UHGV virus genome: UHGV-1364187
Source of the DNA: a virus
Length of the DNA stretch: 64,000 nt
Strand: one strand, 5' to 3'
This document shows, in pieces, positions 1 through 64,000 of the stretch; position 1 is the first letter of the stretch; every line of letters begins with the position of its first letter. The position numbers and the translations under genes are program-made. The notes beneath the pieces are model-generated. The model saw only the letters and a list, made by a program, of their open reading frames with translations, was not told the origin of the DNA and made no database searches.

Positions 1-2358
1 TGACTTCTTTAAGATTATCTGAAGCTAATGAATCTAATTTCATTCGTAATTTTACTACAATATTCATTCTATTTAATGGAAGTTTATCATGACCTACAGT
101 ATATGTAACACTTGGACCATATGTATTAAATAGTTTCATATCTATTCCTAATGGATCTTGAAGTACATCCATAGCTTCATCTATATACAATTTTCTAGTT
201 ACAAAATTATCTATAATATCAGTAACATGAGTTTCGTCTTGTGAATACATATATTGAATCAATGGAACTGATTTGATATTGAAGAATGTGTCCAACGATT
301 TTCTTTCTATAGAAATTGGAGAATTAATTATTTCTGAAAAATTTAAATACAGATCTAATCCTGGTGATACTGTATATTTATTAGATAGAATATATCCATC
401 TAATCCAGGAACATAGAGATCTGCATCGTCTCTATCTGTAGTTGATCCTACCAATAATGGATCGTTTAATTTATATGCTGCATATAAAACAACTTTTGTT
501 TGTTGTGGTAAATAGGTATCACTTGTTGTTGTAGCTCTAAAATCATTTAGATTAGTGATGTTTATTAATTTACCAGATTTGTCGAATACATTATTAGTTT
601 CGAGTTCAGCTTCAACTGTATATTCTTTTAACTTACTATCATATTCTATCACTTTACACATAATGTATTTAACTGGGTTGTTAAATTGGTCATAAAATAT
701 ATAGAATACCTTGAAATTGTCCTGACTTAAGATATTTCCCTTTTTATCCACTTCAATAAGATCAAAGTTTTCATCTATATTTTGAGATAGTTTAGCAGTA
801 AGTTTGTATTTATCTCTATCTGTTAGAAACTCTCTCTTAATATTAACAGTAGTACATATGAATTGTAAGAATGCATTCTTATTAATATAAGTAAAGTTTG
901 TTTGATAAGAGATATTTATAATATCAAGATAATATGATAAATGTAAAAATGGTTCTCTATTTACTTTTATCAAAAATGGTGTAGTATAATAAAAATCAGT
1001 AAAACTATTAGCATCATCTTCTGTAGGTATATCATTACTGATTTCTACATAATCCATATTTGATGTATAATGGAATACTATACCTGGTTTAATTACATCA
1101 TTATTTAACTGCAAGATATCATTAGATATCTTAATTGGTAATGTATTTGATGGTATTACATTGTTTATTGAATCTTTCATAAGAAGATATAGATGAAATC
1201 TTAATGTATTCTGATTATGGATATTCTTTTGTATTACAGTTGTTGTATTCTCATCATTAAGTACATTGAAATAGTTTTCTATATCTTTATCTGATGTAAT
1301 ACTATCTCTAGCTAATGCTCTCATAGGGATTTCTCTTTTTAAATCCTCTATTGTTTTCATATCTGAACCATAATCTGAATTAGTATATGGTATTACATAT
1401 AGCATTGCACCACTATACTTATACACATCAGAATCTGGTGCAGCCATAAAACTAGTATTGTATATAAAATTACCAGCTTTACCTTGAGTTGTATATAATC
1501 TTATTTCTATATTAGAATTTAAAGTTGGATTATAATATGCACTTATAAATTTTACTCTAATTGTAGTTGCATCTACATGACTATAGTAGAAATAATTTCT
1601 ATTATTATCTGTAATAGGAACACCTTCAAATATAGGAGTCAATTTAGTAACAACACCACTAGGATCTGTTACAACCATATCAAAATATGCAAGCTGAGAA
1701 TCGAAAGTAAATTCAAATGTTTTATTCTCAATAGAGTCATCACTAGTTATTTTTTTAGGAATACTTTGAGGTTCAACTTGTCTAATTCTAGCTGATATTA
1801 ATATAAAATCATCACCACTTAGATTAACTTTTGCTGGAGGTGGAAGATATGGAGATTCAATATTTGATAGAGGATTTATATCTCCAATATCATATTGTGC
1901 TATATAGACATATCCTTCTGTAGCATAGTTATATGGTTTTGATCTTGTTATAATAATATCATAATCTAAGTGAAATTCAAAAGTGTCTATATTGAAACAT
2001 GTTTTCTTATCAATAACAAATGTATTAGAATTGTTTTTGATATTAGCATCTAATGTTGCTTCTGAAATACCTATTTGTACATCTATATATGCTGGAGTTG
2101 CATATAAATCTTTAACAGAATACTGAATTGCATGTTTCAGTATATCCCTATCATATTTAGCAGTTAGTGGTAATGCTTCATTGCTAATTTCTGACATTAC
2201 TGTTAAATCTGTTGTTAATTGTTTGGTGAATACATCACCTAAAAAACCGAATGTAGACATAAGTAATGCATTTTCATTCATGTCTGGAATATGTTTTGCT
2301 TTTAATTCTTCTATATATTGAGCTATATTATACTTATCTGGTATTATATTATTAGCCA
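1..2358 (-). CDS. Large hypothetical protein, possibly virion structural. The start codon is at 2358 and the 3' end runs past the window edge.
   Basis: By eye the minus-strand frame from the ATG at 2358 is open for at least ~800 nt and appears to run to position 1, more than 780 codons. The ATG overlaps the stop of the upstream gene (TAATG). It is missing from the ORF track, presumably because it is truncated. Confidence 0.55.
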
Positions 2359-3561
2359 TTATACTACCCCTCCTACCCATTTAAGTTGATAATCATTTTT
2401 ATTTTTCACTATAAATGGAACTGTTTGTGGTTCATAGTTTTGTCTATCATCATCTTCAACCCAACCACCATTTTCGCTCCATTTACATTTAGATTTAAAT
2501 GGTTCTACTAACTCATTAAAATCTACTAATATTTGTGGATCCATATCTTCCACGAAATCTGCTTTAAAACTAACAGAATGAGTTATATTATCTGATGTTT
2601 CACTCCATGAAGATCTTGGTGCTCCATCTGGAATAACTCCATAAAATTTAGACCAGAATATTAAACTTCCTACTTCATCTACTATAAATTTATATGCTGC
2701 CACTTTATCATGAAGTATTCGTTTTTGTGTATATTCTGCAGATGGAGGTTTTACTACACCTCGTTGTTTTAAATTTTCATATTGATCCCATAATCTAAAG
2801 AATGTATAAACTTCAGCAATAGAGTTTTCTCTAAATTCTAGAGTAAATGATACATCTTGATCTGACTCTTCAGATGAACCTCTATAATTTATTTTAGCAC
2901 CTATTATATTAGCTGCAGTATAAACTTCTTTAGCATTTGTGTCAGATATATCTATTGTATTTTGTACTGTATAACTTAATAAGTTTATAAATGGACTTTC
3001 ATGTAAGCTTAGATCGAATTGTAATTGTCTCAATATCATTGGATATCTAGCTTGTATATCTGCAAACATAGGTAACAATTTAAATTGTTCATTAAGTTGT
3101 GTACCTAAAGAGTCTGAGTATATATTCAATTCTGGTTTAGTTATAAATATATACTCTTTAGAAAATCTAAGTATATCTTCACTTAGATCTATTAATGGAT
3201 ATCTTTTAAATCTTTGGTATTTATCATACATAAAGTCTGTTACTATACCTTGCATACGAAGCATATTTTCTATACCTTTTATTGTTGTCGTTTGATTACT
3301 ATTTGTTTTCTTAATAACACTAGTTGATCTGTCAATAGTATCAACTTTACTTAGATTATTTTTTATTGCTTGACTTACTAAAGATTTATTAGTAGGCTCA
3401 AATAAATTTTCTATCTTCTTTAAAGTTGAAGATGTATTATTGACAACTTGGTTTCCAGCATTTGTAGCTGAATTTACTACATTATTTAGTAAATCTGATA
3501 ATTTTGCCATGATCTCAACTCCTTTCTCGTTACTTGAATGTTCTAGTAATACGTATTTCAA
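2359..3561 (-). CDS. Hypothetical protein of 400 aa, possibly tail or baseplate associated.
   Basis: Long ORF. Its stop overlaps the start of the downstream gene. Asn/Ser/Thr-rich N-terminus. Confidence 0.65.
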   Translation of the reverse strand: MKYVLLEHSSNEKGVEIMAKLSDLLNNVVNSATNAGNQVVNNTSSTLKKIENLFEPTNKSLVSQAIKNNLSKVDTIDRSTSVIKKTNSNQTTTIKGIENMLRMQGIVTDFMYDKYQRFKRYPLIDLSEDILRFSKEYIFITKPELNIYSDSLGTQLNEQFKLLPMFADIQARYPMILRQLQFDLSLHESPFINLLSYTVQNTIDISDTNAKEVYTAANIIGAKINYRGSSEESDQDVSFTLEFRENSIAEVYTFFRLWDQYENLKQRGVVKPPSAEYTQKRILHDKVAAYKFIVDEVGSLIFWSKFYGVIPDGAPRSSWSETSDNITHSVSFKADFVEDMDPQILVDFNELVEPFKSKCKWSENGGWVEDDDRQNYEPQTVPFIVKNKNDYQLKWVGGVV

Positions 3562-3583
3562 TTATATATTATATATGTGTAAT
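3555..3583 (+). promoter_or_regulatory. Class-B conserved promoter-like motif (TTCAATTATATATTAT..ATGTGTAA), plus orientation.
   Basis: Closely matches the motif found upstream of about a dozen other genes (18071, 41780, 56147 and others, on the minus strand). Confidence 0.45.
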
Positions 3584-3658
3584 ATATAACAGAAATGTCC
3601 TATCTCCACTTCAATATATAGTAAAAAAATAATATTAGATTAAAGGGAGAGAGAACAA

Positions 3659-3751
3659 ATGGGTTATACTTATTACGAATTAGAATTTAGTTATACATCT
3701 TATAGTAGTGAATACTACATAATACCAGCATACATCGTTAAAGAACATTAA
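3659..3751 (+). CDS. Micro-ORF encoding a 30-aa Tyr/Ser-rich peptide (MGYTYYELEFSYTSYSSEYYIIPAYIVKEH).
   Basis: Strong SD (AAGGGAGAG) 7 nt upstream of the ATG. Sits between a class-B promoter motif and a terminator. C-terminal IIPAYIVKEH matches the recurrent terminal motif. Confidence 0.35.
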   Translation: MGYTYYELEFSYTSYSSEYYIIPAYIVKEH

Positions 3752-3771
3752 TCGATGTAAACAAAATTAAA

Positions 3772-3830
3772 AGGCTACATTGAAAGTATAAGTGATACTT
3801 TATGTAGCCTATATTCTTTTATTTTTTTGT
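3772..3830 (+). terminator. Rho-independent terminator hairpin (AGGCTACAT...ATGTAGCCT) followed by a T-tract.
   Basis: 9-bp perfect stem followed by ATATTCTTTTATTTTTTTG. Confidence 0.6.
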
Positions 3831-3847
3831 ATATATTCTTTATTTTT

Positions 3848-3888
3848 TAACTTATAAGTAATCTAATTCTATTAAAGGAGGAATAAAT
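3848..3888 (+). promoter_or_regulatory. Conserved upstream cassette A1 (TAACTTATAAGTAATCTAATTCTATTAAAGGAGGAATAAAT), promoter-like plus SD.
   Basis: Near-identical copies sit immediately upstream of the ATGs at 4737, 6393, 7274 and 8178, with a partial copy at 9318. Confidence 0.6.
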
Positions 3889-4659
3889 ATGATTTATGCT
3901 ACATGTTTAAATGAACAAACAAATATTATTAACGAAGACTTTACTATGTCACTACTCATAGAAAATTGCGAGTTACAATCTCAAATTATAATGCTTAATG
4001 AAGGATCTATGGTAGATAAATTTGTGAATTTTCTAAATACTATTAAGAATTTCATATCAAACTTTTTTAAAACTATAATCGATAAATTTAGATCATTAAT
4101 TAATAAAACCCCATCAACATCAACAACTAAAGATACCACATCTTCAAATAAAGATGTAAAGCCAAATAAAATTAATAGTATAACATTATATAGCATCAAT
4201 TTAGATGTAGAACTTGATATATTTAATTTGGTTGAAGAAACAGTAAAATGTAAAGATAAGTTTACAACTGAAAAGTTTGTTAATATTGTAAATAAACATT
4301 TAGAAGGATTTAAATACTCATCATTATCAGATATTAAGCCTGATTTATTTATAAAGAAATATGATTATTATAATAATGATGAAAAATTTAAAGACTCAGT
4401 ATTAAAAGATGTAAAAGATATTAAAAATGATATTAATGACATTATAGGGTTATGTAATAGATATATGACTACATATACAAAATGTTTTGATTACGAGATC
4501 AATAATGTTAAAAGTATTAATGATGAATCTGTTATAAATGAAAGAATTAAATGGATAAATTCATGCAAAGATTTAGTAGTAAAATATCTTACAATAGAAT
4601 TAAATGCATGTACTATCATAATGCAAAATCTTAATAGTGTATTACAGAAAGTTAAATAA
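3889..4659 (+). CDS. Hypothetical protein, member 1 of the MIYATCLNEQ paralog family (256 aa).
   Basis: ORF with a cassette-A SD. The N-terminal ~70 aa are nearly identical to the ORFs at 6393 and 7274. Confidence 0.8.
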   Translation: MIYATCLNEQTNIINEDFTMSLLIENCELQSQIIMLNEGSMVDKFVNFLNTIKNFISNFFKTIIDKFRSLINKTPSTSTTKDTTSSNKDVKPNKINSITLYSINLDVELDIFNLVEETVKCKDKFTTEKFVNIVNKHLEGFKYSSLSDIKPDLFIKKYDYYNNDEKFKDSVLKDVKDIKNDINDIIGLCNRYMTTYTKCFDYEINNVKSINDESVINERIKWINSCKDLVVKYLTIELNACTIIMQNLNSVLQKVK

Positions 4660-4666
4660 AATAATT

Positions 4667-4690
4667 AGAGATACTCTATAGAGTATCTCT
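4667..4690 (+). terminator. Perfect 24-nt palindrome hairpin (AGAGATACTCTATAGAGTATCTCT).
   Basis: Seen directly. Variants at 7201 and 8111 show compensatory changes. Confidence 0.5.
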
Positions 4691-4694
4691 AATT

Positions 4695-4736
4695 TAACTT
4701 ATAAGTAATCTAATTACATTAAAGGAGGAATATATC
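4695..4736 (+). promoter_or_regulatory. Conserved upstream cassette A2.
   Basis: TAACTTATAAGTAATCTAATTACATTAAAGGAGGAAT. Confidence 0.6.
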
Positions 4737-6320
4737 ATGCAAGTTGTTCATGAAACAGTTATTAAAGATATAGTAGATATTCTTTCAGATTTAAAAGATA
4801 ATAAATCATTAGAAAATTTACTCAAAAATAGTAAACGTGGTGGAATGAAATCTATCGCTCAAGCAAGTTCAAATCTTACTTTAACTTATCCATGTCTTGT
4901 GTCTAACTCACTAAGTATTGATAGTGTAAGTATGATTTCTAAAGCTATGGAAAGAAAGAATGCACAAATGATTCAGATGTTACTTAGTGCATATCAATCT
5001 AAAAAACTTAATGGTGATGAAGAATTTGATCCTATCAAATATCTTCAAAAATTCCATAAAAACTTGAATATTGATTATAATGTAAGTGTTGATAGTATCT
5101 TAGATACAGTAGATAAAGTTGTTAAATTGGCAGAATCTGCTGGTATGTATGTTGATACTGTTCAATATATTCCAGAATCACAACAAATTAAATATATTAA
5201 AGAACAATCTAAACAAGATAACACTTTACCAGATATGATTAGTGAATCTAGTGTTGCTTCATATAAGATTTCTAAAAATAATATGTTTGGTAAGACTGTT
5301 GTATTACAAGAGAGAACAGATTACACAAATGGGTTAGGATTTAATGATAATAGAAACGATCCTACACTTTTAAATCCAACTGTAACAAGAGATGGTATAG
5401 AAGATGTAGCAAAAGGTGATGATGAATTTTTATCAATTGCAAAAGACTATTGGAATGTTCAGAATGCAATGAATAAGAATAAATACGATACAAATAAAGA
5501 AAGACGAGAAGCAGAAAAACATGAATTTGAAAAACAGAAAAATAATAGAGAAGTAGAAAGAAATAATAGAGAAAGACAAAAACATGGTCTTGGTATTACT
5601 GTAGATAAAGCTAAATATTTAAATACATCACAACAAACAGCACAAGGAAGAATTGCACAATTACAAAATGTAGATGTAAAGAAAGCTAACGAATTAGTAG
5701 GTACTCCTATTATGGTTACAGTTCATGTAACTAATAAAGAAGGATTACTAGATCCAATTTCATTCTTAATTGCTGTAAAATCTAAGATTTACCCATTAGA
5801 CTCTAAAGATATTATCCAAAGAGTTATCACTAAGAATAAAGATAAGAACTTCTTTGGTAAAATTGTTAAAGTTGCTACTGGGGAAATTTCATTTGTTAGA
5901 GATTTCTTATTTGCAATTGACCAAGCTAAATTAGATTCTTTATCTCAATCTAGAAAAGGAAATTCATCTAAACTTTGGAGAGTATTAGAAAGAATGGCTA
6001 TGAAATCTAAATTCTCTAGAGCTATTGGAAAACAAAATGAATATATGGCTATTACTACTCTTGTAATGTCACAAGAAGAAGTAGAGTATATTAAGAAATA
6101 TGCTAATATGGATATGGAAAAAGAAGCAATAGCTAAAGTAATTGTAGATGCGTATAATCTATTGTGTCTTGTTATTGTAGATGAAACTAATGAAACAGCT
6201 AAGTTCTTATTCAATTCAGATCAAGAATTATTTGAAGAATTGAGCTTCAATCAATTAGAAAGAGAAGCTACAGATGGATCATATAGAAAGATGGTAAATC
6301 TTATTACAAAAATGAGATAA
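4737..6320 (+). CDS. Hypothetical protein of 527 aa with a central Lys/Arg/Glu-rich coiled-coil-like segment.
   Basis: Long ORF preceded by the cassette and followed by a hairpin. Confidence 0.8.
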   Translation: MQVVHETVIKDIVDILSDLKDNKSLENLLKNSKRGGMKSIAQASSNLTLTYPCLVSNSLSIDSVSMISKAMERKNAQMIQMLLSAYQSKKLNGDEEFDPIKYLQKFHKNLNIDYNVSVDSILDTVDKVVKLAESAGMYVDTVQYIPESQQIKYIKEQSKQDNTLPDMISESSVASYKISKNNMFGKTVVLQERTDYTNGLGFNDNRNDPTLLNPTVTRDGIEDVAKGDDEFLSIAKDYWNVQNAMNKNKYDTNKERREAEKHEFEKQKNNREVERNNRERQKHGLGITVDKAKYLNTSQQTAQGRIAQLQNVDVKKANELVGTPIMVTVHVTNKEGLLDPISFLIAVKSKIYPLDSKDIIQRVITKNKDKNFFGKIVKVATGEISFVRDFLFAIDQAKLDSLSQSRKGNSSKLWRVLERMAMKSKFSRAIGKQNEYMAITTLVMSQEEVEYIKKYANMDMEKEAIAKVIVDAYNLLCLVIVDETNETAKFLFNSDQELFEELSFNQLEREATDGSYRKMVNLITKMR

Positions 6321-6323
6321 AAA

Positions 6324-6350
6324 AGAATAAGGGATATAATCCCTTATTCT
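6324..6350 (+). terminator. Hairpin (AGAATAAGGG-ATATAAT-CCCTTATTCT).
   Basis: 10-bp stem. Confidence 0.5.
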
Positions 6351-6392
6351 TAACTTATAAAGTAATCTAATTCTATTAAAGGGGGAATAAAT
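6341..6392 (+). promoter_or_regulatory. Conserved upstream cassette A3, with a 1-nt insertion.
   Basis: TAACTTATAAAGTAATCTAATTCTATTAAAGGGGGAATAAAT. Confidence 0.55.
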
Positions 6393-7191
6393 ATGATATA
6401 TGCAACATGTTTAAATGAACAATCAAATGATATCATAAATGAGGATTTTACTATAGAATTGTTAATAGAGAATTGTAACTTACAATCTGAACTTATAATA
6501 TTATCAGAAGGTGCACTTGTAGATAAATTTATAAATGTCTTAAAAACAGTTAAAAAATTCATTTCAAATTTCTTAAAAACGATACTTAATAAATTTATAG
6601 AACTAAAAAATAAAATTTTCAAATCATCACCAAAATCAGATGTTAGAAAACAAGACTCTACAAATAAATTTATAAGAAAAACTAAATCTGTTAAATATGT
6701 TTGTGTAGACAGATCAAAGAAGATAGAAATATATGACATATATCATCAGATAGTTAAAAAAATATAGATAAATACTCTGAAGAAAAATTTTTTGAAGTAG
6801 TAAATTCAAATTCAAAAAATTTAACGATAAATTCATTATCTGATATAACAAAAGAATTATTTTTAACAAAACAAGAAAAGACGTATAATAGAAAAATAGA
6901 GCAATTGTGGCTAGTGGCATGAATGATAGTTGTACAAATACATTTATATCTTACATAAAAGATAGTATGGAAGATATAAATAAAAGTTTTGATAACTGGA
7001 TAGATTATGCTAATATACATTCAAAACGTGTTAACTGGACAGATGAGCAATTATCTAATAATATCATATGGATAAATAAAATTAAAGATTTAACTGTAAA
7101 ATATTATTCAACATTATTGCAAGCGTATAGTATAGAACTAAATGAAATACATATAGCTAAAAAAACTATTGAGAATGATAATGATTTATAG
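6393..7191 (+). pseudogene. Decayed member 2 of the MIYATCLNEQ family, fragmented by frameshifts.
   Basis: The ORF 6393..6767 is the conserved N-terminal domain. The following out-of-frame segment (DKYSEEKFFEVVNSNSKNLTINSLSDITKELF) and the ORF 6907..7191 (IIWINKIKDLTVKYYSTLLQAYSIELNE) align with the middle and C-terminal parts of the 3889 protein. The first break lies in an A7 run. Confidence 0.6.
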
Positions 7192-7200
7192 AAATATATT

Positions 7201-7224
7201 AGAAATACTCTATAGGGTATTTCT
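7201..7224 (+). terminator. Hairpin AGAAATACTCTATAGGGTATTTCT.
   Basis: A variant of the 4667 palindrome in which the paired stem positions changed together (G->A with C->T). Confidence 0.5.
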
Positions 7225-7229
7225 AATAT

Positions 7230-7273
7230 AACTTATAAGTAATCTAATTATTCTATTAAAGGAAGAATTATAA
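7230..7273 (+). promoter_or_regulatory. Conserved upstream cassette A4.
   Basis: TAACTTATAAGTAATCTAATTATTCTATTAAAGGAAGAAT. Confidence 0.55.
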
Positions 7274-7996
7274 ATGATTTATGCAACATGTTTAAATGAA
7301 CAAACGTCTATATTCAATGAAGATTTTGTGACAAATTTATTAATGGAAAATGTACAAATGCAAACTACAATATTAGTTGAAGAAAGTTCTATTATAACAG
7401 AGAATGCTATTAGTGATTTTGTTGGTAAAGTTATTAATTTTATTAAAGAAACTATATCTAAATTTAGAAATTGGATAGTGTCAAAAATTAGTAGTATTAA
7501 AAAAACAATAAAACCAAGATCAAATACATCATCAAATACATCATCAGATAAAACAGTAGAATTGTGGGATGTTAAAGATAATATTTATGAAATAGAAACT
7601 ATAATAGAAGATTCTACAGAAAAAATTTCTAATAAAATATTAAAAAACTATAGTAATATATCAAGTGAAGAATTAGATATTCTTGCTAAAGATATACAAA
7701 AAGCATATTGTGGAACAGAAAATCCAACTTATGAACTATTTATTGTTAAAAAGAGTATTAAATATGACAATACATTAATAAACAAAACAATAACAGAATT
7801 AGATAAAAAATTTGATTATATGAAAGATGTATCAAAGAAGGTAAATATGTCTGGCAATACTATAATAGGAGATTTAAATACATATCTTAAAAAAATAGAT
7901 GGTATAAATAGAAATAATCCTAACGTTCATATGAATACAGATTATATCGATTCTTCAACAAATAGACATAATGCTCAAGAGATGAAAAAAATATAA
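7274..7996 (+). CDS. Hypothetical protein, member 3 of the MIYATCLNEQ family (240 aa) with a divergent C-terminus.
   Basis: ORF behind a cassette. The N-terminal domain is conserved. Confidence 0.8.
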   Translation: MIYATCLNEQTSIFNEDFVTNLLMENVQMQTTILVEESSIITENAISDFVGKVINFIKETISKFRNWIVSKISSIKKTIKPRSNTSSNTSSDKTVELWDVKDNIYEIETIIEDSTEKISNKILKNYSNISSEELDILAKDIQKAYCGTENPTYELFIVKKSIKYDNTLINKTITELDKKFDYMKDVSKKVNMSGNTIIGDLNTYLKKIDGINRNNPNVHMNTDYIDSSTNRHNAQEMKKI

Positions 7997-8110
7997 ATTT
8001 AGCAATAAGAGATTTTCAAAATATGATTCAAGTTGCAACAAATATATCCAATTTAATATTGAAGGCTATAACTATGTGCATTAATCATAACTCATCATTA
8101 TAAAATAATT

Positions 8111-8132
8111 AGAGATACTATAGAGTATCTCT
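8111..8132 (+). terminator. Hairpin AGAGATACTATAGAGTATCTCT.
   Basis: Palindrome. Confidence 0.5.
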
Positions 8133-8138
8133 AATTTA

Positions 8139-8177
8139 ACTTATAAGTAATCTAATTCTATTAAAGGAGGAATTATA
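8139..8177 (+). promoter_or_regulatory. Conserved upstream cassette A5.
   Basis: TAACTTATAAGTAATCTAATTCTATTAAAGGAGGAATTATA. Confidence 0.6.
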
Positions 8178-9197
8178 ATGGAAAGATATTATGAGCCTGT
8201 ATATATGCAAGCTATTAAAGAACATTTTGATCTTAGAGATAGAGAAACACGAAAAATTCTCCTTTCTCTTACAGAAGCAGAAGGCGGTAAAGTTTTAGAA
8301 AGTTTAACTGGTAGACTTTACCAGATGATTATTGATAAAGTAGACGATATTGACTTTGGACTTATTCCTCAATCTAAGGGTGATATTACTAAAGTTGATG
8401 GGGTGGAAAAGCTTTTAGAAGCTTTACAAATTATTTCAGATATTATGGTATCTGCACATCAAGATAAAGGTATTGAGATTGTTCAAACTGTTATTGATTG
8501 TATCAAAAATATTCAAGTTAGAACAGATCTATTCCAAAAAGCTTATGCTTTAAATCTTGAAATTCCTATTACTATTTATAATACAATGGTATTAGCTGTA
8601 TTTGATGCTACATCATATATGATTGTAAATACAATAGACTTTATTAAAGATCCTGGAACAAATTCTTTTGAAGCTGTTGTTGTGAATAATAATATCAAAA
8701 AGACTAAACAATCTTTAGTTATGAAGAATATTATTAGTTTTAATGAAGCTTGTAGAAAAGGTGATATTGATAAAACAATTCAATCTATTATTGATGCTAA
8801 AGCTAGAGGATTTGCAGTATCAACTATTGGAGTATCTATAGTTGCAGCTGGAACATTATTAACTTTAATTATACCTATTATTAGAGAATTGATTTACTTA
8901 TATTATCATGCTAGAGTATCTATGAACGATTATCTTACAGTACAGGCAGATCTTATTCAGATGAATATTACTGGTCTTGAATTAAATGATTCTATCGATC
9001 AAGAAAAGAGAGAAAGAATCATTAAGAAACAAGCTAGTATTGCTGAAAGATTACGTAAACTTGCTAATGTAATTGAAGTTAAAGAGAAGAAAGCTGAGAA
9101 TAAAACTATTTCAACAATCAATAGTGAAAATAGACAATATAAGTTCAACGAAATCCAAGATGAATTACCAGATTCTGCTGTTGCTTCATTATTCTAA
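8178..9197 (+). CDS. Hypothetical protein of 339 aa with one predicted transmembrane segment (AVSTIGVSIVAAGTLLTLIIPII).
   Basis: ORF behind a cassette. Contains an LTEAEGG motif. Confidence 0.8.
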   Translation: MERYYEPVYMQAIKEHFDLRDRETRKILLSLTEAEGGKVLESLTGRLYQMIIDKVDDIDFGLIPQSKGDITKVDGVEKLLEALQIISDIMVSAHQDKGIEIVQTVIDCIKNIQVRTDLFQKAYALNLEIPITIYNTMVLAVFDATSYMIVNTIDFIKDPGTNSFEAVVVNNNIKKTKQSLVMKNIISFNEACRKGDIDKTIQSIIDAKARGFAVSTIGVSIVAAGTLLTLIIPIIRELIYLYYHARVSMNDYLTVQADLIQMNITGLELNDSIDQEKRERIIKKQASIAERLRKLANVIEVKEKKAENKTISTINSENRQYKFNEIQDELPDSAVASLF

Positions 9198-9202
9198 AAT
9201 TT

Positions 9203-9233
9203 AGAAGTGAATAGATATACTCTATTCACTTCT
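9203..9233 (+). terminator. Hairpin AGAAGTGAATAG...CTATTCACTTCT.
   Basis: 12-bp stem. Confidence 0.5.
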
Positions 9234-9317
9234 AATTTAATCACGTTTCTTTTTACTTCTATAAACATATAAATAATGCTATAAGCAAAAACTAACCTTA
9301 TTAAAGGAGGAATTATA

Positions 9318-10463
9318 ATGGTATTTAATAGTATTTTACAAGAAAATACTCATTTTGATCAAGAAGAAGTTTGTGAAGCTGTTACTGGATATGAAGGATC
9401 AGTAGGTGCTACACAATCTCTTATTGAAGCAGCAGAAATGAGCCAAACTATTTTTGAAGAACTTATCAATATTGATTTCGCCGAAGCAGCTCTTAATCAC
9501 AATATTGCTGGTGTTACTGAAAGTACAGTAGAAGCATTAATTGAAGCTGAGGGAGAAGGCGGTCAAAGTATTGGTCAACGTATTGTAGATGCAATCAAAA
9601 AATTATGGAGTATGTTTACAAACTTCGTAACTAATGTTGTAAATACAATTAAAACATATTTAGCTAGAGACCTTAAGAAATTAGTTGAAAATTCAACTCT
9701 TAAATCTCCAGAAGAATTAGCTAAAATTACTTTAAAGAAATATACAAAATATGACTTTAGTCAATTTACTAAACGTTCATCTTTAAGTGTCCCTAGTTAT
9801 GAAAATATGGACAAAGAAAAAATTACAAAAGCTCAAAAAGATCTTAAAGATAAGAACTTTACAGCAGGACTTATTAAATCATTTTCTGGTATCGATGCTT
9901 TCAGTATCAAAGACTTCGTAGATAGAGCTAGAAAAGCAGCTACTATTAGTCAAGAAAATGTAAAAGTAAGTGAAGTTATTAGCGATGCTAAAGAAGTTCT
10001 AACAACTAGTGGTAGAACTTTAGAAGCTATTAAATCACAAAAGAAAGCAGCAGATAAAACTTATAAAGAAGCTGTTTCTAAAGTAAAAACAAAAAGATCA
10101 GAAGTTAGAAAACATGGCGAATATGTTGCTAACGATCCATCTGGAAATACAACTAAAGTTAAAGTAGACAACAAAGATACATATGCAGCAGGTTGTGCTT
10201 GTACATTATCTTATATGAAAGTTGTACACAACATTGAGATGGCTGATATTAAACTTATGCAACAATTAGCACAAAAACAAATTGCACAAGCTAAAGCTAT
10301 CTTCATTAAAGCTACTGGTAAAAAAGCAAAAGAAGAAGCTACTAATGAATCAGCACTAGTATATGAAGAAGCATTATTAGAAGCATGTGAATATGAAACA
10401 GAAGTTGACATGGATGAAATTTCTCAAGAAGTTTCAGACAATGGAAATGAAGAAATTGCTTAA
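9318..10463 (+). CDS. Hypothetical protein of 381 aa, distantly related to the 10488 product.
   Basis: ORF with a partial cassette (AAAGGAGGAATTATAATG). Contains ALIEAEGEGG and SLIEAAE motifs. Confidence 0.8.
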   Translation: MVFNSILQENTHFDQEEVCEAVTGYEGSVGATQSLIEAAEMSQTIFEELINIDFAEAALNHNIAGVTESTVEALIEAEGEGGQSIGQRIVDAIKKLWSMFTNFVTNVVNTIKTYLARDLKKLVENSTLKSPEELAKITLKKYTKYDFSQFTKRSSLSVPSYENMDKEKITKAQKDLKDKNFTAGLIKSFSGIDAFSIKDFVDRARKAATISQENVKVSEVISDAKEVLTTSGRTLEAIKSQKKAADKTYKEAVSKVKTKRSEVRKHGEYVANDPSGNTTKVKVDNKDTYAAGCACTLSYMKVVHNIEMADIKLMQQLAQKQIAQAKAIFIKATGKKAKEEATNESALVYEEALLEACEYETEVDMDEISQEVSDNGNEEIA

Positions 10464-10487
10464 TTCAATTTAAAGGAGGAATTATCA

Positions 10488-11558
10488 ATGATTTATGATA
10501 AATTTACAAGCGTTATAGAAGGATCTACAGATTACGTAGCTGATATTACTATGGATTCAGTAGAAGAAAGTGCATACGAACCTACTATGGAAGGAACATT
10601 AATGCATCTTTTAGAAGCTGAAGAAAACTGGAATCAAATCCAAGAAGCCATCGCATTTTCAGAATTAAAAGGATTCATGGAATCTGGTGATCCTGAATAT
10701 GTATTAGAAGCAGAACAATCAGAAGGTATGTTCACTACAGTAATTAACTGGTTTAAGAGCATGTTAGCTAAGATTGCTGCTATCTTAAAGAAATTCGTAA
10801 ACTATATGGCTAGTAAAGTAGCTTCAGATAAACAATTCATTAAAAAATTTGAATCAATTAAAGGAGACTTAGTTATTCCTAGTGGATTTAAATTCAAAGG
10901 ATTCAACTTTAGTTTCAATTATGATTTAGCTACAGGTAACTCTAAAATGACAAGTATTATTGATTCAACTTTCAATAGAGCACCTGGAAACAATAGTGCT
11001 AGTGAAATTAAATCTGTAACAGATCAAATTAAATCTGGTAAAAAATCTTTCTCTGCCAAATTACGTGCAGCAGCTTTAGGAAAATCAGGTAATATGGAAG
11101 AAAAAGAATTTAGAACTGAATTAAAGAAAATGTTCAGATCAAACTCTGCAACACCTACACAAATTTCAGTTTCTAAATCAGATATTGATAAATACTTTAA
11201 TTGTGTATCAAGTCATAAAGATGCTGTTAAAATGGCAAAAGATAACTTAAAGAAATTTAAGGATATTACAAACAGTAGCATCGATATGGTAAAAACTACA
11301 AAAGAACATATTAAAGATACAAAAGATAAGAAAGATCGTTCAGCGTATATGACATATTGTAACATGAAAATTTCTGCTTACAAAGAGAAATATACAATCT
11401 TATCTCGTGTAAATGGTGCTCTTATTGATGCACTTAATCAACAAAATCGTCAAGCAAAATCTGTTCTTTATGCTATCAATGGTAGACAAAAGACAAAATT
11501 TGATGAATCTACTATCGTAAGTGGTGGTACATTCTTTGACAATATTGTAATGGATTAG
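10488..11558 (+). CDS. Hypothetical protein of 356 aa.
   Basis: ORF with SD AAAGGAGGAATTATCAATG. Contains HLLEAEENW and YVLEAEQSEG motifs. Confidence 0.8.
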   Translation: MIYDKFTSVIEGSTDYVADITMDSVEESAYEPTMEGTLMHLLEAEENWNQIQEAIAFSELKGFMESGDPEYVLEAEQSEGMFTTVINWFKSMLAKIAAILKKFVNYMASKVASDKQFIKKFESIKGDLVIPSGFKFKGFNFSFNYDLATGNSKMTSIIDSTFNRAPGNNSASEIKSVTDQIKSGKKSFSAKLRAAALGKSGNMEEKEFRTELKKMFRSNSATPTQISVSKSDIDKYFNCVSSHKDAVKMAKDNLKKFKDITNSSIDMVKTTKEHIKDTKDKKDRSAYMTYCNMKISAYKEKYTILSRVNGALIDALNQQNRQAKSVLYAINGRQKTKFDESTIVSGGTFFDNIVMD

Positions 11559-11560
11559 TA

Positions 11561-11600
11561 AAAATATAGATACACTCTTAATGGGTGTATCTATATTTTT
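11561..11600 (+). terminator. Hairpin AAAAATATAGATACAC...GTGTATCTATATTTTT.
   Basis: 16-bp stem flanked by A and T tracts. Confidence 0.6.
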
Positions 11601-11647
11601 CATTGGTTAACTTCTTAATAATATATTCTATAAAGGAGGAATTTAAT

Positions 11648-12673
11648 ATGTATAATCTTAATAATATAAATTTTAAGAATGTACAAAGTAATATTTCATT
11701 TACATCAAACGTAAATGAAAGTTATACATCATCAGCATTATCATTTATGCAATCTATAAATGAAGAGAACAACGAAAACTTAGCAACAATGGCAAAAAAT
11801 ATAGTAAACGGAATGAATATTACAGAAGCTGCTAATCTATTCTGCAAATCAACTGAGATTATTATTGATAAATCTACAGATATGATGGGTAAAATGATTA
11901 ATTCATTTACTAAAGAATTAGATCAGTATTTCTCAGAAAGAAAACAGTTTATCAGTAATATCGAAAGTGTAAAAGATAGAACAGATGAATTAGCGAAGTC
12001 TGCTCTTACTATAGAAGGATTCTTCTATACAGAAATGAAACAACCAAATATATTACTTGCATCTGAATTTAAAGAAGGATATTCAGATTTATTAAGTAAA
12101 TCTCCAGATAGTGTATTCAATGGGTTGTCTAGAAAATATATGGATTCTTATCTAGATAAGATTAGAGCTAAAACTATTTTATTAGATGGTCAAGTTTCAT
12201 ACAAACTGTTTAGAGATAAAGTATTTGGTTTCTATAGAAATAATACAACTAAAGAAACCATTGCAGTTTATAAAGAAGCTCAGATAGCAGATATTATTAG
12301 AAAGTATCTTGATCATAAAGTATATATAGAAAATCTTAACGAATTATATGAAGATATTCTATCTCAAGCATCAGAAGTAAAAAGATGTATAGAATTATTA
12401 ACAGAAGATCTATGTACTATGGAAACTATTAATAATGTAGTATATGGTAAATCAAATAAATTTGTTGATATGAATGGATTAGTTACAGAAGGATTTAATG
12501 AAGCTATATCAGCAATAACTAAAAAGAAAATGACATTAGTTCAAGATTTCATGGCTATATATTTATTATTAGTATCAGATAAGATTAGTGCTATGAAATC
12601 ATCTATTAACCAAAATACTGTTCTTTTAGATAGTTTTTACAACATGATTATGTTAGGAGAGGGTGAACAATAA
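11648..12673 (+). CDS. Hypothetical protein of ~341 aa, with the start moved to the SD-supported ATG.
   Basis: AAAGGAGGAATTTAATATG. The ATG at 11585 in the ORF track lies inside the terminator. Confidence 0.75.
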   Translation: MYNLNNINFKNVQSNISFTSNVNESYTSSALSFMQSINEENNENLATMAKNIVNGMNITEAANLFCKSTEIIIDKSTDMMGKMINSFTKELDQYFSERKQFISNIESVKDRTDELAKSALTIEGFFYTEMKQPNILLASEFKEGYSDLLSKSPDSVFNGLSRKYMDSYLDKIRAKTILLDGQVSYKLFRDKVFGFYRNNTTKETIAVYKEAQIADIIRKYLDHKVYIENLNELYEDILSQASEVKRCIELLTEDLCTMETINNVVYGKSNKFVDMNGLVTEGFNEAISAITKKKMTLVQDFMAIYLLLVSDKISAMKSSINQNTVLLDSFYNMIMLGEGEQ

Positions 12674-14439
12674 TGGTATTTTACACAGATTATGTATTAG
12701 AAGAAACTCAATATATTATTTATGAATTTAATAGAATGATGAATAATGCAATTACAAAAGCTAAACTTGATGAAGCTGATATTATTATGAGGGCTAAAGA
12801 AGTGTTATGTGAAAATGAAGTGATATTAGAGGGAGACTTTATAGATAAGATTAAAACTAATCTATTTGGTGCTCAGACAACTGGGAGGTATGATTTAGTA
12901 AAAGAGAAACTAATCAAAAATGTAAACAGATTGCAAACGCCACAACAAGTAGATCTTATTATGGCATCTATTCCAGGAGGTGTACAATATGTAAAAAATC
13001 AGATGGAAACGCATCCAGAATATGAAAAACAAATGAAAGAATATATCAAATGGTTACAAGGAGATTTTAAAATCTATCTTAAAGGAAAGAAAAAAGAATT
13101 ACAACATTCTATAGCAGAAACTGGGTTAGAGTGGGATGAATATCTAGAAATGATTGTACAAGAAAGTGAACTTGGTGACAGAATTATGTCACATATCCCT
13201 GGTGGAACATTACAAACTGGTAGATTTGATTTATTAAGACCTAAATTATTAAAATTAGCTAAGAAAGCTAAAGATATGAAACGTATCCAATATCTAAGAA
13301 AAGATGCATCTATTGCAAAAAGAACACTTCAGACATTAAAGAAAAATAAACCAGAATTTAAAGATCAAATAGATTCACATCTTAAATGGTTAGATACAGA
13401 ATATAAACAAGCATTGAACGATAGAGCAAAAGAAATTAGAAACTCTGTAAATGAAGCATCATTCGAAGAAATCTCACTAATTCAAGAAGCTGCTAAAGAT
13501 ACTATTGTTAAAGCAATAGATTGGTTAATCAATAAGATTAAAGAACTATGGGCTAAATTTTTTGGAAGAAAAGCAGATAGAGATTCTAAAGCTAAATGGT
13601 TGAAGGATAATAGAAATGCTATTCTAAACAACGGATTCAAAGGATCTAAAGAAATGCCAGAATTCTGGAAATATGACTCATTGAATGATAAAGTTGTCAA
13701 TTCATTTCCAAAATTTGATTATGCTTCTATGAAACCTAATTTATCATCTGATGATTCATTCATTAATGCTTACTTTAAAGATTTATATCAGGATGGTAAA
13801 TCATATGTAGATGTATTAAAAACAAAACTATATGGAGAAAAGAATGCAGTATTAAAAGATGGTCAAGTTCCAATAAAGAATATGTTTGATTTCTGTACTA
13901 ATGCTTATGTACAAAAAACTAGAGCATTAGAAAATATTCATAATGCATGTGTATCAGCTGCAGAACAATTTAAAAATGATATTAATAATGGTAAAGTAAA
14001 AATCGAAGAATCATCTGTAGTGTTTGAAAGATATTTCTATAGTTATCTTATGGAATCTGTTATATATGAAGCTGATCTTGCTAAAGATACTCAAACAGAT
14101 CAACAACAAACACAGACAACAGACACAAAAAATACAAATAATAATACTACAACAAACAATACACCTACACCAGATGATCAAAAGAAAGCTGAAGCTAATA
14201 AATCTAAAGTTGAAAATGATAGAGCGGTAGAAGCTCAAAAACTTATATCAAGATATTTATCAATCACTAATAATATTAAAGGTACATTGATGAAATATTT
14301 GGAAGATAAATTTGATACTTATTTCGCCGTATTAATGCAACATGCAAAAACTAATGGTGTAAAAACAAAACCAGAAGCCGCTAAGAAAGAAGACAATACA
14401 GAACAAAATAATACAAATAAAGAACAACAAACAAAATAA
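12673..14439 (+). CDS. Hypothetical protein of 588 aa with internal repeats (SIPGGVQYV and SHIPGGTLQTG) and a Thr/Asn/Gln-rich low-complexity tail.
   Basis: ORF whose start overlaps the upstream stop (TAATGG). SD GGAGAGGGTG. Confidence 0.8.
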   Translation: MVFYTDYVLEETQYIIYEFNRMMNNAITKAKLDEADIIMRAKEVLCENEVILEGDFIDKIKTNLFGAQTTGRYDLVKEKLIKNVNRLQTPQQVDLIMASIPGGVQYVKNQMETHPEYEKQMKEYIKWLQGDFKIYLKGKKKELQHSIAETGLEWDEYLEMIVQESELGDRIMSHIPGGTLQTGRFDLLRPKLLKLAKKAKDMKRIQYLRKDASIAKRTLQTLKKNKPEFKDQIDSHLKWLDTEYKQALNDRAKEIRNSVNEASFEEISLIQEAAKDTIVKAIDWLINKIKELWAKFFGRKADRDSKAKWLKDNRNAILNNGFKGSKEMPEFWKYDSLNDKVVNSFPKFDYASMKPNLSSDDSFINAYFKDLYQDGKSYVDVLKTKLYGEKNAVLKDGQVPIKNMFDFCTNAYVQKTRALENIHNACVSAAEQFKNDINNGKVKIEESSVVFERYFYSYLMESVIYEADLAKDTQTDQQQTQTTDTKNTNNNTTTNNTPTPDDQKKAEANKSKVENDRAVEAQKLISRYLSITNNIKGTLMKYLEDKFDTYFAVLMQHAKTNGVKTKPEAAKKEDNTEQNNTNKEQQTK

Positions 14440-14443
14440 AATA

Positions 14444-14478
14444 AACTAGAAGAGTTTAATTACTCTTCTAGTTTTTTA
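14444..14478. terminator. Bidirectional terminator between convergent genes (AACTAGAAGAG...CTCTTCTAGTT).
   Basis: 11-bp stem with an A-tract upstream and a T-tract downstream. Confidence 0.65.
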
Positions 14479-15656
14479 CTGCTTCTAAATGTAAGCATAC
14501 ATTCTGATACAAAATATTCTCCTTGATGTTGATATACTTCTAATTTTTTAGATAATATAAAATCACCATTTAAAGACTTATATTTTTCAGCATTGTCTAC
14601 AATATAACGCTTATTTGGTGTTATTATAGAACTATCAATATTTGATTTAGAGATAGTTAGAGCATGACTCTCACCTTCTATACTGTGTCTAATATTATCT
14701 AATATTCCGAAATTTTCATATGGAACTCTTACATTAATCTTTCTATCAGTTGAGTTTTTTGATTTATTAATTGCAATATTTACATCTTTAGTTTTTCCAC
14801 TTGATGATATTCCGTGTAATAAGTTAAAGTTTTTCTCTGCACTGTTATTGGTATACATCCTTGTATAGTTTGCATCTACTGGAACTATATAAGCTTTCTT
14901 TTCTTCGTCTAAAACCATTCCTTCTACATATGCACCTTTTTTATCTGGTTCGATTATATTTATATAAACTGTATTATTAGGTTCATCTGCAGTTTCTACT
15001 CCTTCTCCAGAAGAACTTAGCAGATATGTTCTATCAAAGTCCATAAAATATCTATAATTACTATCATAGAATGTATTTCTATCATTAAGATAATCTAGCA
15101 TATCTCTTATAGTATCTAAAGGTGGTACTAATAATTCATCATAATGAACATCATTCATTGTATCTTCAAATACTAAATCACCAACATCTTGTGTAGCAAT
15201 CAAAGCCATACATCTATTAGTTACATTTCTGTATACATTATTGAATGTAACTTTATTTTTATTAGATGATCTCAAACTTATCATTCCAATTTTTACTTTT
15301 CTTAGAACATCATCTCTATCCTCAGCTTCTTCATTAGCATATTCTATTTCATGTGTATAACTAATATCGTCTAGAGAATAATAAGAAAATTCATCGTTAA
15401 TATAATCTTCAACAAATGTGTTATCTTTAACAGCAAACTTTCTTACTATAAGTATCATAGTATTATCTACTTTTTGTGTAATAATCTTATCCATTAACTG
15501 TTTACCTATTCCTAGTTGCATAATTACTATTGGCATACTATTATCATCATACGATCTGTCTATAATCATACCTAATATTTGTTCTATCGGAATAGGAGTT
15601 AATTCGGTTCCATCATTCATTTTAAGTTCTACTTGATATTTATATTCTACTACCAT
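14460..15656 (-). CDS. Hypothetical protein of 398 aa.
   Basis: Long ORF with SD AAGGAGGATT upstream. Confidence 0.75.
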   Translation of the reverse strand: MVVEYKYQVELKMNDGTELTPIPIEQILGMIIDRSYDDNSMPIVIMQLGIGKQLMDKIITQKVDNTMILIVRKFAVKDNTFVEDYINDEFSYYSLDDISYTHEIEYANEEAEDRDDVLRKVKIGMISLRSSNKNKVTFNNVYRNVTNRCMALIATQDVGDLVFEDTMNDVHYDELLVPPLDTIRDMLDYLNDRNTFYDSNYRYFMDFDRTYLLSSSGEGVETADEPNNTVYINIIEPDKKGAYVEGMVLDEEKKAYIVPVDANYTRMYTNNSAEKNFNLLHGISSSGKTKDVNIAINKSKNSTDRKINVRVPYENFGILDNIRHSIEGESHALTISKSNIDSSIITPNKRYIVDNAEKYKSLNGDFILSKKLEVYQHQGEYFVSECMLTFRSSKKLEE

Positions 15657-15684
15657 ATATAATCCTCCTTATATAAAAAAAATA

Positions 15685-15720
15685 AAAGTACTTACGTAAA
15701 TGTTCACGTAAGTACTTTTT
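15685..15720 (-). terminator. Hairpin AAAAGTACTTACG...CGTAAGTACTTTT.
   Basis: 13-bp stem. Confidence 0.6.
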
Positions 15721-15721
15721 T

Positions 15722-16774
15722 CTACAATCTGTTAAGATCTAGTGGATATTTTCTAAAGTATTTATTGTTTATCTCTTGAACAGCCTGTTTATCATATAAA
15801 TTTACTATTTCATTACTATAATTAGATTCTGTCGTATTCATATATACTAATTGTTGATATGGTACATCTATAGCTTTGAAATAACTAGATGCTACAAATG
15901 GTGTAATTTTTAATCTGTTATTAGCCATCTTAGTATATATAAACATAGGATCAGAATTATAACCATTAACGATTTGTTTATCTATAATCAAATTATACAA
16001 TGCAGTTAATGTTCTAGATAAACTAGATATAGATTTCATGTTTCTTTCTCTAAATGAACTCCCACCAATAATGATAGATAATAATTCTGGTGAAATGTCA
16101 TTAAATATAGTACCACATTTTCTATGAGATAGATATGTCATCATAAGATTATCTCTAGTTACAATATATGACATATCCATATTATCTTTCTTTTTAGGTC
16201 TTAATATTGTAGTATTAGGTTTAAGTGCACTAAGTTGCCATGTATATGGATCTTTTGATATAATCATATGTGCATATTTATTATGCATATCATACTTACA
16301 CATCAAATCATATATAACAACAGAAGTTTCAGCCGTTCTTCTCATATAATAAATACCAGGAAGATATTTACATATTAATTCTAACAGTTCATGGTTATTG
16401 TCAACCATATCTGTTACTTTCTCATTAGCAACGAACATGTTAAAAGTTTGATCATTATATCCAGGCACTACTTGTGTATTAAAGAATCCATGATTTTGAG
16501 AGAATACTATAAAGAATGCCGTATTTACACCTATTCTTCTGAAAAAATCTCTATAATGTGCACACATATTTACAATACAACTTGTTAGAGCTATATAATC
16601 TTCTATCATTACATTATCATTATATAATGATTTTACTATAGAATATACATCAATATATATTGCCATAGTTTCTATAGAATCTCCAGTATGCCCATAAGCA
16701 TACTGGATTAATTCTGTAAGTTTATCATATTTCACATAATTAGTATTGACTACTCGTGTTAATTCACATTTCAT
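15722..16774 (-). CDS. Hypothetical protein of 350 aa.
   Basis: Long ORF. Confidence 0.75.
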   Translation of the reverse strand: MKCELTRVVNTNYVKYDKLTELIQYAYGHTGDSIETMAIYIDVYSIVKSLYNDNVMIEDYIALTSCIVNMCAHYRDFFRRIGVNTAFFIVFSQNHGFFNTQVVPGYNDQTFNMFVANEKVTDMVDNNHELLELICKYLPGIYYMRRTAETSVVIYDLMCKYDMHNKYAHMIISKDPYTWQLSALKPNTTILRPKKKDNMDMSYIVTRDNLMMTYLSHRKCGTIFNDISPELLSIIIGGSSFRERNMKSISSLSRTLTALYNLIIDKQIVNGYNSDPMFIYTKMANNRLKITPFVASSYFKAIDVPYQQLVYMNTTESNYSNEIVNLYDKQAVQEINNKYFRKYPLDLNRL

Positions 16775-16788
16775 ATATAATACACCTC

Positions 16789-17193
16789 TTATTCATCATA
16801 TTCAAATAAGTCTTGATCTTCGATATAAATATCTTCTGGTATTGAACTGTCATAATGTTCATCATCTTTATCTAATACATTATTCAAAGATTGTCTAAAA
16901 TTTTCTCTTTCGCTAAGAGACTTTAACAATTTCTCTGTGTTACCATATCCCATATCGACTAATGTATGAGTCAAATTATGAGGTCCGTCATCTGTAATGA
17001 ATGTCACTCCTTTAGAAGGAGTTTCTTCTCCTGATGCATTGTTATAATACTTTCTTAATTCTAATTTAGCACTACTAGGATCGTTATCTCCCCAATACAT
17101 TTTTCTCAATGCAATAAAACTATTTCCTTTTTCATCAATAATGTGATCTACATCATCTACAATATGATATTTATAATTCATAATATCATTCAT
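16789..17193 (-). CDS. Hypothetical acidic protein of 134 aa.
   Basis: ORF with SD AAGGATGAATG. Confidence 0.65.
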   Translation of the reverse strand: MNDIMNYKYHIVDDVDHIIDEKGNSFIALRKMYWGDNDPSSAKLELRKYYNNASGEETPSKGVTFITDDGPHNLTHTLVDMGYGNTEKLLKSLSERENFRQSLNNVLDKDDEHYDSSIPEDIYIEDQDLFEYDE

Positions 17194-17211
17194 CCTTTCT
17201 TAAAAAAATAA

Positions 17212-17244
17212 AAAGAGTATAGAACTTAATCTATACTCTTTTGT
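17212..17244 (-). terminator. Hairpin AAAGAGTATAG...CTATACTCTTT.
   Basis: 11-bp stem plus a T-tract. Confidence 0.6.
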
Positions 17245-17249
17245 TAATA

Positions 17250-17987
17250 CTAACGTACAATTGGAATAGAACCAGATGGTGTGAAGAAACCTAATTCTTT
17301 TCCAAGCTCTTCAACTTCTTTACAATCTAATCTTGTAATTTGCACAAGATAGTTATTAGCCATATTGTTGATAATTCCTGCTGGTCTAATAATTTGTAAA
17401 TTCCATTGATAATGTCTCTTATCAGGATTTTTGTAGAATTTTGGAATTAATCTTCCAAGATCAATATCTGTTACTTCTAACAATGCAACACCTTGACCAT
17501 ATTGTTGTCTATCATATTGTTCTCTTGTGATAGCATTCCAGTTTACTTTAGATGGATCTTTTTGATTTGGATTTCTTCTATAGATGAAATCAAATAAGAT
17601 ATCTTTTCCTAAGTCTGTTAAGAATAATTTCTTATTCTGACTCATAGCTGACATTCTATTGTATTTTTCCATAATACTATTAGAAGATCTCATTTGGTCA
17701 GCTGATTGGATTACATTAAGTTTGCCAGGTTGTGATAAATGGAAGAATAATGAACAGAATAATAACCCTGTTTGTTTATTCACATCAATAACACATCCTT
17801 CATAATCTGGTAAAGCTCTAAATAGATTGTTTACTAGACGACATAGTGATAAAGTAGTTGTTACTTTAACTGAACTTTGTCCTTCAAATTCTACAGGTTC
17901 TTTAAACCTTAATTCGATTTTTTCTTTTGTTGGTTCTTGAGTACCTGCTGATTGATTTTGATTATTAATTCTTTCTTGTGCATTCAT
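17250..17987 (-). CDS. Hypothetical protein of 245 aa.
   Basis: ORF with SD AGGAGGAATTAAAAATG. A class-B motif lies 84 nt upstream. Confidence 0.75.
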   Translation of the reverse strand: MNAQERINNQNQSAGTQEPTKEKIELRFKEPVEFEGQSSVKVTTTLSLCRLVNNLFRALPDYEGCVIDVNKQTGLLFCSLFFHLSQPGKLNVIQSADQMRSSNSIMEKYNRMSAMSQNKKLFLTDLGKDILFDFIYRRNPNQKDPSKVNWNAITREQYDRQQYGQGVALLEVTDIDLGRLIPKFYKNPDKRHYQWNLQIIRPAGIINNMANNYLVQITRLDCKEVEELGKELGFFTPSGSIPIVR

Positions 17988-18070
17988 TTTTAATTCCTCC
18001 TTGAATTTTTCATATTATTTGATAGTTATGTAATTAGTAATTTATTACTCTAACTATTCCTTTTACACAT

Positions 18071-18090
18071 AAATAATATATAATTGAAAT
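18071..18090 (-). promoter_or_regulatory. Class-B promoter-like motif. Minus-strand sense reads ATTTCAATTATATATTATTTATGTGTAAAA.
   Basis: Conserved motif, see findings. Confidence 0.45.
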
Positions 18091-18098
18091 TTCTTTTA

Positions 18099-19028
18099 CT
18101 AACACTTTTTTCTAACCATATCTAGTTTGCTTCTAAAATCTCTTTTCATGTCAGTATTAATATACTCACCTTTATCGTAAGCCACTATATAAATGTTCTC
18201 TGTGATGTCTCTAATAAGAACATAAGAACGTTTAATATCGTTAATGTTTATAGTGTAATCATATGGTACTACATATGTTCTAAACATTTCAACATTAAGT
18301 TCTTTTTCTATAAGTTTACGTTGATCTGGATGGATTTCTAATGAATCTTCATCATAATCTATTCTATCATTTAATAAATGAATATCGAATCCCATACATA
18401 TATCATCCATAAATCCAGTGTTCTTAATAAGTTCGTCCATATTTTTACAAGCACCTTTAGTTACAGTGTTTTCTAATTTTGTATAGATATTATTAAGAAC
18501 TTGGTCATATTTATTTTTCTTAGGTATCAATCTAATAATATCTTCATATTTATCATCAAGATATATAGATACTTTATGAGATAATCTAACACCATTACAT
18601 GCTAATACCATATTAAATGGAATATCTTCTGGACATGTATCTTGATTAATACTAACTCCAATATAGAAATATGGAGATTGATTTCTCTCTAATAATAACG
18701 CTTTAGACATATAAACATCTTCCATATTTTGTCTACATACAGCATATGGAATTTTACCCTCATCTTCTCTTCTAAAGAAAGATATAGCAACATCTTCGTT
18801 TCCTTGTCCTTGTAGTTGCATTATGCTAAAAAATAAAGTCCCGTATGGTTTAAGCTTAGTATATTCTTTTAATGAACCATACGAGATATTGAATAATTTA
18901 TCAGGTCTATTATCAAGATAGACCTGATATTTATCTTCATTTACTATTTTATTCACACGAATAATAATAAGTCCGTCTTCAGTACTTCTGTAGAATTTAT
19001 CTCCTATACTTATTAGTGTCTTTTCCAT
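18099..19028 (-). CDS. Hypothetical protein of 309 aa.
   Basis: Long ORF. Confidence 0.75.
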   Translation of the reverse strand: MEKTLISIGDKFYRSTEDGLIIIRVNKIVNEDKYQVYLDNRPDKLFNISYGSLKEYTKLKPYGTLFFSIMQLQGQGNEDVAISFFRREDEGKIPYAVCRQNMEDVYMSKALLLERNQSPYFYIGVSINQDTCPEDIPFNMVLACNGVRLSHKVSIYLDDKYEDIIRLIPKKNKYDQVLNNIYTKLENTVTKGACKNMDELIKNTGFMDDICMGFDIHLLNDRIDYDEDSLEIHPDQRKLIEKELNVEMFRTYVVPYDYTININDIKRSYVLIRDITENIYIVAYDKGEYINTDMKRDFRSKLDMVRKKC

Positions 19029-19086
19029 ATAGCATCTCTCCTATTTTATATATTTATTATAATGTATATAAGATGCTTAATTTTAA

Positions 19087-20196
19087 TTATCTGACGCCTA
19101 TAGTACATGTAAAGTTATTCTTTTGGACATATTTTGATTCTTCGTATGAACAATTTTCTAATTCTTTTATTAGTGTTCTAGCATCACTTTGTCCAAGTAA
19201 TGTTCTTTCGCTATTCATTACAGTATTCTTTACAGGATCACATAGATTATATAAAATATTACCAATTATCTGAGACTTAGATATTTCAAATTCTTTCTTT
19301 GTATATCCATCATTTATAATATTCATTACATCATTAACGATCTCATCTTTATTTTCATATTTAGAAAATTCTATATCGATAATGAATATCTTCTTATATG
19401 TTCCTAATGGAAGTAAGATACATCTATTTCTGCAGCATATACCTTTCTCCATTCTTATTAGTTTATTAATTCTATATTGATATACAGATGTAAGAATATC
19501 ATATATTGGATTTTTATCTGCAACAAAGCTAATAAGTAATCTATTATTAGTAGTAACGTTCCATTTAAATTCATCATAACTAGTTTTAAATGTGTCTAAA
19601 TATGATTTGTTATTAATACAAGAATCTGATACATTATATTTATCCATTAACTCTCTTACATAACCCAATACAGTATTATCTGATGCTATGATAGATATTG
19701 ATGGATTTATATAATTTTCATCGTGGAATCTTTTAACTTCATCTACAGTTATATCATTAAAATTATTATCTAATCTTAATGATGTAAACTTTTCGTCAGA
19801 TGCATTGTTGTGTAATCTGTCTAGTAATACTTTGTATGGATCATTCATTGTATTAGAGTTTAATTCTCTAACAATCTTCTTTTGTTTTTCTATATCATTG
19901 AAATTTGATTCAAATATCATAGAAAATACCATATCTAACATTTCTCTTGTTTTTGATGATAAACATCTAGCATTAATACTCGTAAACATATCAGAAACAC
20001 CAATATTAATAGCACCACCAAATTCTAATGGTTTATGAATAAGATGTTTCTTCTCATAACTTTTTGATCCATTTAATAACATTTGTGATGCTAGATTTGA
20101 TACACCATTTGTATAACCTAATTGTCTACTTCTTCCTGCTAAGAAACTTACATTAATAGCACTAATACCATTATTACTTAATTCAAAATTAATCAT
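19087..20196 (-). CDS. M16 (insulinase)-like protein, probably catalytically inactive. Start moved to the SD-supported Met.
   Basis: The N-terminal region AGRSRQLGYTNGVSNLASQMLLNGSKSY aligns with the M16 zinc-binding region, but HxxEH is replaced by ASQML. SD GGGGAGAGTG lies upstream of the ATG at 20196. Confidence 0.35.
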   Translation of the reverse strand: MINFELSNNGISAINVSFLAGRSRQLGYTNGVSNLASQMLLNGSKSYEKKHLIHKPLEFGGAINIGVSDMFTSINARCLSSKTREMLDMVFSMIFESNFNDIEKQKKIVRELNSNTMNDPYKVLLDRLHNNASDEKFTSLRLDNNFNDITVDEVKRFHDENYINPSISIIASDNTVLGYVRELMDKYNVSDSCINNKSYLDTFKTSYDEFKWNVTTNNRLLISFVADKNPIYDILTSVYQYRINKLIRMEKGICCRNRCILLPLGTYKKIFIIDIEFSKYENKDEIVNDVMNIINDGYTKKEFEISKSQIIGNILYNLCDPVKNTVMNSERTLLGQSDARTLIKELENCSYEESKYVQKNNFTCTIGVR

Positions 20197-20252
20197 TATA
20201 AAACACTCTCCCCAGAATAAAATATTTTTTTCATTTGTATTTATATACACTA

Positions 20253-20270
20253 CAATAATATATAATTGAA
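20253..20270 (-). promoter_or_regulatory. Class-B promoter-like motif.
   Basis: ACAATAATATATAATTGAA. Confidence 0.4.
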
Positions 20271-20314
20271 TGCTAAAACTTTTACAAAAAATAGAAGAAG
20301 CTTAATTGCTTCTT

Positions 20315-23300
20315 CTATCTTTTAAATAATCTCTTAGTGAGATCTATAGCAGTATTTAATGTATTTCTAGATATAGTAAGATTATCAGGATTATATGGAG
20401 TATCTCTTATATATTCACTAAAGTTAAATGTATTATCTCTAGTCCCCACATACTTCATATATTTATTGAAATCATTTAATATTCTAGCTCTAATATCTAC
20501 AAATTCTTTACGTTCCTGCTTTGTCATTTTATTTATTTTCTCTTCTATTCTAGTATTAATAAACCATAACTTACATAGTTCATATTTCATTCCATCTATA
20601 TTGCCTACTTTCTCATATGACATTAGTAATTTATGTGATTTATTAAACTCTTGTTGAAAATCTATCTTCTTATTAAGAATTAAATCACCTTTATCGTTAA
20701 TAGATATCTTTGATTCAGCTTCTAACAATGAAGATTCTTTCCTTTTACTTTTAATAACTTCAACTAATCTATCCGATGCAATTTTTCTATTATGAGAATT
20801 GAATTCTAATAAAGGATTCCATCCTAAAGCTTTAATAATATTCTCATCTTTTTCAACCTTAAGTCTATTTGACCAAGCTGTTTCATAATGTTCATTATAA
20901 GCAACTTCACCATTACATCTTTTAGTATAATAATCAAACCATTCTTTTATGGTTACATTATCATTTAATATATCTTCATCATCCATTACTGTTATAGTAT
21001 CAGCAATTTCATCTGGATGATAAAATCCATCCTGTGATGTTTCCCAAGGAATCTCTGTTTCTTCTAGAATAATATTTTGTTTATAATCAAATTCCACATT
21101 ATCTAAATAATCTCTCATTTTATTATTCTTTCCTATTTTGATTTTTACTCCATGTCTCATTGAAGCTACACATATAGCATTACATAATTTATTCATATAC
21201 TTTTTATCACATTTATTGAACCATCTTACTGCTTGTATAACATGTTCTTTATCAATAAGAGGATATTTTCTTTCTTCTGGAATTCCAAAGTCGTCATCTT
21301 TAAGAGCATTTCTTTCTTTAGTTGAAAGATCAGCTTCTGTTAAATAATCACATACATTTATTCCAGTAATATCATCTGTTTTAGATAAGTCTTCACATTC
21401 ATCATCAGAATGTAAATAATTTGATAATAGATGAGATGATTCGTTGTGTATATATGCATGTATACTAATATCTTTATTATACTGTAACTCTCCATCTAAT
21501 GTAATATAATCTGTAAGTTTGCTTCCATATGTAGGAATATTATACATTCCTAATTCAATAATTCTCTTTTTGATATTATCAGCTAATTCTTGTTTATATT
21601 CATCTTTACAGTGATTAAAACAATTAGCGATAATTTGTATTACATCATTTGGTGTTTGTAGTGGATATTTTCTTTGTTCTGGTAGACCATATACTTCTAT
21701 AACTCTATCAAAGTTCTTATATAATTCTCCACATTTATAACAAATTCCAGTATTATTCCAATCATCTTCTGTATATATAAGTGCATCACATTTATTACAT
21801 TTATAATGACTACCAATTGACATTTCTTCTGTTATTGCACATTCTTCATTTATAGAAGATTTCATCTTATTTTTTACTATATTAGCAATAATGTTCATAT
21901 CTTTAATCATATCATCTACTTTAAATCCACTTGGTTTAAATCCTATGTCATTTTTCTCTGATAAATTTATAATATATTTACTAGCCCATTCTAGTCCATC
22001 TTTAGTATGTTTTCTATGAAGCTCTTTTTCAAATACTTCTATAGATTGAAGACATTTTTCCCAATCGGATTTCTTATTACTCTTTAATGCTTTTCTAATA
22101 GCTGAATTTGGATCTGGTAAATTTGGACTAAAGAATTCTCTTACTTCCATAATATTAGCTTCATTTAATACAGTTCCATCTTTATTGATTTTCTTAATCC
22201 ATTTCCAATTCCATCTATATAATTCAGCTTCATATTCATTATCAGGACCATATTTATATTTCATACCCTCTTCGTGAGCATCTTCAACCTTAATATCTCC
22301 TATATATTTTAATTTTACACTATTAGTTATCCATACTTCATTAGTAATATTACAATCTGGTACTTGATAAACTGATGGTTTTACTTGTTTTATATTATCC
22401 ATAACTATTTCGTGTACACATAATGTCTTACCTTTAAGATTCATACTCATTGCTGTTAAACATCCGTTTATACTTGTAGAACAGCATACTCTACATGTAG
22501 TATTATCTTCGTATCCATTTTTAGTAAGAAAATTATCTGGTACTATTGGATTTAATATAACTCCATCCATATTTGTTGAAGATACAAAGAATAGTTTTTT
22601 ATAGTCACATTTTGTTTGTCTATGTTCTTTTGGTACTCTATGATCTTCTACCCATTCTTCCGCATATACTTGTCGTTGTATTGTATTTAATTCAATATAA
22701 GACTCCATAATATTTCTTTTAAGTTTTCTTATATTACTTTTTACTTTAGATTCTTTATAATCATTTATCTTCCCTTCATATACTTTATATACAACATTAG
22801 AAGTTGCAAATTCTTGTGGTCTTACTAATGCTGAATCTTTTTGATTTACATTTACCCCACCAAGCTTTAACATAGAATCAACAAATTGAGAACAAAACAT
22901 TTTATCATCTCTATTGATTGGTTTATTTAATAATACTCCGAATAATCCAAGAATACTATATGAATATTCTTTAATATGATCTATAAAGTATTGGATCTGT
23001 TGTTTTATTTTTTCTATGTTTATCTTTGGTATTAATACACAGAATACTCCAATATTAATATTACCAAATTTCTTTTTAAACATATCGAAAGACTCTTTAA
23101 CAAATCCATCGAAATTAAAACTAAATATATTATTCATCTTTGCATCAAATGATAATGATACATGTGTGTAATCATCTCCAGTAAAAGCTCTAATAGTTTT
23201 AGACATTATAGAACCAGTAGTAGTCAATAATATATATACTGGTGATAATTCATCATTATTATTAGATTCATTAATAGTAACTTCTTGTGTTAAATCTAGA

Positions 23301-23323
23301 AATCCTACATTATCTAATATCAT
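20315..23323 (-). CDS. Large hypothetical protein of 1002 aa. N-terminal LRAT/NlpC-P60-like permuted papain-fold domain, with two copies of a ~45-aa 'PE(E/Q)RKYPL...VIQ..FN.C' module.
   Basis: YTHVSLSFD (His) followed ~60 aa later by MFCSQFVDSML (the Cys nucleophile, like NCEHFV in LRAT-family proteins). Internal duplication YGLPEQRKYPLQTPNDVIQIIANCFNHC and FGIPEERKYPLIDKEHVIQAVRWFNKC. Confidence 0.4.
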   Translation of the reverse strand: MILDNVGFLDLTQEVTINESNNNDELSPVYILLTTTGSIMSKTIRAFTGDDYTHVSLSFDAKMNNIFSFNFDGFVKESFDMFKKKFGNINIGVFCVLIPKINIEKIKQQIQYFIDHIKEYSYSILGLFGVLLNKPINRDDKMFCSQFVDSMLKLGGVNVNQKDSALVRPQEFATSNVVYKVYEGKINDYKESKVKSNIRKLKRNIMESYIELNTIQRQVYAEEWVEDHRVPKEHRQTKCDYKKLFFVSSTNMDGVILNPIVPDNFLTKNGYEDNTTCRVCCSTSINGCLTAMSMNLKGKTLCVHEIVMDNIKQVKPSVYQVPDCNITNEVWITNSVKLKYIGDIKVEDAHEEGMKYKYGPDNEYEAELYRWNWKWIKKINKDGTVLNEANIMEVREFFSPNLPDPNSAIRKALKSNKKSDWEKCLQSIEVFEKELHRKHTKDGLEWASKYIINLSEKNDIGFKPSGFKVDDMIKDMNIIANIVKNKMKSSINEECAITEEMSIGSHYKCNKCDALIYTEDDWNNTGICYKCGELYKNFDRVIEVYGLPEQRKYPLQTPNDVIQIIANCFNHCKDEYKQELADNIKKRIIELGMYNIPTYGSKLTDYITLDGELQYNKDISIHAYIHNESSHLLSNYLHSDDECEDLSKTDDITGINVCDYLTEADLSTKERNALKDDDFGIPEERKYPLIDKEHVIQAVRWFNKCDKKYMNKLCNAICVASMRHGVKIKIGKNNKMRDYLDNVEFDYKQNIILEETEIPWETSQDGFYHPDEIADTITVMDDEDILNDNVTIKEWFDYYTKRCNGEVAYNEHYETAWSNRLKVEKDENIIKALGWNPLLEFNSHNRKIASDRLVEVIKSKRKESSLLEAESKISINDKGDLILNKKIDFQQEFNKSHKLLMSYEKVGNIDGMKYELCKLWFINTRIEEKINKMTKQERKEFVDIRARILNDFNKYMKYVGTRDNTFNFSEYIRDTPYNPDNLTISRNTLNTAIDLTKRLFKR

Positions 23324-23378
23324 TATAATTCCTCCTTATATATAATTTAATTATTTCAATGTTCCAATATCTTAAATA

Positions 23379-23405
23379 CACAAAAAATAAAAGAAGGGTA
23401 AAACC
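23379..23405 (-). terminator. Hairpin AAAAGAAGGGT...ACCCTTCTTTT.
   Basis: 11-bp stem plus a T-tract. Confidence 0.6.
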
Positions 23406-23415
23406 CTTCTTTTAT

Positions 23416-24027
23416 TTATAATTGTTTTTGTTTCATTAATTCTACTCTATCTACAATCATTTTATAATACTCATTATATTGTTCTTCATCAAATTCTGGA
23501 ACAATGCCACTAAAATTATCTCTTAACTTTTCTAGTATTTCTATAGCTTTATCTATACCATAGATATTTGTAATATTCATATCAGCATAATGTTCATTTT
23601 CTAATGTTATATCAAAAGAACGTTTTCCTGTTTCTATCATCTTATTTACATGTCCAAATTCATGAGCTTTTAATATTTCAATATCTTCATCACTAAATCC
23701 ATTCTTTCTCATTATTTCATAATCAATAAATATAACGAAAAAATCTGAATCTGTAATTTTATCTGGATAATATCCATAATATACATATATCATAGGGTTA
23801 TGTTGATATGCATTACTAATCATTCTGTATAATACATAATCTTCTTTATCATCTATATTTTTGTATCTTAATCCTTTATATGTATCAAATTTACATTCTA
23901 CGATTCTACATAATGCTGTAAGGTATTGCTCTTGAATATCTATTCTATCGACTTTTTCTCTTATAACTTTCTTAGATTTAGAATTAAATCTGTAACCACC
24001 AAATGTATATCTTTTCATTTTAAACAA
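23416..24027 (-). CDS. Putative zinc metallopeptidase-like protein of 203 aa (HEFGH). Paralog of the 27226 product.
   Basis: HExxH motif AHEFGHV. The N-terminus MKRYTFGGYRFNSKSKK resembles MSRYINGFGYRFNKASNK of the 27226 product. Confidence 0.4.
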   Translation of the reverse strand: MFKMKRYTFGGYRFNSKSKKVIREKVDRIDIQEQYLTALCRIVECKFDTYKGLRYKNIDDKEDYVLYRMISNAYQHNPMIYVYYGYYPDKITDSDFFVIFIDYEIMRKNGFSDEDIEILKAHEFGHVNKMIETGKRSFDITLENEHYADMNITNIYGIDKAIEILEKLRDNFSGIVPEFDEEQYNEYYKMIVDRVELMKQKQL

Positions 24028-24049
24028 CTCCTTTAAATTTATATTATAC

Positions 24050-24421
24050 TTAAACTAATGTAAGTCTTGCAACTTTTGTTACAATATCATCAAATACTTT
24101 ATTACCAAAATATGGTATTGATTCTAAATTTGTTCTGTGGTATATCGGATACATATACACTATAGCATTAGTACTATCTTGATAAGAAACTGATGTGATC
24201 TTAATATCAAATTTTCCCATATGATGAAATACTTCTACAAATAAATCAGTAATCTTAAGTTTTGATAAATCATCATGTACAATAGGTCTTTCTGTACCAA
24301 ATTTAGAAAATAATTTAGATACAACTTTATGACTTGAATCGTACCTTTGGTTTAGTACACATATATGGTTAATACCATTAACTGTATACATATTGTAAAT
24401 TTCTCTTTGTGTGTTATTCAT
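24050..24421 (-). CDS. Hypothetical protein of 123 aa.
   Basis: ORF with SD AAGGAGTCG. Confidence 0.6.
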   Translation of the reverse strand: MNNTQREIYNMYTVNGINHICVLNQRYDSSHKVVSKLFSKFGTERPIVHDDLSKLKITDLFVEVFHHMGKFDIKITSVSYQDSTNAIVYMYPIYHRTNLESIPYFGNKVFDDIVTKVARLTLV

Positions 24422-24543
24422 AATAAACGACTCCTTTAAATTTATATTATACTTTATTACACTAATATAATATATGATTATATATTTGTACTTTTACAAA
24501 TATATAATAAAAGAGAAGACTATTTGTCTTCTCTTTTATTATT

Positions 24544-25425
24544 TTATTTTTCACAATATGGATCATATTCAATTCCACGTAAAGCATGTTTCAATCCTAA
24601 TGGTAATAAATCAGTATCTAAATTAATACATTCTATATTTTTAATATGTGGTCTTAATGAATTGATGAATGGGTTAGATCTTCCTCCATCAATATACATA
24701 AATATTTCTCTAGAAATACATTTATAATTACGATTCATAATACAAACCATTTCATTTATATACTTAATCATATCTCTATCAGATTCAAAAATTTCATACC
24801 ATTTTGGAATGTATATTTTTGGCGATAACTCTGCTTGTTCATCTAATGTGATTTGATGTGCATATACAACTCCAAGTTTTAATATATCATTATCATCTTC
24901 TTTAAAGTCTTAAACAACTTTATCATAATCATCATATATAATCATATCAACAGTAGTATTTTCTGATTTAAGTTTATTGATTTCCTTTTCACTTCCAACA
25001 TATGTAGTATTTCCAGTAACATTAGATACAATTTTTAATAATTTAGTACAAGAATTTGTAATAATACATATATTATTAAAGATGATGATATCTCTTATAT
25101 GTTGTAATTTCAGATTTATATCTGTTTGATTATTTGATTTTTATTACAATATAATTTGTCTCTTCTTTGTATATATACTGTAATGAACAGTTAATAACTC
25201 CAATAATACAGTCTTATGGGTCATTCTTGGTGACATAATTAACATATTTTGATTATGTTTGTATGAATAAAATATATTATTCTTAAATGTATTAATATTA
25301 TATGGATATTATCCATATGTATGTAATTCTACTCTTCTAAATAGAGATAAAAAACAATTTAAATTGTCTTCTCCATCTTTTAAAATCTTTTCAAATATTT
25401 TTTTTTCTGAATCGCTAATTTTCAT
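24544..25425 (-). pseudogene. Disrupted gene carrying an in-frame TAA and frame breaks.
   Basis: The start MKISDSEKK at 25425 has a good SD, but the frame ends after 39 aa. The downstream frames encode ...GSEKEINKLKSENTTVDMIIYDDYDKVV-stop-DFKEDDNDILKLGVVYAHQ... and continue into the ORF 24544..24771. No ORF of 60 aa or more spans 24772..25420. Confidence 0.45.
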
Positions 25426-25664
25426 AATGACACACTCCTCATTTTTCTTTTTTCTTCTAATTCTTTTATCTTATTATTTGTAGGATTTGTGATACTTTCA
25501 TATACATTTTTGGCATAATTTTCTTGCCAAAATTTTTCTCTTTTCCAAAAACAAACATTTTTTACATTATTATATATTTGGATACATGTCATAACCTCTA
25601 CTGGTCCCCACTGACCATCAGCTGCACGATCATTACACCATCTTGTATATTCTTTAAATGTCAT
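25422..25664 (-). CDS. Hypothetical protein of 80 aa.
   Basis: ORF with SD AAGGAGGTG. Confidence 0.6.
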   Translation of the reverse strand: MTFKEYTRWCNDRAADGQWGPVEVMTCIQIYNNVKNVCFWKREKFWQENYAKNVYESITNPTNNKIKELEEKRKMRSVSL

Positions 25665-25713
25665 TGTTACACCTCCTTATATTATATCTGTGTTATAGAC
25701 ATAATTAAAAAAT

Positions 25714-25740
25714 AAAAGAAGAGTTTAGAACTCTTCTTTT
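25714..25740 (-). terminator. Hairpin AAAAGAAGAGTT...AACTCTTCTTTT.
   Basis: 12-bp stem. Confidence 0.6.
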
Positions 25741-26093
25741 ATTATCTTTTTTATTTTTATATCTTTAAACTCATATGTATCTTCTGTATATATTTCATCA
25801 TATATAACAATAATATTTTCATTCTTAGAGAGCATATCATATATAGATTTATCAACTTCTGTGTGTTTAATATATACATGTTCACCATTATTGATTTCTA
25901 TATCTATCATATAATCATCTGGTAGTGGCATCATCATATACGTTTTACCTACTTTATAAAACATAGAACCACCATCTTCCACAGTCTTATCAATAATAGT
26001 CCCTTCTGATTTACATTCTACTGTAATTGCGTTACAACCTATAACTGATAACATCACTAAAGTTAATACAATTATTCTTACTATTCTATTCAT
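25725..26093 (-). CDS. Putative lipoprotein of ~122 aa.
   Basis: N-terminus MNRIVRIIVLTLVMLSVIGC has a lipobox-like VIGC. SD AAGGAGAA. Confidence 0.5.
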   Translation of the reverse strand: MNRIVRIIVLTLVMLSVIGCNAITVECKSEGTIIDKTVEDGGSMFYKVGKTYMMMPLPDDYMIDIEINNGEHVYIKHTEVDKSIYDMLSKNENIIVIYDEIYTEDTYEFKDIKIKKIIKEEF

Positions 26094-26106
26094 ATACAAA
26101 TTCTCC

Positions 26107-26457
26107 TTATAAATCAGCACTCATTATATCAAAACCTACATGACTTCTATTTAAATAAGATAGTTTTTGATCTAATTCGTATAGATTTTCTTTAACTTGA
26201 CATTTCTCACATAAACATTTATGATCTATTTCATCCCATATTGTAATACGTGCTTCACAATAATTACATCTTTCAATATATTCATTTGCGTCTTTATATA
26301 ATAATTGTTTTACTAATGATAACTCTCTTTCACGAAATGGATCCATATAAGCTTCCCATATAGGAACTTTTTCTACCTTAAATAATGATATAACTCCAAG
26401 ATTTAAACCATCATCTCTAAATATTCTATCCTGTGTAAGATCTATTCTCTCGTCCAT
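26107..26457 (-). CDS. Hypothetical protein of 116 aa with a Cys4 zinc-ribbon-like motif.
   Basis: CNYC...CLCEKC. Confidence 0.6.
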   Translation of the reverse strand: MDERIDLTQDRIFRDDGLNLGVISLFKVEKVPIWEAYMDPFRERELSLVKQLLYKDANEYIERCNYCEARITIWDEIDHKCLCEKCQVKENLYELDQKLSYLNRSHVGFDIMSADL

Positions 26458-26468
26458 ATGATCACCTA

Positions 26469-27179
26469 TTAATTTGTAGTAGTTGTAGTATTAGTTATAT
26501 TATCACTATATGTCCATTCTCCGATTTTGATTATGTTTTTAGGACTTAGGTCATCTTTAATTTCTTTTAATGTTTCTGGAGTTACAGCTTCATAAACACT
26601 CATATCTTTAGAGTTTGATTTCATTTCAACTATCATTCTATCTAATGTGAGATCACAATATTCATCTACCCAATCTACAATGAAATAGAATCTATTATTA
26701 ATAACTCTATTCTTTTTATCTAAGAAAATACCAATTACAATCGGATCTTTTTCTCTTCTTTGTTTCTCAACTTTCTTTTCATCCTTTCCAGTATAATCTG
26801 TATATATTACATACAATTCATCAAAGATATCTTTTGCAATTGCTATTTTTTCTACAACATCATCTGGAATGTCTCTTTCAAATCTTTCTAACTCAATAAC
26901 TTTTACTACTCTATCTCCGACAATATCAATATATTCAGATACATCTTCTCTTTGAATATATTTAGTAAATCCATTTGCAATTGCTTTTCTTTCTTTTTCT
27001 ACACAATCAATATAGAAAATAAGACGCTTTAATGCTTCTTTTTGTCCTGTAATCTTATACTTTTTTACTAATGATAGACATTGATTATAGAAAGCGTCCA
27101 ATTTTTCATCATCAATATTTTCTTTCTTTGCTTTAAGTGTTACAAAATATTCTGTTGCTGTAATTTTATTCTCTTCCAT
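26469..27179 (-). CDS. Hypothetical protein of 236 aa.
   Basis: ORF with SD. Confidence 0.7.
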   Translation of the reverse strand: MEENKITATEYFVTLKAKKENIDDEKLDAFYNQCLSLVKKYKITGQKEALKRLIFYIDCVEKERKAIANGFTKYIQREDVSEYIDIVGDRVVKVIELERFERDIPDDVVEKIAIAKDIFDELYVIYTDYTGKDEKKVEKQRREKDPIVIGIFLDKKNRVINNRFYFIVDWVDEYCDLTLDRMIVEMKSNSKDMSVYEAVTPETLKEIKDDLSPKNIIKIGEWTYSDNITNTTTTTN

Positions 27180-27225
27180 TTTTATCTCTCCTTTTTTATT
27201 TAATATATAAAATGTAAAGGTAGAA

Positions 27226-27801
27226 TTAATCTTCTACCTTTACATCTTCTTTCTGTTGTTTCATTTTTAATTCTATTTCCTTACTTACTGCATAGCAAAA
27301 ATTCCTAGCTAAATTTTTATCTTTTATATAATCTTTGAGTTTATTCACAATACTAAGTATTAATTGTAACTCTTCAAGTTTATTAAAATGATTAATGATA
27401 GTAGTATTTAAATGTATATTTGTTAGATTTTTAATTTGTGTTATAGAATAATATATAACTCTTCTTAATAGAGTATACTCATCTTGAGTTATATTATTGT
27501 CTTTTAATAGATTATCATTCATAAATATCACATATGTATCTATATCCTGATCGTGGTTAATGATTACTGGATAGTCATATAGATATCTCCATAGCATAGA
27601 TCCAAGTATAGTATCGTTAACTTCGTATATATTGTATATATTGTTATCTATAGTACAATATTTTTGTTCAGTATATGATTGTATTGATTTGTATAAATGT
27701 GTATATATTTTATTAAAACTTATTTCGTTAATCTTATCAAATTTGTATTTATTTGAAGCTTTATTGAATCTATATCCAAATCCATTAATATATCTACTCA
27801 T
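27226..27801 (-). CDS. Hypothetical protein of 191 aa, a paralog of the 23416 product that lacks HExxH.
   Basis: Shared N-terminal and central similarity. Confidence 0.65.
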   Translation of the reverse strand: MSRYINGFGYRFNKASNKYKFDKINEISFNKIYTHLYKSIQSYTEQKYCTIDNNIYNIYEVNDTILGSMLWRYLYDYPVIINHDQDIDTYVIFMNDNLLKDNNITQDEYTLLRRVIYYSITQIKNLTNIHLNTTIINHFNKLEELQLILSIVNKLKDYIKDKNLARNFCYAVSKEIELKMKQQKEDVKVED

Positions 27802-27986
27802 ATCTTTAATCCCCCTTATCTATCTTTTAAGGGTTCTTAGTCAACGCCTTTAAAAGCCCATTAGTATTTTGTTAGAACTTTAATAAAATTTAAATATTAA
27901 CGATAATAAACATTATAGTAAAGAAGTTGAGTTACATAAACCGACATAGATGTAACGATCTTCAATATTATCGTTTTAGAGCCTTC

Positions 27987-28033
27987 TTGAATAAAGATAA
28001 GTAAATAAATAGGATTGGACGACCTATTTATTT
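27987..28033. terminator. Long hairpin (19-bp perfect stem AGATAAGTAAATAAATAGG...CCTATTTATTTACTTATCT).
   Basis: Seen directly, in the 245-nt intergenic region 27802..28047. Confidence 0.5.
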
Positions 28034-28047
28034 ACTTATCTCTTTTT

Positions 28048-28491
28048 CTATTGCATAAGACAATGATTTTGATTTTCTAAGTATTTCAAATATACTTTAG
28101 TCAACTCTGTAAGTTGACCTAATGATTTAAGTTTTAATAATCCTTCAATATTCACATATTGAATAGTTGAATGTTTATCTGGTTCGTTATTCTTAATAAA
28201 ATTTTCAAAAGAATAAATTTCAAATAATACACCATCTGATTCAAGATGTTTATTGTTTAATTCATACTCGATATGAGCAGAACATAATAATTCTAATTCT
28301 CTAACATCAATATTCAATTCTTCTTTGAGTTCCCTTTTAATAGCACTAATAGGACCTTCATTATTTAGTACTTTACCAATAGGAATAGTATAGAGTTTAT
28401 ATTTTTCATGATATAATATTAATATATTCCCTTCATTATCTTTAATAATCCCTCCTACAGTATCATGTGGTTTAAAGTCTTCTTCATACAT
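28048..28491 (-). CDS. Nudix hydrolase.
   Basis: Nudix box GKVLNNEGPISAIKRELKEELNI (G-x5-E-x7-REL-x-EEL). Confidence 0.75.
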   Translation of the reverse strand: MYEEDFKPHDTVGGIIKDNEGNILILYHEKYKLYTIPIGKVLNNEGPISAIKRELKEELNIDVRELELLCSAHIEYELNNKHLESDGVLFEIYSFENFIKNNEPDKHSTIQYVNIEGLLKLKSLGQLTELTKVYLKYLENQNHCLMQ

Positions 28492-28583
28492 AATTATAAT
28501 TCCTCCTTATATATAATATCAATATTATAATATATGATTATAACTTTTTTTACTTATTGAAAAGTTATAATCATATATTTTTA

Positions 28584-29996
28584 TTAAAACGATGTGCTCA
28601 TTAAATCTAATAAGAATGGTTGTATTTCGTTTATAGATTTAACAGGTATAGATTTATTTCCAGTAATAGTATTTTCTATATAATATCCATTTACTTCTTC
28701 CATAATTCTTAAATCAATATATCCTTCTAATAAAGAATTGCATTGTTCTCTTATATCTTTGTCTAGTATTGGAAATCCAGTATGAATTATATCTTTATCT
28801 AATTTTTGTTTATAACTATAGAGAACATTCTCTTCTATAATATCCTTTAACAAAGTACCACTATCAGATTCATATATAACTTTAGAATCAGGAAAGTTCT
28901 TTATTAAATCTTTCATATCGAAAGTATCAAAATATTCATGAGATTCACAAATATGTTCTAATCTATCTATAATATTTGTATTTTCTACTTTAATATCTGA
29001 TATTGTATATACTTTACCTTTTAAGAAATCTTTAGCTTTTACTTTCTTTAATTCATCACTATCACATATAAAAATATTATCTGATAATCTGTTTGTCATA
29101 ATACCATGACCATCATTTATATATCCAGTGTCACTATAAGATACTGCATAAATATGATCAGATGGATCCATTGGATGACCTCCACATGAACATCCAGCAT
29201 ACTCGTGTATATGAACTTTCTTTTTATCTTTAGGTGTTTCTAAAGAGAATTTTATATCTAAGAATAACTCTAACAGTTGACCGAACTGGTTATCTGTTAA
29301 TCTTAGATAATTAAATTTACCTTGTTTTTCAATAGCTTTTTCTTTAGCTATTTGTTTAGCTCTGTATTCTGGCATTTCTCTATTGTTTTTATTATTTCCA
29401 CCATCTTTAAGATCAATCATAGCATCGAATGGTTTGATATAATAATCTGGTATCCAAAAATGTCTCTCTCCTTTATATGTATATGGAATAATCAACTCTT
29501 TATCTTTTCCATCTATAGTAAATATATCTATATTGGCTCTAAGATGTAATACTTGGTCACAGAACTCTAGAAAATTTTTCTCATAAGAACCTACATATGT
29601 AAGTGTTTGACCATCACTAAAAGTGTATGTTCCTGAGATAGATCTATTATTTAACATCTTTGCTTGATGTTCTGGGTCATTTAATAATGTTTTTACACCA
29701 TATTTCTTTACATGATTTTTTAATGCTTTTTCTCTAGCTATCTTTTTACATTCTTCATTAGGATGTATATCATCATATCTCCACTTATCTTCATTCCATT
29801 CTGTAGGTTTACCACAACTTCTACATATACCTCCAGATACATTATTTAGATAATCAAATACAACCCTAGCTGCAGTATATCCTTCTGGAATCATTTCTTC
29901 ATGTTCTTCTGATACATGTGAAACTAAATCTCCTCTTATTGCAGTGAAGTCACAATATGGACATTTATATTTACGAGTACTTTTATATACTTTCAT
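28584..29996 (-). CDS. Hypothetical protein of 470 aa with an N-terminal zinc-finger-like CPYC...H motif.
   Basis: Long ORF. Confidence 0.7.
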   Translation of the reverse strand: MKVYKSTRKYKCPYCDFTAIRGDLVSHVSEEHEEMIPEGYTAARVVFDYLNNVSGGICRSCGKPTEWNEDKWRYDDIHPNEECKKIAREKALKNHVKKYGVKTLLNDPEHQAKMLNNRSISGTYTFSDGQTLTYVGSYEKNFLEFCDQVLHLRANIDIFTIDGKDKELIIPYTYKGERHFWIPDYYIKPFDAMIDLKDGGNNKNNREMPEYRAKQIAKEKAIEKQGKFNYLRLTDNQFGQLLELFLDIKFSLETPKDKKKVHIHEYAGCSCGGHPMDPSDHIYAVSYSDTGYINDGHGIMTNRLSDNIFICDSDELKKVKAKDFLKGKVYTISDIKVENTNIIDRLEHICESHEYFDTFDMKDLIKNFPDSKVIYESDSGTLLKDIIEENVLYSYKQKLDKDIIHTGFPILDKDIREQCNSLLEGYIDLRIMEEVNGYYIENTITGNKSIPVKSINEIQPFLLDLMSTSF

Positions 29997-30102
29997 TATA
30001 TTTTCACTCTCCTTATATCTTTATTGTATTTAATTAGATGTTTTTGAAAGTAATACGGTAAACTATTATATAAAAAGTCCTATAAGAAAGGAGATTAATA
30101 AT

Positions 30103-30474
30103 ATGGAGGAGCGTCTCTTATCAAAGAATAATTTTGAAATGCCAGCGGTATTAAAGGATGATGACGCTGCTGTTATGTGTATTATACGTCTAATTACTAT
30201 GGATCCAGGAACCGATCCATTACATCCAGATATGGGTGTAGGAATATTTACTAAATTTAGATATAGTTTTGAAGAAGATATACGAAAATTGAAGAATGAA
30301 ATAACTAATCAAATTATAACTTATATGCCACAATTATCTGGTGTATCTGTAAGTTTAGAAGTTAAAATTTCTAGAATTTTCGTAACAATTCAATTTAATA
30401 TGAATATTGTAACTATTATTGTTGATAATGATAATAAGACTGTTACATTAGATTCGTTGAAAGGAGATAAATGA
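30103..30474 (+). CDS. Baseplate wedge protein, gp25/GPW-like.
   Basis: MDPGTDPLHPDMGVGIF resembles the conserved gp25 motif G-x-R-P-F-D-P-E-F-G. The size (123 aa) and downstream similarity (NEITNQIITYMPQL versus ERNIESAVRNYEPRI) fit. Confidence 0.55.
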   Translation: MEERLLSKNNFEMPAVLKDDDAAVMCIIRLITMDPGTDPLHPDMGVGIFTKFRYSFEEDIRKLKNEITNQIITYMPQLSGVSVSLEVKISRIFVTIQFNMNIVTIIVDNDNKTVTLDSLKGDK

Positions 30475-30475
30475 T

Positions 30476-31063
30476 ATGGCAAAGAGTATTGGAAATCCAG
30501 CAGATTTATTACCTAAGAAGAAAGTTCAAGCTAGAGATGCATCTACTGATGCGTTAGGGGATTTAGGTACAGTAATTATGAGAGAAAATCAAGAAGCAGA
30601 AAAAATAGCTAGAGCTATGATGGAAGATATGAAAAAAGCTAAAGCTATGGGATTAGAACCTCAATTTAGAACAGATGAACTAGCTACAGAAGGAATGCAA
30701 CCTATTGATTTTCCAAAAGATATGAAAACTAAAGATGGTGTAGATTCTAGCATTCCAGCAAATTCTCCAATAGAAGCTAAACCTTCTGAAGCTTTGGATA
30801 TAAGAACTATTCAAAGTTTAAATAATTATATTACCCCACCAGCATATTTTAATGACAGAGGACAACAAGTAGATGTTGGTATGATTGGACCACGTTCATT
30901 ATTAATTGATAATGGAACTATTAGTCCAGAAGTTGCTAAAGAGATTATTGAAGAAAATAAAGCTCAACATCAAGTAGAAAAAGATACAATAGAATGTGAT
31001 ATAGATCCAGATGATTTTAGATCATTACTTGGTGATGATTTTATTGAATCTTTTGATGATTAA
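30476..31063 (+). CDS. Hypothetical protein of 195 aa.
   Basis: ORF overlapping the upstream stop. Confidence 0.7.
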   Translation: MAKSIGNPADLLPKKKVQARDASTDALGDLGTVIMRENQEAEKIARAMMEDMKKAKAMGLEPQFRTDELATEGMQPIDFPKDMKTKDGVDSSIPANSPIEAKPSEALDIRTIQSLNNYITPPAYFNDRGQQVDVGMIGPRSLLIDNGTISPEVAKEIIEENKAQHQVEKDTIECDIDPDDFRSLLGDDFIESFDD

Positions 31064-31090
31064 AAAAAATAAATTATGAGGTGATATAGT

Positions 31091-32470
31091 ATGGAAACAA
31101 CAAATTTAAATGAATTAACGAAAAATCAAGAAGTAACTCAAGAAACCGTTGACAAATTACAACAAATTGTAAATGCTAATAAAGAAGCTGCACAACAAGT
31201 AGTTCAGCAAGAACAAATTAAAGAAGAAACAGCTGTACAACAAGCAGTTCAACAAGAACAAATACAAGAAGTTCAACCACAAGAAGAAGTTGTAGAAGAT
31301 AAACAAATACAAGAAGTTCAACCAACAACTTCTATTGAAGAAAAAGAATACGATGAAATTGTTACTGTCATAAGTGATGATAAAGATGAAGAAGAAATTG
31401 AAGATGATGATGATGAGTTTGATGATATTGATAATATGTTGAACAAAGATGAAATAATCAATGTTATCAAAAGTAAAGTTGTAGAAAAGCTTCGTCCACA
31501 TAAACTCGACCTTCATTCTTTCACAGTAGCATCTCCAGTAAAAGTTGCAAATCTTGTATCAAATAATAAACCATTACATCCAATAGATACAATCGATTGG
31601 TATTTACCAGTAACTGATGTAAATATTACAATGAGAAGATTTGAAGGATCAGAAATTATTGCACTTGGTGGAATTGGAAATTCAAATCAAGGTAAATCAG
31701 TTCGTAATGCAAATCTAGATATTCTTAGACTTATCTATGATCATGTAACGAACGAAAACAAACCAGAATTTGAAGTTTGGATTAAATCTGTTGCTAATCA
31801 AGATCTAGAACAATTATATTTTGCTATTCTAGTTGCAACTTTCAAAGATTCAAACTATCTAGTTTATGCATGTGAAAATAAACGTTGTAAAGATATAGAT
31901 CTTGTTCATAAAGATTATAGAGATATGATCCATTTCTATGATGAAAAAGAAGAAGAAAAATTCTATAAACACATTGAAGAAGGATCATACACATATACAA
32001 TGGATGCTATTGAAATGGAATTTGTTCCAATCACAGATAAATATTGTGTAACAATCAAAAATCCATCTTTATATGATCAACTAATTGAACCAACTTTCTT
32101 AAGAGAGAAATATAGAAAAGAAAACGAAGAAAAGATTGCAATCATTTCATACATTGATACAATATATAGAATTGATGCTGCAAATCAAACACTTATTCCA
32201 GTTGATTATAGTCTTAAAACTGAAGATAGTACAAAGATTATCAGAAATAAATACAGACTATATATGCAATTCTTAAATTCATTAAATTCAGATCAATTTA
32301 CATACTTAACAAGCATCATTAATAAAGTAGTAAATGATCAAACTATATGTGAATTTATTATTCCAGAACATACATGTGAAAAATGTAAAACTAAGATTGA
32401 ACCTAAAGAATCATCTGCATTAAAATTACTTTTTACACGTCACCAGTTAGCAGCCCTAGCGACTATCTAA
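31091..32470 (+). CDS. Hypothetical protein of 459 aa with an acidic N-terminal region of imperfect QQEQI/EVQP repeats.
   Basis: ORF with SD GAGGTGATATAGTATG. Confidence 0.75.
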   Translation: METTNLNELTKNQEVTQETVDKLQQIVNANKEAAQQVVQQEQIKEETAVQQAVQQEQIQEVQPQEEVVEDKQIQEVQPTTSIEEKEYDEIVTVISDDKDEEEIEDDDDEFDDIDNMLNKDEIINVIKSKVVEKLRPHKLDLHSFTVASPVKVANLVSNNKPLHPIDTIDWYLPVTDVNITMRRFEGSEIIALGGIGNSNQGKSVRNANLDILRLIYDHVTNENKPEFEVWIKSVANQDLEQLYFAILVATFKDSNYLVYACENKRCKDIDLVHKDYRDMIHFYDEKEEEKFYKHIEEGSYTYTMDAIEMEFVPITDKYCVTIKNPSLYDQLIEPTFLREKYRKENEEKIAIISYIDTIYRIDAANQTLIPVDYSLKTEDSTKIIRNKYRLYMQFLNSLNSDQFTYLTSIINKVVNDQTICEFIIPEHTCEKCKTKIEPKESSALKLLFTRHQLAALATI

Positions 32471-32484
32471 AGCTTTGTTATAAC

Positions 32485-32727
32485 GTGTCTTCTAATTTAA
32501 ATAGAGGAAAAACTTTATCATATATGGAGGCAAGAAACTTACCTATTGGTGAGTTATCTTACCTCAATATGATTTTGTTCCAACAAAATAAATTAGAAGA
32601 GGAAAGAGAAAAAGAACGTAAAAAACAAGCTGCTAAGAAAAATCAAAGAGGAAATAAACAACCTCAACAACAGCCAACTGGTGTTCCTGTAAGAGTAGTA
32701 GAAGAAATGATAGATGAATTGACATAG
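32485..32727 (+). CDS. Small hypothetical protein. The start is uncertain: GTG at 32485 or ATG at 32524.
   Basis: ORF with a basic C-terminus and no clear SD. Confidence 0.35.
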   Translation: MSSNLNRGKTLSYMEARNLPIGELSYLNMILFQQNKLEEEREKERKKQAAKKNQRGNKQPQQQPTGVPVRVVEEMIDELT

Positions 32728-32741
32728 AGGAGGTGAAATCT

Positions 32742-33035
32742 TTGGATGTTTTACAATATAATACACCATGTATGAAAACCGTATTAAATGAATACTTTGA
32801 GGAATTAATGATAGTAAACTCTATTATATATAAATCGTATACTATATTAGATACATATATAGACAATAAAGATGATAAATTATCGGTTAAATTAGATTTT
32901 GTATCTGAAGAAGATTGTTCATATATGTATCAATTAGTAAAGAATGTAAATATTATTAGATATAATAATACATTTAATATAGTTGGATTTATGATGTCTC
33001 CGACTAGTATTATGATAGCTATACATAAGATTTAA
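32742..33035 (+). CDS. Small hypothetical protein. TTG or GTG start after a GAGGAGGTG SD.
   Basis: ORF with a strong SD. Confidence 0.4.
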   Translation: MDVLQYNTPCMKTVLNEYFEELMIVNSIIYKSYTILDTYIDNKDDKLSVKLDFVSEEDCSYMYQLVKNVNIIRYNNTFNIVGFMMSPTSIMIAIHKI

Positions 33036-33105
33036 GATTAGGATGACCTAATCTTAAATCTTCAACATGTATGTAAATATAACTCATAGAAGGGAGAGTA
33101 ATATA

Positions 33106-34551
33106 ATGAACTATAAGCGTTTAAAAATAGAATTATTAGATCCAGATAGATTGGTAAAAGTTAACAATTTACCAGAGATATCAGATCCAATATTCTTTAA
33201 GAGAGATAATATTCCTACTGAAAAAGGTTTATTGTCTAATGAGTTATTTGGTAATACTATATACGAAAGAGCTAATATATTTGCGTATATAGATCTTGGT
33301 GATTATTTTATTAATCCATTGATATTTAAAACTCTATGTAAACTAAATGCTAAGTTTAAAGATGCTGTTCATGGAACAAAATACTTTAAAATAATAGATG
33401 GTGATTTAGTAGAAGATATGAATGGTGATACTGGATTGGTTTGGCTTAAAGAAAACTTTTCTAAAATTAAATTTAAGAAAACTACATCTGAAAAAAGAGA
33501 TGTGAATATCGAATTTATAGAAAAGAATAGAAATCTAGTATTTATGAACAAACTAATAGTATTACCTCCATATTATAGAGACGTTGATACATCTAATGGT
33601 AGAACTAGTGTAGGTGGAGTAAATAAGATATATAATCTTATATTATTATCTGTAAGATCATTAAAAGAAACACAAGATTATGGATTAAATATATCTGATT
33701 CTATTAGAGGAAGAATACAGGATCAAATTATTGGTGTGTATAACTTCTTTACTAAGGGAGATGATATGACAACAGGTATTGTTTCAGAAAGTGCTGGTTT
33801 ATCTAAGAAAATGGGATTAGTTCGTAGAGCATTATATGCTAAAACTGCTGACTATGGAGATAGACTTATTATATCTTCTGCTGATATCAATTATGATAGA
33901 ATAGATGATATGATTGTAGATTTAGACCATTGCGGTCTTCCATTATCAGCATGTCTGTCTAATATGTTCGGCTTTATAATGTTCAATGTAAAACGTTTCT
34001 TTGAAAATGAATTTTCTTCTCCAAAATATCCATATATAGATAAGAATGGGGAATTAAATTATGTAACAGTAAAGGATCCAAACTTAGCATTTTCAGATGA
34101 AGTTATTAAACATGAATTGGAAAGATTCATTAAGGGATATTCTAATCGTTTTATACCTATAGAAGTTCCGAATGAAGAAGGAAAGAAAATCTATATGAGA
34201 TTTAAAGGACGTAATAAAGTATTAACTAATGAAGATGATATGGATGATAAAACTGGTATTATTAATCGTAGATTAACATGGTGTGATGTTTTTTATATGG
34301 CTGCTGTTGAGTCTGCTAAAGATAAACATGCACTTTTAACACGTTATCCACTAAATGACTATTTTGGTCAAGTGCCAAATAAGATACATGTGTTATCTAC
34401 TATTAAGACAGAAAAAGTAATACTAGATGGACAAATATATCCATACTATCCATATATAAGAGAAGAAATGATTGGGACAGATACTTCTAATATGTTTATA
34501 GATACACTTCAAATATCAAATCTTTTATTAAAGGGACTAGAAGGTGACTTT
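33106..34551 (+). CDS. Multisubunit RNA polymerase beta-prime, N-terminal subunit, exon 1.
   Basis: Alignable to bacterial beta-prime: NELFG, VLPPYYRDVD (VLPPDLRP), KKMGLVRRALYAKTADYGDRLII ([24 protein letters not shown]), DHCGLPLSACLSNMF (HQCGLPKKMALELF), LLTRYPLNDYFGQ (LLNRAPTLHRLGIQ). Ends ...KGLEGDF. SD AAGGGAGAG at the ATG at 33106. Confidence 0.7.
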
Positions 34552-35917
34552 AAAATAACCCATTGGAGTCATCTCTGTTGTTATAAACAACTAAAACAAA
34601 AACCTCTTTAACTGCTGGAAACTCCTTAGAGCTAAATAAACTACAACGTAATCTGTAAAGATAAGCGTGAATGTTTGAAAATTATTTAGATTGGACAATC
34701 AGCAGCCAAGTTATCAATTATAATTTAACAATAAATGAAATTATATAAGTGATAGTAATACATATTACTATACTAAAATATATAAGGAGGTATTGTTATG
34801 AATGATAATTTCATAGTACCAGCATTTATTGTTAAAGAAAAAAGTAAGAGAAGAATTTATGGAACATCTTTTACAAAAAGAACAAGAACTTATATTTTAT
34901 GGCTACACTATATTTGAATATCCAGAAGAATGGAGACCTATAGAATGCTTTGATATTAAAAAAGGATTATACTTAATATCTAATTATGGTCGTGTGTATA
35001 GTATGCAACACAATGTGAATTATCGGTTTTACCTAATGATGGTTACAGACAAGTTGTATTACAAACAAAAGACAATAAAAGAAAGACATATTCCATACAT
35101 AGATTAGTTATATATACATTCATTCCAAAAACTGATGAAGATATAATAAATCAAAGAGATTATATTAATCATAAGAATCTTCATAGAGATTGTAATTTCA
35201 CATGGAATCTTGAATATGTAACACCTAATGAGAATACTATACACGCTATAATTAATAATGCCATTGGTGAAGATTATTCTTATGAATATAGTGGAAATTG
35301 GAGTAAAGGTGAAAGAACATTCGGTGAAAATAACGGAATGTCAGAGTGGACAGAAGAACAAGTTCATATTATATGTCAAGCATTACAAGATGGGAAAATC
35401 TACAAAAGATGCATTAACTTTAGCTGGAATTCCTGTAACTGATAACGCTATTTATAATGTAAGTCATATTGTTCAAGGTAAAAGGTGGAAGTATATTTCT
35501 AGTCAGTATAATATTCAACAGAAATGGAAGATAACTGATAAATCCGATTTTGTAATTCCAGTATGTGAATTGTTAGAGAAAGGTTATAGTCCATCTGAAA
35601 TTTATGAATTACTTCCAGATATTCTTGGTAAAAGAGATAATGTATTACCGTTTATACGAGGTATTAAAAGACGTAAATATTATACTAATATTAGTAAGAA
35701 TTATAATTGGTAAAAGGTTCAACGACTATCGAAAAGACATGTGCAAACATGGAACTTAGTAGAGTACACTTTATATAAAGTGGAAATGGGAGGCTTCTCT
35801 ATAAAGAGATGAAGATATAGTCTATCCGATATAGAAATATATCGCTATACTTATACGGATATTATAAATATTTCGTTATTTATAAAAATGATAGTCGTAT
35901 AAGTATTAAATTCCGAA
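34552..35917 (+). mobile_element. Group-I-like intron carrying a homing-endonuclease gene, inserted in the DFDGD codons of beta-prime.
   Basis: The 5' exon ends in U (GACUUU). The internal guide CCCATTGGAGTC at 34559..34570 can pair with the 5' exon (GGAGUC with GACUUU, P1, terminal U.G) and with the 3' exon start (CCCAUU with GAUGGG, P10). Joining the exons restores GDFDGDQ...YTLEAN. Confidence 0.6.
34798..35713 (+). pseudogene. HNH homing endonuclease (NUMOD4 plus HNH plus C-terminal HTH) disrupted by about three frameshifts.
   Basis: EEWRPIECFDIKKGLYLISNYGRV (NUMOD4), ..DGYRQVVLQTKDNKRKTYSIHRLV..INHKNLHRDCNFTWNLEYVTPNEN (HNH) and EEQVHIICQALQDGKSTKDALTLAGIPV...KRWKYISSQY lie in three different frames, with breaks at A6, T4 and A4 runs. 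Confidence 0.65.
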
Positions 35918-36115
35918 GATGGGGACCAACTTTCGAGTAAAGTAGCGTATACGCTTGAAGCTAATGATGAGCTTGATAAGTATATGAATTCTAACTCATA
36001 TTATATCGACATGGGTGGAAATTGTATTCGTACAACGACCAACGAAGCAATTCAAGCTATATACTCTTTAACAAAAGTTGTAGATAAATCGAAATTAACA
36101 GATCCAATATTCTAA
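35918..36115 (+). CDS. RNA polymerase beta-prime N-terminal subunit, exon 2.
   Basis: DGDQLSSKVAYTLEANDELDKYM aligns with [23 protein letters not shown] of bacterial beta-prime. Stop at 36113..36115. Confidence 0.6.
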   Translation, partial: DGDQLSSKVAYTLEANDELDKYMNSNSYYIDMGGNCIRTTTNEAIQAIYSLTKVVDKSKLTDPIF

Positions 36116-36125
36116 AATATAATAA

Positions 36126-36158
36126 TAGATTACACTATTTTTAGTGTAATCTATTTTT
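36126..36158 (+). terminator. Hairpin AGATTACACT...AGTGTAATCT plus a T7 run.
   Basis: 10-bp stem followed by TATTTTTT. Confidence 0.65.
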
Positions 36159-36186
36159 TAATTATATATTATACATATGAATATAA
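36155..36186 (+). promoter_or_regulatory. Class-B promoter-like motif, plus orientation.
   Basis: TTAATTATATATTATACATATGAA. Confidence 0.4.
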
Positions 36187-36206
36187 TATTAAAAGGAGAG
36201 ATGTAT

Positions 36207-36377
36207 TATGGAAAAAGGAATTAAAGCATTAGGATTAGATATCCTTTTAAATGATAAAGATCAGAGAGTAAGAAGAAAAGTAGCAAGACATGGATATGGT
36301 TTAGATATCCTTGTTAAAGATGAAGATTATGATGTAAGAGCGGAAGCAGTTAAACAATTAAAATTAAGAAACAAATA
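36207..36377 (+). CDS. Small protein of 56 aa with two HEAT-like repeats.
   Basis: LLNDKDQRVRRKVA and LVKDEDYDVRAEAV repeats. SD AAAGGAGAG. Confidence 0.4.
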
Positions 36378-36398
36378 ATATTTAAGGAGAGTGTTTAG

Positions 36399-36882
36399 TA
36401 TGGAAAAAGATATTGTATTTATAGTTGAAGATTCTCAAAAGATTGATAATTATTTAACACTAATGTTTAACAAAATACCAGAATTTGTAGAAGAAAGAAA
36501 AAGAGACATATTAGAGAAAAATGGTATCGAATATGATGATATTAACGATTACTATATTACACCTCTAGGATATAAAAATTCAGAATGTAAAAGTATTCAA
36601 GAGATGTTTAAACATATAATGTTACCTATATTTATATATTATGATATTAAAAATAACCATGTTATATCATATAACTCTATATCTAGTTATATATCAAATG
36701 AACTCGAAAGAATTCCTATGGTAATATATGATAAACATTACAATGAAATATTAACAGTGTATAATATTAAAGAATATTATACATTTTTAGAACAGTATAA
36801 ATTATTCATCTTAAATTTATTTAGTGATGAATATTATGATATTACTATGGCGTTGACAAAACTAATGAATAAATGGGAGTAA
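36399..36882 (+). CDS. Hypothetical protein of ~160 aa.
   Basis: ORF with SD TAAGGAGAG 8 nt upstream of the ATG. Confidence 0.7.
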
Positions 36883-36972
36883 TAATAGATAGTATTGGAG
36901 ATGTGATATTTAACATATATAGGTATATATTGAATAAAATTAAAATATATTATATAACAAAGGAGAATTAAT

Positions 36973-37404
36973 ATGAAAAGTAAAGTATACTACAAATGTT
37001 CAGAATTAGTAAACAATGACGAAATTGATATGTTTGTTAAACAAGTATATCTAGCATTTTATAATGATGCTAGATATAAGAATTTAGTTGATGAATATGG
37101 AAGAAGATTCGATATTAAGAGGCCTCATATATATTTCCATAATATGTCAACCACTACAATGATAAGAAGTATTGTACTTTATCTTATAAATAAAGTACAT
37201 AAAGAATATTTATCTGTAGATTATGTTGTGTATTATGCTATATCTGTAATAGAACAAAAGTTAGTTAAGTTCTCTGTATTAGATAATATTATTGCACAAC
37301 AACTTTTACTATTAAAACCTGGAAGTGAACTTATTGATGTTATCTTATCACGAAATGCTATCGGTGAAGATGATGATAAAATCTTCTTTTGTAAAAGTAA
37401 ATAA
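36973..37404 (+). CDS. Hypothetical protein of 143 aa.
   Basis: ORF with SD AAAGGAGAATTAATATG. Confidence 0.7.
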   Translation: MKSKVYYKCSELVNNDEIDMFVKQVYLAFYNDARYKNLVDEYGRRFDIKRPHIYFHNMSTTTMIRSIVLYLINKVHKEYLSVDYVVYYAISVIEQKLVKFSVLDNIIAQQLLLLKPGSELIDVILSRNAIGEDDDKIFFCKSK

Positions 37405-37405
37405 T

Positions 37406-37433
37406 CTCAATTATATATTATAACTATGAATAA
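37406..37433 (+). promoter_or_regulatory. Class-B promoter-like motif, plus orientation.
   Basis: CTCAATTATATATTATAACTATGAA. Confidence 0.4.
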
Positions 37434-37439
37434 TATACA

Positions 37440-37650
37440 TTGATTATATTATTGGAGCGTTATAATATTTGATTGGGAGACGATAATATGGTGACAAGAA
37501 TAAGGAATAGTATATCGTAATTGTACGGATGTCAAGACGTGTTATATTTAACTAGAAAGGGGGATTCGTACCATGCCAGACGATTACGAAACATACGGAA
37601 CAGAGTATTAAATAGTATTAATCCCAAAAAACATTAAAAACTGTTTTTTA
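37440..37650 (+). ncRNA. Candidate small non-coding RNA, no ORF longer than 12 codons.
   Basis: Sits between a class-B promoter motif and a strong terminator. Locally higher GC (GGGGGATTCGTACCATGCCAGACGATTACG). Confidence 0.3.
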
Positions 37651-37651
37651 T

Positions 37652-37692
37652 AAACACTAGATAGATTGGTAGCTATCTAGTGTTTATTTTTT
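37652..37692. terminator. Bidirectional terminator AAACACTAGATAG...CTATCTAGTGTTT.
   Basis: 13-bp stem between the plus-strand unit and the minus-strand gene at 37694. Confidence 0.65.
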
Positions 37693-37693
37693 A

Positions 37694-38248
37694 TTATTTT
37701 CTGTGTTGTCTTCTTGTGTTTACATTTATTTGAGGTTTAACTGCTTCTTTTACTGGTACTTCAGTAGTGGTTTCTTCTACTTTAGTTTCTTCAGCAGTTA
37801 CTACTTCTTCTGCTGGAGCTAAATCATCAACTTTGGTTTCTTCTTTTACTGGAACTTCAGTAGTGGTTTCTTCTACTTTAGTTTCTTCTTTAGCTTCATT
37901 AATTGATTCTTTTACTAATTCTTCTGTAGATTTAACTTCTACAGCTTCATTCTTAATTTCTCCTTTAGCTTGTTTAACAGCTTCTTCAACAGCTTTTTCT
38001 AATTGAGGTTTGAATCCTAATTTTGTAGGATCAACAACAATTTTTCCACCATTGTCTTTATTATAATTAGTAAAGTTTAGTCTTACAATATCTCCATTTG
38101 GTAAGATTTCATCTACAGTAGCTCCTCCGACTAAACATCTGTAAATTTGATCTTCAGTCATTTGTCTATTTGAAAATTTACCAATTAATGGAGTAATATC
38201 TACACCATGTACTGGTGTGTTTGCTTTTACATTAACTTTTTTCATCAT
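37694..38248 (-). CDS. Hypothetical protein of 184 aa with a C-terminal tandem ETKVEETTTEVPVKE repeat.
   Basis: ORF. A DNA tandem repeat of ~95 nt in two copies at 37748..37895. Confidence 0.7.
   Translation of the reverse strand: MMKKVNVKANTPVHGVDITPLIGKFSNRQMTEDQIYRCLVGGATVDEILPNGDIVRLNFTNYNKDNGGKIVVDPTKLGFKPQLEKAVEEAVKQAKGEIKNEAVEVKSTEELVKESINEAKEETKVEETTTEVPVKEETKVDDLAPAEEVVTAEETKVEETTTEVPVKEAVKPQINVNTRRQHRK
37748..37895. repeat. Tandem direct repeat of ~95 nt, two copies, inside the 37694 gene.
   Basis: TTTACTGG(T/A)ACTTCAGTAGTGGTTTCTTCTACTTTAGTTTCTTC appears twice. Confidence 0.7.
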
Positions 38249-38451
38249 TACACCCCTAACTGTCTATCGATTTCATCATCTTCATAATCATCTGGAAATA
38301 CACCATCTTCATCACAATCTAAAGTAGCAGATTCATTAATAGATGTTTGTGTATCAATTGGAACAGAACTAAATACTCTGTCTAAAACAGACTCTAATAA
38401 TGTTTCATTTTCAGATTGTTCTGAAATCATCTCATTAAATGTTTTGTACAT
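38248..38451 (-). CDS. Small acidic protein of 67 aa.
   Basis: ORF with an overlapping stop and start. Confidence 0.55.
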   Translation of the reverse strand: MYKTFNEMISEQSENETLLESVLDRVFSSVPIDTQTSINESATLDCDEDGVFPDDYEDDEIDRQLGV

Positions 38452-38453
38452 TG

Positions 38454-39671
38454 TTATTTCCTCCTTTTAGTCATTTTTACTATTTTGTTAGCATTATAAT
38501 TAAGTATATAGATTACTATAGGAATCAAATAGTATAATCTTTTATTTTTTGAGAATACAACTTCTTCTAATGTCTCTATATCAGCTTTGGTTATAGTTTT
38601 ATTATTCATGTAGTTTATAATTATATTCTCTAAGTGATCTGGCATATCTAATGGTTCGTCATCTACTATAGCTTCTATAAGTTTTACATCTATAGTTTCT
38701 ATTGTTGTATAACAAGCCAATACAAATTCATCTTTTTGAATATAATGTGGTCTATAATATGATTCTTGCCTCATACTCAATATAGAATTTATCTGATTTA
38801 TATTATCAAGATAAGCATTATAATAACAATCTTCTAGTTTATTTTTGTCTTTATCTTCTATATGCCTAAAGAATGTTTTATCATACTCTAATGAGAATGT
38901 TGGTTCTAGATACATTTGTTGAGTATAACAAGAAAAGTTCTTATCATATGATAATATCTTATTTCTTATTAAGAACTCATTTAATGCAGGATCATAGACA
39001 AATTGTTCATTATATTGTAATATGAAAGATTCTACTCTAGTATTAAAAAATAAATCTATATAATATTCAATAAGCTTAGAAATTAATACATCTATAGCAG
39101 TTAAAAAATCAAAATCGGTTTTTTCTATATATGCGTTATATTCTGTACCGATATTATTTATTACCATTTCATATTCACCGACTATCTTGTCTAATACACC
39201 ATCTGGGTTATTTCTAGTATAAGAATATGAAATAGAGTAAACTGTTTCTACTTCTGGAGTACCGTATTCAACTTTAGTAACTTTGAATAGATATTGATTA
39301 TCATAATGGTTTATAATAAAGTAATCATTTGCTTTTGGAACAAATCCTGGAAGCATAGTACATTCACCTTCTATATCTCCAGATTCCAATCCAAAATCTC
39401 CTAGTTCCATCGATAACGTGAGTTTCTCTAATCCATATAAGATTACATTATTAATCTTCTTGAACTTTATAGGCGAATCTTTACCTCTATCAGAATAAGC
39501 TTTAAGATTACCTTCATCTAATGTAGATAATTCTTCTGATTGAGATAAATATGTAACTATAGTTTTACCTTTATCTAATAATGGATAATATGGATTATTA
39601 TGCATATTTTTAAATCCATCTGTAAGTTTATCTACAGTATTTTGTATATTCATATTGACAAACTTTCCCAT
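38454..39671 (-). CDS. Hypothetical protein of 405 aa.
   Basis: ORF with SD AAGGAGGTTTTATTATG. Confidence 0.75.
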   Translation of the reverse strand: MGKFVNMNIQNTVDKLTDGFKNMHNNPYYPLLDKGKTIVTYLSQSEELSTLDEGNLKAYSDRGKDSPIKFKKINNVILYGLEKLTLSMELGDFGLESGDIEGECTMLPGFVPKANDYFIINHYDNQYLFKVTKVEYGTPEVETVYSISYSYTRNNPDGVLDKIVGEYEMVINNIGTEYNAYIEKTDFDFLTAIDVLISKLIEYYIDLFFNTRVESFILQYNEQFVYDPALNEFLIRNKILSYDKNFSCYTQQMYLEPTFSLEYDKTFFRHIEDKDKNKLEDCYYNAYLDNINQINSILSMRQESYYRPHYIQKDEFVLACYTTIETIDVKLIEAIVDDEPLDMPDHLENIIINYMNNKTITKADIETLEEVVFSKNKRLYYLIPIVIYILNYNANKIVKMTKRRK

Positions 39672-39729
39672 AATAAAACCTCCTTAATATATTAATTTTA
39701 ATAAGATTATATAGATGTAGACAAAAAAT

Positions 39730-39770
39730 AAATCTAGTAAAGGTGCCCGAATACCTTTACTAGATTTATT
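39730..39770 (-). terminator. Hairpin AAATCTAGTAAAGGT...ACCTTTACTAGATTT.
   Basis: 15-bp stem. Confidence 0.6.
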
Positions 39771-39875
39771 ATATATATGCAGTAGTTTTAATAAACATTT
39801 GTAGTTTTTGATTATAATACTATAAGATGCTCAATATACTTGAGCACTATATAAATACGACAATCTGTTGTAGTT

Positions 39876-40022
39876 TTATTTCTTTATAGCACTTTCTTTT
39901 ATTTCCCATTTGATATTTGATGTTGCACTGTATCCTATACATAATGATGTAACATAAACTGTTACAGATACAAATACTATTAGTATTGCGAACATTATAT
40001 TCTTTTTGTTGCTTGTTTTCAT
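39876..40022 (-). CDS. Small membrane protein of 48 aa (MKTSNKKNIMFAILIVFVSVTVYVTSLCIGY...).
   Basis: SD GAAGAGG upstream. One transmembrane helix. Confidence 0.4.
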   Translation of the reverse strand: MKTSNKKNIMFAILIVFVSVTVYVTSLCIGYSATSNIKWEIKESAIKK

Positions 40023-40043
40023 TTTAAAATAAACCTCTTCTCT

Positions 40044-41066
40044 TTATAGTTGTATAAAAGTGTCAATAATTCTATCTGGGCTTACGCCATAATCTTTTTC
40101 TCCGATACAATTATTAGTGTGCAGATATGTTGGAATTCCAAAAACCTGCAATACTTGTGATAGTTGTATAAATTGTGCGATATCTACTTCACTATCACGA
40201 TATATGTGAACTTCACAATAGAACATATTAAGTTTAATTAATTGGTCTATTAGTGAAAGATAATTTTTATTCTGTAATGCATAGTATATACCTGGTTCTC
40301 TATTACGAAGATTTAAATATACCGATAATATATCAAAAGGACCTTCTGCCAAGCACACTAGCGTTCTTTTAGATGTATTTAAATATACCTGAGTAGGTAT
40401 AATATAATATGAATCATCCATATCATCATTGAATATTTTGTAGTTTACATATCTCTTATCTACATATTTAGAGACTTTCCCTTCTCTAAGATTTCTCATA
40501 TTTATAGCACCATTATGTCCAGCTATAAAACCAATAAATGAAGAGTTTAACTCATCCATTACCATTGGATATCTAGTATATTCTTTTATGTTATTATAAT
40601 TCAATAGATCATATAGATTTAAAACTATTTTAAGATTTATAATATCATTATAAGTAAGTTGAGTTCCTAAGCGTTTATTTATAAAAGCAAGTTTAAGTTC
40701 ACTCATCTTACTATCTGATATATACCCGTTCTGAATTGTATATATTCTTTGATTATTCTTATTTACTCTTGGTTTATATTTTGATTCTTTATACCCTTTG
40801 TTTAATTCTAATGCTAATTCAGAATCAAATATACCAATTGAATTTAAAAATTGAGTTGTGACTATTCCGCTATTAGGACATCTTTTACAATGGTACATCG
40901 GAATACCATTATTCATTCCTATATATAAATGTGTTGAATGATCGTCACAATTATTACATCTCATACATACTTCATTACCACCAGAACATGGTCTGGCTGA
41001 AGAAATATTTTCTAATAGCAAGCTTTTAAGATGTTCCCATATGTCTATATCTGCCATATTATTCAC
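40044..41066 (-). CDS. DNA primase-like protein with an N-terminal zinc ribbon and a TOPRIM-like motif.
   Basis: CMRCNNCDDHSTHLY...YHCKRCPNSG (C-x2-C...H-C-x2-C). LVCLAEGPFDILSV resembles the TOPRIM E-G-x-x-D motif. Confidence 0.45.
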   Translation of the reverse strand: MNNMADIDIWEHLKSLLLENISSARPCSGGNEVCMRCNNCDDHSTHLYIGMNNGIPMYHCKRCPNSGIVTTQFLNSIGIFDSELALELNKGYKESKYKPRVNKNNQRIYTIQNGYISDSKMSELKLAFINKRLGTQLTYNDIINLKIVLNLYDLLNYNNIKEYTRYPMVMDELNSSFIGFIAGHNGAINMRNLREGKVSKYVDKRYVNYKIFNDDMDDSYYIIPTQVYLNTSKRTLVCLAEGPFDILSVYLNLRNREPGIYYALQNKNYLSLIDQLIKLNMFYCEVHIYRDSEVDIAQFIQLSQVLQVFGIPTYLHTNNCIGEKDYGVSPDRIIDTFIQL

Positions 41067-41126
41067 CTCCTTATCTCACTATTATAATATATAATTATTA
41101 TATTGTTTACTATGAAATAAAAAATA

Positions 41127-41150
41127 AAAGAGAGTATATACTCTCTTTTA
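41127..41150 (-). terminator. Hairpin AAAAGAGAGTATATACTCTCTTTT.
   Basis: Palindrome. Confidence 0.6.
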
Positions 41151-41738
41151 TTAAGCTAAAGTTAATCTTACAACAGTTGGTGCACAATCTGTCCCATCTG
41201 AATTATAGAATTGGACCATTCTTGTTTTATTCATAATGATTCCTTTCATATATACTCTTGACATTTCATTATTAGTATAATCTTTTACAATCTCATAAGG
41301 ACACCCTTTAGATTTACATTTAGATACTTCTTTATTTATAAGACTATTAATTGTATATCTGTTTAAAGATTTACCATTATAGATACAATCTTGAAATTCT
41401 ACCATTACAATTTTGTCTGTGTAGAAGTATTTAATCATATATACAAAATCACCATTTGAATTGTAACAATTCATGAATGCTGTATCATTGTAATAAGAAA
41501 AGTCTACATAATCACATTGGTTCAATAATCTATATGCAATATCATACTTATCCATTCTTCCATTTGCAAATTCGTTCATAAGTGTATATACATCTTTTCT
41601 TTGATATTTATCATAATCAACTACTAGATTATGATTTCTTTCAAATGCTTCCGCATTATAATCAGAATAAGCAAATGTTTGTACACCACCTGATACTAAA
41701 GTTAAAGCTAAAGTTAAAGCTGCAAATAATTTTTTCAT
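41151..41738 (-). CDS. Secreted or exported protein of 195 aa with a signal peptide.
   Basis: MKKLFAALTLALTLVSGGVQTFA followed by YSD. Confidence 0.6.
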   Translation of the reverse strand: MKKLFAALTLALTLVSGGVQTFAYSDYNAEAFERNHNLVVDYDKYQRKDVYTLMNEFANGRMDKYDIAYRLLNQCDYVDFSYYNDTAFMNCYNSNGDFVYMIKYFYTDKIVMVEFQDCIYNGKSLNRYTINSLINKEVSKCKSKGCPYEIVKDYTNNEMSRVYMKGIIMNKTRMVQFYNSDGTDCAPTVVRLTLA

Positions 41739-41779
41739 AATAGATCACTCCTTAAATTTTTATTATATATTATTCACTT

Positions 41780-41800
41780 AAATAATATATAATTGAAATT
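41780..41800 (-). promoter_or_regulatory. Class-B promoter-like motif.
   Basis: AAATAATATATAATTGAAATT. Confidence 0.45.
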
Positions 41801-41815
41801 TAAAAGTTTTACAAA

Positions 41816-42340
41816 CTATAACTCTACAATTTGTTGCATATCTGCAATTCTTAATAGAAATCTTATCATGAAAATATTATAATCATTCAGTTCTTTGTTA
41901 AATATAACCTCTATCGGTTCATCTTCATTATCTAATTCTATACTGAGACCTAATATATCATTTGGATTTATATATAATATTTCTTCATTTCTACCTAATA
42001 TGGTAGTGATGCATTCAATATGTGGAGATTTGTCTAATATATACATATCTCCAAATTCATTAGCAAAGACACACAATGCACAAATTGCAGCAATCCGTAT
42101 AATAAATAGATTATCTTCACATTCTATTGAATCATCATTGAATAATGGGAATATTAACATTTTCTCTGTTCTAAATACGTTATATGAAAAAGCTGCCATT
42201 TGTGCAAGTATAAATTCAGCATCAATACCGTTTAATTTTACATGATATACATCTGGTAGTTTTAGCATCATATTAGCATCGAAAATATTATATGTGTAAA
42301 AGTTCATTATATTATCTTTTAAAGGTTTAACTAATTTCAT
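41816..42340 (-). CDS. Hypothetical protein of 174 aa.
   Basis: ORF with SD AAGGAATGGAG. Confidence 0.65.
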   Translation of the reverse strand: MKLVKPLKDNIMNFYTYNIFDANMMLKLPDVYHVKLNGIDAEFILAQMAAFSYNVFRTEKMLIFPLFNDDSIECEDNLFIIRIAAICALCVFANEFGDMYILDKSPHIECITTILGRNEEILYINPNDILGLSIELDNEDEPIEVIFNKELNDYNIFMIRFLLRIADMQQIVEL

Positions 42341-42390
42341 AATTTGATCAACTCCATTCCTTTTAAAATACTAATATAGAGATTCTTTCT

Positions 42391-44016
42391 CTATATTAGT
42401 AATAAATATATTAATACTTCTTCCATAATAATAGAAGGTATGTTTTCTACAATAGTCCCATTGAGTTCTGGATCATCATAATCTACAATCTTAAAAGTAC
42501 TTACTGATAAAGTTGCAATGAAAGATAGAATATCTTCTACAAATCTATCATGTTCTTTTCTAGATTGAGAATATCTCATTTTCATCTCTTTCTCTATATT
42601 AGGGTCATAATACATATTGCTATCAACTCCAACAATATCATTCATTGAGAATACGTTAGATAGACCTACATATTTCTCTATTACATATTTAAAGTAGATT
42701 GAGTTAGATAGTTCTGTATATTCTTTTTTATTGATATTCTTCTTCCTAATAAGCTTAACAACATTACCACTTATTATATATGGTAATATTCTTAAGTTAT
42801 GGCCTTCTAATAATCTCTTAGCAGCTATTACTAGTTTGATATATTCTTCTATATTATCAAGAGATTTGATACTCATTGGATCTCCAAAATACTTCATGAA
42901 TAGATTGAATACTAATTCTTTTTGAAATTTATTGATCTTTCCTCCGAACTCTTTATAATAGAAATTTATTTCGTCTTGTTCAAAAGGACCATATAACATT
43001 TCTATTTGCTTCATTGTATATGAGCAGTTTACATCATTTTGCAATAACAATGATTCATCATTACGAATTAATAAACTCTCATATTTATCAAACTCACTAT
43101 TATTATCTTCATCTCTGTTAGATAATGATAAAGGAATGAAACTGTATTCCCATGTAATACCAGTAATTTGAAATCCATTGTTGTTATTGATAGAACCAAA
43201 GTTCAAACTAACAATGTTCTTATTATATACATACTTAGGTAATACATTTAAGAGAATATTATCTATACATGATAATGCATGTGTAGTAACGTTTTTACTT
43301 CTGATATCTTGTTGATCCCACAATCCAGTATCACGCTTATATGAAGTATTAACATTTGTAATTGCTGTTTCATATAACTTATTGTATAGATCAACATCAC
43401 TGTACAATTCGATATTCAATAATATATCACATATTGTAAGAATAAAGTTATTGTCATCTTCTGAAGATCTCATATACATAAAATGACATGCTAATGGAAT
43501 GATCATATTCATTAACATACTAATTCTCATTAACAGTTTAGCATGTCTATTAGTATAACAAATAGCTGAATTGTTATTCTTATATACTAAGTCTATTATA
43601 TAATTATCATCGTTCATATTCTTAACTTTCCATAGAATAGTAGGAGATAATATATATCTTTGTATATCAGCTAAAAAATTGTCTTTGGTATAAGAAGCTT
43701 CATAATCGATAAGATATTTTATTTTAGAATAAATCATAAATAACTCTTTATCTTGATCATAGAACTTCTCGAAATAGTTTAAATAATGACACATATGCTC
43801 TTTCATCTCTTGAGTTGCATAGCATCGTTTGGACGTTAGAATAAAATAATCTATAGATCGTTTATCTTCATCATCTAATCCATAGAAATCGAAAATAGGA
43901 GCAACAAATGCTCCTTTACAATGTGTGAATAACATATCATCCTCATTAGGAATCCAATCATCCACTTTAGGATTGTTATAAGATCTCTCTTCTGATATTG
44001 TTGCTGGTACTATCAT
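42391..44016 (-). CDS. Hypothetical protein of 541 aa with an MIVPATISEE N-terminus.
   Basis: ORF with SD AAGGAGGTTTTATAAAATG. Confidence 0.75.
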   Translation of the reverse strand: MIVPATISEERSYNNPKVDDWIPNEDDMLFTHCKGAFVAPIFDFYGLDDEDKRSIDYFILTSKRCYATQEMKEHMCHYLNYFEKFYDQDKELFMIYSKIKYLIDYEASYTKDNFLADIQRYILSPTILWKVKNMNDDNYIIDLVYKNNNSAICYTNRHAKLLMRISMLMNMIIPLACHFMYMRSSEDDNNFILTICDILLNIELYSDVDLYNKLYETAITNVNTSYKRDTGLWDQQDIRSKNVTTHALSCIDNILLNVLPKYVYNKNIVSLNFGSINNNNGFQITGITWEYSFIPLSLSNRDEDNNSEFDKYESLLIRNDESLLLQNDVNCSYTMKQIEMLYGPFEQDEINFYYKEFGGKINKFQKELVFNLFMKYFGDPMSIKSLDNIEEYIKLVIAAKRLLEGHNLRILPYIISGNVVKLIRKKNINKKEYTELSNSIYFKYVIEKYVGLSNVFSMNDIVGVDSNMYYDPNIEKEMKMRYSQSRKEHDRFVEDILSFIATLSVSTFKIVDYDDPELNGTIVENIPSIIMEEVLIYLLLI

Positions 44017-44067
44017 TTTATAAAACCTCCTTGTAGTATTATTTACTTCATATATATAATATATGAT

Positions 44068-44826
44068 TTATTTCTTTTTTACTACCGTACTTGTTCGAGA
44101 TTTATTAGTAGTTTTTGTTTTAGTAACAGATTTAACTGGTTGTTTTACATTACTCTGTTTATCAATAACATTGTCTTTAACTGGACGTTTTTCAACTTTA
44201 TTTCTTTTAGCTCTCTTTTCAGCTTCTATTCTTTTTCCTTGTTCTTGTCTAGCCAAGATTTTAGTATCTGCGTCTTCTATAGATGCAACAAATAATTTCT
44301 TATTGAATGGTTTAACATAAATTTCAAATACATTCTTTTGGAATAAACCTTTTGAATTCATAATAAGATATAAAAAGAATAATGATTTTACATATCCTAC
44401 ATTACTTCCAGCATTTCTTTCTTTAGCTACAGTATTTAAGAATGTCTTAGGCATCTTTGGTTTAAGCATATCTATAAACATATTATGTTTCTTAAATGCA
44501 TGAGCAAAAGTGAAACAGAATGATGGATCATTAGAATAAAATCTTACATCATAATCTCTTAAATCTTTTTTCATTGAAGTAAATGGATTAATTGTACTAA
44601 ATTCCACCACAGTATCATAGTAAAATTTTGGAACAACCTCACTTGGTATTCTAATATGTACAATATAATCATTACCATTCATATATAAATTATAAGTTAT
44701 TTTACCAGCTTCTCTCAACATAATCAGATCTAATTTTTTCTTATACATATCTCTATACATTTGCATATTTGAAAAAACTGAATTCTTTTTTCCCATAGGG
44801 TTTTTGATATAATCATCAAATGTCAT
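44068..44826 (-). CDS. Hypothetical protein of 252 aa with a very basic Lys-rich C-terminal tail.
   Basis: ORF with SD AGGAGGGATATCATATG. Confidence 0.7.
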   Translation of the reverse strand: MTFDDYIKNPMGKKNSVFSNMQMYRDMYKKKLDLIMLREAGKITYNLYMNGNDYIVHIRIPSEVVPKFYYDTVVEFSTINPFTSMKKDLRDYDVRFYSNDPSFCFTFAHAFKKHNMFIDMLKPKMPKTFLNTVAKERNAGSNVGYVKSLFFLYLIMNSKGLFQKNVFEIYVKPFNKKLFVASIEDADTKILARQEQGKRIEAEKRAKRNKVEKRPVKDNVIDKQSNVKQPVKSVTKTKTTNKSRTSTVVKKK

Positions 44827-44919
44827 ATGATATCCCTCCTAAACTTATTAAGTATAAGTTATTTAGATAGTAAAATGTAAAAAATAGATAGTGAAAATTA
44901 ATCCACTATCTATTTTTAT

Positions 44920-46617
44920 TTACATGTATTTATTCTCTGCAGTATTTCTACAGATAAATTGATTTGATGTATAAATCAATGTAAGAATTTTAGCAATAGC
45001 ATCTAATACTGCACAATCTGATTCAATAGATGCAATAATATCTTTATTAAATTCTTTCTTTACGACATCGTATACTACAGTTCCTTTTTGTTCAATGATA
45101 TTATTAATAATCCCATCAGAATCTGTAATATTCGAATTTGAATATAAGATTTTAATAAGATTTCTATATGATCTATTGATAATATTCTTTATAGTATCTT
45201 TATGATAATCATTAGAATAATCAATTACATATGATGCGTATAATCCTTCAACATTAGATGCCATACCATAACCATGTTCATCAGCAGATCTAATATTAAG
45301 AACAGCATCTTCTACTAAATCTCTTACAGAATCTCTATCAGCAGCACTAATACCACCAATATGAAATTCTACTAAATTTCCTTTAAGAGATTGAATTCTA
45401 CGTTTCATCTCACCAATTTCATGAGCATTTGCTCCTTGTTCTTTTCGTTTCTTTAATTCTGTCTCTAAATAGTTTAAGTGAACATTGAATGTTTTTGAAT
45501 AGTCTCCATTTTCATCTCTCATTTCTTTTGGATTGACAAATTTGGATTTATCAGCATCACATTCAAATACTTCACATGTACCGTAGAAATCTTTTGAAAT
45601 ATTATCTAATGTTGGAGCTAATCCCTTTTTAACCATTTCTTCATAGATCTTCTTATCAATAGATTTCTGAATAGGTTTTGCTCCAATCATTTTAATGATA
45701 TCCATATATTGTTCTGTTTGTGTAATATTCGTAACTACACATAATGGAAGTCTACTCTCTGATGATTGTTGAGAGAACATTCCAATGATATTGTCTATGT
45801 AATTACTCATATCCCTAGAAATACTTGGTACCAAGATTACAGTTGGTACAATCATATCTGGTTTATTTTCATTGATAGCTGTAACAATATTATCATAGAT
45901 AATCTTATCAAAGAATTGAGCTTGTTCTAATGTATTGATAGGATCAATAAATGCATAGATTCTTGGTTTAGGAATAATACATTTATTCTTAGATGTATTT
46001 ACAAATGATGGGTCCATATATCCACATTGTAAATTCATACCGTTATATTCTTTTAAAGCTGTTACTCCATTAGAAGATACAGCTACGTCGATGAATACAC
46101 CTGAACCAAATTTAGCATAAATATCTCTTAATGTTTCAGCAATTCTTACGTTTCCATTAGTAGATACCATTGCAATTTTATATACAGCATCTAAATCTAA
46201 TTCTTTAGATCTAGTTTTAATTTGTTTAATAATATCATTAACTACACTTTGGAATTGTCTCATAACTTCAAAAGGTGTTAAATCTTTAGATATAGAGCTT
46301 TTTAACAATTCTTCAAAGATAAGATGTGAAAGTAAAATAGCTGATGTTGTTCCATCTCCAACTTCTTTTACTACAGATCTTGTAATTTCATAGATATCTT
46401 CTTTAGTCGAACTTTCAATATCTCCTATAACTTCAATTTTACTCAAAATAGACTTACCGTCTTTTGTATATCTTGTAAGAGTTTGAGTACCTCCACTGAT
46501 TGTAGTGTTAGATCCATCAGGACCAAAAGATAACTTTAAACAATCTGCTAAGAATTTTAAAGTTTCTAATCTAACCTCTACTAATTTTTTACCTGATACT
46601 ACATTTGATCTAATCAT
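44920..46617 (-). CDS. GroEL/Cpn60-family chaperonin, phage-encoded.
   Basis: The N-terminal region aligns with GroEL: VEVRLETLKFLADCLKLSFGPDGSNTTI, TKDGKSILSKIEV, and the ATP-binding VGDGTTSAILL (GDGTTT in GroEL). 565 aa. Confidence 0.7.
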   Translation of the reverse strand: MIRSNVVSGKKLVEVRLETLKFLADCLKLSFGPDGSNTTISGGTQTLTRYTKDGKSILSKIEVIGDIESSTKEDIYEITRSVVKEVGDGTTSAILLSHLIFEELLKSSISKDLTPFEVMRQFQSVVNDIIKQIKTRSKELDLDAVYKIAMVSTNGNVRIAETLRDIYAKFGSGVFIDVAVSSNGVTALKEYNGMNLQCGYMDPSFVNTSKNKCIIPKPRIYAFIDPINTLEQAQFFDKIIYDNIVTAINENKPDMIVPTVILVPSISRDMSNYIDNIIGMFSQQSSESRLPLCVVTNITQTEQYMDIIKMIGAKPIQKSIDKKIYEEMVKKGLAPTLDNISKDFYGTCEVFECDADKSKFVNPKEMRDENGDYSKTFNVHLNYLETELKKRKEQGANAHEIGEMKRRIQSLKGNLVEFHIGGISAADRDSVRDLVEDAVLNIRSADEHGYGMASNVEGLYASYVIDYSNDYHKDTIKNIINRSYRNLIKILYSNSNITDSDGIINNIIEQKGTVVYDVVKKEFNKDIIASIESDCAVLDAIAKILTLIYTSNQFICRNTAENKYM

Positions 46618-46630
46618 TTTAAATCCTCCT

Positions 46631-47232
46631 TTAAGTAAATAGGTTAATAAGTTTTAAATTAATCTTATCAGCAACAAATAATGCTAATTCTTCTGGAAGA
46701 AGTACTTTGTCACCAATGATATTAAGATTATATCTAACCATTGCCATATAAACAGCATTTCCAATATATCTACGTGGATTAGAATACAATCTAAATGGTG
46801 TATGTACAAAGAAAGTATCAAATTGTTCTTTCTCTACTTCATTATCTAGTATTGTATTATATCCAAATAGCTCTTTAATAATTTGTTCTTCTGTTTGTGT
46901 TTTACAACAAATAGTTAGTTCTATCATACTTTGATGTTGTGCAGCGTTTACAACATTAAAAATATTATCATTCGCTATAAGATTACTTGTAATGATATCA
47001 TTATATTTCACTATTAGATCTTTCTTTCTATTTTCCAATTGTTCATCTGTTTCGTTTGGATAATCTATAGATAGTACATTATATCTAGTTCTATTTTGTA
47101 ATAACTCATATACTTCTTTACATGGTTTTATATCACTAAGATTATTAATATTATGGTTCATATATAATATAGCATAGTCGTAGTTCAATAACATATCAAA
47201 ATCGACTAGTAAAATATCTTTATCGTCCATGT
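46631..47232 (-). CDS. Hypothetical protein of ~200 aa, with the start moved to the SD-supported ATG.
   Basis: SD AAGGAGAGACGTACATG. This resolves the overlap with the 47289 gene. Confidence 0.6.
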
Positions 47233-47288
47233 ACGTCTCTCCTTTCTGATAAAAAATAAAGAGCGATATTAATATCGCTCTTATGTTT

Positions 47289-48071
47289 TTATAATAAACT
47301 TTGTAAATCAGCTTCAACATCATCAGATGATGTATTTTCTGATGAATTGTTTCTTCCTGGATTATCAAAGATACCCCTACCAGAAGAACCATTATGTGGT
47401 TTATTTCCGTATTGTTTCTTTTCAATTCCAAGTTTCTCACAAATAGCTTTACGATCATTATATGCACCATTGTCTGCATATCTGTTTAAATCATTGATGG
47501 AATATGCAATAGCATTAGTAGAAGCTTTAACATATTCTTCTAATGTAATTTTAAACATTTCTAACTCTGCCATACCATAGAATACTTTGTCATATTCTTT
47601 AGTATTTTTATCGAAATTCCTAATGGCATATTTATCACCTACAAACTCATATGCATAAGTATATACAATATCACCATTTTCATCAATCTTTCTTAAAAAC
47701 ATTAATGGTTGAGTAATACCAAATTCTGTACCATTACTAATAGATAATAATGAACCAGAATTATTTACACAACCAACGTTATTATAAGCCATAGGGTCTT
47801 GTAAGAACGTTTCAATTTCTTTGATAAGAATAAGTGCATCCATATGATTAATGTAAATAACACCACTATTATCATAATCATATCTAGCATTATCTGGTGT
47901 AGAATTTTTAAGCATTGGTGAAAATACTAATTTCATCATACCAAATAAATATTTGATTTGATATGTTGAAGGATCTACAGTTGAATTTGGATTGTAGAAC
48001 CTTAATCTTGTAATTGCTTCTCTTGCTTCGATTTTATTATCGTTTTGATTACTTCCATTTCCTAATGCCAT
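47289..48071 (-). CDS. Hypothetical protein of ~260 aa, with the start moved to MALGNGSNQ.
   Basis: SD AAGGAGGAATTATAAAATG upstream of the ATG at 48071. Confidence 0.65.
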   Translation of the reverse strand: MALGNGSNQNDNKIEAREAITRLRFYNPNSTVDPSTYQIKYLFGMMKLVFSPMLKNSTPDNARYDYDNSGVIYINHMDALILIKEIETFLQDPMAYNNVGCVNNSGSLLSISNGTEFGITQPLMFLRKIDENGDIVYTYAYEFVGDKYAIRNFDKNTKEYDKVFYGMAELEMFKITLEEYVKASTNAIAYSINDLNRYADNGAYNDRKAICEKLGIEKKQYGNKPHNGSSGRGIFDNPGRNNSSENTSSDDVEADLQSLL

Positions 48072-48280
48072 TTTATAATTCCTCCTTAAATATCTATAAT
48101 CGATTATTCTGATGTTATCGATTAAGTAGTATTTTAATGTATTCATTATTATGATACATATAACTTGTTTCGTTATAAAAAACTATTGGTGGTACTAACT
48201 GTTCAACTAAATGTCTATGTTCTAATATATGGTATATATTCATGCATTTTAAAAATCATTTTATACCAATTCAATCTATA

Positions 48281-48472
48281 TCACTCCCTTCTTATACGCT
48301 TAATAGGACTCATTAATGTGTATGGTGGCTCATTAACAAACTCCATATTATATAAATTTCCTCTTAATTTAGGGAGATCAAAATTTAATATTGGTGCGTT
48401 TTTAATAGATCGAATCATGATTTTCTTTTCTATTTTTTTAAGTATATTATTTATTCTTTTCATTAACTTCAT
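48281..48472 (-). CDS. Small basic protein of 63 aa.
   Basis: SD GAGGAGAGAAG upstream. Overlaps the end of the 48447..48599 ORF. Confidence 0.4.
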   Translation of the reverse strand: MKLMKRINNILKKIEKKIMIRSIKNAPILNFDLPKLRGNLYNMEFVNEPPYTLMSPIKRIRRE

Positions 48473-48599
48473 TATTACTTCTCTCCTCTATTATAATTTT
48501 GCCTTGAATTGGATAATACTTACCTTTAATTGTGTATCTTTCAGATGCACTGATTGCTGGTAGTTTTATTTCTTCTTTCTGTTTTTCTTTATTACTCAT
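48447..48599 (-). CDS. Small protein of 50 aa (MSNKEKQKEEIKLPAISASERY...).
   Basis: SD AAAGGAGGAATTATATATG. Contains a KLPAISASE motif. Confidence 0.4.
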   Translation of the reverse strand: MSNKEKQKEEIKLPAISASERYTIKGKYYPIQGKIIIEERSNNEVNEKNK

Positions 48600-48695
48600 A
48601 TATAATTCCTCCTTTTCACATTTATAATATATGATTGTAATTATTATTAATAAGTAGATATAGAAGTAGAATTAAATTCTACTTCTATATCGTTT

Positions 48696-49853
48696 TTAAT
48701 ATCTTCTTTGTGTAGTTGGTAGCACTGTCCATAACCCCAGATACTTAGGTTTGTAAGAATCTGATTTAGCTAATGAATCTCTAAGTTCTTCTAATTTAGA
48801 TAATAACATACCCCATCTTTTTATTTCTGATTCTGATAATCCTTTTTCTAATGATAAATAATCAGATACAATATTAATCTTAGAATTAATATCTCTCATG
48901 ATATCCATAGCTTCTATTTCGTTATCAACATTTTTGATCTTGATTTGATATACATAAGTATCGTCTTCTATAGCTTTTAATCCAGATCTTTTCAATCCTC
49001 TAAATACTGATTCTACAATATAATTTAAAGCACTTTCTCTTATATAAGTCTCATTAATTGGTTGTTTAAATGATTTAATAAGACTATCTTTAAGTTCTTT
49101 GTTATCTTGTTTTTCTAATTTGGAACCAGAATATTGATTAATATCATCCATACATCTTGTGATAAACTTTCTTCTTTCGAAGATTTGTTTATATACTGTT
49201 AATGTCCAGAATAATGTATTTAATTTTCCTTGTGGTCTAAACGTACCTCTAGCTTTAAGAATTTTAGTGAATGCTGATTCTAAATCTGGACCATAGCCCA
49301 TCTCTATAGAGAATCTATCAGCTTCAAATTCTTCTTGATCTTTCTGGAATATGGATTGTATTGATTCTATAGTATGTCTAAGTGCATAATCAAATAACTT
49401 GACACATTTATGAACATCTAATGTAGTTGTATTAGTTCTATTTTTAGTTTGATATTCTATAATAGAATCTTTTATAATTTCACTATTAGCTTTATCATTT
49501 TGTGCAATATGTCCAACTTCATGCATAAGAATAGTAGTTAATTCTCTTGCAGTAAATCCGTTCAATTCATCAAATAATTTAGAATCAAATTCTATTACAT
49601 AATTATTTTGTGTATTATTGTTCTCTTTTAATGTAAACGTATTAGCTACAGTAGTAGGAGTTAAGTTCAAGTATACTTTCATACCAAAGAATGCTTTATC
49701 TGTATTAAGAGTATATATAACATCTTTACATATATTATTACCATGATAGAACTTATTGAGTTCTTGTTTAATTAATCCCAATTCGTAAGAACCAGGTTTA
49801 CCTTTAGACAGAATATCAGCAAATATTCTATCAAATATAGTTAAATCATACAT
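48696..49853 (-). CDS. HExxH zinc-metallopeptidase-like protein of 385 aa.
   Basis: TTILMHEVGHIAQND (HE-V-GH, the same pattern as the ImmA/IrrE M78-type HExGH motif). Confidence 0.45.
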   Translation of the reverse strand: MYDLTIFDRIFADILSKGKPGSYELGLIKQELNKFYHGNNICKDVIYTLNTDKAFFGMKVYLNLTPTTVANTFTLKENNNTQNNYVIEFDSKLFDELNGFTARELTTILMHEVGHIAQNDKANSEIIKDSIIEYQTKNRTNTTTLDVHKCVKLFDYALRHTIESIQSIFQKDQEEFEADRFSIEMGYGPDLESAFTKILKARGTFRPQGKLNTLFWTLTVYKQIFERRKFITRCMDDINQYSGSKLEKQDNKELKDSLIKSFKQPINETYIRESALNYIVESVFRGLKRSGLKAIEDDTYVYQIKIKNVDNEIEAMDIMRDINSKINIVSDYLSLEKGLSESEIKRWGMLLSKLEELRDSLAKSDSYKPKYLGLWTVLPTTQRRY

Positions 49854-49951
49854 TATAATTCCTCCTTATATGTTCAATTTACGTATTATATATAAGTTGA
49901 CAATAAATAGACATACAACCATTTGTAGTTGTATGTCTATTATATATTTTA

Positions 49952-51682
49952 TTAGAATCCTTTACTATTAAGGATTGTAACACGTCCTTGTACTGGTTGA
50001 TATTCATAGAATTTCCAACGATCAAATGCATGAATTGCTGGTAATGTTGGGTTAGCAGCATTTCTAATATCATTTGCAATGTAAAGTTGGTAATCGTATA
50101 CCATGTACATAATTCTGTTTGTTCCTCTTGGTTTAAGAAGGATAATAAGGTCATCTGGATTATTTCCATTTCCTGACCAATGACCTGTATTAAGGTTTTT
50201 ACGAATTTTATCTGTAGAGATGAATTCATATCTACGGTTATCTGTTGTAACAACAGTTTTCTTGAAGTCTAATGCAACTCCACCTTGAGTAGTATTAGAA
50301 CCTGTTGTATATGTGATTGGCATTGTTTTACGAATTAAATCAGTTCTACCAATTACAGTGATATCCACGTTTGGATCGTTCCAAACCTGGATCATGTCTG
50401 TTGCTAATGTATCTAACTGATCCATGAATAAGTCATGTCTCCATTGAACTGGAGAACTAGATAAGTATCCACCTTTTAATGCAAAATCAATAGAATCACT
50501 GAATTTTTGTGATTTATGTAATGTTGCATATGATTTATCAAGTTCTTGTTTGATAGAGTCATCTTTCCAGTTACCCATTACGTCTTTAATCATAGACATA
50601 AGTTTAGTAAGTTGGTTTACTCCATAAAGAGCTTGAACGTCTTTGATTTCTTCTGGAGATACAGGAATGTTAATAGGAATTGATGTACCAATTTCTACTA
50701 AGCTTTCTTCTGTTTTCCATTTTACACTACATGTATTTACTAAGCCATTAGAAGTATCTTTTCTAGCTGTAAGTCTAATAGCTTTAATATTTCCTCCAGT
50801 ACAATGAGCAACTAATTGGTCATTGTATAACATAGCTGATAAGTAATCTCCTACTGGTTCAGCATCTGGATGTTGATCTGCACAAACGTCGTTTGTGATT
50901 TTGATTGTTTCATTAACATAACGTTTTTCACCATCACCATAACCTGGTGTAAAGCCATAATTTACATCAATCCAAACATCTGCAGTAACAGCTGGAGTTA
51001 GAATACTACCCATAGTGTCATATACAGGTGGTGTTGTAATAACAGTTGCTAAGATACCAGAAATATATGATTCAACAGCGATATGATCTTGAGCACCAGC
51101 ACCAATAGCATCAATAAGATTTGTTGTTGCTTGTTCTGGTAAAGTCATTTCGATAGTTTTGAATGGAACTGTTGAATCGAAAGCATCTTTGATAGCACTT
51201 TGTTCATAGAATAAATCAATTTCTTTTCCATCTGGTGTTGTCATGAAACGTTTTTCCATAGTGATAGTAAATTTAGGAGTATTAGCTACACCACGAGAAA
51301 TACCACCATTATCAAATACGTTGTTCATCATGAAATATTTATGCATTGGAAAAGCCATACCAATAACAGGGTTGAAAGTTGCTAAGTTACCAGCAGCTTC
51401 AAGTACACCTTGACGGTCGTTTTCAAATAATTGATTCATGTCTTCTTCATGTTCATTCATAGCAACAGGATCTAATTCTTCTGTTGTAGAATCTTCAACG
51501 AAGAATTCACGTAGAGCACTATAAGCATCTTCCCTTTGACAAATTTTTGCACTTTCTGAAAAGAAATCAACTTGTGATTCATTCATGATATCACCGATTA
51601 CACGTGCAAATTTTTGTGCATATGGTTGTAATGCTGTTGAAGAAAAACTAAATTTGTTATCTTTATTTTTACCAAAGATCAT
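49952..51682 (-). CDS. Putative major capsid protein of 576 aa.
   Basis: Lies immediately downstream of an acidic, coiled-coil scaffold-like gene and near the gp21-like protease. Noticeably higher GC and less extreme codon usage than its neighbours. Candidate propeptide cleavage site GVLE/AAGNLATF at about residue 96. Confidence 0.5.
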   Translation of the reverse strand: MIFGKNKDNKFSFSSTALQPYAQKFARVIGDIMNESQVDFFSESAKICQREDAYSALREFFVEDSTTEELDPVAMNEHEEDMNQLFENDRQGVLEAAGNLATFNPVIGMAFPMHKYFMMNNVFDNGGISRGVANTPKFTITMEKRFMTTPDGKEIDLFYEQSAIKDAFDSTVPFKTIEMTLPEQATTNLIDAIGAGAQDHIAVESYISGILATVITTPPVYDTMGSILTPAVTADVWIDVNYGFTPGYGDGEKRYVNETIKITNDVCADQHPDAEPVGDYLSAMLYNDQLVAHCTGGNIKAIRLTARKDTSNGLVNTCSVKWKTEESLVEIGTSIPINIPVSPEEIKDVQALYGVNQLTKLMSMIKDVMGNWKDDSIKQELDKSYATLHKSQKFSDSIDFALKGGYLSSSPVQWRHDLFMDQLDTLATDMIQVWNDPNVDITVIGRTDLIRKTMPITYTTGSNTTQGGVALDFKKTVVTTDNRRYEFISTDKIRKNLNTGHWSGNGNNPDDLIILLKPRGTNRIMYMVYDYQLYIANDIRNAANPTLPAIHAFDRWKFYEYQPVQGRVTILNSKGF

Positions 51683-51754
51683 CTGAAATTCCTCCTTTAA
51701 GGGTTTTTACTTATTTCAAGCATTTATTATATAGTTATTTCTGGAAGTTCTAAA

Positions 51755-52471
51755 TCACTGTTTTTTAGGAGCTATTTCTTGAAAAAGTTTTTCTATATCT
51801 TTGAGAATAAGAAGATAAAATTCATATTGTTTTATATTTTGTATATATGAACGTGTTTCATATGTATAATACATATAATGTTCAACTTCATCTTGTGTTT
51901 CTGATAATTTCTTATTTATAAATTCTATAACATTTTGTACTTTTGGTTCTGGTTTTATTCTTTGTAATTTTGTTTTTACATCATCTATTACATCATAAAG
52001 TTTTTTAAAATTTGATTTAAGTTCTTTATTCTTTATTTCCATTTCTTTATCTGACAATTTAAATAAGTTTTTCTCTTTCTCAACTAGTGGATTTGTATTT
52101 GGATCTGATATATTATCATCCATATTTTCATCTCCAGTAGTATCTGTATCTCCACCATCTTCTGGAGGAGTATCACCATCCATAGTATAGTCATCTCCTC
52201 CATCATCAGTAGTGTCATCTGTTGGTTCATCTCTATTATCTTCATTATTAGTCGGTGGTTCTTCATCATCTAAAGTGTAATCATCCCCACCATCATCTGT
52301 AGTAGTGTCATCTGTTGGTTCTTCTTCTGGAGTTTCTTCTGGTTGATCATCTGTATTATCAACACCACCATCTCCAGCATTTAATGTATAATCATTTTCT
52401 GGTTTTTCTTTAGGTGGATTAGTGTTTTTAATAGTATAATCCACCTCATTAATTATTCTTCCAAATATCAT
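51755..52471 (-). CDS. Putative scaffolding protein: a highly acidic Asp/Thr/Gly repeat region plus a C-terminal coiled coil.
   Basis: Repeated PTDDTTTDDGGDDYT and EPTDDTTDDGGDDYT segments. The position immediately upstream of the capsid gene fits. Confidence 0.45.
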   Translation of the reverse strand: MIFGRIINEVDYTIKNTNPPKEKPENDYTLNAGDGGVDNTDDQPEETPEEEPTDDTTTDDGGDDYTLDDEEPPTNNEDNRDEPTDDTTDDGGDDYTMDGDTPPEDGGDTDTTGDENMDDNISDPNTNPLVEKEKNLFKLSDKEMEIKNKELKSNFKKLYDVIDDVKTKLQRIKPEPKVQNVIEFINKKLSETQDEVEHYMYYTYETRSYIQNIKQYEFYLLILKDIEKLFQEIAPKKQ

Positions 52472-54327
52472 AATACACACCCACTTTCATGATATAATCT
52501 AATATTATACTTAATTCTCTTATATTCTTTTTCATATCTAGCTTGTAATCTATATAGTTCTTCTAATGCTTTATCATCACCTTTCATTTCAGCTTGATTG
52601 ATTTTTCTTTCAATAATCTTTTGTTGAACTTTAAGTTCATCTAAGATATATTGTTTTTCTTTAATAGTAGCTTTCTTAGATACAGCATATCCTACTAGTA
52701 TTGTAAGTGCTGTTGCAACAGGAGCAAATAATGCACCAACAGTTCCAGCAGCTGCCAATTTAACCATCTTTGTTAGAGAAGGAGCAACTTTACCTTTAAT
52801 AACATTTTCTCGTTTTTCTAAAGACATTGAACGTTGAAAATCTCTAACAAATATATCAAATCTATTATCAATCTCGGAACATATAGCTTTTTCTTTAGTG
52901 GTAAGTTTGGTCATTGTATTTTTAAGTTTTTCTTTTACAAGTTTTACCGTATTCATTAGATTACCACCCTCGTCTATAAGAGTATTAAGTTTATTTTCAT
53001 TAATCATTGTATGAATTATATTAATATCATCATAATTTTCATTTTCTATAGCTTCACTAATACAAGATAACAATGCAAAGTTTACAACATTAGATTGCTC
53101 TAAGAAATCATCATCCCAATCATCATCAAGTTCATCATCCATATCACTCTTAAGACTATTTTTATAATCTTCTACCTTTTCAATACATACATTTAATTTA
53201 TCTAGATATTTTTTTAGTTCTTCTGTTTCTTTCTTATCTATCTTTTTCTGCACTTTTTTCTTTTCAGATTTAAGAGCATCTAAATATCTATCAGTTTGTT
53301 CTATATCCATATTTTTACTAATTACATATTGAACAAATGCTGATAGAATACCTAATACTGGATGAATATATGCTACACCAAGAGAAGTTATAGTACCAGT
53401 AATGATACCAAATACATGTGGACAATCTTCAACACATTCTTCTAAAGATCTAGCATATACTTTAGTCATTACACCTTTTAAACCATCTACAGATTTTGTA
53501 GATACCTTATAAGCATCACATGAATCTTTAATCTTGTTCTTTTTCTTAAAGATACCATTTGATAATTCTTTCTTTTCTTCAAAAATAGCAAGAACTTCTT
53601 GTTTTGATTCATCTGAATACAAATTCATTTCTGAAATTACATTCATAATTTCAGATTTGTCTAAAGATGAATGATCCACATAATATTCTGATACAGTTTT
53701 TAATATAAGAGATTCATTAACAGCAATCTTTGCACTATTAAATGCAAATAATATAGATTCTAATGTAATATTAAATCTATATAATTCTTTTACATTAGGA
53801 TAGTTTACAAACATAGATTCTGTTATATCTGTAAGTACTTGTTTTCTATATTCATCATTATTGGACATATTAAATTTACAGTTTCTAATAGTTCTATTAA
53901 GATCTAATTTATTATTGATCTTTTCATAGTTTTCATTAATTCTGTTATATAACTTATATTTTTCTAATGTATCTAATAAATCATAGTTTACATCCTCTGC
54001 AGTAGATACTTCTTCTACTAAATTTGATAAACAGTCTTCTGATATTCTATATAGTAATTCTCTATCCATATAGTTTATAATAGTTTTTTGTTCAGTCTCA
54101 TTAAAACTTGAAAGTTTCTGAATTACTTGACATGTAACAGTGTCAGGATTATGTGATATTCCCGTCCAATTTTCTATCACATATTTAATATCATTAACTG
54201 TTTTACAGTCTGTTAGTTTTCTCTTTATATTACTAACACTTTCTGTTATTTGTTTTATAATTGAATATTTCTTATTGTATCTTACTTTCATTAATGATTT
54301 TATACTTATTGTTTTCATAGTATTCAT
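52468..54327 (-). CDS. Hypothetical protein of 619 aa with two hydrophobic segments, possibly a head-internal or ejection protein.
   Basis: FGIITGTITSLGVAYIHPVLGILSAFVQYVI and LAAAGTVGALFAPVATALTILVGYAV. Confidence 0.65.
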   Translation of the reverse strand: MNTMKTISIKSLMKVRYNKKYSIIKQITESVSNIKRKLTDCKTVNDIKYVIENWTGISHNPDTVTCQVIQKLSSFNETEQKTIINYMDRELLYRISEDCLSNLVEEVSTAEDVNYDLLDTLEKYKLYNRINENYEKINNKLDLNRTIRNCKFNMSNNDEYRKQVLTDITESMFVNYPNVKELYRFNITLESILFAFNSAKIAVNESLILKTVSEYYVDHSSLDKSEIMNVISEMNLYSDESKQEVLAIFEEKKELSNGIFKKKNKIKDSCDAYKVSTKSVDGLKGVMTKVYARSLEECVEDCPHVFGIITGTITSLGVAYIHPVLGILSAFVQYVISKNMDIEQTDRYLDALKSEKKKVQKKIDKKETEELKKYLDKLNVCIEKVEDYKNSLKSDMDDELDDDWDDDFLEQSNVVNFALLSCISEAIENENYDDINIIHTMINENKLNTLIDEGGNLMNTVKLVKEKLKNTMTKLTTKEKAICSEIDNRFDIFVRDFQRSMSLEKRENVIKGKVAPSLTKMVKLAAAGTVGALFAPVATALTILVGYAVSKKATIKEKQYILDELKVQQKIIERKINQAEMKGDDKALEELYRLQARYEKEYKRIKYNIRLYHESGCVL

Positions 54328-54427
54328 TCCTTTCTATACTCATTATTTCAAATTACTATAGTGTTAAACTCATAACCCTATAAGTTAACACATAGGTAAT
54401 TATAAAAAATAAAAGGAGGACATTATA

Positions 54428-55231
54428 ATGGTAAACAATATAGGATATATGATCTGTGAAGTAGCATCTTCAGAAGCTAGAAAACCTGTTATCGTTGATA
54501 GGGTAAACGATCGTGTAGTAATAGAAGCTATTTTACAAGATCTTAATATTAAAAATAGAAATGGCAGATATTATTCAACAGAAGAACTAATACCTCAATT
54601 AACATGTGAAAGAACAATGGAACTTCTTAATGCAAATGGTATTCCTGGTGAAGCTGGTCATCCATTAGCAAAAGATTTAGTACGTCAACAATCTATAGAC
54701 CCAATGAGGGTAAGCCATTATATAACAAAATTATGGCATGATAGAAATGATATTAAAGGTCATGTTAGAGCAGCCAGAGGTCAAGCTGGTGATTTATTTA
54801 ATGATACAGTTCTTGATGGCATTAAAATGGCATTCTCATTAAGAGCACTAGGTACAGTTGTTAATACAAAAAATGGTGCAGAAGTTAAAAATATTAAAGT
54901 AATTACATGGGACTGGGTGTATTATCCATCGCACAAACGTGCATATCAAACTGGTATTGTTACTGAATCATCTATAATGAATGATGAACAAAATGGTGTT
55001 ACTGGATTATTTACACCATTTAATACAAAACAGGTAATAAACTTTATTAAAGAATCATCATGTAATTTCAAAACTATAACAGAATCTTTTGAATTTTTAT
55101 ATAAAGATATTACCATGATAGATCCTAAACATGTACAACTTGTAGCTGATAGTGGTGAAGTTGTAGTTTGTAAACTAGAAGATCATGTAAGTAATGAAAT
55201 TATGTCATATTGTAGAGGATTTAAATACTAA
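54428..55231 (+). CDS. Prohead core protease, T4 gp21-like.
   Basis: IPGEAGHP matches ILGELNHP of T4 gp21, FSLRALGTV matches VSLRGYG, and ...NRNGRYYSTEEL matches ...NRRRYPADVW. 267 aa. Confidence 0.55.
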   Translation: MVNNIGYMICEVASSEARKPVIVDRVNDRVVIEAILQDLNIKNRNGRYYSTEELIPQLTCERTMELLNANGIPGEAGHPLAKDLVRQQSIDPMRVSHYITKLWHDRNDIKGHVRAARGQAGDLFNDTVLDGIKMAFSLRALGTVVNTKNGAEVKNIKVITWDWVYYPSHKRAYQTGIVTESSIMNDEQNGVTGLFTPFNTKQVINFIKESSCNFKTITESFEFLYKDITMIDPKHVQLVADSGEVVVCKLEDHVSNEIMSYCRGFKY

Positions 55232-55237
55232 AAAATA

Positions 55238-55267
55238 AAAGATAAGAGTCTATAGACTCTTATCTTT
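55238..55267. terminator. Bidirectional terminator AAAGATAAGAGTCTA-TAGACTCTTATCTTT.
   Basis: 15-bp palindrome between convergent genes. Confidence 0.65.
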
Positions 55268-56120
55268 ATATATAATATAATTCTTTATTGATATAAGTAT
55301 TACTATCATTTGAATATATGTAATATTTATCTGAATGAACAAATCTTAATTGCATCTTTCCATTACTATCATAGATATATTTAAGGTTATCATGATTATC
55401 ATAATAATATGTCTTTTTATCAATATAAGATCTATATTCTATAATTTGTCCTTTAGTATTATATGAGATGAATGTATCACCAATGCCACTATATATACAA
55501 CATAATAATCCATCATCATTATATGAAAATCTATACTTGACATTGTCTATATGCTCTTCTAATACTAAATTTGTATTAGGATTTATTATTTGGAATAGTT
55601 TAGTTGTACCGCTACATAAATCTTCACAATAAACACTATAACATACTAAATCATTATAAGATTTTATTTGTGATTCAAATAGATATGATTTATCTAATAT
55701 GCGTTTATTATATTTAGAATGAACTGTAATTTGAGTTCTTTTATGTCCTAGATTTAATGTCTTCATTATATATAAATGAATATTATTACGATTTGCAACG
55801 TATTCTTTACAATCTTTTATATCTACAAGTCTATAAAAATCTCCATACTTATAGTTTATAATAGCATCTATAATTACAGTATGTTTTGTATATTTGATAT
55901 TTATTTCTACAATAGGTTTTTCAAATTCATCATCTAATAATACAGCTTTAACTGGTTTATTATTACTATATCTTACATTATAATGGATATTATCTTTAAA
56001 TAAAGATTTAAGATTACCATTAGGCATCTTTCTTAAACGATATACTAATTTAGGTCTTCTTTCATTATTATATTTATAAATCTTTCTGTCTCTTAAAGCT
56101 AAATCTTTCATTATGAACAT
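55266..56120 (-). CDS. Hypothetical Tyr/Asn-rich protein of 284 aa.
   Basis: ORF with SD AAGGAGATG. Confidence 0.7.
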   Translation of the reverse strand: MFIMKDLALRDRKIYKYNNERRPKLVYRLRKMPNGNLKSLFKDNIHYNVRYSNNKPVKAVLLDDEFEKPIVEINIKYTKHTVIIDAIINYKYGDFYRLVDIKDCKEYVANRNNIHLYIMKTLNLGHKRTQITVHSKYNKRILDKSYLFESQIKSYNDLVCYSVYCEDLCSGTTKLFQIINPNTNLVLEEHIDNVKYRFSYNDDGLLCCIYSGIGDTFISYNTKGQIIEYRSYIDKKTYYYDNHDNLKYIYDSNGKMQLRFVHSDKYYIYSNDSNTYINKELYYI

Positions 56121-56146
56121 CTCCTTTAATATTTATCATATTCACT

Positions 56147-56168
56147 ATAATAATATATAGTTGAAATT
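56147..56168 (-). promoter_or_regulatory. Class-B promoter-like motif.
   Basis: Minus-strand sense AATTTCAACTATATATTATTATAGTGAA. Confidence 0.45.
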
Positions 56169-56222
56169 CATTTTGCTTAGTAAAAACACTATAATAATTA
56201 AAAAATAAAGGAGTGTGATAAT

Positions 56223-56990
56223 ATGTTTACTAACTCTATGTCTAGACTATTAAATAAAGTTGCTCTTATGTTAGAAGTTGGATATATAGAACAATTCTTT
56301 CCAGATGAAATTAAAAGAGACAAATGGGTAGAAGTTGTAACTGGTACTAGCTTATTAGATTTTTCTAAATATGTACCAAATGAAGTTCCATATCAAGTTC
56401 ATACTAGTACTATGGATAAAGATGGTTGGTATTATATTGATGAATCATTTATTCCTGGAAACGTAAAAATTCTTGGAATACGAGATTTGGATTTCGAAAT
56501 GTTATCTAGAGATTCTACATCCATTGTAGGTTCATCATATTATGGTGTATATGACACACAAAGTATATATAGTTTTACAGATGTAATGGATGTTCAAATG
56601 TTAGCTGATACTAATAGTATATTTAATAATGGTATATATGTAGAATTTAAAGAACCTAATAGAATTAGACTTAAAACATCTACTAGGGATTTTATTAAAT
56701 ATCCAGCACCAACTTTTCCTATTACTATTTACTTATCTCATGCAGAGAATCTTCTTACTATATCTCCTACTAAGATGGAACTATTAGAAGAATTATCCGC
56801 TTGTGATATAGCAAAATTCTTATATGCAACACTTAAGTATTTTGATCATTTTGAAACTTCATTTGGTAATGTAGAATTAAAACTTGAGACAATAGAAGAA
56901 TACAAGAATAAAAGAGATGAGGTTATGCAAAAATTAAAAGATGGATTTATTTCTGCTGGCGGATCATACCCATTATTTATGACAGTATAA
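56223..56990 (+). CDS. Hypothetical protein of 255 aa.
   Basis: ORF with SD AAAGGAGTGTGATAATATG. Confidence 0.75.
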   Translation: MFTNSMSRLLNKVALMLEVGYIEQFFPDEIKRDKWVEVVTGTSLLDFSKYVPNEVPYQVHTSTMDKDGWYYIDESFIPGNVKILGIRDLDFEMLSRDSTSIVGSSYYGVYDTQSIYSFTDVMDVQMLADTNSIFNNGIYVEFKEPNRIRLKTSTRDFIKYPAPTFPITIYLSHAENLLTISPTKMELLEELSACDIAKFLYATLKYFDHFETSFGNVELKLETIEEYKNKRDEVMQKLKDGFISAGGSYPLFMTV

Positions 56991-56996
56991 AAAATA

Positions 56997-57021
56997 AAGA
57001 AGAGTACTAATACTCTTCTTT
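56997..57021. terminator. Bidirectional terminator AAAGAAGAGTA...TACTCTTCTTT.
   Basis: 11-bp stem. Confidence 0.65.
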
Positions 57022-57029
57022 ATTATCTT

Positions 57030-57515
57030 TTATTCTTTTGGTTCTATTGTTGCTGGAACAATCAGTTGTTTAATCTCATTTACACTTTTATTGAGTTGAT
57101 TTTCCAGATTATCAATTCTAATATTCATTCCACATATAGCATTCATAATCTTTTGTTGATTACTTATAACAGATGGTATAAATATATCATTTAATAATTT
57201 ACCAATATTATATAACTGGTTAAGATTATCAATATCATACGAATTACCATTTATATCCATCATTGTTGTAAATGGATAATATTGAGTATTATCTGTAAAA
57301 GTATCTTTAACTTTATCTATTTCGTATATTGGATTATTCATTTGGAAATTTGGATCATGATTTTGATCTGTATATGTACCATTCATATAGATAGATGGTA
57401 ATAATTCATAAGAAATCCAATTCTTAAATTCTTCAGCGAATGGCATTTTAGAACTATAAATTAAATTGAATACATCTGGTAGTTTAATAAAATTTGTAGA
57501 ACGCTCTCTATTCAT
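57030..57515 (-). CDS. Hypothetical protein of 161 aa ending in ...LIVPATIEPKE.
   Basis: ORF. Confidence 0.65.
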   Translation of the reverse strand: MNRERSTNFIKLPDVFNLIYSSKMPFAEEFKNWISYELLPSIYMNGTYTDQNHDPNFQMNNPIYEIDKVKDTFTDNTQYYPFTTMMDINGNSYDIDNLNQLYNIGKLLNDIFIPSVISNQQKIMNAICGMNIRIDNLENQLNKSVNEIKQLIVPATIEPKE

Positions 57516-57723
57516 TGAATCTATTACCTGTTGTTTTGACAGGTAATCGCAATGTGCCTTTAATGCAAGAACGACTCTTTGGATGATAACCTAAAATATC
57601 TAACACATCATTAGCACAGAATAACGTATCCATCTGGTTACCACTCTCTGCTGGGATAATTCTTACACTTCCTAAATTGTTGAAAATAAACTCTTGTACT
57701 TTATTCATTTTTGATTCCTCCAT
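57508..57723 (-). CDS. Small protein of 71 aa containing RIIPAESGNQ.
   Basis: ORF with SD GGAGGAATCAAAAATG. Confidence 0.55.
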   Translation of the reverse strand: MEESKMNKVQEFIFNNLGSVRIIPAESGNQMDTLFCANDVLDILGYHPKSRSCIKGTLRLPVKTTGNRFNE

Positions 57724-57760
57724 TTATTTTAAATTTTTTATTTTAAAATAGAATATTCTA

Positions 57761-57785
57761 TTCACTATAATAATATATAACTAAG
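57761..57785 (-). promoter_or_regulatory. Class-B promoter-like motif.
   Basis: TTCACTATAATAATATATAACTAAG. Confidence 0.4.
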
Positions 57786-57823
57786 ATTTATATTAAAATA
57801 AAGACTAAGAGATTAAAATTCTC

Positions 57824-57964
57824 TTAGTCTTTATTATACTTTTTAGATTGCTCGTTTACAGGTTTTCTTTGTTTTGTTTTTCTTTTTGTTCTAAATGTAT
57901 CTTGTTCTTTAGCGTCGAAATCTTCCCATTCTTTAATAGCTGTTTCTAAGTTCATATTTTTCAT
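57824..57964 (-). CDS. Small basic protein of 46 aa (MKNMNLETAIKEWEDFDAKEQDTFRTKRKTKQRKPV...).
   Basis: SD GAGAGGA 11 nt upstream of the ATG. Confidence 0.35.
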   Translation of the reverse strand: MKNMNLETAIKEWEDFDAKEQDTFRTKRKTKQRKPVNEQSKKYNKD

Positions 57965-58083
57965 TTTAATTTATCCTCTCTATGTAAAGTTTTATTCAAC
58001 TGTAACAAGACATTCATTAATAACTTCTTCAGCATACATATAAATTCCTCCCTCAAAATTAATAATACATAATTGTTAGCATG

Positions 58084-58860
58084 TTAATCAAAGAAACCTT
58101 TCTTAAGTTGACGTCTTTTGTTACCTTCTAGCTTATCAATATCAGGTTCTTGATTTTCATATATTTTATTTTGATCATTAGGTTGCCACATATTTGTACC
58201 GAATGGTGGTCTTCCGAAATATGCCATTAATGTACTAGCGGCATTGTACATATCTATAGATCCAATTAAATAATATAATTCCATAAATGAATCCATATTC
58301 ACTTCAAAACTATTTCCATTATTGATTGTAAATACAACACCAGAAACCATTTCTCCTTTATTATCCATTACACATGGATGTATTATTATATAATTACCTT
58401 GATTTAATCCTTTTATTATTAATTCATGTTGACCGAATATAACCATTTTATTATCTCTCGTACCATAAATTCCTGGTATATATTTACCGTCAACAATATC
58501 ACCCATAAACCAATGATATATTATTTCAAATTGACTTCGTATATATAATATATCACATGCCCGTATCATAATAAAATCTTTATTACCAAATTCATCTTGT
58601 CTAGAAGACTCAATAGATAAATAATATGTCATATGTCTTCTAATAGTATTTCCTGCAAATACATTACTATATTTTCTAGTTTCATATCTATATTCTGTAT
58701 GAAATGGCATCTTTTTACCATCATTACTCATATTTGATAATGAAACATTGAATCTTAATAAATAACTACATTTAGATGTCTTACTATATCCTAACCACAT
58801 TAAATCATCTGTTATTTTTTCATAATCATCATGTACAAATACAGCTGGAATTTCAGCCAT
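58084..58860 (-). CDS. Hypothetical protein of 258 aa.
   Basis: ORF with SD GGGAGGAATTGTTATG. Confidence 0.7.
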   Translation of the reverse strand: MAEIPAVFVHDDYEKITDDLMWLGYSKTSKCSYLLRFNVSLSNMSNDGKKMPFHTEYRYETRKYSNVFAGNTIRRHMTYYLSIESSRQDEFGNKDFIMIRACDILYIRSQFEIIYHWFMGDIVDGKYIPGIYGTRDNKMVIFGQHELIIKGLNQGNYIIIHPCVMDNKGEMVSGVVFTINNGNSFEVNMDSFMELYYLIGSIDMYNAASTLMAYFGRPPFGTNMWQPNDQNKIYENQEPDIDKLEGNKRRQLKKGFFD

Positions 58861-58910
58861 AACAATTCCTCCCTTAAGTATTACAATTAGTACAAAGTTA
58901 AGCTAAAAAT

Positions 58911-58936
58911 AAAAGTCTACTTTTTAGTAGACTTTT
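58911..58936 (-). terminator. Hairpin AAAAGTCTAC...GTAGACTTTT.
   Basis: 10-bp stem. Confidence 0.6.
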
Positions 58937-58950
58937 ATAATTTGTAAATT

Positions 58951-59772
58951 CTAATAACCATACACATCATAGTATGGTTGTTGATATTGTTGATTTAATG
59001 CTTGTTGTTGCATTAATACTTGTTCCTCATATGTTGCTTGTTCTTCTTGTTGTTTAATGATTTCTTGTGATTGAATAAATACATTCTCTTCACATTGATG
59101 ATCACTAGCTTCTACTTCTGGACTAATAATTTGCATTGGAGAATCATCAATAACTTCGACAGTAATACCATTACCATCTTCAAACAATGATGAACATAAT
59201 GTTTGTTCTCCAGTTTGTACTGCTTGAATTGCATCTTGTGGGTTTTCATATACATATTCTTTAAGTAAATCTTCTTTTGTTAATACTTTAGCAGCCTCTT
59301 TATGTTCTTTAGGTTGTTCTTCTACTTTTCCTTCAATAAGTTCTCCCCATTCTTTAATAGGTTTATCATTTGTAATTCCATTGATTAATCTTTCAAAATC
59401 ATATTTTAAATTTACAGATTGATTTAACATTTCAACATTAACAATCTTACCGTCTTTTGATACTGATAATTTTAAATCATTATCTCCATATTTAACTGAT
59501 ACTACACCATTATTTAATGAAATATTTTTATCTTTGTTTCTATTCTTTAATTCATTACAAAGAACAAATCCATATGATTCATTAATAGCAAAGTTTCTAA
59601 AACTTCTATAGCCTGATACAACTGCTGTTGTTAAATCTGCTAATAAAGAATTTCCTTTAATTGTAGCTGCACTTGTTGTAATTTGTACTTCGTGTGAAAC
59701 TTTACCTGCAATTATGCAAGCACCTTCACAAGTATCATTTACTACTTTCATTACATTGTCTAATAATTTCAT
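58951..59772 (-). CDS. Hypothetical protein of ~273 aa with a Gln-rich C-terminus.
   Basis: SD AAAGGAGATG, with the ATG taken 11 nt downstream. Confidence 0.65.
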   Translation of the reverse strand: MKLLDNVMKVVNDTCEGACIIAGKVSHEVQITTSAATIKGNSLLADLTTAVVSGYRSFRNFAINESYGFVLCNELKNRNKDKNISLNNGVVSVKYGDNDLKLSVSKDGKIVNVEMLNQSVNLKYDFERLINGITNDKPIKEWGELIEGKVEEQPKEHKEAAKVLTKEDLLKEYVYENPQDAIQAVQTGEQTLCSSLFEDGNGITVEVIDDSPMQIISPEVEASDHQCEENVFIQSQEIIKQQEEQATYEEQVLMQQQALNQQYQQPYYDVYGY

Positions 59773-59814
59773 TATAAACATCTCCTTTGAATATATTATG
59801 TATTGTTTATTTCA

Positions 59815-59838
59815 TATATATAATATATAATTGAAAAT
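59815..59838 (-). promoter_or_regulatory. Class-B promoter-like motif.
   Basis: ATATATAATATATAATTGAAAATT. Confidence 0.45.
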
Positions 59839-59859
59839 TGAAACTATGACAAAAATATG

Positions 59860-61428
59860 TCATAGTTTCTTTATTATAAATGCTGGTACTATATAAGCAG
59901 GTTTAATCATACATCCATTATATATTCCACTATTATCTATAAATGCTGGTATTTGTAAATTCTTTTTAGGAGTAAGTTCTTTAGATTTTGTTACTAATGT
60001 AAAATCATCTAAAGTTATTACATTATAGCTCTTAGCATATGTTTTAAATATATCTTTTTTACTATTAAAGAAATCTCTACATGATTTAAATCCTATATCT
60101 ACTATATCTATATATTTTGTATTATTGCCTCTTGTTCTACCTAAAGTTTGTCTCGCTAATACTTCTGATCTAAAAGGTTCGGCTAACATAATTGTCATTT
60201 GTAATCCTCGTATATCAGTTGCAGCTCCACAACTTTTAGTAGTACTAAGAATAATATCACATTGTAATTGGTCTTCTTTATTACCTTGAACTTTGGAATG
60301 ATATTTTCCAACACTCAGATTAGGATATTCATTTAATATCCAATTATATACATAGTCTATAGCATCTATAGTGGCTAAATATATAAGTGTCTTTCCATGT
60401 TTCATGGCTATATTAATTACTATTCTGAGCATATGAATGAAATTCTGTTGTTTACATACATAATTGGCATAATTTACAGAACTAAATCCTTTTCTAGTTC
60501 TGCAATTTTGTATATCTCTTGCTGTAGGTCTAGAATTATATTTAATTGCTATATAATCGGTATGTGGATCATTATCTCCATCAAACAAATCTATAGATGG
60601 GACATTTTTAAAGTAATAATTATATATTACATTCTCATCTCTACTACTTCTTGCTGGAGTAGCTGTAATATAGAATGTCTTATAAGTATTTGTATAGAAA
60701 TCTATTTTACAAATATTATCGAAGTTTAAATGTGCTTCATCATAAAATTTAAGTCCTATCTTCATAAATTTAAACAATTCTGTTATCTTATCCCATCCAT
60801 TCTTTTCACCATACGATCTTAATGTTGCATGTGTAGCCAATATATATTTATATTGAGATATATCTTTTTGTAATAACCTTACTATGGAACCAGAACCCTC
60901 TATAATATATATTTCATCAGATGATGTATTTGTATATTCCATTATACAATTTTTCCACTGTTCTATCCATCCACTAGAATTCATTATAAATATACTTCTC
61001 ATCTTATATAAAGTGGTAACAGCTATAGAGCAATATGTTTTACCTTTACCAGTATTAAGATTTAATGCAAGTTGAGAATACTTCTTTGTGAAATCATATT
61101 CCTTTACACCATACATAAATGCTATAGCTCTTTTTTGTATATCATCTCTTGGCATATATTTCATTTTAGATGGTTCTATATGATCATATTTATCTACATT
61201 TCTATCTATAGATGCATATGATTGAAACATATTTTCTAACATTGGAACATCTATTCCTCTTGGTAATATAAGCTGTTGAGTATCTTCTTTGTATTCCATT
61301 CCTTTAAAATATGAAGAGAATGTAATGTCATTCCAGAGACTGAACATATACTCAAGTTGTGGCATATCACAAAGTGTATATTTATTTATAACTATACTTG
61401 ATTGTCTTAATTGTATCTTGCTAGACAT
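59860..61428 (-). CDS. SF2 DEAD/DEAH-box helicase (ResIII/UvsW-like).
   Basis: Walker A LNLNTGKGKT, DEAH box FYDEAH, motif III ITATP, motif VI QTLGRTRG. Confidence 0.75.
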   Translation of the reverse strand: MSSKIQLRQSSIVINKYTLCDMPQLEYMFSLWNDITFSSYFKGMEYKEDTQQLILPRGIDVPMLENMFQSYASIDRNVDKYDHIEPSKMKYMPRDDIQKRAIAFMYGVKEYDFTKKYSQLALNLNTGKGKTYCSIAVTTLYKMRSIFIMNSSGWIEQWKNCIMEYTNTSSDEIYIIEGSGSIVRLLQKDISQYKYILATHATLRSYGEKNGWDKITELFKFMKIGLKFYDEAHLNFDNICKIDFYTNTYKTFYITATPARSSRDENVIYNYYFKNVPSIDLFDGDNDPHTDYIAIKYNSRPTARDIQNCRTRKGFSSVNYANYVCKQQNFIHMLRIVINIAMKHGKTLIYLATIDAIDYVYNWILNEYPNLSVGKYHSKVQGNKEDQLQCDIILSTTKSCGAATDIRGLQMTIMLAEPFRSEVLARQTLGRTRGNNTKYIDIVDIGFKSCRDFFNSKKDIFKTYAKSYNVITLDDFTLVTKSKELTPKKNLQIPAFIDNSGIYNGCMIKPAYIVPAFIIKKL

Positions 61429-61478
61429 ATATAAACACCTCCGTTTTTATTTATCTGTTATAAAATATATAAAAAATA

Positions 61479-61508
61479 AAAAGAAGAGAGTAGTACTCTC
61501 TTCTTTTT
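61479..61508 (-). terminator. Hairpin AAAAGAAGAGAGTA...TACTCTCTTCTTTT.
   Basis: 14-bp stem. Confidence 0.6.
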
Positions 61509-62452
61509 TAGTATAAGTTATCAAGTAAATAATCATATAGTATACTTAATATAATTGGTTTTATATAATCTTTAATACTTCCACATTCAAATAATGATTC
61601 GTCATAATTTGAGTTTATACATCTGCAATACATTGTAGCAACAATTCTATTAATACATTTGTATATATGTTCAACAAGATCATTAATACTATTAATATAC
61701 ATATTATCATGTAAATTAGTTTCGATTTTAATACCATATGAGTTATCTACTGTTGTGAATGATATAAAATTAAGTTTTGAACCATTATTATATAATGGTT
61801 CAAATATAATTATAGGATATAGTGATGTATCGAATAATAATGAAGAGAACATAATATCTAATTCTCTCTTATAACAATCATTCATATAATTAAAGAAATC
61901 ATATATATTGAATGTAGTCAATACACCATTACATATATTATTGTCTATATATTGTATAATTACGGATCTAATAAAATTTGTTCTTGAATCTAAATAATAA
62001 TCTGCAAACATATTCGCATCAATTTCATAGTCTATATTTTCATAATTATCTCTATAATTTTTATCATCTATTCCAGTTATTTCATATTTATTATTTTCCA
62101 TTTGCCATATATGTCTGCATTCATGTGCTAATGTATGAGCTAATCCTCTAATAAATATATGCATATTAAATCTTCTATGAAAATATATAATATTATTCAC
62201 AAAACAATCTATATTATATCTATCTTCATCTTCACTTGTTAGCATTCCTAATAAACCACCATTACTCATTTGTAACCCTTCATCATATAAAATGTATATA
62301 CATATAGGCTTCTTTGTTATATTCAATTCCGCAGTTAGATCATCTATAAATATCATACATAAGTCATATATTATTTTCTTTCTATCTGTAATAACGTTTG
62401 TAACTTGTATATTTTTATCAAATGTTGCTGGAATAACTGGCATTCTATCCAT
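61508..62452 (-). CDS. HExxH-motif protein of 314 aa with an MDRMPVIPATF N-terminus.
   Basis: LAHTLAHECRHIWQME. Confidence 0.6.
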   Translation of the reverse strand: MDRMPVIPATFDKNIQVTNVITDRKKIIYDLCMIFIDDLTAELNITKKPICIYILYDEGLQMSNGGLLGMLTSEDEDRYNIDCFVNNIIYFHRRFNMHIFIRGLAHTLAHECRHIWQMENNKYEITGIDDKNYRDNYENIDYEIDANMFADYYLDSRTNFIRSVIIQYIDNNICNGVLTTFNIYDFFNYMNDCYKRELDIMFSSLLFDTSLYPIIIFEPLYNNGSKLNFISFTTVDNSYGIKIETNLHDNMYINSINDLVEHIYKCINRIVATMYCRCINSNYDESLFECGSIKDYIKPIILSILYDYLLDNLY

Positions 62453-62457
62453 AATCT

Positions 62458-63450
62458 CTATCTCCTATCTGTAATATAACGATCAAATAATATATATAAT
62501 TCTCTTGTAAATGATACTATAAACGAATCTATGGATTGTAATAAAGCTACACATACAAATGAATCATCTTTACTAATTCCCTCATCGTATATAATTTCAG
62601 ATGCTATATCTATAATAGATGAAACAAATAATGATTTAGTATAGCTTATAATAGACTCTAAATCATAATTTATCTTGATATTACAATTGAATTTTATAAC
62701 GCATGTATCTCTATTTAAATTATAGTCTATTATATAATAGACATCGTTCTGATCTTCCAAATACCAATTTTGATAAGATATCATTGTGTCTATATTCATT
62801 TCATCAAGTATAGATTGAATGTAATATGAATTATTAGAGACATAATATATCCAATGTATTAAATCGAACTCTGGTATATTGTTATATACACTATTTATTA
62901 TAACACAATGGATTAGTCTATATATGATACCATCTAAATATAGTTTATTGATTATCTGATTTGTATAACTTTCTATATCAGCATTATATTCATCATCTTC
63001 TATAATATCATAACCATCTACATATTCACAACAAGTCCATCCATATCCGAATATATTTGTAAATTGATATATAGACCTCATTATCTTTATAAATGATGGA
63101 AGTATTTTGATAAGATATTCTTCTACAGATAACATACTATATTTATTATCTATACTATACATATTTATATATATTCTGAATGTGTCTTTCATATTAAAGT
63201 CTGATGGATATTCTATATCCATTTCATATTCATTGCTAGAATACACAAACTCCAACACAATTCTATCAGCTACATCGCTTAAATCTAGATCATATTCTAA
63301 TATAGGTTTTATCCTATATAGAAAGTCTCTCAATATACGAGTTCTATCTTGATATATTGTTGCTGGTGATATTAGTTTTTTATGTTCTTTGTGTATTTCT
63401 GCTGGTACTATTAAATTATATTCTTTACATATCTCTGCTGGTATAATCAT
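62458..63450 (-). CDS. Hypothetical protein of 330 aa. The N-terminus carries three tandem ~13-aa repeats: MIIPAEICKEYNL, IVPAEIHKEHKKL and ISPATIYQDRTR.
   Basis: ORF with SD AAAAGGAGGATTATATATG. A DNA direct repeat of ~39 nt at 63365..63450. Confidence 0.7.
   Translation of the reverse strand: MIIPAEICKEYNLIVPAEIHKEHKKLISPATIYQDRTRILRDFLYRIKPILEYDLDLSDVADRIVLEFVYSSNEYEMDIEYPSDFNMKDTFRIYINMYSIDNKYSMLSVEEYLIKILPSFIKIMRSIYQFTNIFGYGWTCCEYVDGYDIIEDDEYNADIESYTNQIINKLYLDGIIYRLIHCVIINSVYNNIPEFDLIHWIYYVSNNSYYIQSILDEMNIDTMISYQNWYLEDQNDVYYIIDYNLNRDTCVIKFNCNIKINYDLESIISYTKSLFVSSIIDIASEIIYDEGISKDDSFVCVALLQSIDSFIVSFTRELYILFDRYITDRR
63365..63450. repeat. Tandem direct repeat of ~39 nt, about 2.3 copies, each containing CTGCTGGTA.
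   Basis: TTTCTGCTGGTACTATTAAATTATATTCTTTACATATCTCTGCTGGTATAATCAT. Confidence 0.6.
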
Positions 63451-63481
63451 ATATAATCCTCCTTTTTAAAAGAGATGAAGA

Positions 63482-63997
63482 TTATTCTTCATCTCTTTTT
63501 ACTATCGTTGCTGGAACTACCATATCATTATTATATTTAACTTCTGTAGAATAATCCCCAGGAGCATTAATAAAATCATAATAGTTAACCATAAAGAATA
63601 AATCCATAAAACTTGGAGATCTCTTCTTAAATGTTGCTGCTGTATAAATAGCTCTCTTAGTTCTTTCATATGATAATGAGATAGCTACACTAGGATGATT
63701 ATTCAATGCTTTACTTAATGTCAAGATTGTATATCTGTTATTGTTAGGAATAGACCAATCTGGTTTTTCTAAGATTTCATCAGATTCAAGTCCAAGTCTA
63801 ATTTGATTTGCTATAATAACTTCACAGTGTATAGCATCTGTCTTTACATCACCCTCAATACATGTTTCAACAAATGTTTGGATTAATGAATCTATAGTAT
63901 GTTTAGATGTAACTTCGCTCTTATTGATAAGATTAGTTAATCTCTTAAGAGTATCAGCAAGACCATTATTTCTAATCTGCATCATAAATATATTCAT
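63482..63997 (-). CDS. Hypothetical protein of 171 aa ending in ...MVVPATIVKRDEE.
   Basis: ORF. Confidence 0.65.
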   Translation of the reverse strand: MNIFMMQIRNNGLADTLKRLTNLINKSEVTSKHTIDSLIQTFVETCIEGDVKTDAIHCEVIIANQIRLGLESDEILEKPDWSIPNNNRYTILTLSKALNNHPSVAISLSYERTKRAIYTAATFKKRSPSFMDLFFMVNYYDFINAPGDYSTEVKYNNDMVVPATIVKRDEE

Positions 63998-64000
63998 TTC

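Follow-up and report, generated by a model that had tools for sequence, protein, structure and literature searches.

Gene order and transcription signals of the array

The window analysed here, a 64-kb stretch of DNA taken at its full length, derives from a roughly 256-kb AR9/PBS1-like jumbo phage. Between positions 3848 and 14478 it carries an array of nine plus-strand genes and one fragment, with g3a and g3b from ORF calling representing a single frameshifted pseudogene. The array and the small ORF in front of it are laid out as follows.

3659..3751, plus strand: 30-aa ORF (MGYTYYELEF...); the first gene at this place in relatives encodes 62-117 aa
3889..4659, plus strand: g1, 256 aa, short paralog (family HMM E = 4.3e-6)
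4737..6320, plus strand: g2, 527 aa, homolog of AR9 RefSeq gp213, a virion structural protein (phrog_23804, E = 3e-26)
6393..7191, plus strand: g3, pseudogene of g1 type (g3a 6393-6767, g3b 6907-7191), by colinearity with g1
7274..7996, plus strand: g4, 240 aa, g1-type paralog (family HMM)
8178..9197, plus strand: g5, 339 aa, homolog of AR9 RefSeq gp214, a virion structural protein (phrog_23545, E = 2.9e-31)
9318..10463, plus strand: g6, 381 aa, paralog (cluster and HMM membership)
10488..11558, plus strand: g7, 356 aa, paralog (HMM membership)
11648..12673, plus strand: g8, 341 aa, paralog (family HMM E = 3e-9)
12673..14439, plus strand: g9, 588 aa, paralog (cluster and HMM membership)

These genes form seven monocistronic or bicistronic transcription units, each with an AAC[A/T]-N6-TA motif and a terminal hairpin. 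A preliminary description of this DNA had proposed ten self-contained cassettes with one gene per promoter. The punctuation of the plus-strand genes stands, but there are nine genes plus a pseudogene, and because g7 and g9 are without a promoter or hairpin of their own the units number seven and not ten, g6-g7 and g8-g9 being bicistronic. The promoter-like elements are these.

3563..3572, plus strand: early-promoter-like core TATATATTAT of AR9 early type, 5' of the tiny ORF and outside the cassettes
3848..3884, plus strand: module copy 1, with late promoter AACTTATAAGTA (3849-3860), predicted start A3860, 5' UTR and Shine-Dalgarno
4695..4731, plus strand: module copy 2, late promoter 4696-4707
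6351..6388, plus strand: module copy 3, degenerate, its promoter spacer 1 nt longer through an insertion (AACTTATAAAGTA) and its Shine-Dalgarno weakened to AAGGGGG
7229..7269, plus strand: module copy 4, late promoter 7230-7241
8137..8173, plus strand: module copy 5, late promoter 8138-8149
9264..9275, plus strand: late promoter AACATATAAATA of the g6-g7 unit, an exact match to the AR9 consensus
11609..11620, plus strand: late promoter AACTTCTTAATA of the g8-g9 unit

Within the window, the five near-identical upstream modules are confined to the array. The 20-mer AACTTATAAGTAATCTAATT has four exact copies in 64 kb, all within the array, against 0.16 expected, and the fifth module copy, at 6351, differs by the 1-nt insertion. 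An upstream element of about 40 nt ending in the Shine-Dalgarno had been described before; it is real and restricted to the array, but is more than a Shine-Dalgarno leader, as it holds a late promoter. Its AACT-N6-TA is a one-base variant of the late promoter read in AR9 by the phage's non-virion RNA polymerase (nvRNAP), for which the consensus is AACA-N6-TA/G and which serves a phage where 41 of 43 virion protein genes are late (PMC5312081). The AAC[AT]-N6-TA motif lies 39-54 nt 5' of g1, g2, g4, g5, g6 and g8, and also 5' of the capsid, protease and other window genes. Spacing and flanking T/A-rich context equal those of the AR9 nvRNAP late promoters, each copy follows the hairpin that ends the unit before it, as in AR9, and such promoters stand 5' of structural genes window-wide (PMC5312081, PMC7598289). 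The fourth base departs from the AR9 consensus in most cassettes, T replacing A in the majority of array copies and at several further places in the window; AACATATAAATA is kept in relatives and AR9, where the corresponding cluster genes have AACA-N6-TA late promoters. Recognition in AR9 requires uracil in the DNA. The phage encodes an nvRNAP subunit homolog, and sigma-70-like sites are not enriched in the window (80 found, 85 expected). Taken together, the data support the presence of AR9-type late promoters on the array genes, which would accordingly be late genes as judged from these motifs. Genes presumed to be early, among them those for primase and the nvRNAP subunit, likewise have the early-type core TATATATTAT 5' of them, and at the position syntenic to 3563 an early promoter is annotated in AR9; a plus-strand search for this core showed that none of the array genes is immediately preceded by an early promoter.

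Strong stem-loops, eight in all (z-scores -4.4 to -9.4), are located after the small upstream ORF and after g1, g2, g3, g4, g5, g7 and g9.

3772..3810, plus strand: terminator-like hairpin at the boundary between the small upstream ORF and the array (-17.6 kcal/mol, z = -4.4)
4663..4694, plus strand: palindromic terminator hairpin copy A, after g1 (z = -5.5)
6323..6351, plus strand: terminator hairpin after g2 (z = -4.5)
7195..7230, plus strand: palindromic terminator hairpin copy B (z = -6.1)
8107..8136, plus strand: palindromic terminator hairpin copy C (z = -5.5)
9201..9235, plus strand: terminator hairpin after g5 (z = -9.4)
11556..11605, plus strand: terminator hairpin after g7 (z = -8.9)
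14443..14474, no strand assigned: hairpin between g9 (plus) and the convergent minus-strand gene, which encodes 398 aa (z = -5.5)

Copies A, B and C are variants of one palindrome. Compensatory changes, as previously suggested, are seen between A and B, which differ by two double substitutions that preserve pairing and by one U-A pair replaced with U-G.

Paralogy, divergence and the AR9 counterpart

Seven of the nine array genes, one of them dead, belong to a single fast-diverging paralog superfamily, g2 and g5 being separate conserved families. Products of g6 to g9 group in one 109-protein cluster, and g1, g3a and g4 were recovered by HMMs built without window sequences. The decaying copy noticed earlier is confirmed in g3, whose pieces (6393-6758, 6767-6877 and 6985-7134) are colinear with g1 in three reading frames; the former C-terminal end of g4 is possibly out of frame at 8023-8106. 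The view of the locus as a diversifying module is likewise borne out: the array paralogs are 31-45% identical to their closest relative, compared with 61-70% for flanking genes, and arrays hold between 3 and 10 genes. For the g1 subfamily only 4 matches were found among 1.84 billion representative proteins. The set is probably lineage-specific through duplication of entire cassettes (promoter and UTR together with the tag-coding region), combined with pseudogenisation and fast divergence.

The proposed association of the products with the virion gains from homology searches. The AR9/PBS1 proteins matched by g2 and g5 carry the annotation virion structural protein, in identical gene order and between identical flanking genes, and AR9 RefSeq gp215, also an annotated virion protein, matches the g6/g7 family HMM (E = 1.1e-10). 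The flanking minus-strand genes encode virion proteins too, one relative's copy having a weak tail-tube Pfam match. With direct homologs, order, flanks and annotation alike, the array is probably an expanded counterpart of the AR9 virion-protein cluster gp213-gp216 (RefSeq BI022_gp213, gp214, gp215 and gp216; phrog_23804, phrog_23545). AR9 has four genes there and the window nine plus a pseudogene, the additions including the g1-type short paralogs, the five homogenised promoter-UTR modules and an MIY/MVF tag absent from AR9. In AR9, gp215 and gp216 contain the sequences ...LTLE↓AEM and ...ILE↓AEM (the arrow marking a candidate cleavage point), like the sites in the window proteins; the literature searched contained no description of processing or targeting of these AR9 proteins.

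N-terminal regions, candidate cleavage sites and the prohead protease

The paralogs are built alike. A tag at the N-terminus leads into an acidic region with many [ILVM]-x-E motifs that precede A, G, S or N; then come an amphipathic Lys/Phe helix and a body that is helical and often basic. What is conserved most at the N-terminus differs from the tripeptide noticed earlier: it is the tag, M-(G)-[ILV]-[YF]-[STN], present in 40% of 149 array paralogs and 3% of 460 neighbouring proteins (p = 3e-29, optimistic, like the other p-values, as related sequences are not phylogenetically independent). Codons at the tag positions vary synonymously. Of the N-termini listed earlier, the threefold MIYATCLNE reflects recent duplicates, and since paralogs make up seven of the nine genes, some of the likeness stems from common descent. 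Members in AR9, Staphylococcus and Listeria phages are without the MGIY-type tag. The nvRNAP subunit homolog, a non-virion protein, begins with the similar MIVPATISEE, so the N-terminal pattern is not fully specific.

An h-x-E with its Glu at residue 6-16 occurs in 8/9 array proteins and 8/50 other window proteins (Fisher p = 4.5e-5), or in 6/7 with the three recent paralogs collapsed (p = 5e-4). The earlier statement that almost all products have one holds, with g8 as the exception, but the MQAIKE quoted for g5 is not its N-terminus, which is MERYYEPVYMQAIKE. Cleavage had been suggested within the first 9-15 residues; the best-conserved candidate sites instead lie near residues 38 and 64-75 (272 in g9), adjoining the amphipathic helix. 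Internal h-x-E-A-E motifs were correctly recognised and exceed the shuffled expectation, [LIVMF]-x-E-A-[AE] occurring 8 times in the array against a shuffle mean of 0.61, with 0 of 1000 shuffles reaching 8; the array served to define this motif ahead of the count, and only its occurrences in the capsid protein and in relatives are independent. The other 13,930 window residues contain 2, in the capsid protein and a 1002-aa protein. Per 1000 aa, the density of h-x-E followed by a small residue is 29.6 across the N-terminal 100 residues and 6.6 over the remainder of these proteins; the controls give 7.6 and 4.9. Around conserved Glu columns, P3 is I/V/L/M and P1' is A/G/S/N. The N-terminal 75 residues have a median charge of -6 (controls -1, p = 5e-18), and the predicted mature parts have a pI of 8.6-9.7, except in g5 and g8, where they are acidic.

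Individual products vary this plan. In g1, the MIYATCLNE tag opens an acidic 38-aa N-part that ends at MLNE↓GS before the amphipathic helix. The g6 protein (tag MVFNSILQE) has a 76-aa N-part of charge -15 with the sites SLIE↓AAE and ALIE↓AEGEGG, and g7 (tag MIYDKFTSVIE) has HLLE↓AEE and YVLE↓AEQ ahead of a basic body (+20, pI 9.7). In the g7 model, residues 1-110 are of low confidence and 110-335 form a helical domain; its close relatives conserve the N-terminal region throughout and not at the sites alone, so the conserved Glu residues could be structural. NITE↓AAN stands at residue 60 of g8. Behind its MVFYTDYVLEE tag, g9 has a region of ~260 aa, seemingly of two tandem repeats by eye, and then LIQE↓AAKD at residue 272 followed by the amphipathic helix. 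The g2 family conserves [IV]-H-E↓T near the N-terminus. In the all-helical g5, residues 217-244 form a conserved hydrophobic helix; E15 is nearly invariant, and E33 (SLTE↓AEGG) fully so.

The prohead protease and a further candidate substrate lie elsewhere in the window.

54428..55231, plus strand: prohead protease of T4 gp21 / phiKZ gp175 type, late promoter 41 nt upstream
49952..51682, minus strand: major capsid protein, with GVLE95↓AAGN just before the conserved NPVIGM core

The gp21-type assignment made earlier for the protease is upheld by matches that pass the Pfam cut-offs, to Peptidase_S77 (E = 3.4e-11) and to Peptidase_S80 (E = 1.2e-9). Capsid E95, where maturation cleavage is expected, does not vary among 30 diverse homologs, and the protein's four sites of the h-x-E↓small type all fall within its first 100 residues. 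The PBS1 capsid protein migrates ~9 kDa below its predicted mass (PMC5646251). The protease itself and a scaffold-like protein of 616 aa likewise have an excess of h-x-E motifs.

Possible roles of the products in the virion

On balance we regard the products of this AR9/PBS1-like cluster as late virion proteins, likely internal to the head and trimmed by the S77/S80 prohead protease; cleavage, a head rather than tail location, and ejection are what we infer from sequence features, and the interpretation offered in the preliminary description is partly supported. Each paralog would be a precursor that starts with a short N-terminal tag and an acidic propeptide of ~35-75 residues (~270 in g9) and continues through a Lys/Phe-rich amphipathic helix into a mostly basic, helical body. 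The propeptide may carry the protein into the assembling prohead, where the protease would cut at several places after the Glu of [ILVM]-x-E before A, G, S or N, the motif putatively used for capsid maturation at VLE95↓AAG. Basic mature parts would stay with the DNA inside the head, and some products, for example g5 with its hydrophobic helix, may exit with the DNA at infection.

The acidic front ends resemble removable packaging tags, and the array would represent a new version of a system known from T4 and phiKZ. T4 IPI, IPII, IPIII and Alt have a short N-terminal targeting peptide ending in [L/I]-x-E; the S77 protease gp21 cleaves after Glu and trims the capsid protein, as predicted here; and the internal proteins are basic when mature, poorly conserved and variable between related phages, like the array (PMC9026906, PMC5694885). 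The array proteins are far larger (240-588 aa versus 8-20 kDa), with longer predicted propeptides, several sites and a different tag sequence, and sequence and fold searches gave no similarity to T4 internal proteins. The inner-body/ejection paralog family A (PF12699) of phiKZ, 201phi2-1 and SPN3US, processed by gp175 or gp245, offers a second likeness: jumbo phages that encode two multisubunit RNA polymerases as well as an S80 protease, head paralog families of varying copy number, and long propeptides cut at several Glu sites (PMC5694885, PMC10052503). P3 is A, S or G in phiKZ and SPN3US and I/V/L/M here, and the window genes are set in one contiguous cassette array with its own promoters and terminators; PF12699 was not detected in the array products, nor was a fold link to the phiKZ family.

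It is possible, if rather unlikely, that the paralogs act as a prohead core or scaffold, filling and shaping a large prohead and then being largely degraded by the protease, with no role after ejection and with a diversity due to weak constraint and not an arms race. The helical, coiled-coil-like products with acidic N-part and amphipathic helix would suit this, as would the many candidate sites per protein, recalling T4 gp22, gp67 and gp68, the contribution of T4 IPIII to head morphogenesis (PMC9026906) and the similar motif excess in the scaffold-like protein. However, the AR9 homologs are present in mature virions, candidate sites are concentrated in the first 100 residues and not chain-wide, and the well-folded C-terminal domains are conserved within subfamilies.

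That the virion proteins are uncleaved, with h-x-E-A-E and tag as inherited structural or folding features and the capsid match coincidental, we consider unlikely. Paralogy can spread shared motifs by inheritance, the whole N-terminal 100 residues are conserved in close g7 relatives, ~80% of SPN3US head proteins are uncleaved (PMC10052503), and a non-virion protein bears a tag-like N-terminus. The motif is nonetheless conserved in the unrelated g5 and g2 families and sits on the invariant capsid Glu, while the P3 and P1' preferences fit the cleavage-after-Glu rule of the protease family (PMC9026906) and the acidic N-part is of low confidence in models, in contrast to the basic, well-folded body.

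A place in the tail, baseplate or neck, outside the head and hence beyond the prohead protease, seems very unlikely: the AR9 annotation says no more than 'virion structural protein', the flanking genes are as described above and fold searches gave no head assignment, but the Glu-motif signature is common to the capsid protein, protease and scaffold-like protein, internal head proteins typically combine an acidic propeptide with a basic body (PMC9026906), and no similarity to any tail protein family was seen.

Lastly, the early host-takeover module offered in the preliminary description, with cassettes transcribed right after infection and encoding non-structural effectors, is rejected as highly improbable: the 3563 core lies 5' of the array, and AR9 g215 in the paper's numbering (by a one-gene offset from RefSeq, apparently the g5 homolog) is continuously expressed and not strictly late (PMC5312081), but a strong hairpin stands between that core and g1, inside the array the early-type core occurs once on the plus strand, at 12710 within the g9 coding sequence and not 5' of any gene, all units carry late-type promoters, and the homologs in AR9 belong to the virion.

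Gene content and relatives of the array

The array at 3848-14478 on the plus strand is probably an expanded set of late virion proteins located inside the head. It comprises nine open reading frames, with g3a counted among them, and one fragment, g3b.

Genes of the array, in order along the plus strand of UHGV-1364187
3889-4659, +, g1, open reading frame
4737-6320, +, g2, open reading frame, phrog_23804
6393-6767, +, g3a, open reading frame, piece of the decayed gene g3
6907-7191, +, g3b, fragment, piece of the decayed gene g3
7274-7996, +, g4, open reading frame
8178-9197, +, g5, open reading frame, phrog_23545
9318-10463, +, g6, open reading frame
10488-11558, +, g7, open reading frame
11648-12673, +, g8, open reading frame
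12673-14439, +, g9, open reading frame

The pieces g3a and g3b derive from a single gene, which survives as three segments colinear with g1 in three different reading frames and is dead, its promoter damaged and its Shine-Dalgarno sequence weakened; g4 may have lost its C-terminal end through a frameshift. The 20-mer AACTTATAAGTAATCTAATT from the near-identical upstream module of about 40 nt occurs four times in the 64-kb window, always within the array, against 0.16 copies expected, and a fifth copy, at 6351, carries a one-base insertion. Stable hairpins, eight in all (z = -4.4 to -9.4), stand behind a small upstream ORF and behind g1, g2, g3, g4, g5, g7 and g9; three of them represent a single palindrome whose copies differ by changes that keep the stem paired. 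Both the five modules and the palindrome variants of the preliminary description are thereby borne out, but its ten self-contained cassettes reduce to seven transcription units, because g7 and g9 are without a promoter or hairpin of their own. The window has a G+C content of 26%, and neither tRNA genes nor Rfam families were found in it.

The whole array had no nucleotide match by megablast against 50,697 phage records. At the protein level, g2 and g5 match adjacent genes of the Bacillus phages AR9, PBS1 and BpSp (tblastn to AR9 and PBS1, E = 1e-15 and 3e-17), and g2 has further matches in jumbo phages of Staphylococcus, Listeria and Fusobacterium. The AR9 counterparts of both are annotated 'virion structural protein', the label also borne by the PHROG families of g2 (E = 3e-26) and g5 (E = 2.9e-31), and the AR9 virion protein gp215 (RefSeq numbering) is a member of the paralog superfamily (family HMM, E = 1.1e-10). 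Homology searches, proposed earlier as a check, returned virion structural families for g2 and g5; virion presence of such homologs is known only for AR9, from annotation and from PMC5312081. Searches of Pfam gave nothing above cut-off for any array product.

Gene order supports the same relationship. The flanks are syntenic, the gene immediately upstream matching AR9 gp212 and two downstream genes matching gp217 and gp219, and AR9 and about 80 metagenomic loci share the succession of g2, g5 and then paralogs. On a metagenomic contig of 256,505 bp, both the capsid protein of the window and g7 have identical counterparts. The same locus, with the same flanking genes, was found on three further metagenomic contigs and on 80 IMG/VR jumbo-phage contigs; in IMG/VR a single-protein scan with g5 gave no match and the locus was retrieved by an alignment-based scan. 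Elsewhere in the window, a GroEL-like chaperonin (44920-46617, -) and a non-virion RNA polymerase (nvRNAP) subunit homolog (42391-44016, -) stand in the AR9 order of primase, RNA polymerase subunit, one gene and chaperonin.

Seven of the nine array genes are paralogs, as judged from clustering and from HMMs built from relatives only and run against the window's 59 proteins. The products of g6-g9 fall within one BLAST single-linkage cluster of 109 array proteins; a first paralog HMM recovered g7 (3.6e-59), g6 (5.5e-22) and g1 (4.3e-6), with g4 and g3a marginal, and a second recovered g9 (1.7e-33), g8 (3e-9) and g3a (1e-3). The proposed paralog family with a decaying copy is therefore real, and so is its expected variability across relatives: identity to the closest relative is 31-45% for the paralogs, 56-60% for g2 and g5, and 61-70% for the flanking genes, and the locus holds 3 to 10 plus-strand genes. 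The g1 subfamily had four matches among 1.84 billion representative proteins, two or three of which are UHGV-1364187's own genes.

AlphaFold models of g5 and g7 are helical. That of g5 (pLDDT 78) contains a hydrophobic helix at 217-244, and that of g7, built on a shallow alignment of only 7 matches from a word-indexed homolog search, has low confidence over residues 1-110 and a confident helical domain at 110-335. PDB sequence searches, and Foldseek against the PDB with g5 and g7, returned nothing below E = 0.06 and only generic helical bundles, and Foldseek against BFVD returned family members only.

An N-terminal signature and its candidate protease

Array proteins begin with peptides that end in [L/I]-x-Glu (MIYATCLNE, MVFNSILQE, MIYDKFTSVIE and MVFYTDYVLE). 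The enrichment claimed in the preliminary description holds, with the reservation that the array itself supplied the motif that was then counted and that relatedness makes the sequences non-independent: 8/9 array proteins versus 8/50 other window proteins have [LIVMF]-x-E with Glu at residues 6-16 (p = 4.5e-5; 6/7 after collapsing three recent duplicates), and the array contains the strict form [LIVMF]-x-E-A-[AE] 8 times versus a shuffle mean of 0.61. Across relatives, only 48% of paralogs have an N-terminal peptide of this kind, about 10-19 residues long and closing with [L/I]-x-Glu.

The most conserved feature across relatives is instead the extreme N-terminus, M-(G/A/S/P)-[ILV]-[YF] (hereafter the tag), present in 40% of 149 de-duplicated array paralogs versus 3% of 460 neighbouring proteins (p = 3e-29). 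At the codons for the tag the variation is synonymous, which indicates that the constraint acts on the protein. In proteins with G, A, S or P as the second residue, loss of the initiator Met is probable, and MGIYS and MIYAT would then both present x-[ILV]-[YF] at the free N-terminus. The tag is absent from AR9 itself. A protein beginning MIVPATISEE, considered as a virion RNA polymerase subunit, was rejected as such and is a homolog of the non-virion subunit, which counts against the specificity of the tag.

Family alignments reveal a shared architecture of tag, variable acidic stretch, Glu columns, Lys/Phe-rich amphipathic helix and helical body. The conserved Glu columns lie near residues 38 and 64-72, where P3 is I/V/L/M in 88% or more of Glu-bearing sequences (22/25 to 29/29) and P1' is A/G/S/N; A-x-E is confined to some g6-type relatives. 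In array paralogs, [LIVMF]-x-E-[AGSN] reaches a density of 29.6 per 1000 in the first 100 residues versus 6.6 in the remainder (controls, 7.6 and 4.9 per 1000), and the median charge of the first 75 residues is -6 versus -1 in controls (p = 5e-18). Array proteins of Staphylococcus phage SA1 carry the same h-x-E|[AS] site (h, hydrophobic; the bar marks the candidate cut) followed by a helix. The parts after the last predicted cleavage site, themselves dependent on predicted cuts, have a pI of 8.5-9.7 in g1, g4, g6, g7, g9 and g2 and of 5.1-5.3 in g5 and g8.

A candidate protease for such sites is encoded at 54428-55231, where the gp21-like assignment made earlier is upheld by a Peptidase_S77 (T4 gp21) match (PF03420, E = 3.4e-11, 43.4 bits versus a cut-off of 27) and by a Peptidase_S80 (phiKZ gp175) match, also above the Pfam cut-off. 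Enzymes of this kind recognise a short motif and cleave after its Glu (PMC9026906, PMC10052503). Outside the array, only 2 strict sites occur in 13,930 residues, one of them GVLE95|AAGN in the major capsid protein (49952-51682, -). This E95 is invariant in 30 diverse homologs, with V or I at P3 throughout, and sits just ahead of NPVIGM, the conserved stretch with which the fold core begins; all four sites of the capsid protein fall within its first 100 residues. The capsid protein of PBS1, predicted at 58.9 kDa, runs at about 50 kDa (PMC5646251), a shift that fits the loss of roughly 80-95 residues. Significant motif excess within the window is confined to g6, g7 and g9 (g8 more weakly), the protease itself and a scaffold-like protein of 616 aa, a circumstantial pattern of the kind expected for the substrate set of the protease.

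The capsid protein has further regularities. Its N-terminus is strongly conserved as M-P-[VIT]-[VI]-G-x-R (homologs P0121-P0240, L089-L168), UHGV-1364187 and a few others being without the Pro (MIFG, MIIG), and near residue 36 there is another conserved site, I-L-x-E|S. The gene at 52468-54327 (-), flanked by those for the capsid protein and the protease, encodes a highly charged, coiled-coil-like protein of 616-619 aa with an acidic DDELDDDWDDDF stretch and 8 h-x-E|small sites versus 3.6 expected, a candidate scaffold or core protein without a family match.

On these grounds the array proteins would start out as precursors from which the prohead protease cuts off the acidic N-terminal region, leaving probably head-internal products that may associate with DNA and be ejected. 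That they are unprocessed structural proteins is possible, and in close g7 relatives the entire N-terminal region is indeed conserved, as this alternative would have it. It is likewise possible that they serve as scaffold only, against which stands the clustering of candidate sites in the first 100 residues, or that they are tail components; PHROG annotation of the flanking genes did not decide between head and tail.

Promoter motifs and timing of expression

Late genes of AR9 are transcribed by the phage nvRNAP from AACA-N6-TA/G (PMC5312081, PMC7598289); transcripts begin at the terminal A/G and template-strand uracils are required. Both the motif and a gene for the promoter-specificity subunit are present in the window, the product of 42391-44016 (-) matching the AR9 'non-virion RNAP subunit' and phrog_25005. 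The array module carries AACT-TATAAG-TA 40-44 nt 5' of the start codon. AACT-N6-TA lies upstream of g1, g2, g4, g5 and g8 (in g8 as AACTTCTTAATA), and g6 has the exact AR9 late consensus, AACATATAAATA, kept in relatives and in AR9. The capsid, protease and other genes likewise have AAC[AT]-N6-TA 38-54 nt upstream; as the motif is short, with 1.9 matches per kb overall, it is position relative to genes that counts. A sigma-70 promoter scan found no enrichment of sigma-70-like sites. From motif and position, the cassettes appear to be late units.

An early-type motif with core ATATATTAT resembles AR9 early promoters and precedes several genes, among them those for the nvRNAP subunit and primase. 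In the array region its plus-strand copies are limited to one at 3563 and one inside g9; the copy at 3563 lies upstream of a 30-aa ORF and is separated from g1 by a hairpin. The early host-takeover module offered as an alternative in the preliminary description is therefore rejected, given the late-type motifs before the cassettes, the hairpin that cuts the 3563 core off from g1, and the virion-protein homologs. One point counts against the reading of the array as late head proteins: the AR9 counterpart of g5 is reported to be continuously expressed (PMC5312081), assuming an offset of one gene between paper and RefSeq numbering.

The region 3563-3810 holds an AR9-type early-promoter core, TATATATTAT, then the 30-aa ORF (3659-3751, MGYTYYELEF...) and a strong hairpin (3772-3810); an early promoter is annotated at the corresponding spot in AR9, and at the place of the ORF relatives carry a poorly conserved gene of 62-117 aa. 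More broadly, a motif approximating A-W-T-M-ATATATTATA-(4-6 nt)-TG is conserved 25-45 nt ahead of the start codon in replication and transcription genes (for example 42391-44016, 40044-41057, 28048-28491, 24050-24421, 36208-36378, 48447-48599 and 58951-59772), its 10-mer core having 24 matches versus 12.7 expected; it is probably the phage's early (virion RNA polymerase) promoter.

At L002, the locus of the closest relative, the module is 45 nt long (TTTTTTAACTTTATAGTAATCATATTATATAAGGAGGAATTAAA), with near-identical copies before the first paralog, g2 and g5 (6420-6467, 7227-7274 and 9953-10000). Modules are more alike within than between the two genomes, which suggests within-genome homogenisation, that is, concerted evolution.

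Comparison with known head proteins and wider implications

The array shares with T4 internal proteins an N-terminal peptide ending in [L/I]-x-Glu and a gp21-type (S77) prohead protease in the same genome. To this extent the likeness drawn in the preliminary description stands; Pfam, PHROG, PDB sequence and fold searches gave no homology to IPI, IPII, IPIII or Alt. Like the phiKZ-type inner-body or ejection paralog family A, the array has several paralogs per genome in varying number (7 here, 1-6 in relatives), but none of ten array products matched the phiKZ inner-body domain PF12699 at E up to 0.1, and the phiKZ-type cleavage motif [S/A/G]-x-Glu differs from the I/V/L/M found here at P3. It is analogous, not homologous, to T4 internal proteins and the capsid targeting sequence they carry and to the ejection-protein paralog families of phiKZ and SPN3US, and corresponds in both homology (gp213, gp214, gp215) and gene order to the AR9/PBS1 virion protein cluster. 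The underlying observation of the preliminary description is confirmed, its interpretation in part.

More tentatively, and in our estimate with the odds against it, the tag, in the form M-(G)-[ILV]-[YF]-[STN], and the acidic, Glu-site-rich linker could constitute an undescribed capsid-targeting propeptide in a large, mostly uncultured AR9-like clade, and the array a diversifying head-packaged arsenal injected with the DNA. Some injected proteins would then act against host defences or in early takeover, like T4 IPI.

AR9/PBS1-group jumbo phages are abundant in gut and environmental metagenomes, and to our knowledge their head assembly is almost unstudied; our literature search found no paper on their cleavage sites or packaging signals. 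The locus yields a candidate protease rule ([ILVM]-x-E, then A/G/S/N), a candidate targeting tag and a defined family of fast-evolving virion proteins. In T4 and phiKZ, internal head proteins are loaded via a removable N-terminal peptide and are quick to diversify. If the reading is true, this principle would extend to a third lineage, with a handle for recognising injected proteins and for engineering cargo packaging, and the tag might be used to load foreign proteins into very large capsids. Should the proteins be ordinary and unprocessed, the locus would still show clearly how cassettes duplicate, promoters homogenise and genes decay in a phage structural region.

Several further features were observed among these and other window proteins. 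The g5 family has a conserved hydrophobic helix followed by P-I-x-R-E-L-I-Y-F-F-Y and a conserved C-terminus, ...P-D-S-A-x(2-5)-[SG]-[LI]-F (alignment A1). Many g5 homologs (loci L008, L012, L016, L017 and L041, 517-687 aa; proteins P0025-P0110) have 180-350 extra residues, N-terminal in the locus copies examined and beginning MAIFS, MAIYS or MPIFS, then ...[IL]-[LM]-N-E, a paralog-type tag grafted onto an unrelated family. Residues of about 60-270 of g9 appear, by eye in translation, to form two tandem repeats of about 100 aa (TTGRYDLVKEKL...HPEYEKQMKEYIKWL and QTGRFDLLRPKL...KPEFKDQIDSHLKWL); a 451-aa protein of a relative (L003_11101) matches partly overlapping g9 residues 69-177 and 170-290, compatible with tandem repeats. 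Finally, 20315-23323 (-) encodes a protein of 1002 aa beginning MILDNVGFLDLTQE, with an N-terminal ClpP/crotonase-like region (phrog_1128, residues 22-171), a DUF6582 match and, at residue 866, SLLE|AES, the only h-x-E-A-[AE] beyond the array and the capsid protein; it could be another substrate of the protease, or protease-like itself.

Follow-up and report, generated by a model that had tools for sequence, protein, structure and literature searches.

The capsid targeting sequence (CTS) of phage T4 consists of 10 residues, MKTYQEFIAE, and ends in I-A-E, with (L/I)-x-E as the protease rule; the cleavage motif of phiKZ and SPN3US is A/S/G-x-E. The diverse internal proteins of T4 have only a conserved CTS in common (PMC3012670), and in SPN3US N-terminal propeptides are removed by a Glu-specific prohead protease (PMC10052503). 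Accessory ORFs of T4-like phages are flanked by PeSLs, repeats composed of a stem-loop and a promoter, and insertions, deletions and swaps of ORFs have been found at these repeats (PMC2839356, PMC4122927). The late promoters of the jumbo phage AR9 follow the consensus AACA-N6-TA/G (PMC5312081).

The locus described here lies in a window of 64 kb, the whole stretch of DNA that was analysed, from the 256.5-kb genome of an uncultivated AR9/PBS1-like jumbo phage of the gut. The window carries three genes (c1, c2 and c3; Table 1) of a previously undescribed family of mostly helical proteins of ~250-340 aa, whose known carriers are all uncultivated jumbo phages of the AR9/PBS1-like type, recovered from gut metagenomes.

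A paralogous family among virion genes

The ORFs at 3889, 6393 and 7274 each begin with MIYATCLNEQ and have an N-terminal domain in common. Searches with tblastn within the window aligned c1 with c2 at 70% identity over 74 aa (E 2e-30), c1 with c3 at 47% (E 5e-15) and c2 with c3 at 42% (E 4e-12), and in the 64 kb no fourth copy was matched. The paralog family proposed in the initial annotation is therefore borne out, although its description of an almost identical domain of ~70 aa was overstated, as only the first 10 residues are identical in all three copies. Three tandem copies had been reported; the number stands, but the arrangement is not strictly tandem, an unrelated gene lying between c1 and c2.

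No family-identifying PHROG or Pfam match was obtained for c1 or c3, and c3 alone gave one marginal, unannotated PHROG (E 0.004). No homologue of the family was found by tblastn in 50,697 phage records, and no functional annotation or domain match was found for any family member. The AF2 model of c1 is all-helical (pLDDT 63), and with this query, at pLDDT 63, the best BFVD fold matches were an AR9 'Virion protein' and phiKZ-like structural proteins (prob 0.99, E ~0.01, TM 0.28-0.47); a search of PDB structures gave nothing specific. The locus is syntenic with the AR9 genes g213-g216, whose products bear a virion-protein annotation, and c1-c3 are interleaved with homologues of these genes. The neighbouring genes match PHROG virion-structural families, and a window ORF at 10488-11558 is related to both AR9 g216 and g217 (E 2e-4).

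In the window every copy has a late-type cassette of its own and is thereby autonomous, with a terminator hairpin, an AACT-N6-TA promoter-like box, a conserved leader and an SD. Five consecutive genes bear a conserved cassette of this kind (~40-70 nt), and only those of c2 and c3 have indels and altered SDs. AACT-TATAAG-TA precedes c1, c3 and the genes at 4737 and 8178, and the exact AR9 late consensus, AACA-TACAAG-TA, lies upstream of P0009 in the related phage L005. Judged by their sequence, the upstream boxes are candidate promoters of the AR9 late type. The neighbours homologous to AR9 virion proteins, the late-type promoters and the weak fold matches point to late, virion-associated products.

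Table 1. Positions in the window of the family copies, their lesions, their cassettes and the adjoining genes
Feature	Position	Strand	Description
c1 regulatory cassette	3849..3888	+	AACTTATAAGTAATCTAATT = AACT-N6-TA, like AR9 late promoter; then conserved 5' leader and SD AAAGGAGG
c1	3889..4659	+	intact, 256 aa; leader MIYATCLNEQ, LLIEN motif, amphipathic helix, S/T/N/K-rich linker, C-terminal helix
Terminator hairpin after c1	4663..4694	+	palindromic; then promoter cassette of next gene, 4696-4715
Unrelated neighbour between c1 and c2	4737..6320	+	527 aa; homologue of AR9 g214 'minor virion structural protein'; phrog_23804
Hairpin and c2 cassette	6323..6392	+	promoter AACTTATAAAGTA at 6351-6371, spacer 1 nt longer (7 nt); SD changed to GGGGG
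c2 segment A	6393..6761	+	frame 0, residues 1-123; annotated ORF ends 6767; family HMM 1-136
c2 first lesion, A7 run	6756..6762	+	-1 frameshift; GTT AAA AAA ATA TAG
c2 segment B	6761..6895	+	-1 frame, 45 codons, NIDKYSEEKFF...TYNRK; family HMM 138-182, E 3e-11
c2 second lesion, A5 run	6892..6896	+	-1 frameshift; AGA AAA ATA
c2 segment C	6895..7191	+	second -1 frame, 98 codons + stop; family HMM 191-282, E 9e-11
Hairpin after c2 and c3 cassette	7199..7273	+	promoter motif 7230-7249; 3-nt insertion in leader; SD weakened to GGAAG
c3 frame-0 part	7274..7990	+	residues 1-239; annotated ORF ends 7996
c3 lesion, A7 run	7985..7991	+	-1 frameshift; ATG AAA AAA ATA TAA
c3 C-terminal segment	7990..8103	+	-1 frame, NINLAIRDFQNMIQVATNISNLILKAITMCINHNSSL + stop; homologous to C-termini of intact members in other phages
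Hairpin after c3 and consensus cassette of next gene	8107..8177	+	cassette 8138-8157
Neighbour 3' of c3	8178..9197	+	homologue of AR9 g215 'virion protein', 26% identity, E 3e-17; phrog_23545

Frameshift lesions in c2 and c3

The second copy is split over three frames. Addition of one A to the first of its A runs restores the reading to ...QIVKKNIDKYSEEKFFEVV, as had been predicted, and a second -1 shift at the A5 run connects the last piece. What had been taken for an unframed stretch between the two ORFs is an open segment in the -1 frame (6758-6919). The three pieces fall on successive stretches of the family HMM (Table 1), and the rebuilt c2 of 266 aa aligns with c1 along its entire length (40% identity, E 6e-46), in agreement with the initial annotation, which had aligned the broken copy with the full length of c1. 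The same comparison speaks against the recent duplication that had been suggested: c1 and c2 are merely 40% identical and c3 resembles them in the N-terminus only, so the copies are old. The N-terminal conservation is no evidence of recency, since it reflects a constraint shared with the members in other phages, and the leader codons differ synonymously between members (ATT/ATA/ATC, GCT/GCA, TTA/CTA, AAT/AAC) while the peptide is kept.

A further lesion, in c3, had been missed. When the window was cut into 1455 six-frame fragments, a C-terminal HMM of 75 aa, built solely from members in other phages, matched exactly one, at 7972-8100 in the -1 frame just beyond the c3 stop (E 7.7e-8); the conserved C-terminal helix of c3 is thus encoded in that frame, which runs to 8103. 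Because of this match c3 must be frameshifted too, and therefore two of the three copies, not the single decaying copy counted before, are broken, by three lesions. The -1 frame of c3 ends 4 nt 5' of the terminator hairpin, like other genes. Two single-base deletions account for the breaks in c2 and one for that in c3, and each of the three lies in an A run (A7, A5 and A7) and is mended by the same -1 correction. The frames downstream are wholly open (45, 98 and 37 codons), in DNA with a GC content of 22-23%. The annotation should be amended so that the three short ORFs at 6393-7191 become a single broken gene and the 240-aa ORF of c3 a truncated 276-aa gene.

The exact truncated products are present on 6-8 contigs. 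The split into 124 aa + 94 aa recurs on another five contigs, which came from different samples and assemblers (SPAdes, MEGAHIT); four of these match the window at 100% identity along their full length (0.7-3.2 kb), and the run lengths are the same in all six assemblies. No SNPs were seen in the sampled population, which is clonal, and among the matches listed there was no intact allele of the broken copies. This phage lineage carries the lesions as fixed changes in its DNA. A scan of the A/T runs of at least 5 in the window found no other gene joined by a shift; one extra candidate was rejected as a normal ATGA gene overlap. Five of the seven sense-strand runs of A7 or longer in the coding sequence of the window lie in c2 and c3, which together with their altered cassettes is a mark of decay.

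Members in related phages and the leader

Related phages carry from one to at least five copies each, mostly intact, at ~six different intergenic sites that always adjoin head or virion genes; in L002 and L019 the member is directly 3' of the major head gene. L007 has five intact in-frame homologues (267-320 aa), L004 has four and L021 at least three. Damage of other kinds was also found, a member in L005/L006 having a +1 frameshift at a G6 run and one in L019/L020 an in-frame TAG where most aligned members have Trp. This variation in number and position fits a fast-turnover accessory locus, and the divergence and loss originally proposed are upheld, the copies being true paralogs and the lesions genuine DNA. 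In contig L014 c3 is fused to the 4737 gene with the junction exactly within the cassette; as this contig could be an assembly chimera, it does no more than suggest recombination at the cassettes.

Beyond the leader the family proteins drop to ~20-40% identity. All three window copies keep the leader itself, MIY(A)TC(L/I)NE(Q), the members found in other phages carry it with few substitutions, and the motifs LNE, INE and LIE occur within the first 26 residues. The pattern ^M[IVL][YF]x2-7[LIVM]xE was found in 6 of the 56 ORFs of the window, all in the + strand module at 3889-14439, compared with 2 of 477 controls (internal Met). Among the approximately one third of the window's proteins that were scanned there was no T4 gp21-type prohead protease, and the sole protease-like candidate had a ClpP/crotonase-like N-terminal region.

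Origin of the lesions and role of the family

On balance it is probable that these genes move as cassettes that encode late, probably virion-internal proteins with a leader like the T4 CTS and that undergo birth and death, and that the lesions of c2 and c3 are the result of ordinary slippage. The A-run lesions would be replication-slippage mutations in redundant accessory copies; c2 and c3 would therefore be young pseudogenes, or at best yield truncated products, and c1 would be the functional copy. By analogy with the T4 CTS, the leader and the LLxEN motif may, with less certainty, form a prohead-targeting or protease-processed propeptide. The family members would then be expressed, have their leader cleaved and be located in the virion as packaged, possibly injected internal proteins, with a fast turnover that reflects host interaction. 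Where the initial annotation had suggested an anti-defence or host-range role, the context speaks rather for late, virion-associated proteins, although an injected anti-defence role, by analogy with T4 internal proteins, is conceivable. Were the leader to act as proposed, AR9-like jumbo phages would have in MIYATCLNE(Q) their first candidate tag for capsid targeting; it would label packaged, possibly injected proteins that turn over in step with host defences, and might offer a handle for loading foreign proteins into AR9-like capsids. It is rather doubtful that the family is instead one of late cytoplasmic accessory (moron-like) proteins, not associated with the virion, whose first 10 codons serve translation or mRNA-level control. 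The want of a functional annotation or domain match for any member would suit such proteins, the fold matches depend on a low-confidence model, and the leader comes after a conserved 5' UTR, so that an RNA-level role of the first codons is conceivable. The synonymous codon differences in a leader whose peptide is kept argue against it, however, as do the similar N-terminal pattern that three further, unrelated late proteins from this module carry and the constant insertion of members beside head or virion genes.

As to the lesions, every break is a single-base difference in an A run, the classic site of error, but it is scarcely credible that they arose in sequencing or assembly and that the real phage has c2 and c3 unbroken. 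Identical broken alleles in at least six independent assemblies, from as many samples and different assemblers, with contig names of short-read style (k119/k127 MEGAHIT-style, SPAdes NODE), mean that the lesions are genuine and no artefact of run length, and ~370 other A/T runs of at least 5 in the window break no other gene. It is unlikely that the breaks are expression signals, whether for -1 ribosomal slippage on A-AAA-ATA, for RNA-polymerase slippage or as phase-variable switches. Recoding of this sort would account for the same -1 correction and in-frame A-AAA-ATA context at all three lesions, for the 11-mer AAAAAAATATA followed by an immediate stop at two of them, and for the entirely open downstream frames, a pattern that could also come from bypass during expression. 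The restriction of the lesions to this family within the window, the under-representation of the codon pair AAA-ATA in window genes (28 observed vs 48.6 expected) and the split of a related member at a very rare G6 run are likewise consistent with it, and A-AAA-ATA with AAA in the P site permits single-tRNA -1 slippage but is not a canonical X-XXY-YYZ heptamer. The shifts are not conserved, however, as the majority of homologues from related phages have these regions in a single frame, and folding of the 70 nt that follow each site is no better than that of shuffled sequences (z -1.6, +0.35 and -0.06). Moreover, the context occurs in frame at other places too, among them an A7-ATA inside c3 (7889-7897), where a shift would abort the protein, and family lesions elsewhere are of other kinds, +1 at G6 and nonsense TAG. 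Selection against homopolymers, attributed to transcriptional slippage, is evident at ~9 nt in many bacteria (PMC1088944); the runs of c2 and c3 (A7, A5 and A7) are shorter than this threshold, which is a bacterial one from which the phage polymerase may differ. Programmed recoding of c2 and c3 is not supported. It is very unlikely that c2 and c3, with the G6-split member of L005/L006, are contingency genes that are full-length only via slippage or reversible changes in run length, in which case a uracil-DNA-type jumbo phage would possess stochastic, variable packaged effectors sharing a capsid-targeting leader; the uniform run lengths of the six assemblies, with no intact allele among the matches listed, tell against any such switching. 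The frameshifts look like ordinary gene birth and death, with no new mechanism.

Comparison with known systems

The family resembles IPI, IPII and IPIII and the variable IP locus of T4 in comprising multi-copy divergent proteins with a very short conserved N-terminal leader, encoded by genes that vary between related phages in a late/head context. The family leader ends in L-N-E, followed by I-N-E and L-I-E, compared with the I-A-E of the T4 CTS. The proteins differ from the T4 internal proteins in their greater size (250-340 aa), their helical character, their conserved C-terminal helix and the lack of any sequence similarity. The head ejection or inner-body paralogs of phiKZ-like phages (SPN3US gp53/gp54) are likewise paralogs of a virion/head module in a giant phage encoding its own RNA polymerases, and the present family would, like them, be virion-internal. 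Their cleavage motif is not seen in the family, whose copies have individual promoters and terminators. No sequence homology was demonstrable between the family and either the T4 internal proteins or the phiKZ inner-body proteins. The paralogous AR9 pair g216 and g217, of which g216 is annotated as 'virion protein', lies in the same neighbourhood and encodes helical proteins of similar size with an acidic N-terminus and then an amphipathic helix, but has no significant similarity to the MIYATCLNEQ family (hhalign probability <7%). The composite cassettes resemble PeSLs in flanking genes that are found at ~six sites in relatives, and differ from them in that PeSL promoters are of the early sigma-70 type whereas the family boxes are of the AR9 late type. 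The locus would offer a clean example, beyond the T4 group, of accessory genes travelling as terminator/promoter cassettes.

Family copies in the window

The initial annotation described three paralogs, the middle one broken and caught in mid-decay. All three ORFs open with the identical decapeptide MIYATCLNEQ and over ~74 aa copies 1 and 2 are 70% identical, copies 1 and 3 47% and copies 2 and 3 42%; beyond these three no match was found in the window. Copy 2 is a single gene spread over three frames, and its pieces match consecutive parts of the family HMM. The break reported in an A7 run was confirmed: a -1 correction there (6756-6762) together with a second at an A5 run (6892-6896) rebuilds a protein of 266 aa, 40% identical to copy 1 across 261 columns (E 6e-46). 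The description was nevertheless incomplete, as the break in copy 3 had been missed. A conserved C-terminal helix (..V/Y..K...I.A....C..HN..) is present in all intact homologues and missing from copy 3 as annotated. Among the window's 1455 six-frame fragments, a profile of the last 75 residues, built from members of other phages only, matched just one (7972-8100, E 7.7e-8), and this fragment is the -1 frame entered at the A7 run 7985-7991 of copy 3. The shifted gene ends 4 nt ahead of the terminator hairpin, as other genes do, whereas without the extension a 110-nt gap would be left. Copies 1 and 2 are mutual closest relatives, but at just 40% identity the duplication behind them appears to be lineage-specific and not, as had been proposed, recent. 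No informative Pfam or PHROG match was obtained for copies 1 or 3, the one marginal match of copy 3 being to a PHROG of unknown function (E 0.004).

Features of the window, with coordinates
Coordinates	Strand	Feature	Remarks
3659-3751	+	Tyr-rich 30-aa ORF MGYTYYELEFSYTSYSSEYYIIPAYIVKEH	strong SD, own hairpin 3773-3812; gene call in source record
3889-4659	+	family copy 1	
4737-6320		homologue of AR9 g214 'minor virion structural protein'	tblastn
6393-7191	+	family copy 2	
7274-7996	+	family copy 3, as annotated	to 8103 if shifted
8178-9197		homologue of AR9 g215 'virion protein'	tblastn
9318-10463	+	unrelated late protein	family-pattern leader MVFNSILQE
10488-11558	+	unrelated late protein	family-pattern leader MIYDKFTSVIE
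12673-14439	+	unrelated late protein	family-pattern leader MVFYTDYVLEE
26469-27179	-	transposase-like protein	phrog_10081, E 7.5e-69
28584-29996	-	endonuclease-like protein	phrog_15137, E 1.5e-38
46631-47479, 47289-48146	-	two long ORFs	overlap ~190 nt in different frames
49952-51682	-	probable major head protein	89% identity to a fragment on contig L002, which matches phrog_20655

Genomic setting and regulatory cassettes

The window has a GC content of 26%, and the exact copy 1 protein assigns it to ENA contig ERZ27229639:k119_250412 (256,505 bp). Genes flanking the family copies match PHROG 'virion structural protein' families and, by tblastn, AR9/PBS1-group jumbo phages of Bacillus; 4737-6320 additionally matches jumbo phages of Staphylococcus, Listeria and Fusobacterium (tblastn). 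Gene order is that of AR9 from g208 (RusA) to g216, and the g213|g214 and g214|g215 junctions, which in the window hold copy 1 and copies 2 and 3 respectively, are empty in AR9. Neither the locus (megablast) nor copy 1 (tblastn) had a match among 50,697 phage records, and the family was not found at sequence level in any of them. In AR9 (L018, 34452-36528) g216, a virion protein, and g217 are mutual paralogs (E 1.7e-8) and window gene 10488-11558 is related to both, so that the syntenic AR9 locus likewise has a duplicated helical protein pair. Elsewhere in the window the transposase-like and endonuclease-like genes are likely selfish elements within the phage genome, and ~0.8 kb of interrupted short ORFs flanked by intact genes (24540-25320, - strand), the sole sizeable part without a long ORF, may be a decayed gene.

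Five consecutive genes (copy 1, 4737-6320, copies 2 and 3, and 8178-9197) each have upstream a palindromic hairpin followed by TTAACTTATAAGTAATCTAATTCTATTAAAGGAGGAAT, and the cassette 20-mer is confined to this locus within the window. The box AACT-TATAAG-TA is in line with the late promoter determined by experiment in AR9, AACA-(6N)-TA/G (PMC5312081), and that upstream of P0009, a family member in a related phage, is an exact match to the consensus. Indels and SD changes were found in the cassettes of copies 2 and 3 only: the former has a promoter spacer longer by 1 nt and GGGGG in place of GGAGG as SD, the latter a 5' leader longer by 3 nt and GGAAG. On a contig of a different sample (L014:1-335, SRR2192801) the 3' end of copy 3 is joined straight to the 4737-6320 gene, and comparison with window 7855-8160 and 4716-7316 places the crossover inside the repeated terminator/promoter cassette; this junction could reflect cassette-mediated recombination or tandem duplication, or else be a chimera of the assembly.

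The family in related phages

Word-indexed protein searches yielded few members, and it was an exhaustive HMM search that revealed the family. Sixteen proteins were found, with N-termini such as MIYATC[LI]NEQ, MIYGTILTEQ, MIYAQCLNEE and similar, the full-length members being ~270-340 aa. The contigs carrying them derive from related phages, with flanking-gene identities of 89% (major head protein), 62-68% and ~49%. A search of relatives for homologues and copy-number variation had been suggested, and both are evident: copy number runs from 1 to at least 5 at about six positions. L007/L008 have five intact copies, four of them following the g214 homologue and one that of g215; L004 has four intact copies, L021 at least three, and L011 three in tandem. 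Single copies lie directly 3' of the major head gene (L002, L019/L020), after the 12673 homologue and, in opposite orientation, between homologues of 14460 and 15722 (L005/L006); the 400-aa gene of L005 is a homologue of window 14460-15656, not of AR9 g213 (tblastn). With number and position varying in this way among relatives, the copies fit mobile accessory cassettes. No member follows the window's own head gene, where L002 and L019 carry one. Degenerate DNA patterns for the N-terminal leader gave 0 matches in IMG/VR and JGI metagenomes, and no related loci were found in IMG/VR via a gp215-like neighbour.

Two members elsewhere carry lesions of other kinds. In that at L005:2787-3699 (identical in L006:2635-, an independent sample), a G6 run (L005:2835) carries a +1 frameshift by which MINGMILREQSNILEEGG, the leader, is cut off from the body, IDLSTQLFMENMNLHIQ; G/C runs of at least 5 are rare, with 3 in the 64 kb of the window. 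The other is P0014 (L019:294-1172, L020:241-1119), which adjoins the major head gene on its 3' side and lies between two hairpins that are nearly identical. Its codon 63 is an in-frame TAG; most aligned members have a Trp at this position and the database translation a Gln. Recoding of the stop codon is less likely here than a TGG-to-TAG nonsense mutation.

Origin of the breaks

Sequencing error is very unlikely to have caused the breaks, since the same alleles occur on multiple independent contigs and a scan of all A/T runs of at least 5 in the window found no further gene joinable by a ±1 shift. Exact matches to the truncated products (124, 94 and 240 aa) are recorded on 6-8 contigs, and five more contigs from different samples and assemblers have the identical split, four of them matching the window at 100% identity along their full length (0.7-3.2 kb). 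The A7-TATAA site of copy 3 is unaltered in L014. Sampled contigs are clonal, with no sequence differences among them. A fourth candidate frameshift (25442-25453, - strand) was rejected, being an ordinary overlap of genes at ATGA that has its own SD.

The breaks are probably the result of decay, in which redundant late accessory copies would be lost by homopolymer slippage; the earlier reading of divergence and loss was right in kind, though copy 3 is affected as well. Functional slippage or phase variation at the A runs would account for all three shifts being -1 in the in-frame context A-AAA-ATA, for two of the three sites sharing AAAAAAATATA and then a stop, and for the downstream frames being still completely open; AAA-ATA pairs are also depleted in window genes (28 observed vs 48.6 expected). 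It is nonetheless improbable. Most homologues are in frame, the two damaged members outside the window are inactivated differently (+1 at G6, TAG), and it is the cassettes of copies 2 and 3 alone that are altered. No stimulatory RNA structure lies 3' of any of the three sites, transcriptional slippage would hardly be efficient on runs as short as A7 and A5 (PMC1088944), and an identical A7-ATA context stands in frame within copy 3. Long A runs in copies 2 and 3 are as many as chance predicts; in the other genes analysed no run reaches A7, against 1-2 expected, and copy 1 has no run of 6 or more.

Protein function and the N-terminal leader

The AF2 model is mostly helical and of moderate confidence (pLDDT 63, pTM 0.57), and its weak viral fold matches are best to an AR9 'Virion protein' and phiKZ-like structural/head proteins; Foldseek against the PDB returned generic helical bundles only. 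The 268-aa AR9 protein matched was not located within AR9 150-248 kb, and hhalign and hmmsearch gave no significant match of the family to AR9 g215-g217 or the window neighbours; homology to a characterised family could not be demonstrated. Codons of the N-terminal leader differ synonymously, so it is the peptide itself that is conserved. The pattern M[IVL][YF]x2-7[LIVM]xE occurs in 6 of 56 window ORFs vs 2 of 477 internal-Met control windows, all six in the + strand late module 3889-14439 (copies 1-3, 9318, 10488 and 12673). Its presence in unrelated late proteins could mark a common N-terminal signal. The gene at 51755-52480 (- strand) has MIFGRIINE shortly after its called start. No T4-type prohead protease was seen in the scanned part of the genome; the 1002-aa product of 20315-23323 (- strand), whose N-terminal region resembles ClpP/crotonase (phrog_1128) and which also has DUF6582, is a candidate fusion of prohead protease and scaffold that would bear on leader cleavage.

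Comparison with known systems

The copies belong to a new family of late, probably virion-associated, accessory proteins that are paralogous within a giant phage and whose genes appear to move as promoter/terminator cassettes. The hairpin and promoter repeats of the window resemble the PeSL terminator/promoter cassettes, through which ORFs are shuffled in T4-like phages (PMC2839356, PMC4122927). The most useful lead is the possible capsid-targeting leader. It recalls both the capsid targeting sequence of T4, 10 residues that the otherwise diverse internal proteins of that phage have in common (PMC3012670), and the N-terminal propeptides that are removed Glu-specifically in the heads of giant phages (PMC10052503). 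On the basis of the leader pattern and these likenesses, the favoured reading is that the products would be packaged inside the virion and possibly injected, with the leader acting as a targeting signal or a propeptide.

What the first reader, a model, noticed from the sequence alone, without database searches (positions are those of the whole stretch)
33106..36115. RNA polymerase beta-prime fragment split by a group-I-like intron exactly inside the catalytic DFDGD motif
The ORF at 33106 aligns with bacterial beta-prime from the clamp region to the HQCGLP region, but ends ...KGLEGDF followed by junk and a stop. About 1.37 kb downstream, a different frame reads DGDQLSSKVAYTLEANDELDKYM..., which continues the beta-prime alignment ([23 protein letters not shown]). 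Joining at 34551 and 35918 recreates the universally conserved DFDGD magnesium-binding motif. The junctions behave like a group I intron: the 5' exon ends in U, and 8 nt into the intron the sequence CCCATTGGAGTC can pair with both the 5' exon end (P1: GACUUU with GGAGUC, terminal U.G wobble) and the first six nt of the 3' exon (P10: GAUGGG with CCCAUU). A frameshifted HNH homing endonuclease occupies the intron interior. The reconstructed protein stops 65 aa after DFDGD, so beta-prime is additionally split at the protein level as in phiKZ/AR9-type phage RNAPs, and its C-terminal partner and the beta pieces lie outside this window. One oddity: the last intron nucleotide implied by the protein join is A (...CCGAA followed by GATGGG), not the canonical terminal G.
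Basis: partly seen in the sequence, partly recalled or inferred. Interest (0 to 1): 0.75.

Follow-up and report, generated by a model that had tools for sequence, protein, structure and literature searches.

The report
Self-splicing intron inside phage RNA-polymerase active site
A giant gut phage's own RNA-polymerase gene is cut in two, in the middle of the codons for its catalytic DFDGD motif, by a group I intron carrying a decayed homing-endonuclease gene; this is a known kind of element in such phages, except that this copy ends in A instead of the near-universal G.

Summary
Exon 1 (33106-34551, ending GGT GAC TTT) and exon 2 (35918-36115, starting GAT GGG GAC) join into a 547-aa protein. 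It aligns end to end with the N-terminal beta-prime subunit of jumbo-phage virion-type RNA polymerases. An intron-less relative (80% identical) reads LEGDFDGDQLSSK without a break.

The 1366-nt insert (34552-35917) is a group I intron of the Twort/SPO1 phage type:
- P1 and P10 covary with the exon codons across 12 relatives.
- P3, P6 and P7 covary across 11 relatives.
- Both halves of the core hit Rfam RF00028, but below its threshold.
- A 136-nt stretch of the core is about 79% identical to the Twort nrdE intron.

An HNH/NUMOD4 endonuclease gene with three frameshifts sits in the P6a loop.

Introns in these genes are already known. Staphylococcus phages Madawaska and Machias and Yersinia phage phiR1-37 carry one 6 nt downstream in the same motif. 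About a fifth of 120 metagenomic relatives are interrupted at exactly this site.

The real oddity is the last intron base, A35917. Three of 14 distinct lineages have A there, although the G-binding pair in P7 is unchanged. Exon 2 stays under strong purifying selection (dN/dS 0.08). Splicing itself was not tested.

The parts
33106..34551 (+). Exon 1 of the virion-type RNAP beta-prime N-terminal subunit (482 codons, ends GGT GAC TTT = G-D-F). The ribosome-binding site AAGGGAG lies at 33090-33096.
34552..35917 (+). Group I intron, 1366 nt, subgroup IA-like with P7.1/P7.2. Its last base is A35917.
34552..34611 (+). Read-through tail of the unspliced ORF (KITHWSHLCCYKQLKQKPL, then a stop at 34609-34611). 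Unspliced RNA would give a 501-aa protein lacking two of the three catalytic Asp residues.
   Evidence: P0001
34543..34573 (+). P1 hairpin. The 5' exon strand GGTGACTTT (34543-34551) pairs with the internal guide GGAGTCATC (34565-34573), with U34551.G34565 at the splice site.
34559..34564 (+). P10 part of the internal guide sequence (CCCATT). It pairs with GATGGG at 35918-35923.
34577..34591 (+). P2 hairpin
34603..34608 (+). P3 5' strand (CCTCTT). It pairs with GGGAGG at 35788-35793.
34613..34704 (+). P4-P5-P5a domain. P4 is TGCTGG 34613-34618 with TCAGCA 34699-34704.
34711..35713 (+). P6a stem. The 5' strand 34711-34725 pairs with the 3' strand 35699-35713. The stem closes around the endonuclease gene, whose last codons form the 3' strand.
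34798..35713 (+). HNH/NUMOD4 homing-endonuclease pseudogene. Its ribosome-binding site AAGGAGG is at 34784-34790 and its ATG at 34798. It has three frameshifts relative to the intact 301-aa homologue in L114: in the A-run 34838-34843, near 35002, and in the A-run 35395-35398.
35722..35728 (+). P7 5' strand A[C]GACTA. G35724 pairs with C35822, the guanosine-binding pair.
35738..35782 (+). P7.1 (35738-35751) and P7.2 (35767-35782) hairpins
35788..35823 (+). P3 3' strand (35788-35793), P8 (35794-35814), J8/7 and the P7 3' strand TAGTCT (35818-35823)
35827..35917 (+). P9 (35827-35844, GAAA loop), P9.1 (35847-35857 with 35896-35906) and the 3' tail TAAATTCCGAA (35907-35917) ending in the omega nucleotide A35917
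35918..36115 (+). Exon 2 (65 codons starting GAT GGG GAC = D-G-D, plus the stop at 36113-36115)
36124..36155 (+). Terminator-like hairpin followed by a T-run, directly after exon 2

Best explanation
33106-36115 is one gene. It encodes the N-terminal beta-prime subunit of a jumbo phage's multisubunit (virion-type) RNA polymerase. A mobile group I intron interrupts it between the second and third codons of the catalytic DFDGD motif.

Inferred mechanism, from established group I chemistry:
1. The pre-mRNA folds into the P1-P9.1 ribozyme.
2. Exogenous guanosine, bound at the G35724-C35822 pair of P7, attacks after U34551 (the U.G pair of P1).
3. The freed 5' exon stays on the internal guide sequence.
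4. P10 (CCCAUU with GAUGGG) aligns the 3' exon, and the exons are ligated to give GAC UUU GAU GGG GAC.
5. This restores DFDGD and yields a 547-aa subunit that ends at the usual jumbo-phage beta-prime split site.

The intron spread by homing, driven by an HNH/NUMOD4 endonuclease encoded in its P6a loop. In this copy three frameshifts have inactivated that gene.

The intron ends in A, not G. I infer that it still splices, probably less efficiently at the second step, with P10 (and perhaps a 2-bp P9.0) fixing the 3' splice site.
For: Shown here:
- The join is right. Intron-less relatives have GD[FY]DGDQ without a break (P0002, 80% identical: LEGDFDGDQLSSK). D481, D483, G484 and D485 are invariant in 43 homologues. 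Bacterial beta-prime aligns across the junction.
- Rfam RF00028 matches the two core halves on either side of the ORF: 25.2 bits at E 7e-4, and 27.8 bits at E 1e-4. An ORF-less homologue at the same site scores 42.9 bits at E 1e-9.
- P1 and P10: 91% of cells pair and 5 pairs are compensatory. The wobble base of the Gly codon covaries with the guide sequence (AU 3, UA 3, CG 2, GC 1).
- P3, P4, P6 and P7: 97.8% of cells pair and 6 pairs are compensatory, against 25-50% in slid registers.
- The core is 79-85% identical to introns in Twort nrdE (which carries I-TwoI at the same loop position), SPO1-like phages, phiR1-37 and LPJP1.
- The homologous gene is annotated as intron-split in phages Madawaska and Machias.
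- The endonuclease is HNH type (phrog_59, E 1.6e-29; NUMOD4). Intact 300/301-aa copies exist in L114 and L115.
- Exon 2 cannot start on its own, and a terminator follows it.
- Exon 2 has dN/dS 0.08, with pS 0.68, between the two firm terminal-A lineages.

Inferred only: the chemistry, the splicing competence and the timing.
Against: - The last intron base is A35917. A terminal G is a defining feature of group I introns, and the G-binding pair in P7 shows no compensating change (G-C in 11 of 11).
- No Rfam hit reaches the gathering score.
- No spliced product was found by exact look-up.
- No RNA data exist.
Confidence: 0.88

Rival explanations
1. The intron is a splicing-defective, decaying copy. 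The G-to-A change at the last position blocks exon ligation, so this phage genome, or this allele, makes no functional beta-prime N subunit.
For: The terminal base is A while the G-binding pair is unchanged. The endonuclease gene in the same intron is already a pseudogene with three frameshifts. From general knowledge of Tetrahymena ribozyme mutants, a terminal G-to-A change strongly impairs the second step.
Against: The same state occurs in L114 (79% identical host protein, intact endonuclease) and in L160/L161 (two samples). Exon 2 is intact in all of them and is under strong purifying selection between the window and L114 (dN/dS 0.08 with near-saturated synonymous sites). P10 shows a compensatory change between the window and L114. 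The rest of the 64-kb window is densely coding with long intact ORFs. A natural self-splicing group I intron without the terminal G is on record in Coxiella (paper title seen).
Confidence: 0.08
2. Both splice sites lie one nucleotide downstream. The 5' exon then ends ...GACUUUA and the intron ends in the canonical G35918, giving GAC UUU AAU GGG GAC = DFNGD.
For: This register keeps the reading frame and restores a terminal G. In L160 the same slide gives DYDGD exactly, because that intron starts with G.
Against: It would replace the central catalytic Asp with Asn. That Asp is invariant in 43 homologues and in all multisubunit RNAPs. The cleavage would fall after an A-U pair rather than the U.G wobble that is invariant in 12 of 12 introns. 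The P1/P10 register slid by +1 pairs only 37% of cells.
Confidence: 0.03
3. There is no splicing. The two ORFs are separate polypeptides, or exon 2 is an untranslated remnant, and the 1.37-kb insert is just an endonuclease gene cassette.
For: The endonuclease has its own ribosome-binding site and ATG. Jumbo-phage RNAP subunits are known to be split at the protein level.
Against: Exon 2 has no start codon or ribosome-binding site, and its frame is closed 5 codons upstream. The three catalytic Asp residues would lie on two chains. The ribozyme core with covariation flanks the ORF. P10 covaries with exon-2 codons.
Confidence: 0.01

Closest known systems
Introns in the virion RNAP beta-prime N gene of Staphylococcus jumbo phages Madawaska and Machias, and of Yersinia phage phiR1-37 (g178)
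   Same: Same gene and the same catalytic motif. The group I core is homologous (ACTGCTGGAA..., CAACGACTATCGAAAAG, GATATAGTCTA). A homing endonuclease is present in Madawaska and phiR1-37. Introns in these phages' RNAP genes are described in bioRxiv 10.1101/2020.12.14.422802.
   Different: Their insertion site is DFDG|D, 6 nt downstream of the window's DF|DGD. Their endonuclease gene lies upstream of P3 rather than in P6a. They end in the canonical G. The host proteins are only about 30% identical.
Staphylococcus phage Twort nrdE intron carrying HNH endonuclease I-TwoI (AF485080)
   Same: A 136-nt stretch of the P3-P6 core is 78.6% identical (E 9e-22). The HNH endonuclease gene, with its own ribosome-binding site, is inserted in the P6a loop, and the stem is closed by AT-rich strands. 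The endonuclease N-terminal region is 34% identical.
   Different: The host gene differs (ribonucleotide reductase). The Twort endonuclease is intact and shorter (243 aa), and the intron ends in G.
Coxiella burnetii 23S rRNA intron Cbu.L1917 (Raghavan et al. 2007, J Bacteriol 189:6572)
   Same: It is a natural group I intron that lacks the canonical terminal G; the paper's title was seen. From memory, not verified here, its terminal base is A and it still self-splices.
   Different: It sits in a bacterial rRNA gene, belongs to a different subgroup, and is unrelated in sequence.
Group I introns of Bacillus jumbo phage AR9/PBS1 RNAP subunit genes
   Same: Same phage group (two multisubunit RNAPs with split beta and beta-prime). 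The PBS1 homologue of this gene is also interrupted (its match stops at residue 419). The literature notes frequent introns in these genes.
   Different: The insertion site differs (around residue 419, not in DFDGD).

Membership tests
Group I intron (Rfam RF00028) | P1 helix between the 5' exon end and the internal guide sequence, with U.G at the 5' splice site | tested here: met
   GGUGACUUU pairs with GGAGUCAUC. The U.G pair is invariant in 12 of 12 relatives, and 3 P1 pairs carry compensatory changes.
Group I intron (Rfam RF00028) | P10 pairing of the guide sequence with the start of the 3' exon, contiguous with P1 | tested here: met
   CCCAUU pairs with GAUGGG. The Gly-codon wobble base covaries with the guide sequence.
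Group I intron (Rfam RF00028) | Conserved catalytic core: P4-P6 domain and P3-P7-P8 domain with the P3/P7 pseudoknot | tested here: met
   RF00028 model positions 60-139 match 34613-34751. A second hit at 35710-35844 aligns the model's 3' part (P8, J8/7, P9) and skips 116 central positions. For P3, P4, P6 and P7, 97.8% of cells pair and 6 pairs are compensatory.
Group I intron (Rfam RF00028) | Guanosine-binding G-C pair in P7 next to a bulged nucleotide | tested here: met
   A[C]GACUA with UAGUCU. The G-C pair is present in 11 of 11 introns, and the flanking pair covaries A-U with G-C.
Group I intron (Rfam RF00028) | Terminal guanosine (omega G) as the last intron nucleotide | tested here: not met
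   The last base fixed by the protein join and by the P10 register is A35917. L114 also has A, and so does L160/L161 (though its junction can slide by 1 nt). Eleven other distinct introns at this site have G.
Group I intron (Rfam RF00028) | Score at or above the family's gathering threshold (50 bits) | tested here: not met
   27.8 and 25.2 bits for the two halves split by the 0.9-kb ORF. The ORF-less relative L129 scores 42.9 bits.
Group I intron (Rfam RF00028) | Guanosine-dependent self-splicing | not testable with these tools
   This needs in-vitro transcription and splicing, or RNA from infected cells.
HNH homing endonuclease (I-HmuI / I-TwoI type, NUMOD4 + HNH) | NUMOD4 motif and HNH catalytic region | tested here: met
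   Pfam NUMOD4 at E 3e-7. 34% identity to I-TwoI.
HNH homing endonuclease (I-HmuI / I-TwoI type, NUMOD4 + HNH) | Intact open reading frame | tested here: not met
   Three frame changes relative to the intact 301-aa homologue of L114. The same sequence is present in the source contig L321.
Jumbo-phage multisubunit RNAP, beta-prime N-terminal subunit (virion type) | Full-length homology to annotated subunits, including the DFDGD catalytic loop | tested here: met
   One tblastn piece covering residues 6-541 to LPJP1 rpoC1. Also matches subunits annotated as virion RNAP beta-prime in Madawaska, N1M2 and phiR1-37 g178 (a structural protein). phrog_2986 at E 2.8e-75. DFDGD exists only after the join.
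Jumbo-phage multisubunit RNAP, beta-prime N-terminal subunit (virion type) | Polypeptide ends shortly after the catalytic double-psi beta-barrel (the common split site) | tested here: met
   The protein stops 62 residues after DFDGD, as in homologues of 536-590 aa. The split site is described in PMC7598289.
Jumbo-phage multisubunit RNAP, beta-prime N-terminal subunit (virion type) | Packaged in the virion | not testable with these tools
   This needs virion proteomics.

The most novel reading that the evidence does not exclude
The window's intron, L114 and probably L160/161 would be natural group I introns that splice accurately in an essential phage gene without the terminal guanosine, while keeping a standard G-binding pocket. 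The 3' splice site would then be set by P10 (and a 2-bp P9.0) alone. Exon ligation might be deliberately slowed, so that production of the virion polymerase subunit is throttled or timed. This would be a second, independent and recurrent natural exception to the terminal-G rule, after Coxiella.
Probability: 0.55. Interest if true: 0.55.

Novelty: new member of a known kind. Interest (0 to 1): 0.4.

Why it matters
For annotation, the gene must be joined across 34551/35918. Otherwise the phage appears to lack a catalytic RNAP subunit, and gene callers report a 501-aa truncated protein, as in the public protein collection (P0001).

Biologically, it is a clear example of mobile introns targeting the most conserved codons of an essential enzyme. 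At least four insertion sites fall within the 15 nt that encode DFDGD across related phages, and about a fifth of 120 metagenomic relatives are interrupted at this exact site.

The terminal A recurs in lineages whose downstream exon remains under purifying selection. That gives ribozyme biochemists natural substrates for asking how exon ligation can work without the terminal G.

Tried and rejected
- Whole-window and multi-locus Rfam scans at gathering score found nothing. An E-value scan of the Madawaska and Machias loci also found nothing. RF00028 is insensitive for this subgroup, and the ORF splits the match.
- Megablast of the region against isolate phages gave no match.
- A single-protein scan of IMG/VR found no close relative.
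- A degenerate P1/guide-sequence pattern scan of IMG/VR returned mostly chance matches; only 3 of 120 loci were real.
- The metagenome-contig scan gave a single distant locus, L323.
- I enumerated alternative splice registers that would restore a terminal G. Using G35915 or G35918 with the normal 5' site gives frameshifts and early stops. Sliding both sites by +1 gives DFNGD. Using G35903 gives GDLLNSEDGD. All were rejected on the invariance of DFDGD and on the P1/P10 register.
- I looked for a compensating change in the P7 G-binding pair, as in engineered A-U mutants. There is none.
- An exact look-up of the spliced protein, in both the DFDGD and DFNGD versions, found nothing in the 15-billion-protein collection.
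- The Coxiella papers (PMC2045182, PMC3187410) are not held, so their details rest on memory.
- The upstream 459-aa ORF was tested as a possible beta-prime partner and shows no similarity.
Full report
**Observation**

- An ORF with a good ribosome-binding site starts at 33106 and ends its homology at ...LLKGLEGDF (GGT GAC TTT, last base 34551). It then runs 19 unrelated codons to a TAA at 34609-34611.
- At 35918 a different frame reads DGDQLSSKVAYTLEANDELDKYM... to a stop at 36113-36115. A terminator-like hairpin follows at 36124-36155.
- The exon-2 frame is closed by a TAA five codons upstream, and there is no start codon in between. Exon 2 therefore cannot be translated on its own.

**The join**

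- The joined 547-aa protein aligns in a single tblastn piece (residues 6-541, E 5e-77) with Listeria phage LPJP1 rpoC1. It aligns likewise with Staphylococcus (S6, DC4, SA1), Bacillus (BpSp, Goe21) and Fusobacterium jumbo-phage homologues.
- It matches PHROG 2986 end to end (E 2.8e-75).
- It aligns across the junction with the NADFDGDQM loop of bacterial beta-prime.
- A search of 5.8 billion proteins returned 1770 relatives. The window's own read-through ORF is P0001, on a 256,505-bp ENA contig from a metagenome assembly; the only other contig carrying P0001 comes from a human gut metagenome.
- Uninterrupted relatives (536-590 aa) all contain GD[FY]DGDQ. The closest, P0002 (80% identical), reads LEGDFDGDQLSSK, and its DNA is GGA GAT TTT GAT GGA GAC without a break.
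- D481, D483, G484 and D485 are invariant in 43 aligned homologues.
- The nucleotides flanking both boundaries allow no other join that yields DFDGD.

**It is a group I intron**

- An E-value Rfam scan of 34400-36100 gives two RF00028 hits that bracket the internal ORF. Model positions 60-139 (P4-P6) match 34613-34751 at 25.2 bits, E 7e-4. The model's 3' part (P8, J8/7, P9) matches within 35710-35844 at 27.8 bits, E 1e-4, skipping 116 central model positions.
- Neither hit reaches the 50-bit gathering score. A 441-nt ORF-less intron at the same site in a relative (L129) scores 42.9 bits at E 1e-9.
- I located every helix: P1 34543-51/34565-73; the P10 guide 34559-64 with 35918-23; P2 34577-91; P3 34603-08/35788-93; P4 34613-18/34699-704; P6a 34711-25/35699-713; P7 35722-28/35818-23; P7.1; P7.2; P8; P9 with a GAAA loop; P9.1.
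- Across 12 homologous introns at this site, P1 and P10 pair in 91% of cells, against 35-60% when slid. Five pairs carry compensatory changes. The wobble base of the Gly codon (GGN) covaries with the guide sequence (AU 3, UA 3, CG 2, GC 1). This fixes the splice junctions to the nucleotide.
- Across 11 introns, P3, P4, P6 and P7 pair in 97.8% of cells, with six compensatory pairs, against 25-50% when slid.
- A 136-nt stretch of the core is 79-85% identical to introns in 369 phage records. These include the Twort nrdE intron, whose HNH endonuclease I-TwoI sits in the same loop. The presence of P7.1 and P7.2, and this kinship, point to subgroup IA (probably IA2; this is an inference).

**The endonuclease**

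- The P6a loop holds a gene with its own ribosome-binding site (34784-90) and ATG (34798).
- Compared with intact 301-aa and 300-aa homologues in the related introns L114 and L115, the window's copy changes frame three times: in the A-run 34838-43, near 35002, and in the A-run 35395-98. It is 67-75% identical to the L114 protein over the three segments.
- The rest of the window consists of long intact ORFs. I therefore read the frameshifts as real decay rather than poor sequence, though assembly errors in the A-runs cannot be excluded.

**How common, and how known**

- Among the top 120 relatives, about 25 are truncated right after GD[YF], which is this site. A few are truncated after GG, and a few after GDYDG.
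- DNA from the recovered loci shows introns of 314-1420 nt at this exact site. The extra DNA, where present, sits in different loops.
- In isolates, Madawaska and Machias (annotated as joined CDSs) and phiR1-37 g178 (a virion structural protein, with the intron not annotated) carry a homologous intron 6 nt downstream, at DFDG|D.
- Introns in AR9-like and MarsHill-like RNAP genes are described in the literature.
- The end of the protein 62 residues after DFDGD is the common jumbo-phage beta-prime split site (PMC7598289).

**The terminal A**

- The junction fixed by the protein and by P10 makes A35917 the last intron base.
- At this site the last base is G in 11 distinct introns: L115, L128, L129, L136, L317, L318, L319, L320, L297, L324 and L326.
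- It is A in three: the window, L114, and L160/L161. L160/L161 is the same sequence in two samples. Because that intron begins with G, its junction could slide by 1 nt, so it is not a firm case.
- The G-binding pair of P7 is G-C in all of them, so nothing compensates in the pocket.
- Every alternative register that restores a terminal G either breaks the frame or turns the central catalytic Asp into Asn.
- Exon 2 is intact in all terminal-A lineages. Between the window and L114 it has pS 0.68, pN 0.13 and dN/dS 0.08. One P10 pair changed on both sides between them, U-A to C-G.
- In the window, L114 and L160, the two bases before the terminal A can pair with J7/9 (UC with GA, UU with AA, AU with AU). 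This is a possible P9.0. It rests on reading the sequences by eye and is weak evidence.
- I conclude that these introns most likely still splice, with the 3' site set by P10. A natural precedent without the terminal G exists in Coxiella (title seen; details are from memory).
- Splicing itself is untested. An exact look-up of the spliced protein found nothing.

The window does contain another polymerase component. 42391-44016 (-) is a homologue of the AR9 'non-virion RNAP subunit' BI022_gp225. No second beta-prime N copy and no second intron of this family is present in the window.

**Verdict**

This is a real group I intron with a decayed HNH homing endonuclease, splitting the DFDGD codons of a jumbo-phage RNAP subunit. 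It is a new member of a known kind. Its one genuinely unusual and recurrent feature, a terminal A instead of G, deserves a splicing assay.

Noticed in passing
window 42391-44016 (-): A 540-aa protein homologous to AR9 BI022_gp225, annotated 'non-virion RNAP subunit' (phrog_25005 at E 1.4e-13; tblastn to AR9/PBS1 at E 8e-10). From memory, this gene probably corresponds to the promoter-specificity fifth subunit that the review calls gp226. A polymerase component therefore does lie inside the window.
   Followed up: partly
window 44920-46617 (-): A phage-encoded GroEL-like chaperonin (phrog_5725, E 1.6e-56, full length).
   Followed up: no
window 24430-25420: About 1 kb without a convincing ORF on either strand, with no tRNA and no Rfam hit. 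It was not examined further.
   Followed up: no
L323 (JGI Ga0326511_10233495) 470-1210: A distant relative appears to carry two tandem group I cores inside the same motif. The layout is GGD | intron 1 (ends ...AAATCG) | an 8-9-nt micro-exon TATGATGG(A) | intron 2 (ends ...GAATAAA) | GACCAA. The second intron again lacks a terminal G, and its 5' junction is not after a U.
   Followed up: partly
L003 (Staphylococcus phage Machias) 5153-5335 and 5537-5685: Very small group I introns (about 150-180 nt) that retain only TGCTG-type P4, P6, P7 and J8/7 motifs. The second lies at DFDG|D and follows a C rather than a U.
   Followed up: no
L329 (Yersinia phage phiR1-37) 3911-5317: g178 (RNAP beta-prime, annotated as a virion structural protein) stops at GGDFDG. 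The rest of the protein resumes at GATACATTCCGA after a group I core. The intron, which holds g179, and the second exon are not annotated in the record.
   Followed up: partly
L157 (IMG/VR 3300029305_004669) 4940-6092: A further insertion site in the same motif. The intron lies after GGT GGT (GG|DYDGD) and ends in a terminal G. This makes at least four sites within 15 nt across relatives.
   Followed up: no
L128/L325, L136, L297, L002: Homologous introns at this site, and at Madawaska's site 6 nt downstream, carry their extra DNA in different loops: P6a, between P7 and P3', or upstream of P3. This suggests the endonuclease genes invaded the intron independently.
   Followed up: no

Follow-up and report, generated by a model that had tools for sequence, protein, structure and literature searches.

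What kind of chaperonin does a phage carry when its GroEL-like gene stands without a visible co-chaperonin gene? The question is raised by an open reading frame on the minus strand at 44920..46617, in which an earlier note, made from the sequence alone, had recognized a 565-aa GroEL-like protein with the ATP-binding motif GDGTTS, borne by a phage and lacking an obvious co-chaperonin nearby. We analysed this gene in the context of the whole 64-kb stretch of viral DNA (hereafter the window) and found that it encodes a genuine phage chaperonin of the Cpn60 family, similar to group I.

The reading frame extends exactly from an ATG start to a TAA stop and codes for 565 aa as proposed, with VGDGTTS at residues 86–92 (GDGTTS at 87–92) aligned with GroEL G86-D87-G88-T89-T90-T91. 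The protein passed the Pfam threshold for PF00118 (Cpn60_TCP1) with 57.8 bits against a gathering cut-off of 34.3, this generic model aligning to residues 23–158 only, and it matched PHROG 5725 ‘chaperonin groEL’ over its full length (residues 2–559, E 1.1e-56). Searches of PDB sequences yielded group I chaperonins, both with the protein itself (best E 6e-23) and with a profile of its family (E 2.5e-42 to 1e-30). The same profile gave E values of 2.8e-12 or worse for group II proteins (CCT, thermosome). The sequence is nearer to group I than to group II, and a group II affinity was ruled out on these far weaker values. The C-terminal end of the protein (...TSNQFICRNTAENKYM) has no GGM repeat tail, a canonical feature of group I. 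The best homologues were members of the Cpn60 family and not proteins from outside Cpn60/TCP-1, and the identity given in the earlier note stands.

The AlphaFold (AF2) monomer model of the protein was confident (pLDDT 88.7) and contained all three domains, i.e., apical, intermediate, and an equatorial one formed from both termini. In Foldseek it superposed end-to-end on GroEL/Hsp60/Cpn60 subunits (560–572 columns, TM 0.80–0.86), so that the apical and equatorial domains, which had been singled out for checking, are both present in the model. The best matches in BFVD were Hsp60 of Myoviridae sp. ctIty1 and the AR9 GroEL.

Comparisons with characterized phage chaperonins pointed to a particular branch of the family. 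In BLASTP the protein aligned with gp228 of Bacillus phage AR9 at 25–27% identity over residues 2–556 (E 8e-38); E. coli GroEL was matched at 26% over the N-terminal 200 aa (E 4e-18) and in a short stretch around D398. The overall identity amounted to 17.6% for E. coli GroEL and 18.5% for gp146 of Pseudomonas phage EL. The nearest characterized relative is therefore AR9 gp228, with its relatives from Staphylococcus, Listeria, and Yersinia jumbo phages, and not the EL protein chosen as comparator in the earlier note. The best matches in the phage database were AR9, PBS1, vB_BsuM-Goe21, Staphylococcus jumbo phages, Listeria phage LPJP1, and Yersinia phage phiR1-37 (g243). In a neighbor-joining tree of 17 sequences, a limited sampling with support computed as unrooted splits, the gut clade and an AR9-like group (AR9, Madawaska, LPJP1, phiR1-37) were held together in 200 of 200 bootstrap replicates. 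A pair of motifs derived in the present analysis, N-terminal (S/T)N(V/I) (SNV) and C-terminal T(S/C)NQ(F/Y/I) (TSNQF), occurs in the gut-phage chaperonin, in eight other members of the gut clade, and in AR9, Madawaska, LPJP1, and phiR1-37, while it is missing from the E. coli, EL-like, VAP7, and crAss-like chaperonins compared; the signature does not correspond to a published definition. A recent acquisition of a host groEL gene was ruled out by the 17.6% identity to E. coli GroEL together with the deep, phage-only clade. The AR9 protein gp228 forms a single heptameric ring and, supplied with ATP, refolds endolysin in the absence of any co-chaperonin (PMC9598537); we consider it likely that the gut-phage protein belongs to this already known, co-chaperonin-independent kind.

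The phage origin of the gene is clear from its surroundings. Genes in the window include those for a major head protein, prohead protease, virion structural proteins, a phage RNA-polymerase subunit, primase, and helicase, and the chaperonin gene belongs to the block of structural genes, four genes downstream of the one for the major head protein (49952–51682). ARAGORN detected no tRNA genes in the 64-kb window that might have pointed to a host. The region 43000–49000 gave no nucleotide match to known phages; thus, it does not derive from a known isolate. Immediately downstream lies a minus-strand gene for a 252-aa protein with a Lys-rich tail (44068..44826; phrog_20045), homologous in BLASTP to AR9 g227 (26% identity, E 1e-24) and to phiR1-37 g244, annotated as a virion structural protein (28% identity, E 3e-21). 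It is followed on the same strand by a gene for a 541-aa homologue of AR9 gp226, a non-virion RNA polymerase subunit (42391..44016; phrog_25005 ‘RNA polymerase’; BLASTP 25% identity, E 1e-16), and in AR9 and Madawaska a gp226-like gene annotated as RNA polymerase specificity subunit occupies the same position. The order chaperonin, gp227-like, gp226-like is kept in AR9, phiR1-37, and Madawaska, and a gut relative (47% identity) has it as well.

Signals for expression were found on both sides of the gene. A Shine-Dalgarno sequence AAGGAGG (46625..46631, minus strand), overlapping the TAA of the upstream gene, sits 7 nt before the chaperonin ATG and thereby supports the start codon. Together with the relationship to the AR9 type, this strong ribosome-binding site hints at a host among the Bacillota. 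A scan for hairpins revealed a terminator-like structure with a 16-bp stem and a T-rich tail 3 nt past the stop codon (44880..44917, minus strand); in Staphylococcus phage Madawaska a terminator is annotated at the same place, after the chaperonin gene. Another terminator-like hairpin (47259..47282, minus strand) lies upstream of the preceding gene and marks the 5′ boundary of a two-gene unit. Hairpins were enriched in the chaperonin region (11 found vs. 1.8 expected), while a scan for sigma-70 promoters was uninformative (91 sites vs. 91.7 expected).

The other member of this unit codes for a 199-aa protein (46631..47230, minus strand; gene calls in L001) and is separated from the chaperonin gene by a 13-nt gap; bounded by the two hairpins, both genes are probably co-transcribed. 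The 199-aa protein belongs to no Pfam or PHROG family, and a homologue search with it retrieved five sequences only. It carries an invariant VDFD motif, and its AF2 model, of moderate confidence (pLDDT 74.3), has an alpha/beta fold with weak Foldseek matches to HAD hydrolases (E 5e-4). On this model the protein is probably of the HAD-hydrolase type. In the related loci L009 and L010 a similar-sized gene occurs at the same place, the similarity being at the level of motifs only. We also considered the 199-aa protein as an unorthodox GroES and rejected it, given an alpha/beta fold with weak HAD matches only in place of a Cpn10-like beta-barrel; a cofactor function of some other sort would still be conceivable for it.

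The absence of a co-chaperonin gene nearby was borne out in every search of the window. Pfam detected no Cpn10 among its 39 small and 37 large ORFs (at least 60 aa), PHROGs no GroES family among the small ORFs, and six-frame tblastn searches for E. coli GroES in the window and in five related loci returned noise only (E 0.5 or worse). No Cpn10 gene was found beside the chaperonin gene in any relative examined, and AR9-type phages, represented by complete genomes, are not evident among 125 phage records carrying GroES. These results speak against a canonical, GroEL-like mode of action in which the protein would depend on host GroES or on a divergent Cpn10 of the phage itself, with its gene in the other ~190 kb of the genome. 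The search covered 64 kb of a genome of ~256 kb, and in one marine virome 40% of the GroEL-carrying contigs also had a GroES gene (PMC5649160). Dependence on GroES would likewise agree with the affinity to group I and with the extended conformation of the AF2 model, which resembles GroES-bound subunits, though this is a common modelling outcome and no sign of binding. The apical domain gives a divided answer. Nine GroEL positions contact substrate and the GroES mobile loop (Y199, S201, Y203, F204, L234, L237, L259, V263, V264), and five of them are hydrophobic in the 565-aa protein (Y200, F205, F236, I277, I278). At the remaining four the residues are polar or small, with S201 replaced by Asp, Y203 by Ser, L234 by Ala, and L259 by Ser, and the last three changes count against GroES dependence. 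Across the clade the equivalents of Y199, F204, L237, and V263 stay hydrophobic, V264 less consistently. The hydrophobic groove thus appears from the alignment to be partly retained. Of the characterized relatives, AR9 gp228 functions without GroES, and for EL gp146 neither an interaction with GroES nor a built-in lid was found (PMC7185714). Taken together, we regard a GroES-dependent chaperonin as unlikely.

Another reading is that the cycle of folding has been lost, leaving a holdase that needs no ATP or a scaffold on which virion or nucleic-acid machinery is assembled. The location of the gene within a block of structural and transcription genes would fit such a role, as would the missing GGM tail and the ability of the EL chaperonin to block aggregation even without ATP. 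In the nucleotide pocket several positions differ from GroEL: the GGG414-416 loop is replaced by A-S-N at 453–455 ((G/A)-A-N across the clade), D495 by Ala at 529 (mostly Ser or Thr in the clade), and A480 by Val. Because of these differences ATPase activity may not be taken as guaranteed. The catalytic aspartates of GroEL, D52, D87, and D398, nevertheless have equivalents in D53, D88, and D437. In all 67 clade members the residues G32, P33, K52, D53, G54, G87, D88, T90, T91, and D437 are invariant, among them the counterparts of GroEL T89 and T90, and G89 of the GDGTT motif is kept in 64 of the 67. Invariance of the catalytic residues argues for selection on ATP hydrolysis, and the catalytic site is predicted to be intact. 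Moreover, AR9 gp228, an active and ATP-dependent chaperonin, shares the pocket changes at positions 416 and 495, with G-G-N in the loop (Asn at 416) and loss of D495. Such a holdase or scaffold thus seems to us highly improbable.

The apical domain also has features of its own. Compared with GroEL, the gut-phage chaperonin has ~38 additional residues in the apical/intermediate region. Its apical features are a helix H lengthened by 13 residues (240–252), an apical insertion at 332–344 that is conserved in the gut clade and contains a nearly invariant G-x-A-P-T (332–336), and a second clade-conserved apical insertion at 362–369 with P363 and M366 (N-P-x-x-M at 362–366). At the C-terminus N562-x-Y564 is invariant in the clade. 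Both insertion motifs and the C-terminal N-x-Y set the gut clade apart from AR9 gp228 and its relatives from cultured phages. To our knowledge, phage chaperonin structures are always open, and neither a built-in lid nor a docking site for an unorthodox cofactor is known from them. We give little credence to the idea that these features (G-x-A-P-T, N-P-x-x-M, the helix H extension, N-x-Y, and the similar-sized upstream gene with its motif-level conservation) constitute a partial lid or a docking site for a non-Cpn10 cofactor; if they did, a single ring would achieve real encapsulation. A complete self-made lid of the group II kind, in which the helix H extension and the two insertions, all of them apical, would close the cavity instead of GroES, is very unlikely in our view: the helical protrusion of group II, at ~30 residues, is much longer than these insertions, AR9 and EL also have an extended helix H although their structures are open and without a lid, and the similarity to group II is far weaker (E 1e-12 or worse vs. 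1e-42 for group I).

Among the known systems, the AR9 type is thus the closest counterpart. The length class (560–580 aa), the lack of a GGM tail and of an adjacent GroES gene, and a jumbo-phage genome of ~250–265 kb are common to the AR9 type and the gut phage. Differences lie in the upstream partner, here the HAD-like 199-aa gene, in the location of the chaperonin gene close to genes for the major head protein and an M48 peptidase, and in the phage itself, which is uncultured, known from metagenomes, and of 26% GC, unlike the cultured AR9-type phages. EL gp146 (PDB 6TMT; family profile E 1.7e-31 against 6tmt) resembles the gut-phage chaperonin in its jumbo-phage origin, GDGTT motif, D398, and helix H extension, and in having neither a GGM tail nor an adjacent GroES gene. 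In contrast, it falls outside the AR9-type clade, retains GGG414-416 and D495, and has no SNV/TSNQF signature. The EL chaperonin forms a double ring, which comes apart with ATP; for the AR9 type, a single ring is known from gp228. Another phage chaperonin, gp246 of Pseudomonas phage OBP (PDB 6HDD), is reported as a single-ring heptamer that needs no co-chaperonin, but it is much more distant (profile E 1e-17, covering the N-terminal 160 residues only). With bacterial GroEL and mitochondrial Hsp60, which provide the best PDB sequence matches, the protein shares the three-domain fold and the core ATP-site residues; it differs from them in the absent GGM tail and partner Cpn10 gene and in the changed GGG loop and D495.

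We therefore favour a highly diverged, group-I-like Cpn60 of the AR9 gp228 type, probably an ATP-driven ring that folds phage proteins without a GroES-type lid. Its subunits would form a heptameric ring, most likely a single one by comparison with AR9 gp228, EL gp146, and OBP gp246. The inter-ring contact positions show no conservation within the clade in our alignment, and the number of rings can therefore not be inferred from them; both ring number and co-chaperonin independence are extrapolated from AR9 gp228 at about 25–27% identity. By homology, the apical groove would take up non-native phage proteins, and binding and hydrolysis of ATP at the equatorial site would move the apical domains so that the client is released and refolded, the cycle running without a GroES-type lid. 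Late phage proteins, e.g., endolysin or virion proteins, would be likely clients. Expression may proceed from the hairpin-bounded two-gene unit with its strong ribosome-binding site.

The chaperonin is not confined to a single assembly. An identical 565-aa protein occurs on six contigs, four of which trace to different metagenome assemblies. Gut metagenome is the label of one of the records, and the length of one contig (ENA ERZ27229639, k119_250412) is 256.5 kb; the carrier is an uncultured jumbo phage from the gut with a genome of about 256 kb. Phage-borne chaperonins had been called rare in the earlier note, which proved overstated: 141 of 50,697 phage records contain a chaperonin homologue, a PHROG family exists, more than 1000 metagenomic proteins match the gut-phage chaperonin, and viral chaperonins are reported to be common in marine viromes (PMC5649160). 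At least 120 homologues, each with 40% identity or more, fall into the uncultured lineage of the gut-phage chaperonin, many of them on contigs of 200–280 kb.

These data do not overturn the current understanding of phage chaperonins. They widen the AR9 type, probably a co-chaperonin-independent class throughout, from a few cultured jumbo phages of Bacillus, Staphylococcus, Listeria, and Yersinia to a large lineage of uncultured phages. In genome annotation this lineage can conveniently be recognized by its neighbouring chaperonin, gp227-like, and gp226-like genes. The alignment separates invariant features (catalytic Asp and Thr residues, SNV, NQF) from lineage-specific ones such as the apical insertions, and its depth and diversity could aid structure-function work on protein folding by a single ring that is open and has no lid.

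The open reading frame at 44920..46617 on the minus strand, which starts with ATG and encodes 565 aa, lies exactly where the earlier note had placed a GroEL-like chaperonin, and the GDGTTS signature named there is present as VGDGTTS (residues 86-92), aligned with GroEL G86-D87-G88-T89-T90-T91. Long ORFs are improbable by chance in the window, since it is AT-rich (GC about 26%). In the database check that the earlier note had advised, the best homologues proved to be members of the Cpn60 family. Pfam Cpn60_TCP1 was matched at 57.8 bits (gathering cut-off 34.3), this generic model covering residues 23-158 only, while the phage-specific PHROG 5725 ("chaperonin groEL") was matched at E 1.1e-56 over residues 2-559; the JGI label on the same protein is "chaperonin GroEL (HSP60 family)". 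The best PDB sequence matches were group I chaperonins (ancestral AFCB chaperonin, Hsp60, GroEL; E 6e-23 to 1e-16), with phage EL gp146 (6TMT) at E 1.4e-16 and group II chaperonins at about 1e-6 to 1e-7. A profile built from 67 relatives gave a sharper PDB comparison: 2.5e-42 to 1e-30 for group I, 2.8e-12 or worse for group II, 1.7e-31 for EL gp146 and 1e-17 for OBP gp246 (6HDD). The AlphaFold2 model made from the alignment of these relatives (mean pLDDT 88.7, pTM 0.72) superposes on GroEL/Hsp60/Cpn60 subunits over 560-572 alignment columns and contains both the apical and the equatorial domain, for which the earlier note had advised looking. This predicted structure gives proof of a complete equatorial-intermediate-apical architecture. 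It fits the extended GroES-bound state (TM 0.80-0.86) better than the apo state (about 0.55), a fit that concerns architecture only and is no sign of GroES binding.

Within the Cpn60 family, the protein belongs to the AR9-type phage chaperonins. By tblastn against phage genomes, full-length matches of 24-27% identity were obtained to several jumbo phages, namely Bacillus AR9, PBS1, Goe21 and BpSp, Staphylococcus Madawaska, S6 and others, Listeria LPJP1 and Yersinia phiR1-37; matches to EL-like, Vibrio, Cellulophaga and crAss-like chaperonins were weaker and only partial. BLASTP aligned AR9 gp228 over residues 2-556 (E 8e-38), whereas the alignment with E. coli GroEL was confined to the 200 N-terminal residues plus a short segment near D398. 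In a neighbour-joining tree of 17 sequences, with minimal sampling of cellular chaperonins, the clade of gut metagenomic relatives was monophyletic, and a split joining this clade to AR9, LPJP1, Madawaska and phiR1-37 was recovered, each in 200/200 bootstraps. The two best structural matches in BFVD were Hsp60 of Myoviridae sp. ctIty1 (34% identity) and AR9 GroEL. Two short motifs, (S/T)N(V/I) at the N-terminus and T(S/C)NQ(F/Y/I) at the C-terminus, occur both in the gut clade and in AR9-type proteins and are missing from the aligned E. coli, EL-like, VAP7 and crAss-like chaperonins.

For a residue-level comparison we aligned E. coli GroEL, AR9 gp228, phiR1-37 g243, one EL-like chaperonin and 21 relatives, and afterwards checked the aligned positions over all 67 relatives. 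The catalytic core (equivalents of GroEL G32, P33, K51, D52, G53, G86, D87, T89, T90 and D398) is invariant in the 67. The periphery of the nucleotide pocket, as read from the aligned residues, has drifted: GroEL GGG414-416 is replaced by A-S-N (in the clade by (G/A)-A-N), D495 by Ala (in the clade by Ser, Thr or Cys), and the A480 position is Val, Ile or Leu. These changes do not speak for an inactive protein, because AR9 gp228 likewise shows G-G-N at the GGG loop and lacks D495, yet is experimentally ATP-dependent. In the apical domain, hydrophobic character is kept at the equivalents of Y199, F204, L237 and V263, and less consistently of V264; those of Y203, L234 and L259 are small or polar. 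Between G192 and D398 the chaperonin carries about 38 extra residues, among them a lengthening of helix H by 13 residues (240-252), found likewise in AR9, phiR1-37 and EL, and two clade-conserved insertions, at 332-344 with a nearly invariant G-x-A-P-T and at 362-369 with P363 and M366. The C-terminus reads ...TSNQFICRNTAENKYM, with N552, Q553, N562 and Y564 invariant in the clade. The chaperonin is not a canonical GroEL: it lacks the GGM tail, the GGG loop and D495, and no partner Cpn10 was found in the 64-kb window.

A strong, canonical Shine-Dalgarno sequence, AAGGAGG (46631-46625, minus strand), supports the start codon from 7 nt upstream and overlaps with the TAA stop codon ending a preceding 199-aa gene (46631-47230, minus strand). 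A terminator-like hairpin with a 16-bp stem (44917-44880, minus strand) begins 3 nt past the chaperonin stop codon, and two such hairpins flank the 199-aa gene and the chaperonin as a two-gene unit. Between 41000 and 52000, 11 terminator-like hairpins were found, located in intergenic gaps, vs. 1.8 expected from shuffles; one is a perfect palindrome with a 16-bp stem (48657-48691). Sigma-70-like promoter matches were not enriched in the same interval (91 found vs. 91.7 expected).

As the hairpin-bracketed unit resembles the groES-groEL layout, the 199-aa protein was tested as a co-chaperonin, but its predicted alpha/beta fold (moderate confidence, pLDDT 74.3), whose only fold matches are weak ones to HAD-superfamily hydrolases, is not a GroES-like beta-barrel. 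Homologues of the protein are few, and a VDFD motif that follows its first strand is invariant. Its gene evolves much faster than the chaperonin, and a similar-sized gene stands at the same place in two distantly related loci (L009 and L010). A mechanical ORF list gave overlapping ORFs at 46631-47479 (282 aa) and 47289-48146 (285 aa), both on the minus strand; the gene calls on a matching contig are shorter, 199 aa (ATG at 47230) and 260 aa. The remark in the earlier note that no co-chaperonin is obvious nearby was borne out over the 64 kb searched of a genome of about 256 kb: Pfam gave no Cpn10 match among 39 small and 37 large ORFs, PHROGs no GroES family among the small ORFs, and nothing similar to E. 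coli GroES turned up in six-frame translations of the window and five related loci. A survey of complete phage genomes gave 125 records with a GroES homologue. Neither Bacillus nor Staphylococcus ranks among the organism names that recur often there, and of the 60 records listed only 0305phi8-36 is a Bacillus phage. To judge from this sequence survey, AR9-type phages seem to have no detectable GroES.

The surroundings of the chaperonin are unmistakably those of a tailed jumbo phage, with a major head protein (49952-51682), a prohead protease (54428-55231), a primase (40044-41066), a helicase (59860-61428) and several virion structural proteins. Directly after the chaperonin follows a 252-aa protein (44068-44826, minus strand) whose C-terminal tail is rich in Lys, a homologue of AR9 g227 and of the virion structural protein phiR1-37 g244 (26-28% identity; E 1e-24 and 3e-21, respectively); a similar-sized gene occupies this place in Madawaska and L010. 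It could be a client of the chaperonin or merely a syntenic neighbour. Next comes a 541-aa protein (42391-44016, minus strand) homologous to AR9 gp226 (E 1e-16). In the non-virion multisubunit RNA polymerase, gp226 is subunit five; the Madawaska annotation is RNA polymerase specificity subunit. By sequence similarity, the 541-aa homologue places this phage, as a distant member, in the AR9/Madawaska/phiR1-37 lineage; AR9, Madawaska and phiR1-37 themselves have uracil-containing DNA. The order chaperonin, gp227-like, gp226-like recurs in AR9 and Madawaska, and in phiR1-37 at least the neighbour g244 is in place; the window, AR9 and L010 all have a primase further downstream, and a 47%-identical gut relative (on >30 contigs) has identical gene sizes and order. 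This gene order agrees with the AR9-type assignment.

Between the major head gene and the chaperonin unit lies a 385-aa Peptidase_M48 (HtpX/Ste24-like) protein with an HEVGH motif (48696-49853, minus strand; 28.6 bits, cut-off 20.3), a second protein-quality-control-type gene about 2 kb from the chaperonin. One large ORF (>200 aa) matches Peptidase_M16 (insulinase; E 1e-10) with M16C_assoc, and a batch scan gave a Peptidase_S80 match beside the Peptidase_S77 prohead-protease match. Small ORFs encode a NUDIX hydrolase, two Bro-N/anti-repressor-like members, NUMOD4/HNH homing-endonuclease motifs and a gp25-like baseplate wedge protein. On the minus strand are also a transposase-like gene (26469-27179; phrog_10081, E 7.5e-69) and a 470-aa endonuclease with an N-terminal zinc finger (28584-29996), resembling AR9 g233 and Madawaska gp173; in LPJP1 an IS607-family transposase is directly upstream of groL. 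A 1002-aa protein (20315-23323, minus strand) combines an N-terminal match to PHROG 1128 (annotated as enoyl-CoA hydratase/carnithine racemase-like) with a DUF6582 domain; in L009, a 2071-aa protein with DUF6582 and acetyltransferase domains (8934-13734) is encoded two genes downstream of the chaperonin, on the opposite strand. The 64-kb window holds no tRNA genes. GC and AT skew form blocks (about 4-14 kb positive, 14-30 negative, 30-38 positive, 38-64 kb negative), the sign flips tracking the strand of gene blocks over 1-64000.

AR9 gp228 forms one heptameric ring and, given ATP, refolds denatured endolysin with no need of a co-chaperonin (PMC9598537). OBP gp246 is a single ring too. In EL gp146, two rings come apart when ATP binds; this chaperonin ignores GroES and lacks a built-in lid (PMC7185714). 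In our chaperonin the Cpn60 fold is intact, the catalytic residues are conserved and the apical groove is partly hydrophobic. By analogy with these three proteins, we propose that it would act as an ATP-driven, lidless heptameric ring, probably single, whose apical domains would capture non-native phage proteins and whose nucleotide-driven apical movements would release them. A lid or cofactor function of the insertions peculiar to the clade, or of the HAD-like gene linked to the chaperonin, is very improbable. As the gene for this putative lidless ring lies four genes downstream of the major head gene, in the late structural gene block, virion proteins or the endolysin are, speculatively, its likeliest clients.

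A nucleotide search with 43000-49000 gave no match to any of 50,697 phage records. Six contigs carry an identical chaperonin; the four that were retrieved belong to separate ENA assemblies, with one record labelled gut metagenome and one contig measuring 256.5 kb. Over 1000 proteins reach E 1e-5 or better, the best 120 being 40-70% identical and 550-594 aa long, many on 200-280 kb contigs. Phage chaperonins, called rare in the earlier note, are uncommon but well documented: they are found in 141 of the 50,697 phage records and have a dedicated PHROG. Cryo-EM or crystal structures exist for those of EL, OBP and AR9, and they have been described as common in marine viromes (PMC5649160). The new elements are modest: a large uncultured clade of jumbo phages, drawn from metagenome assemblies including gut samples, and this clade's own conserved apical insertions and C-terminal motif.
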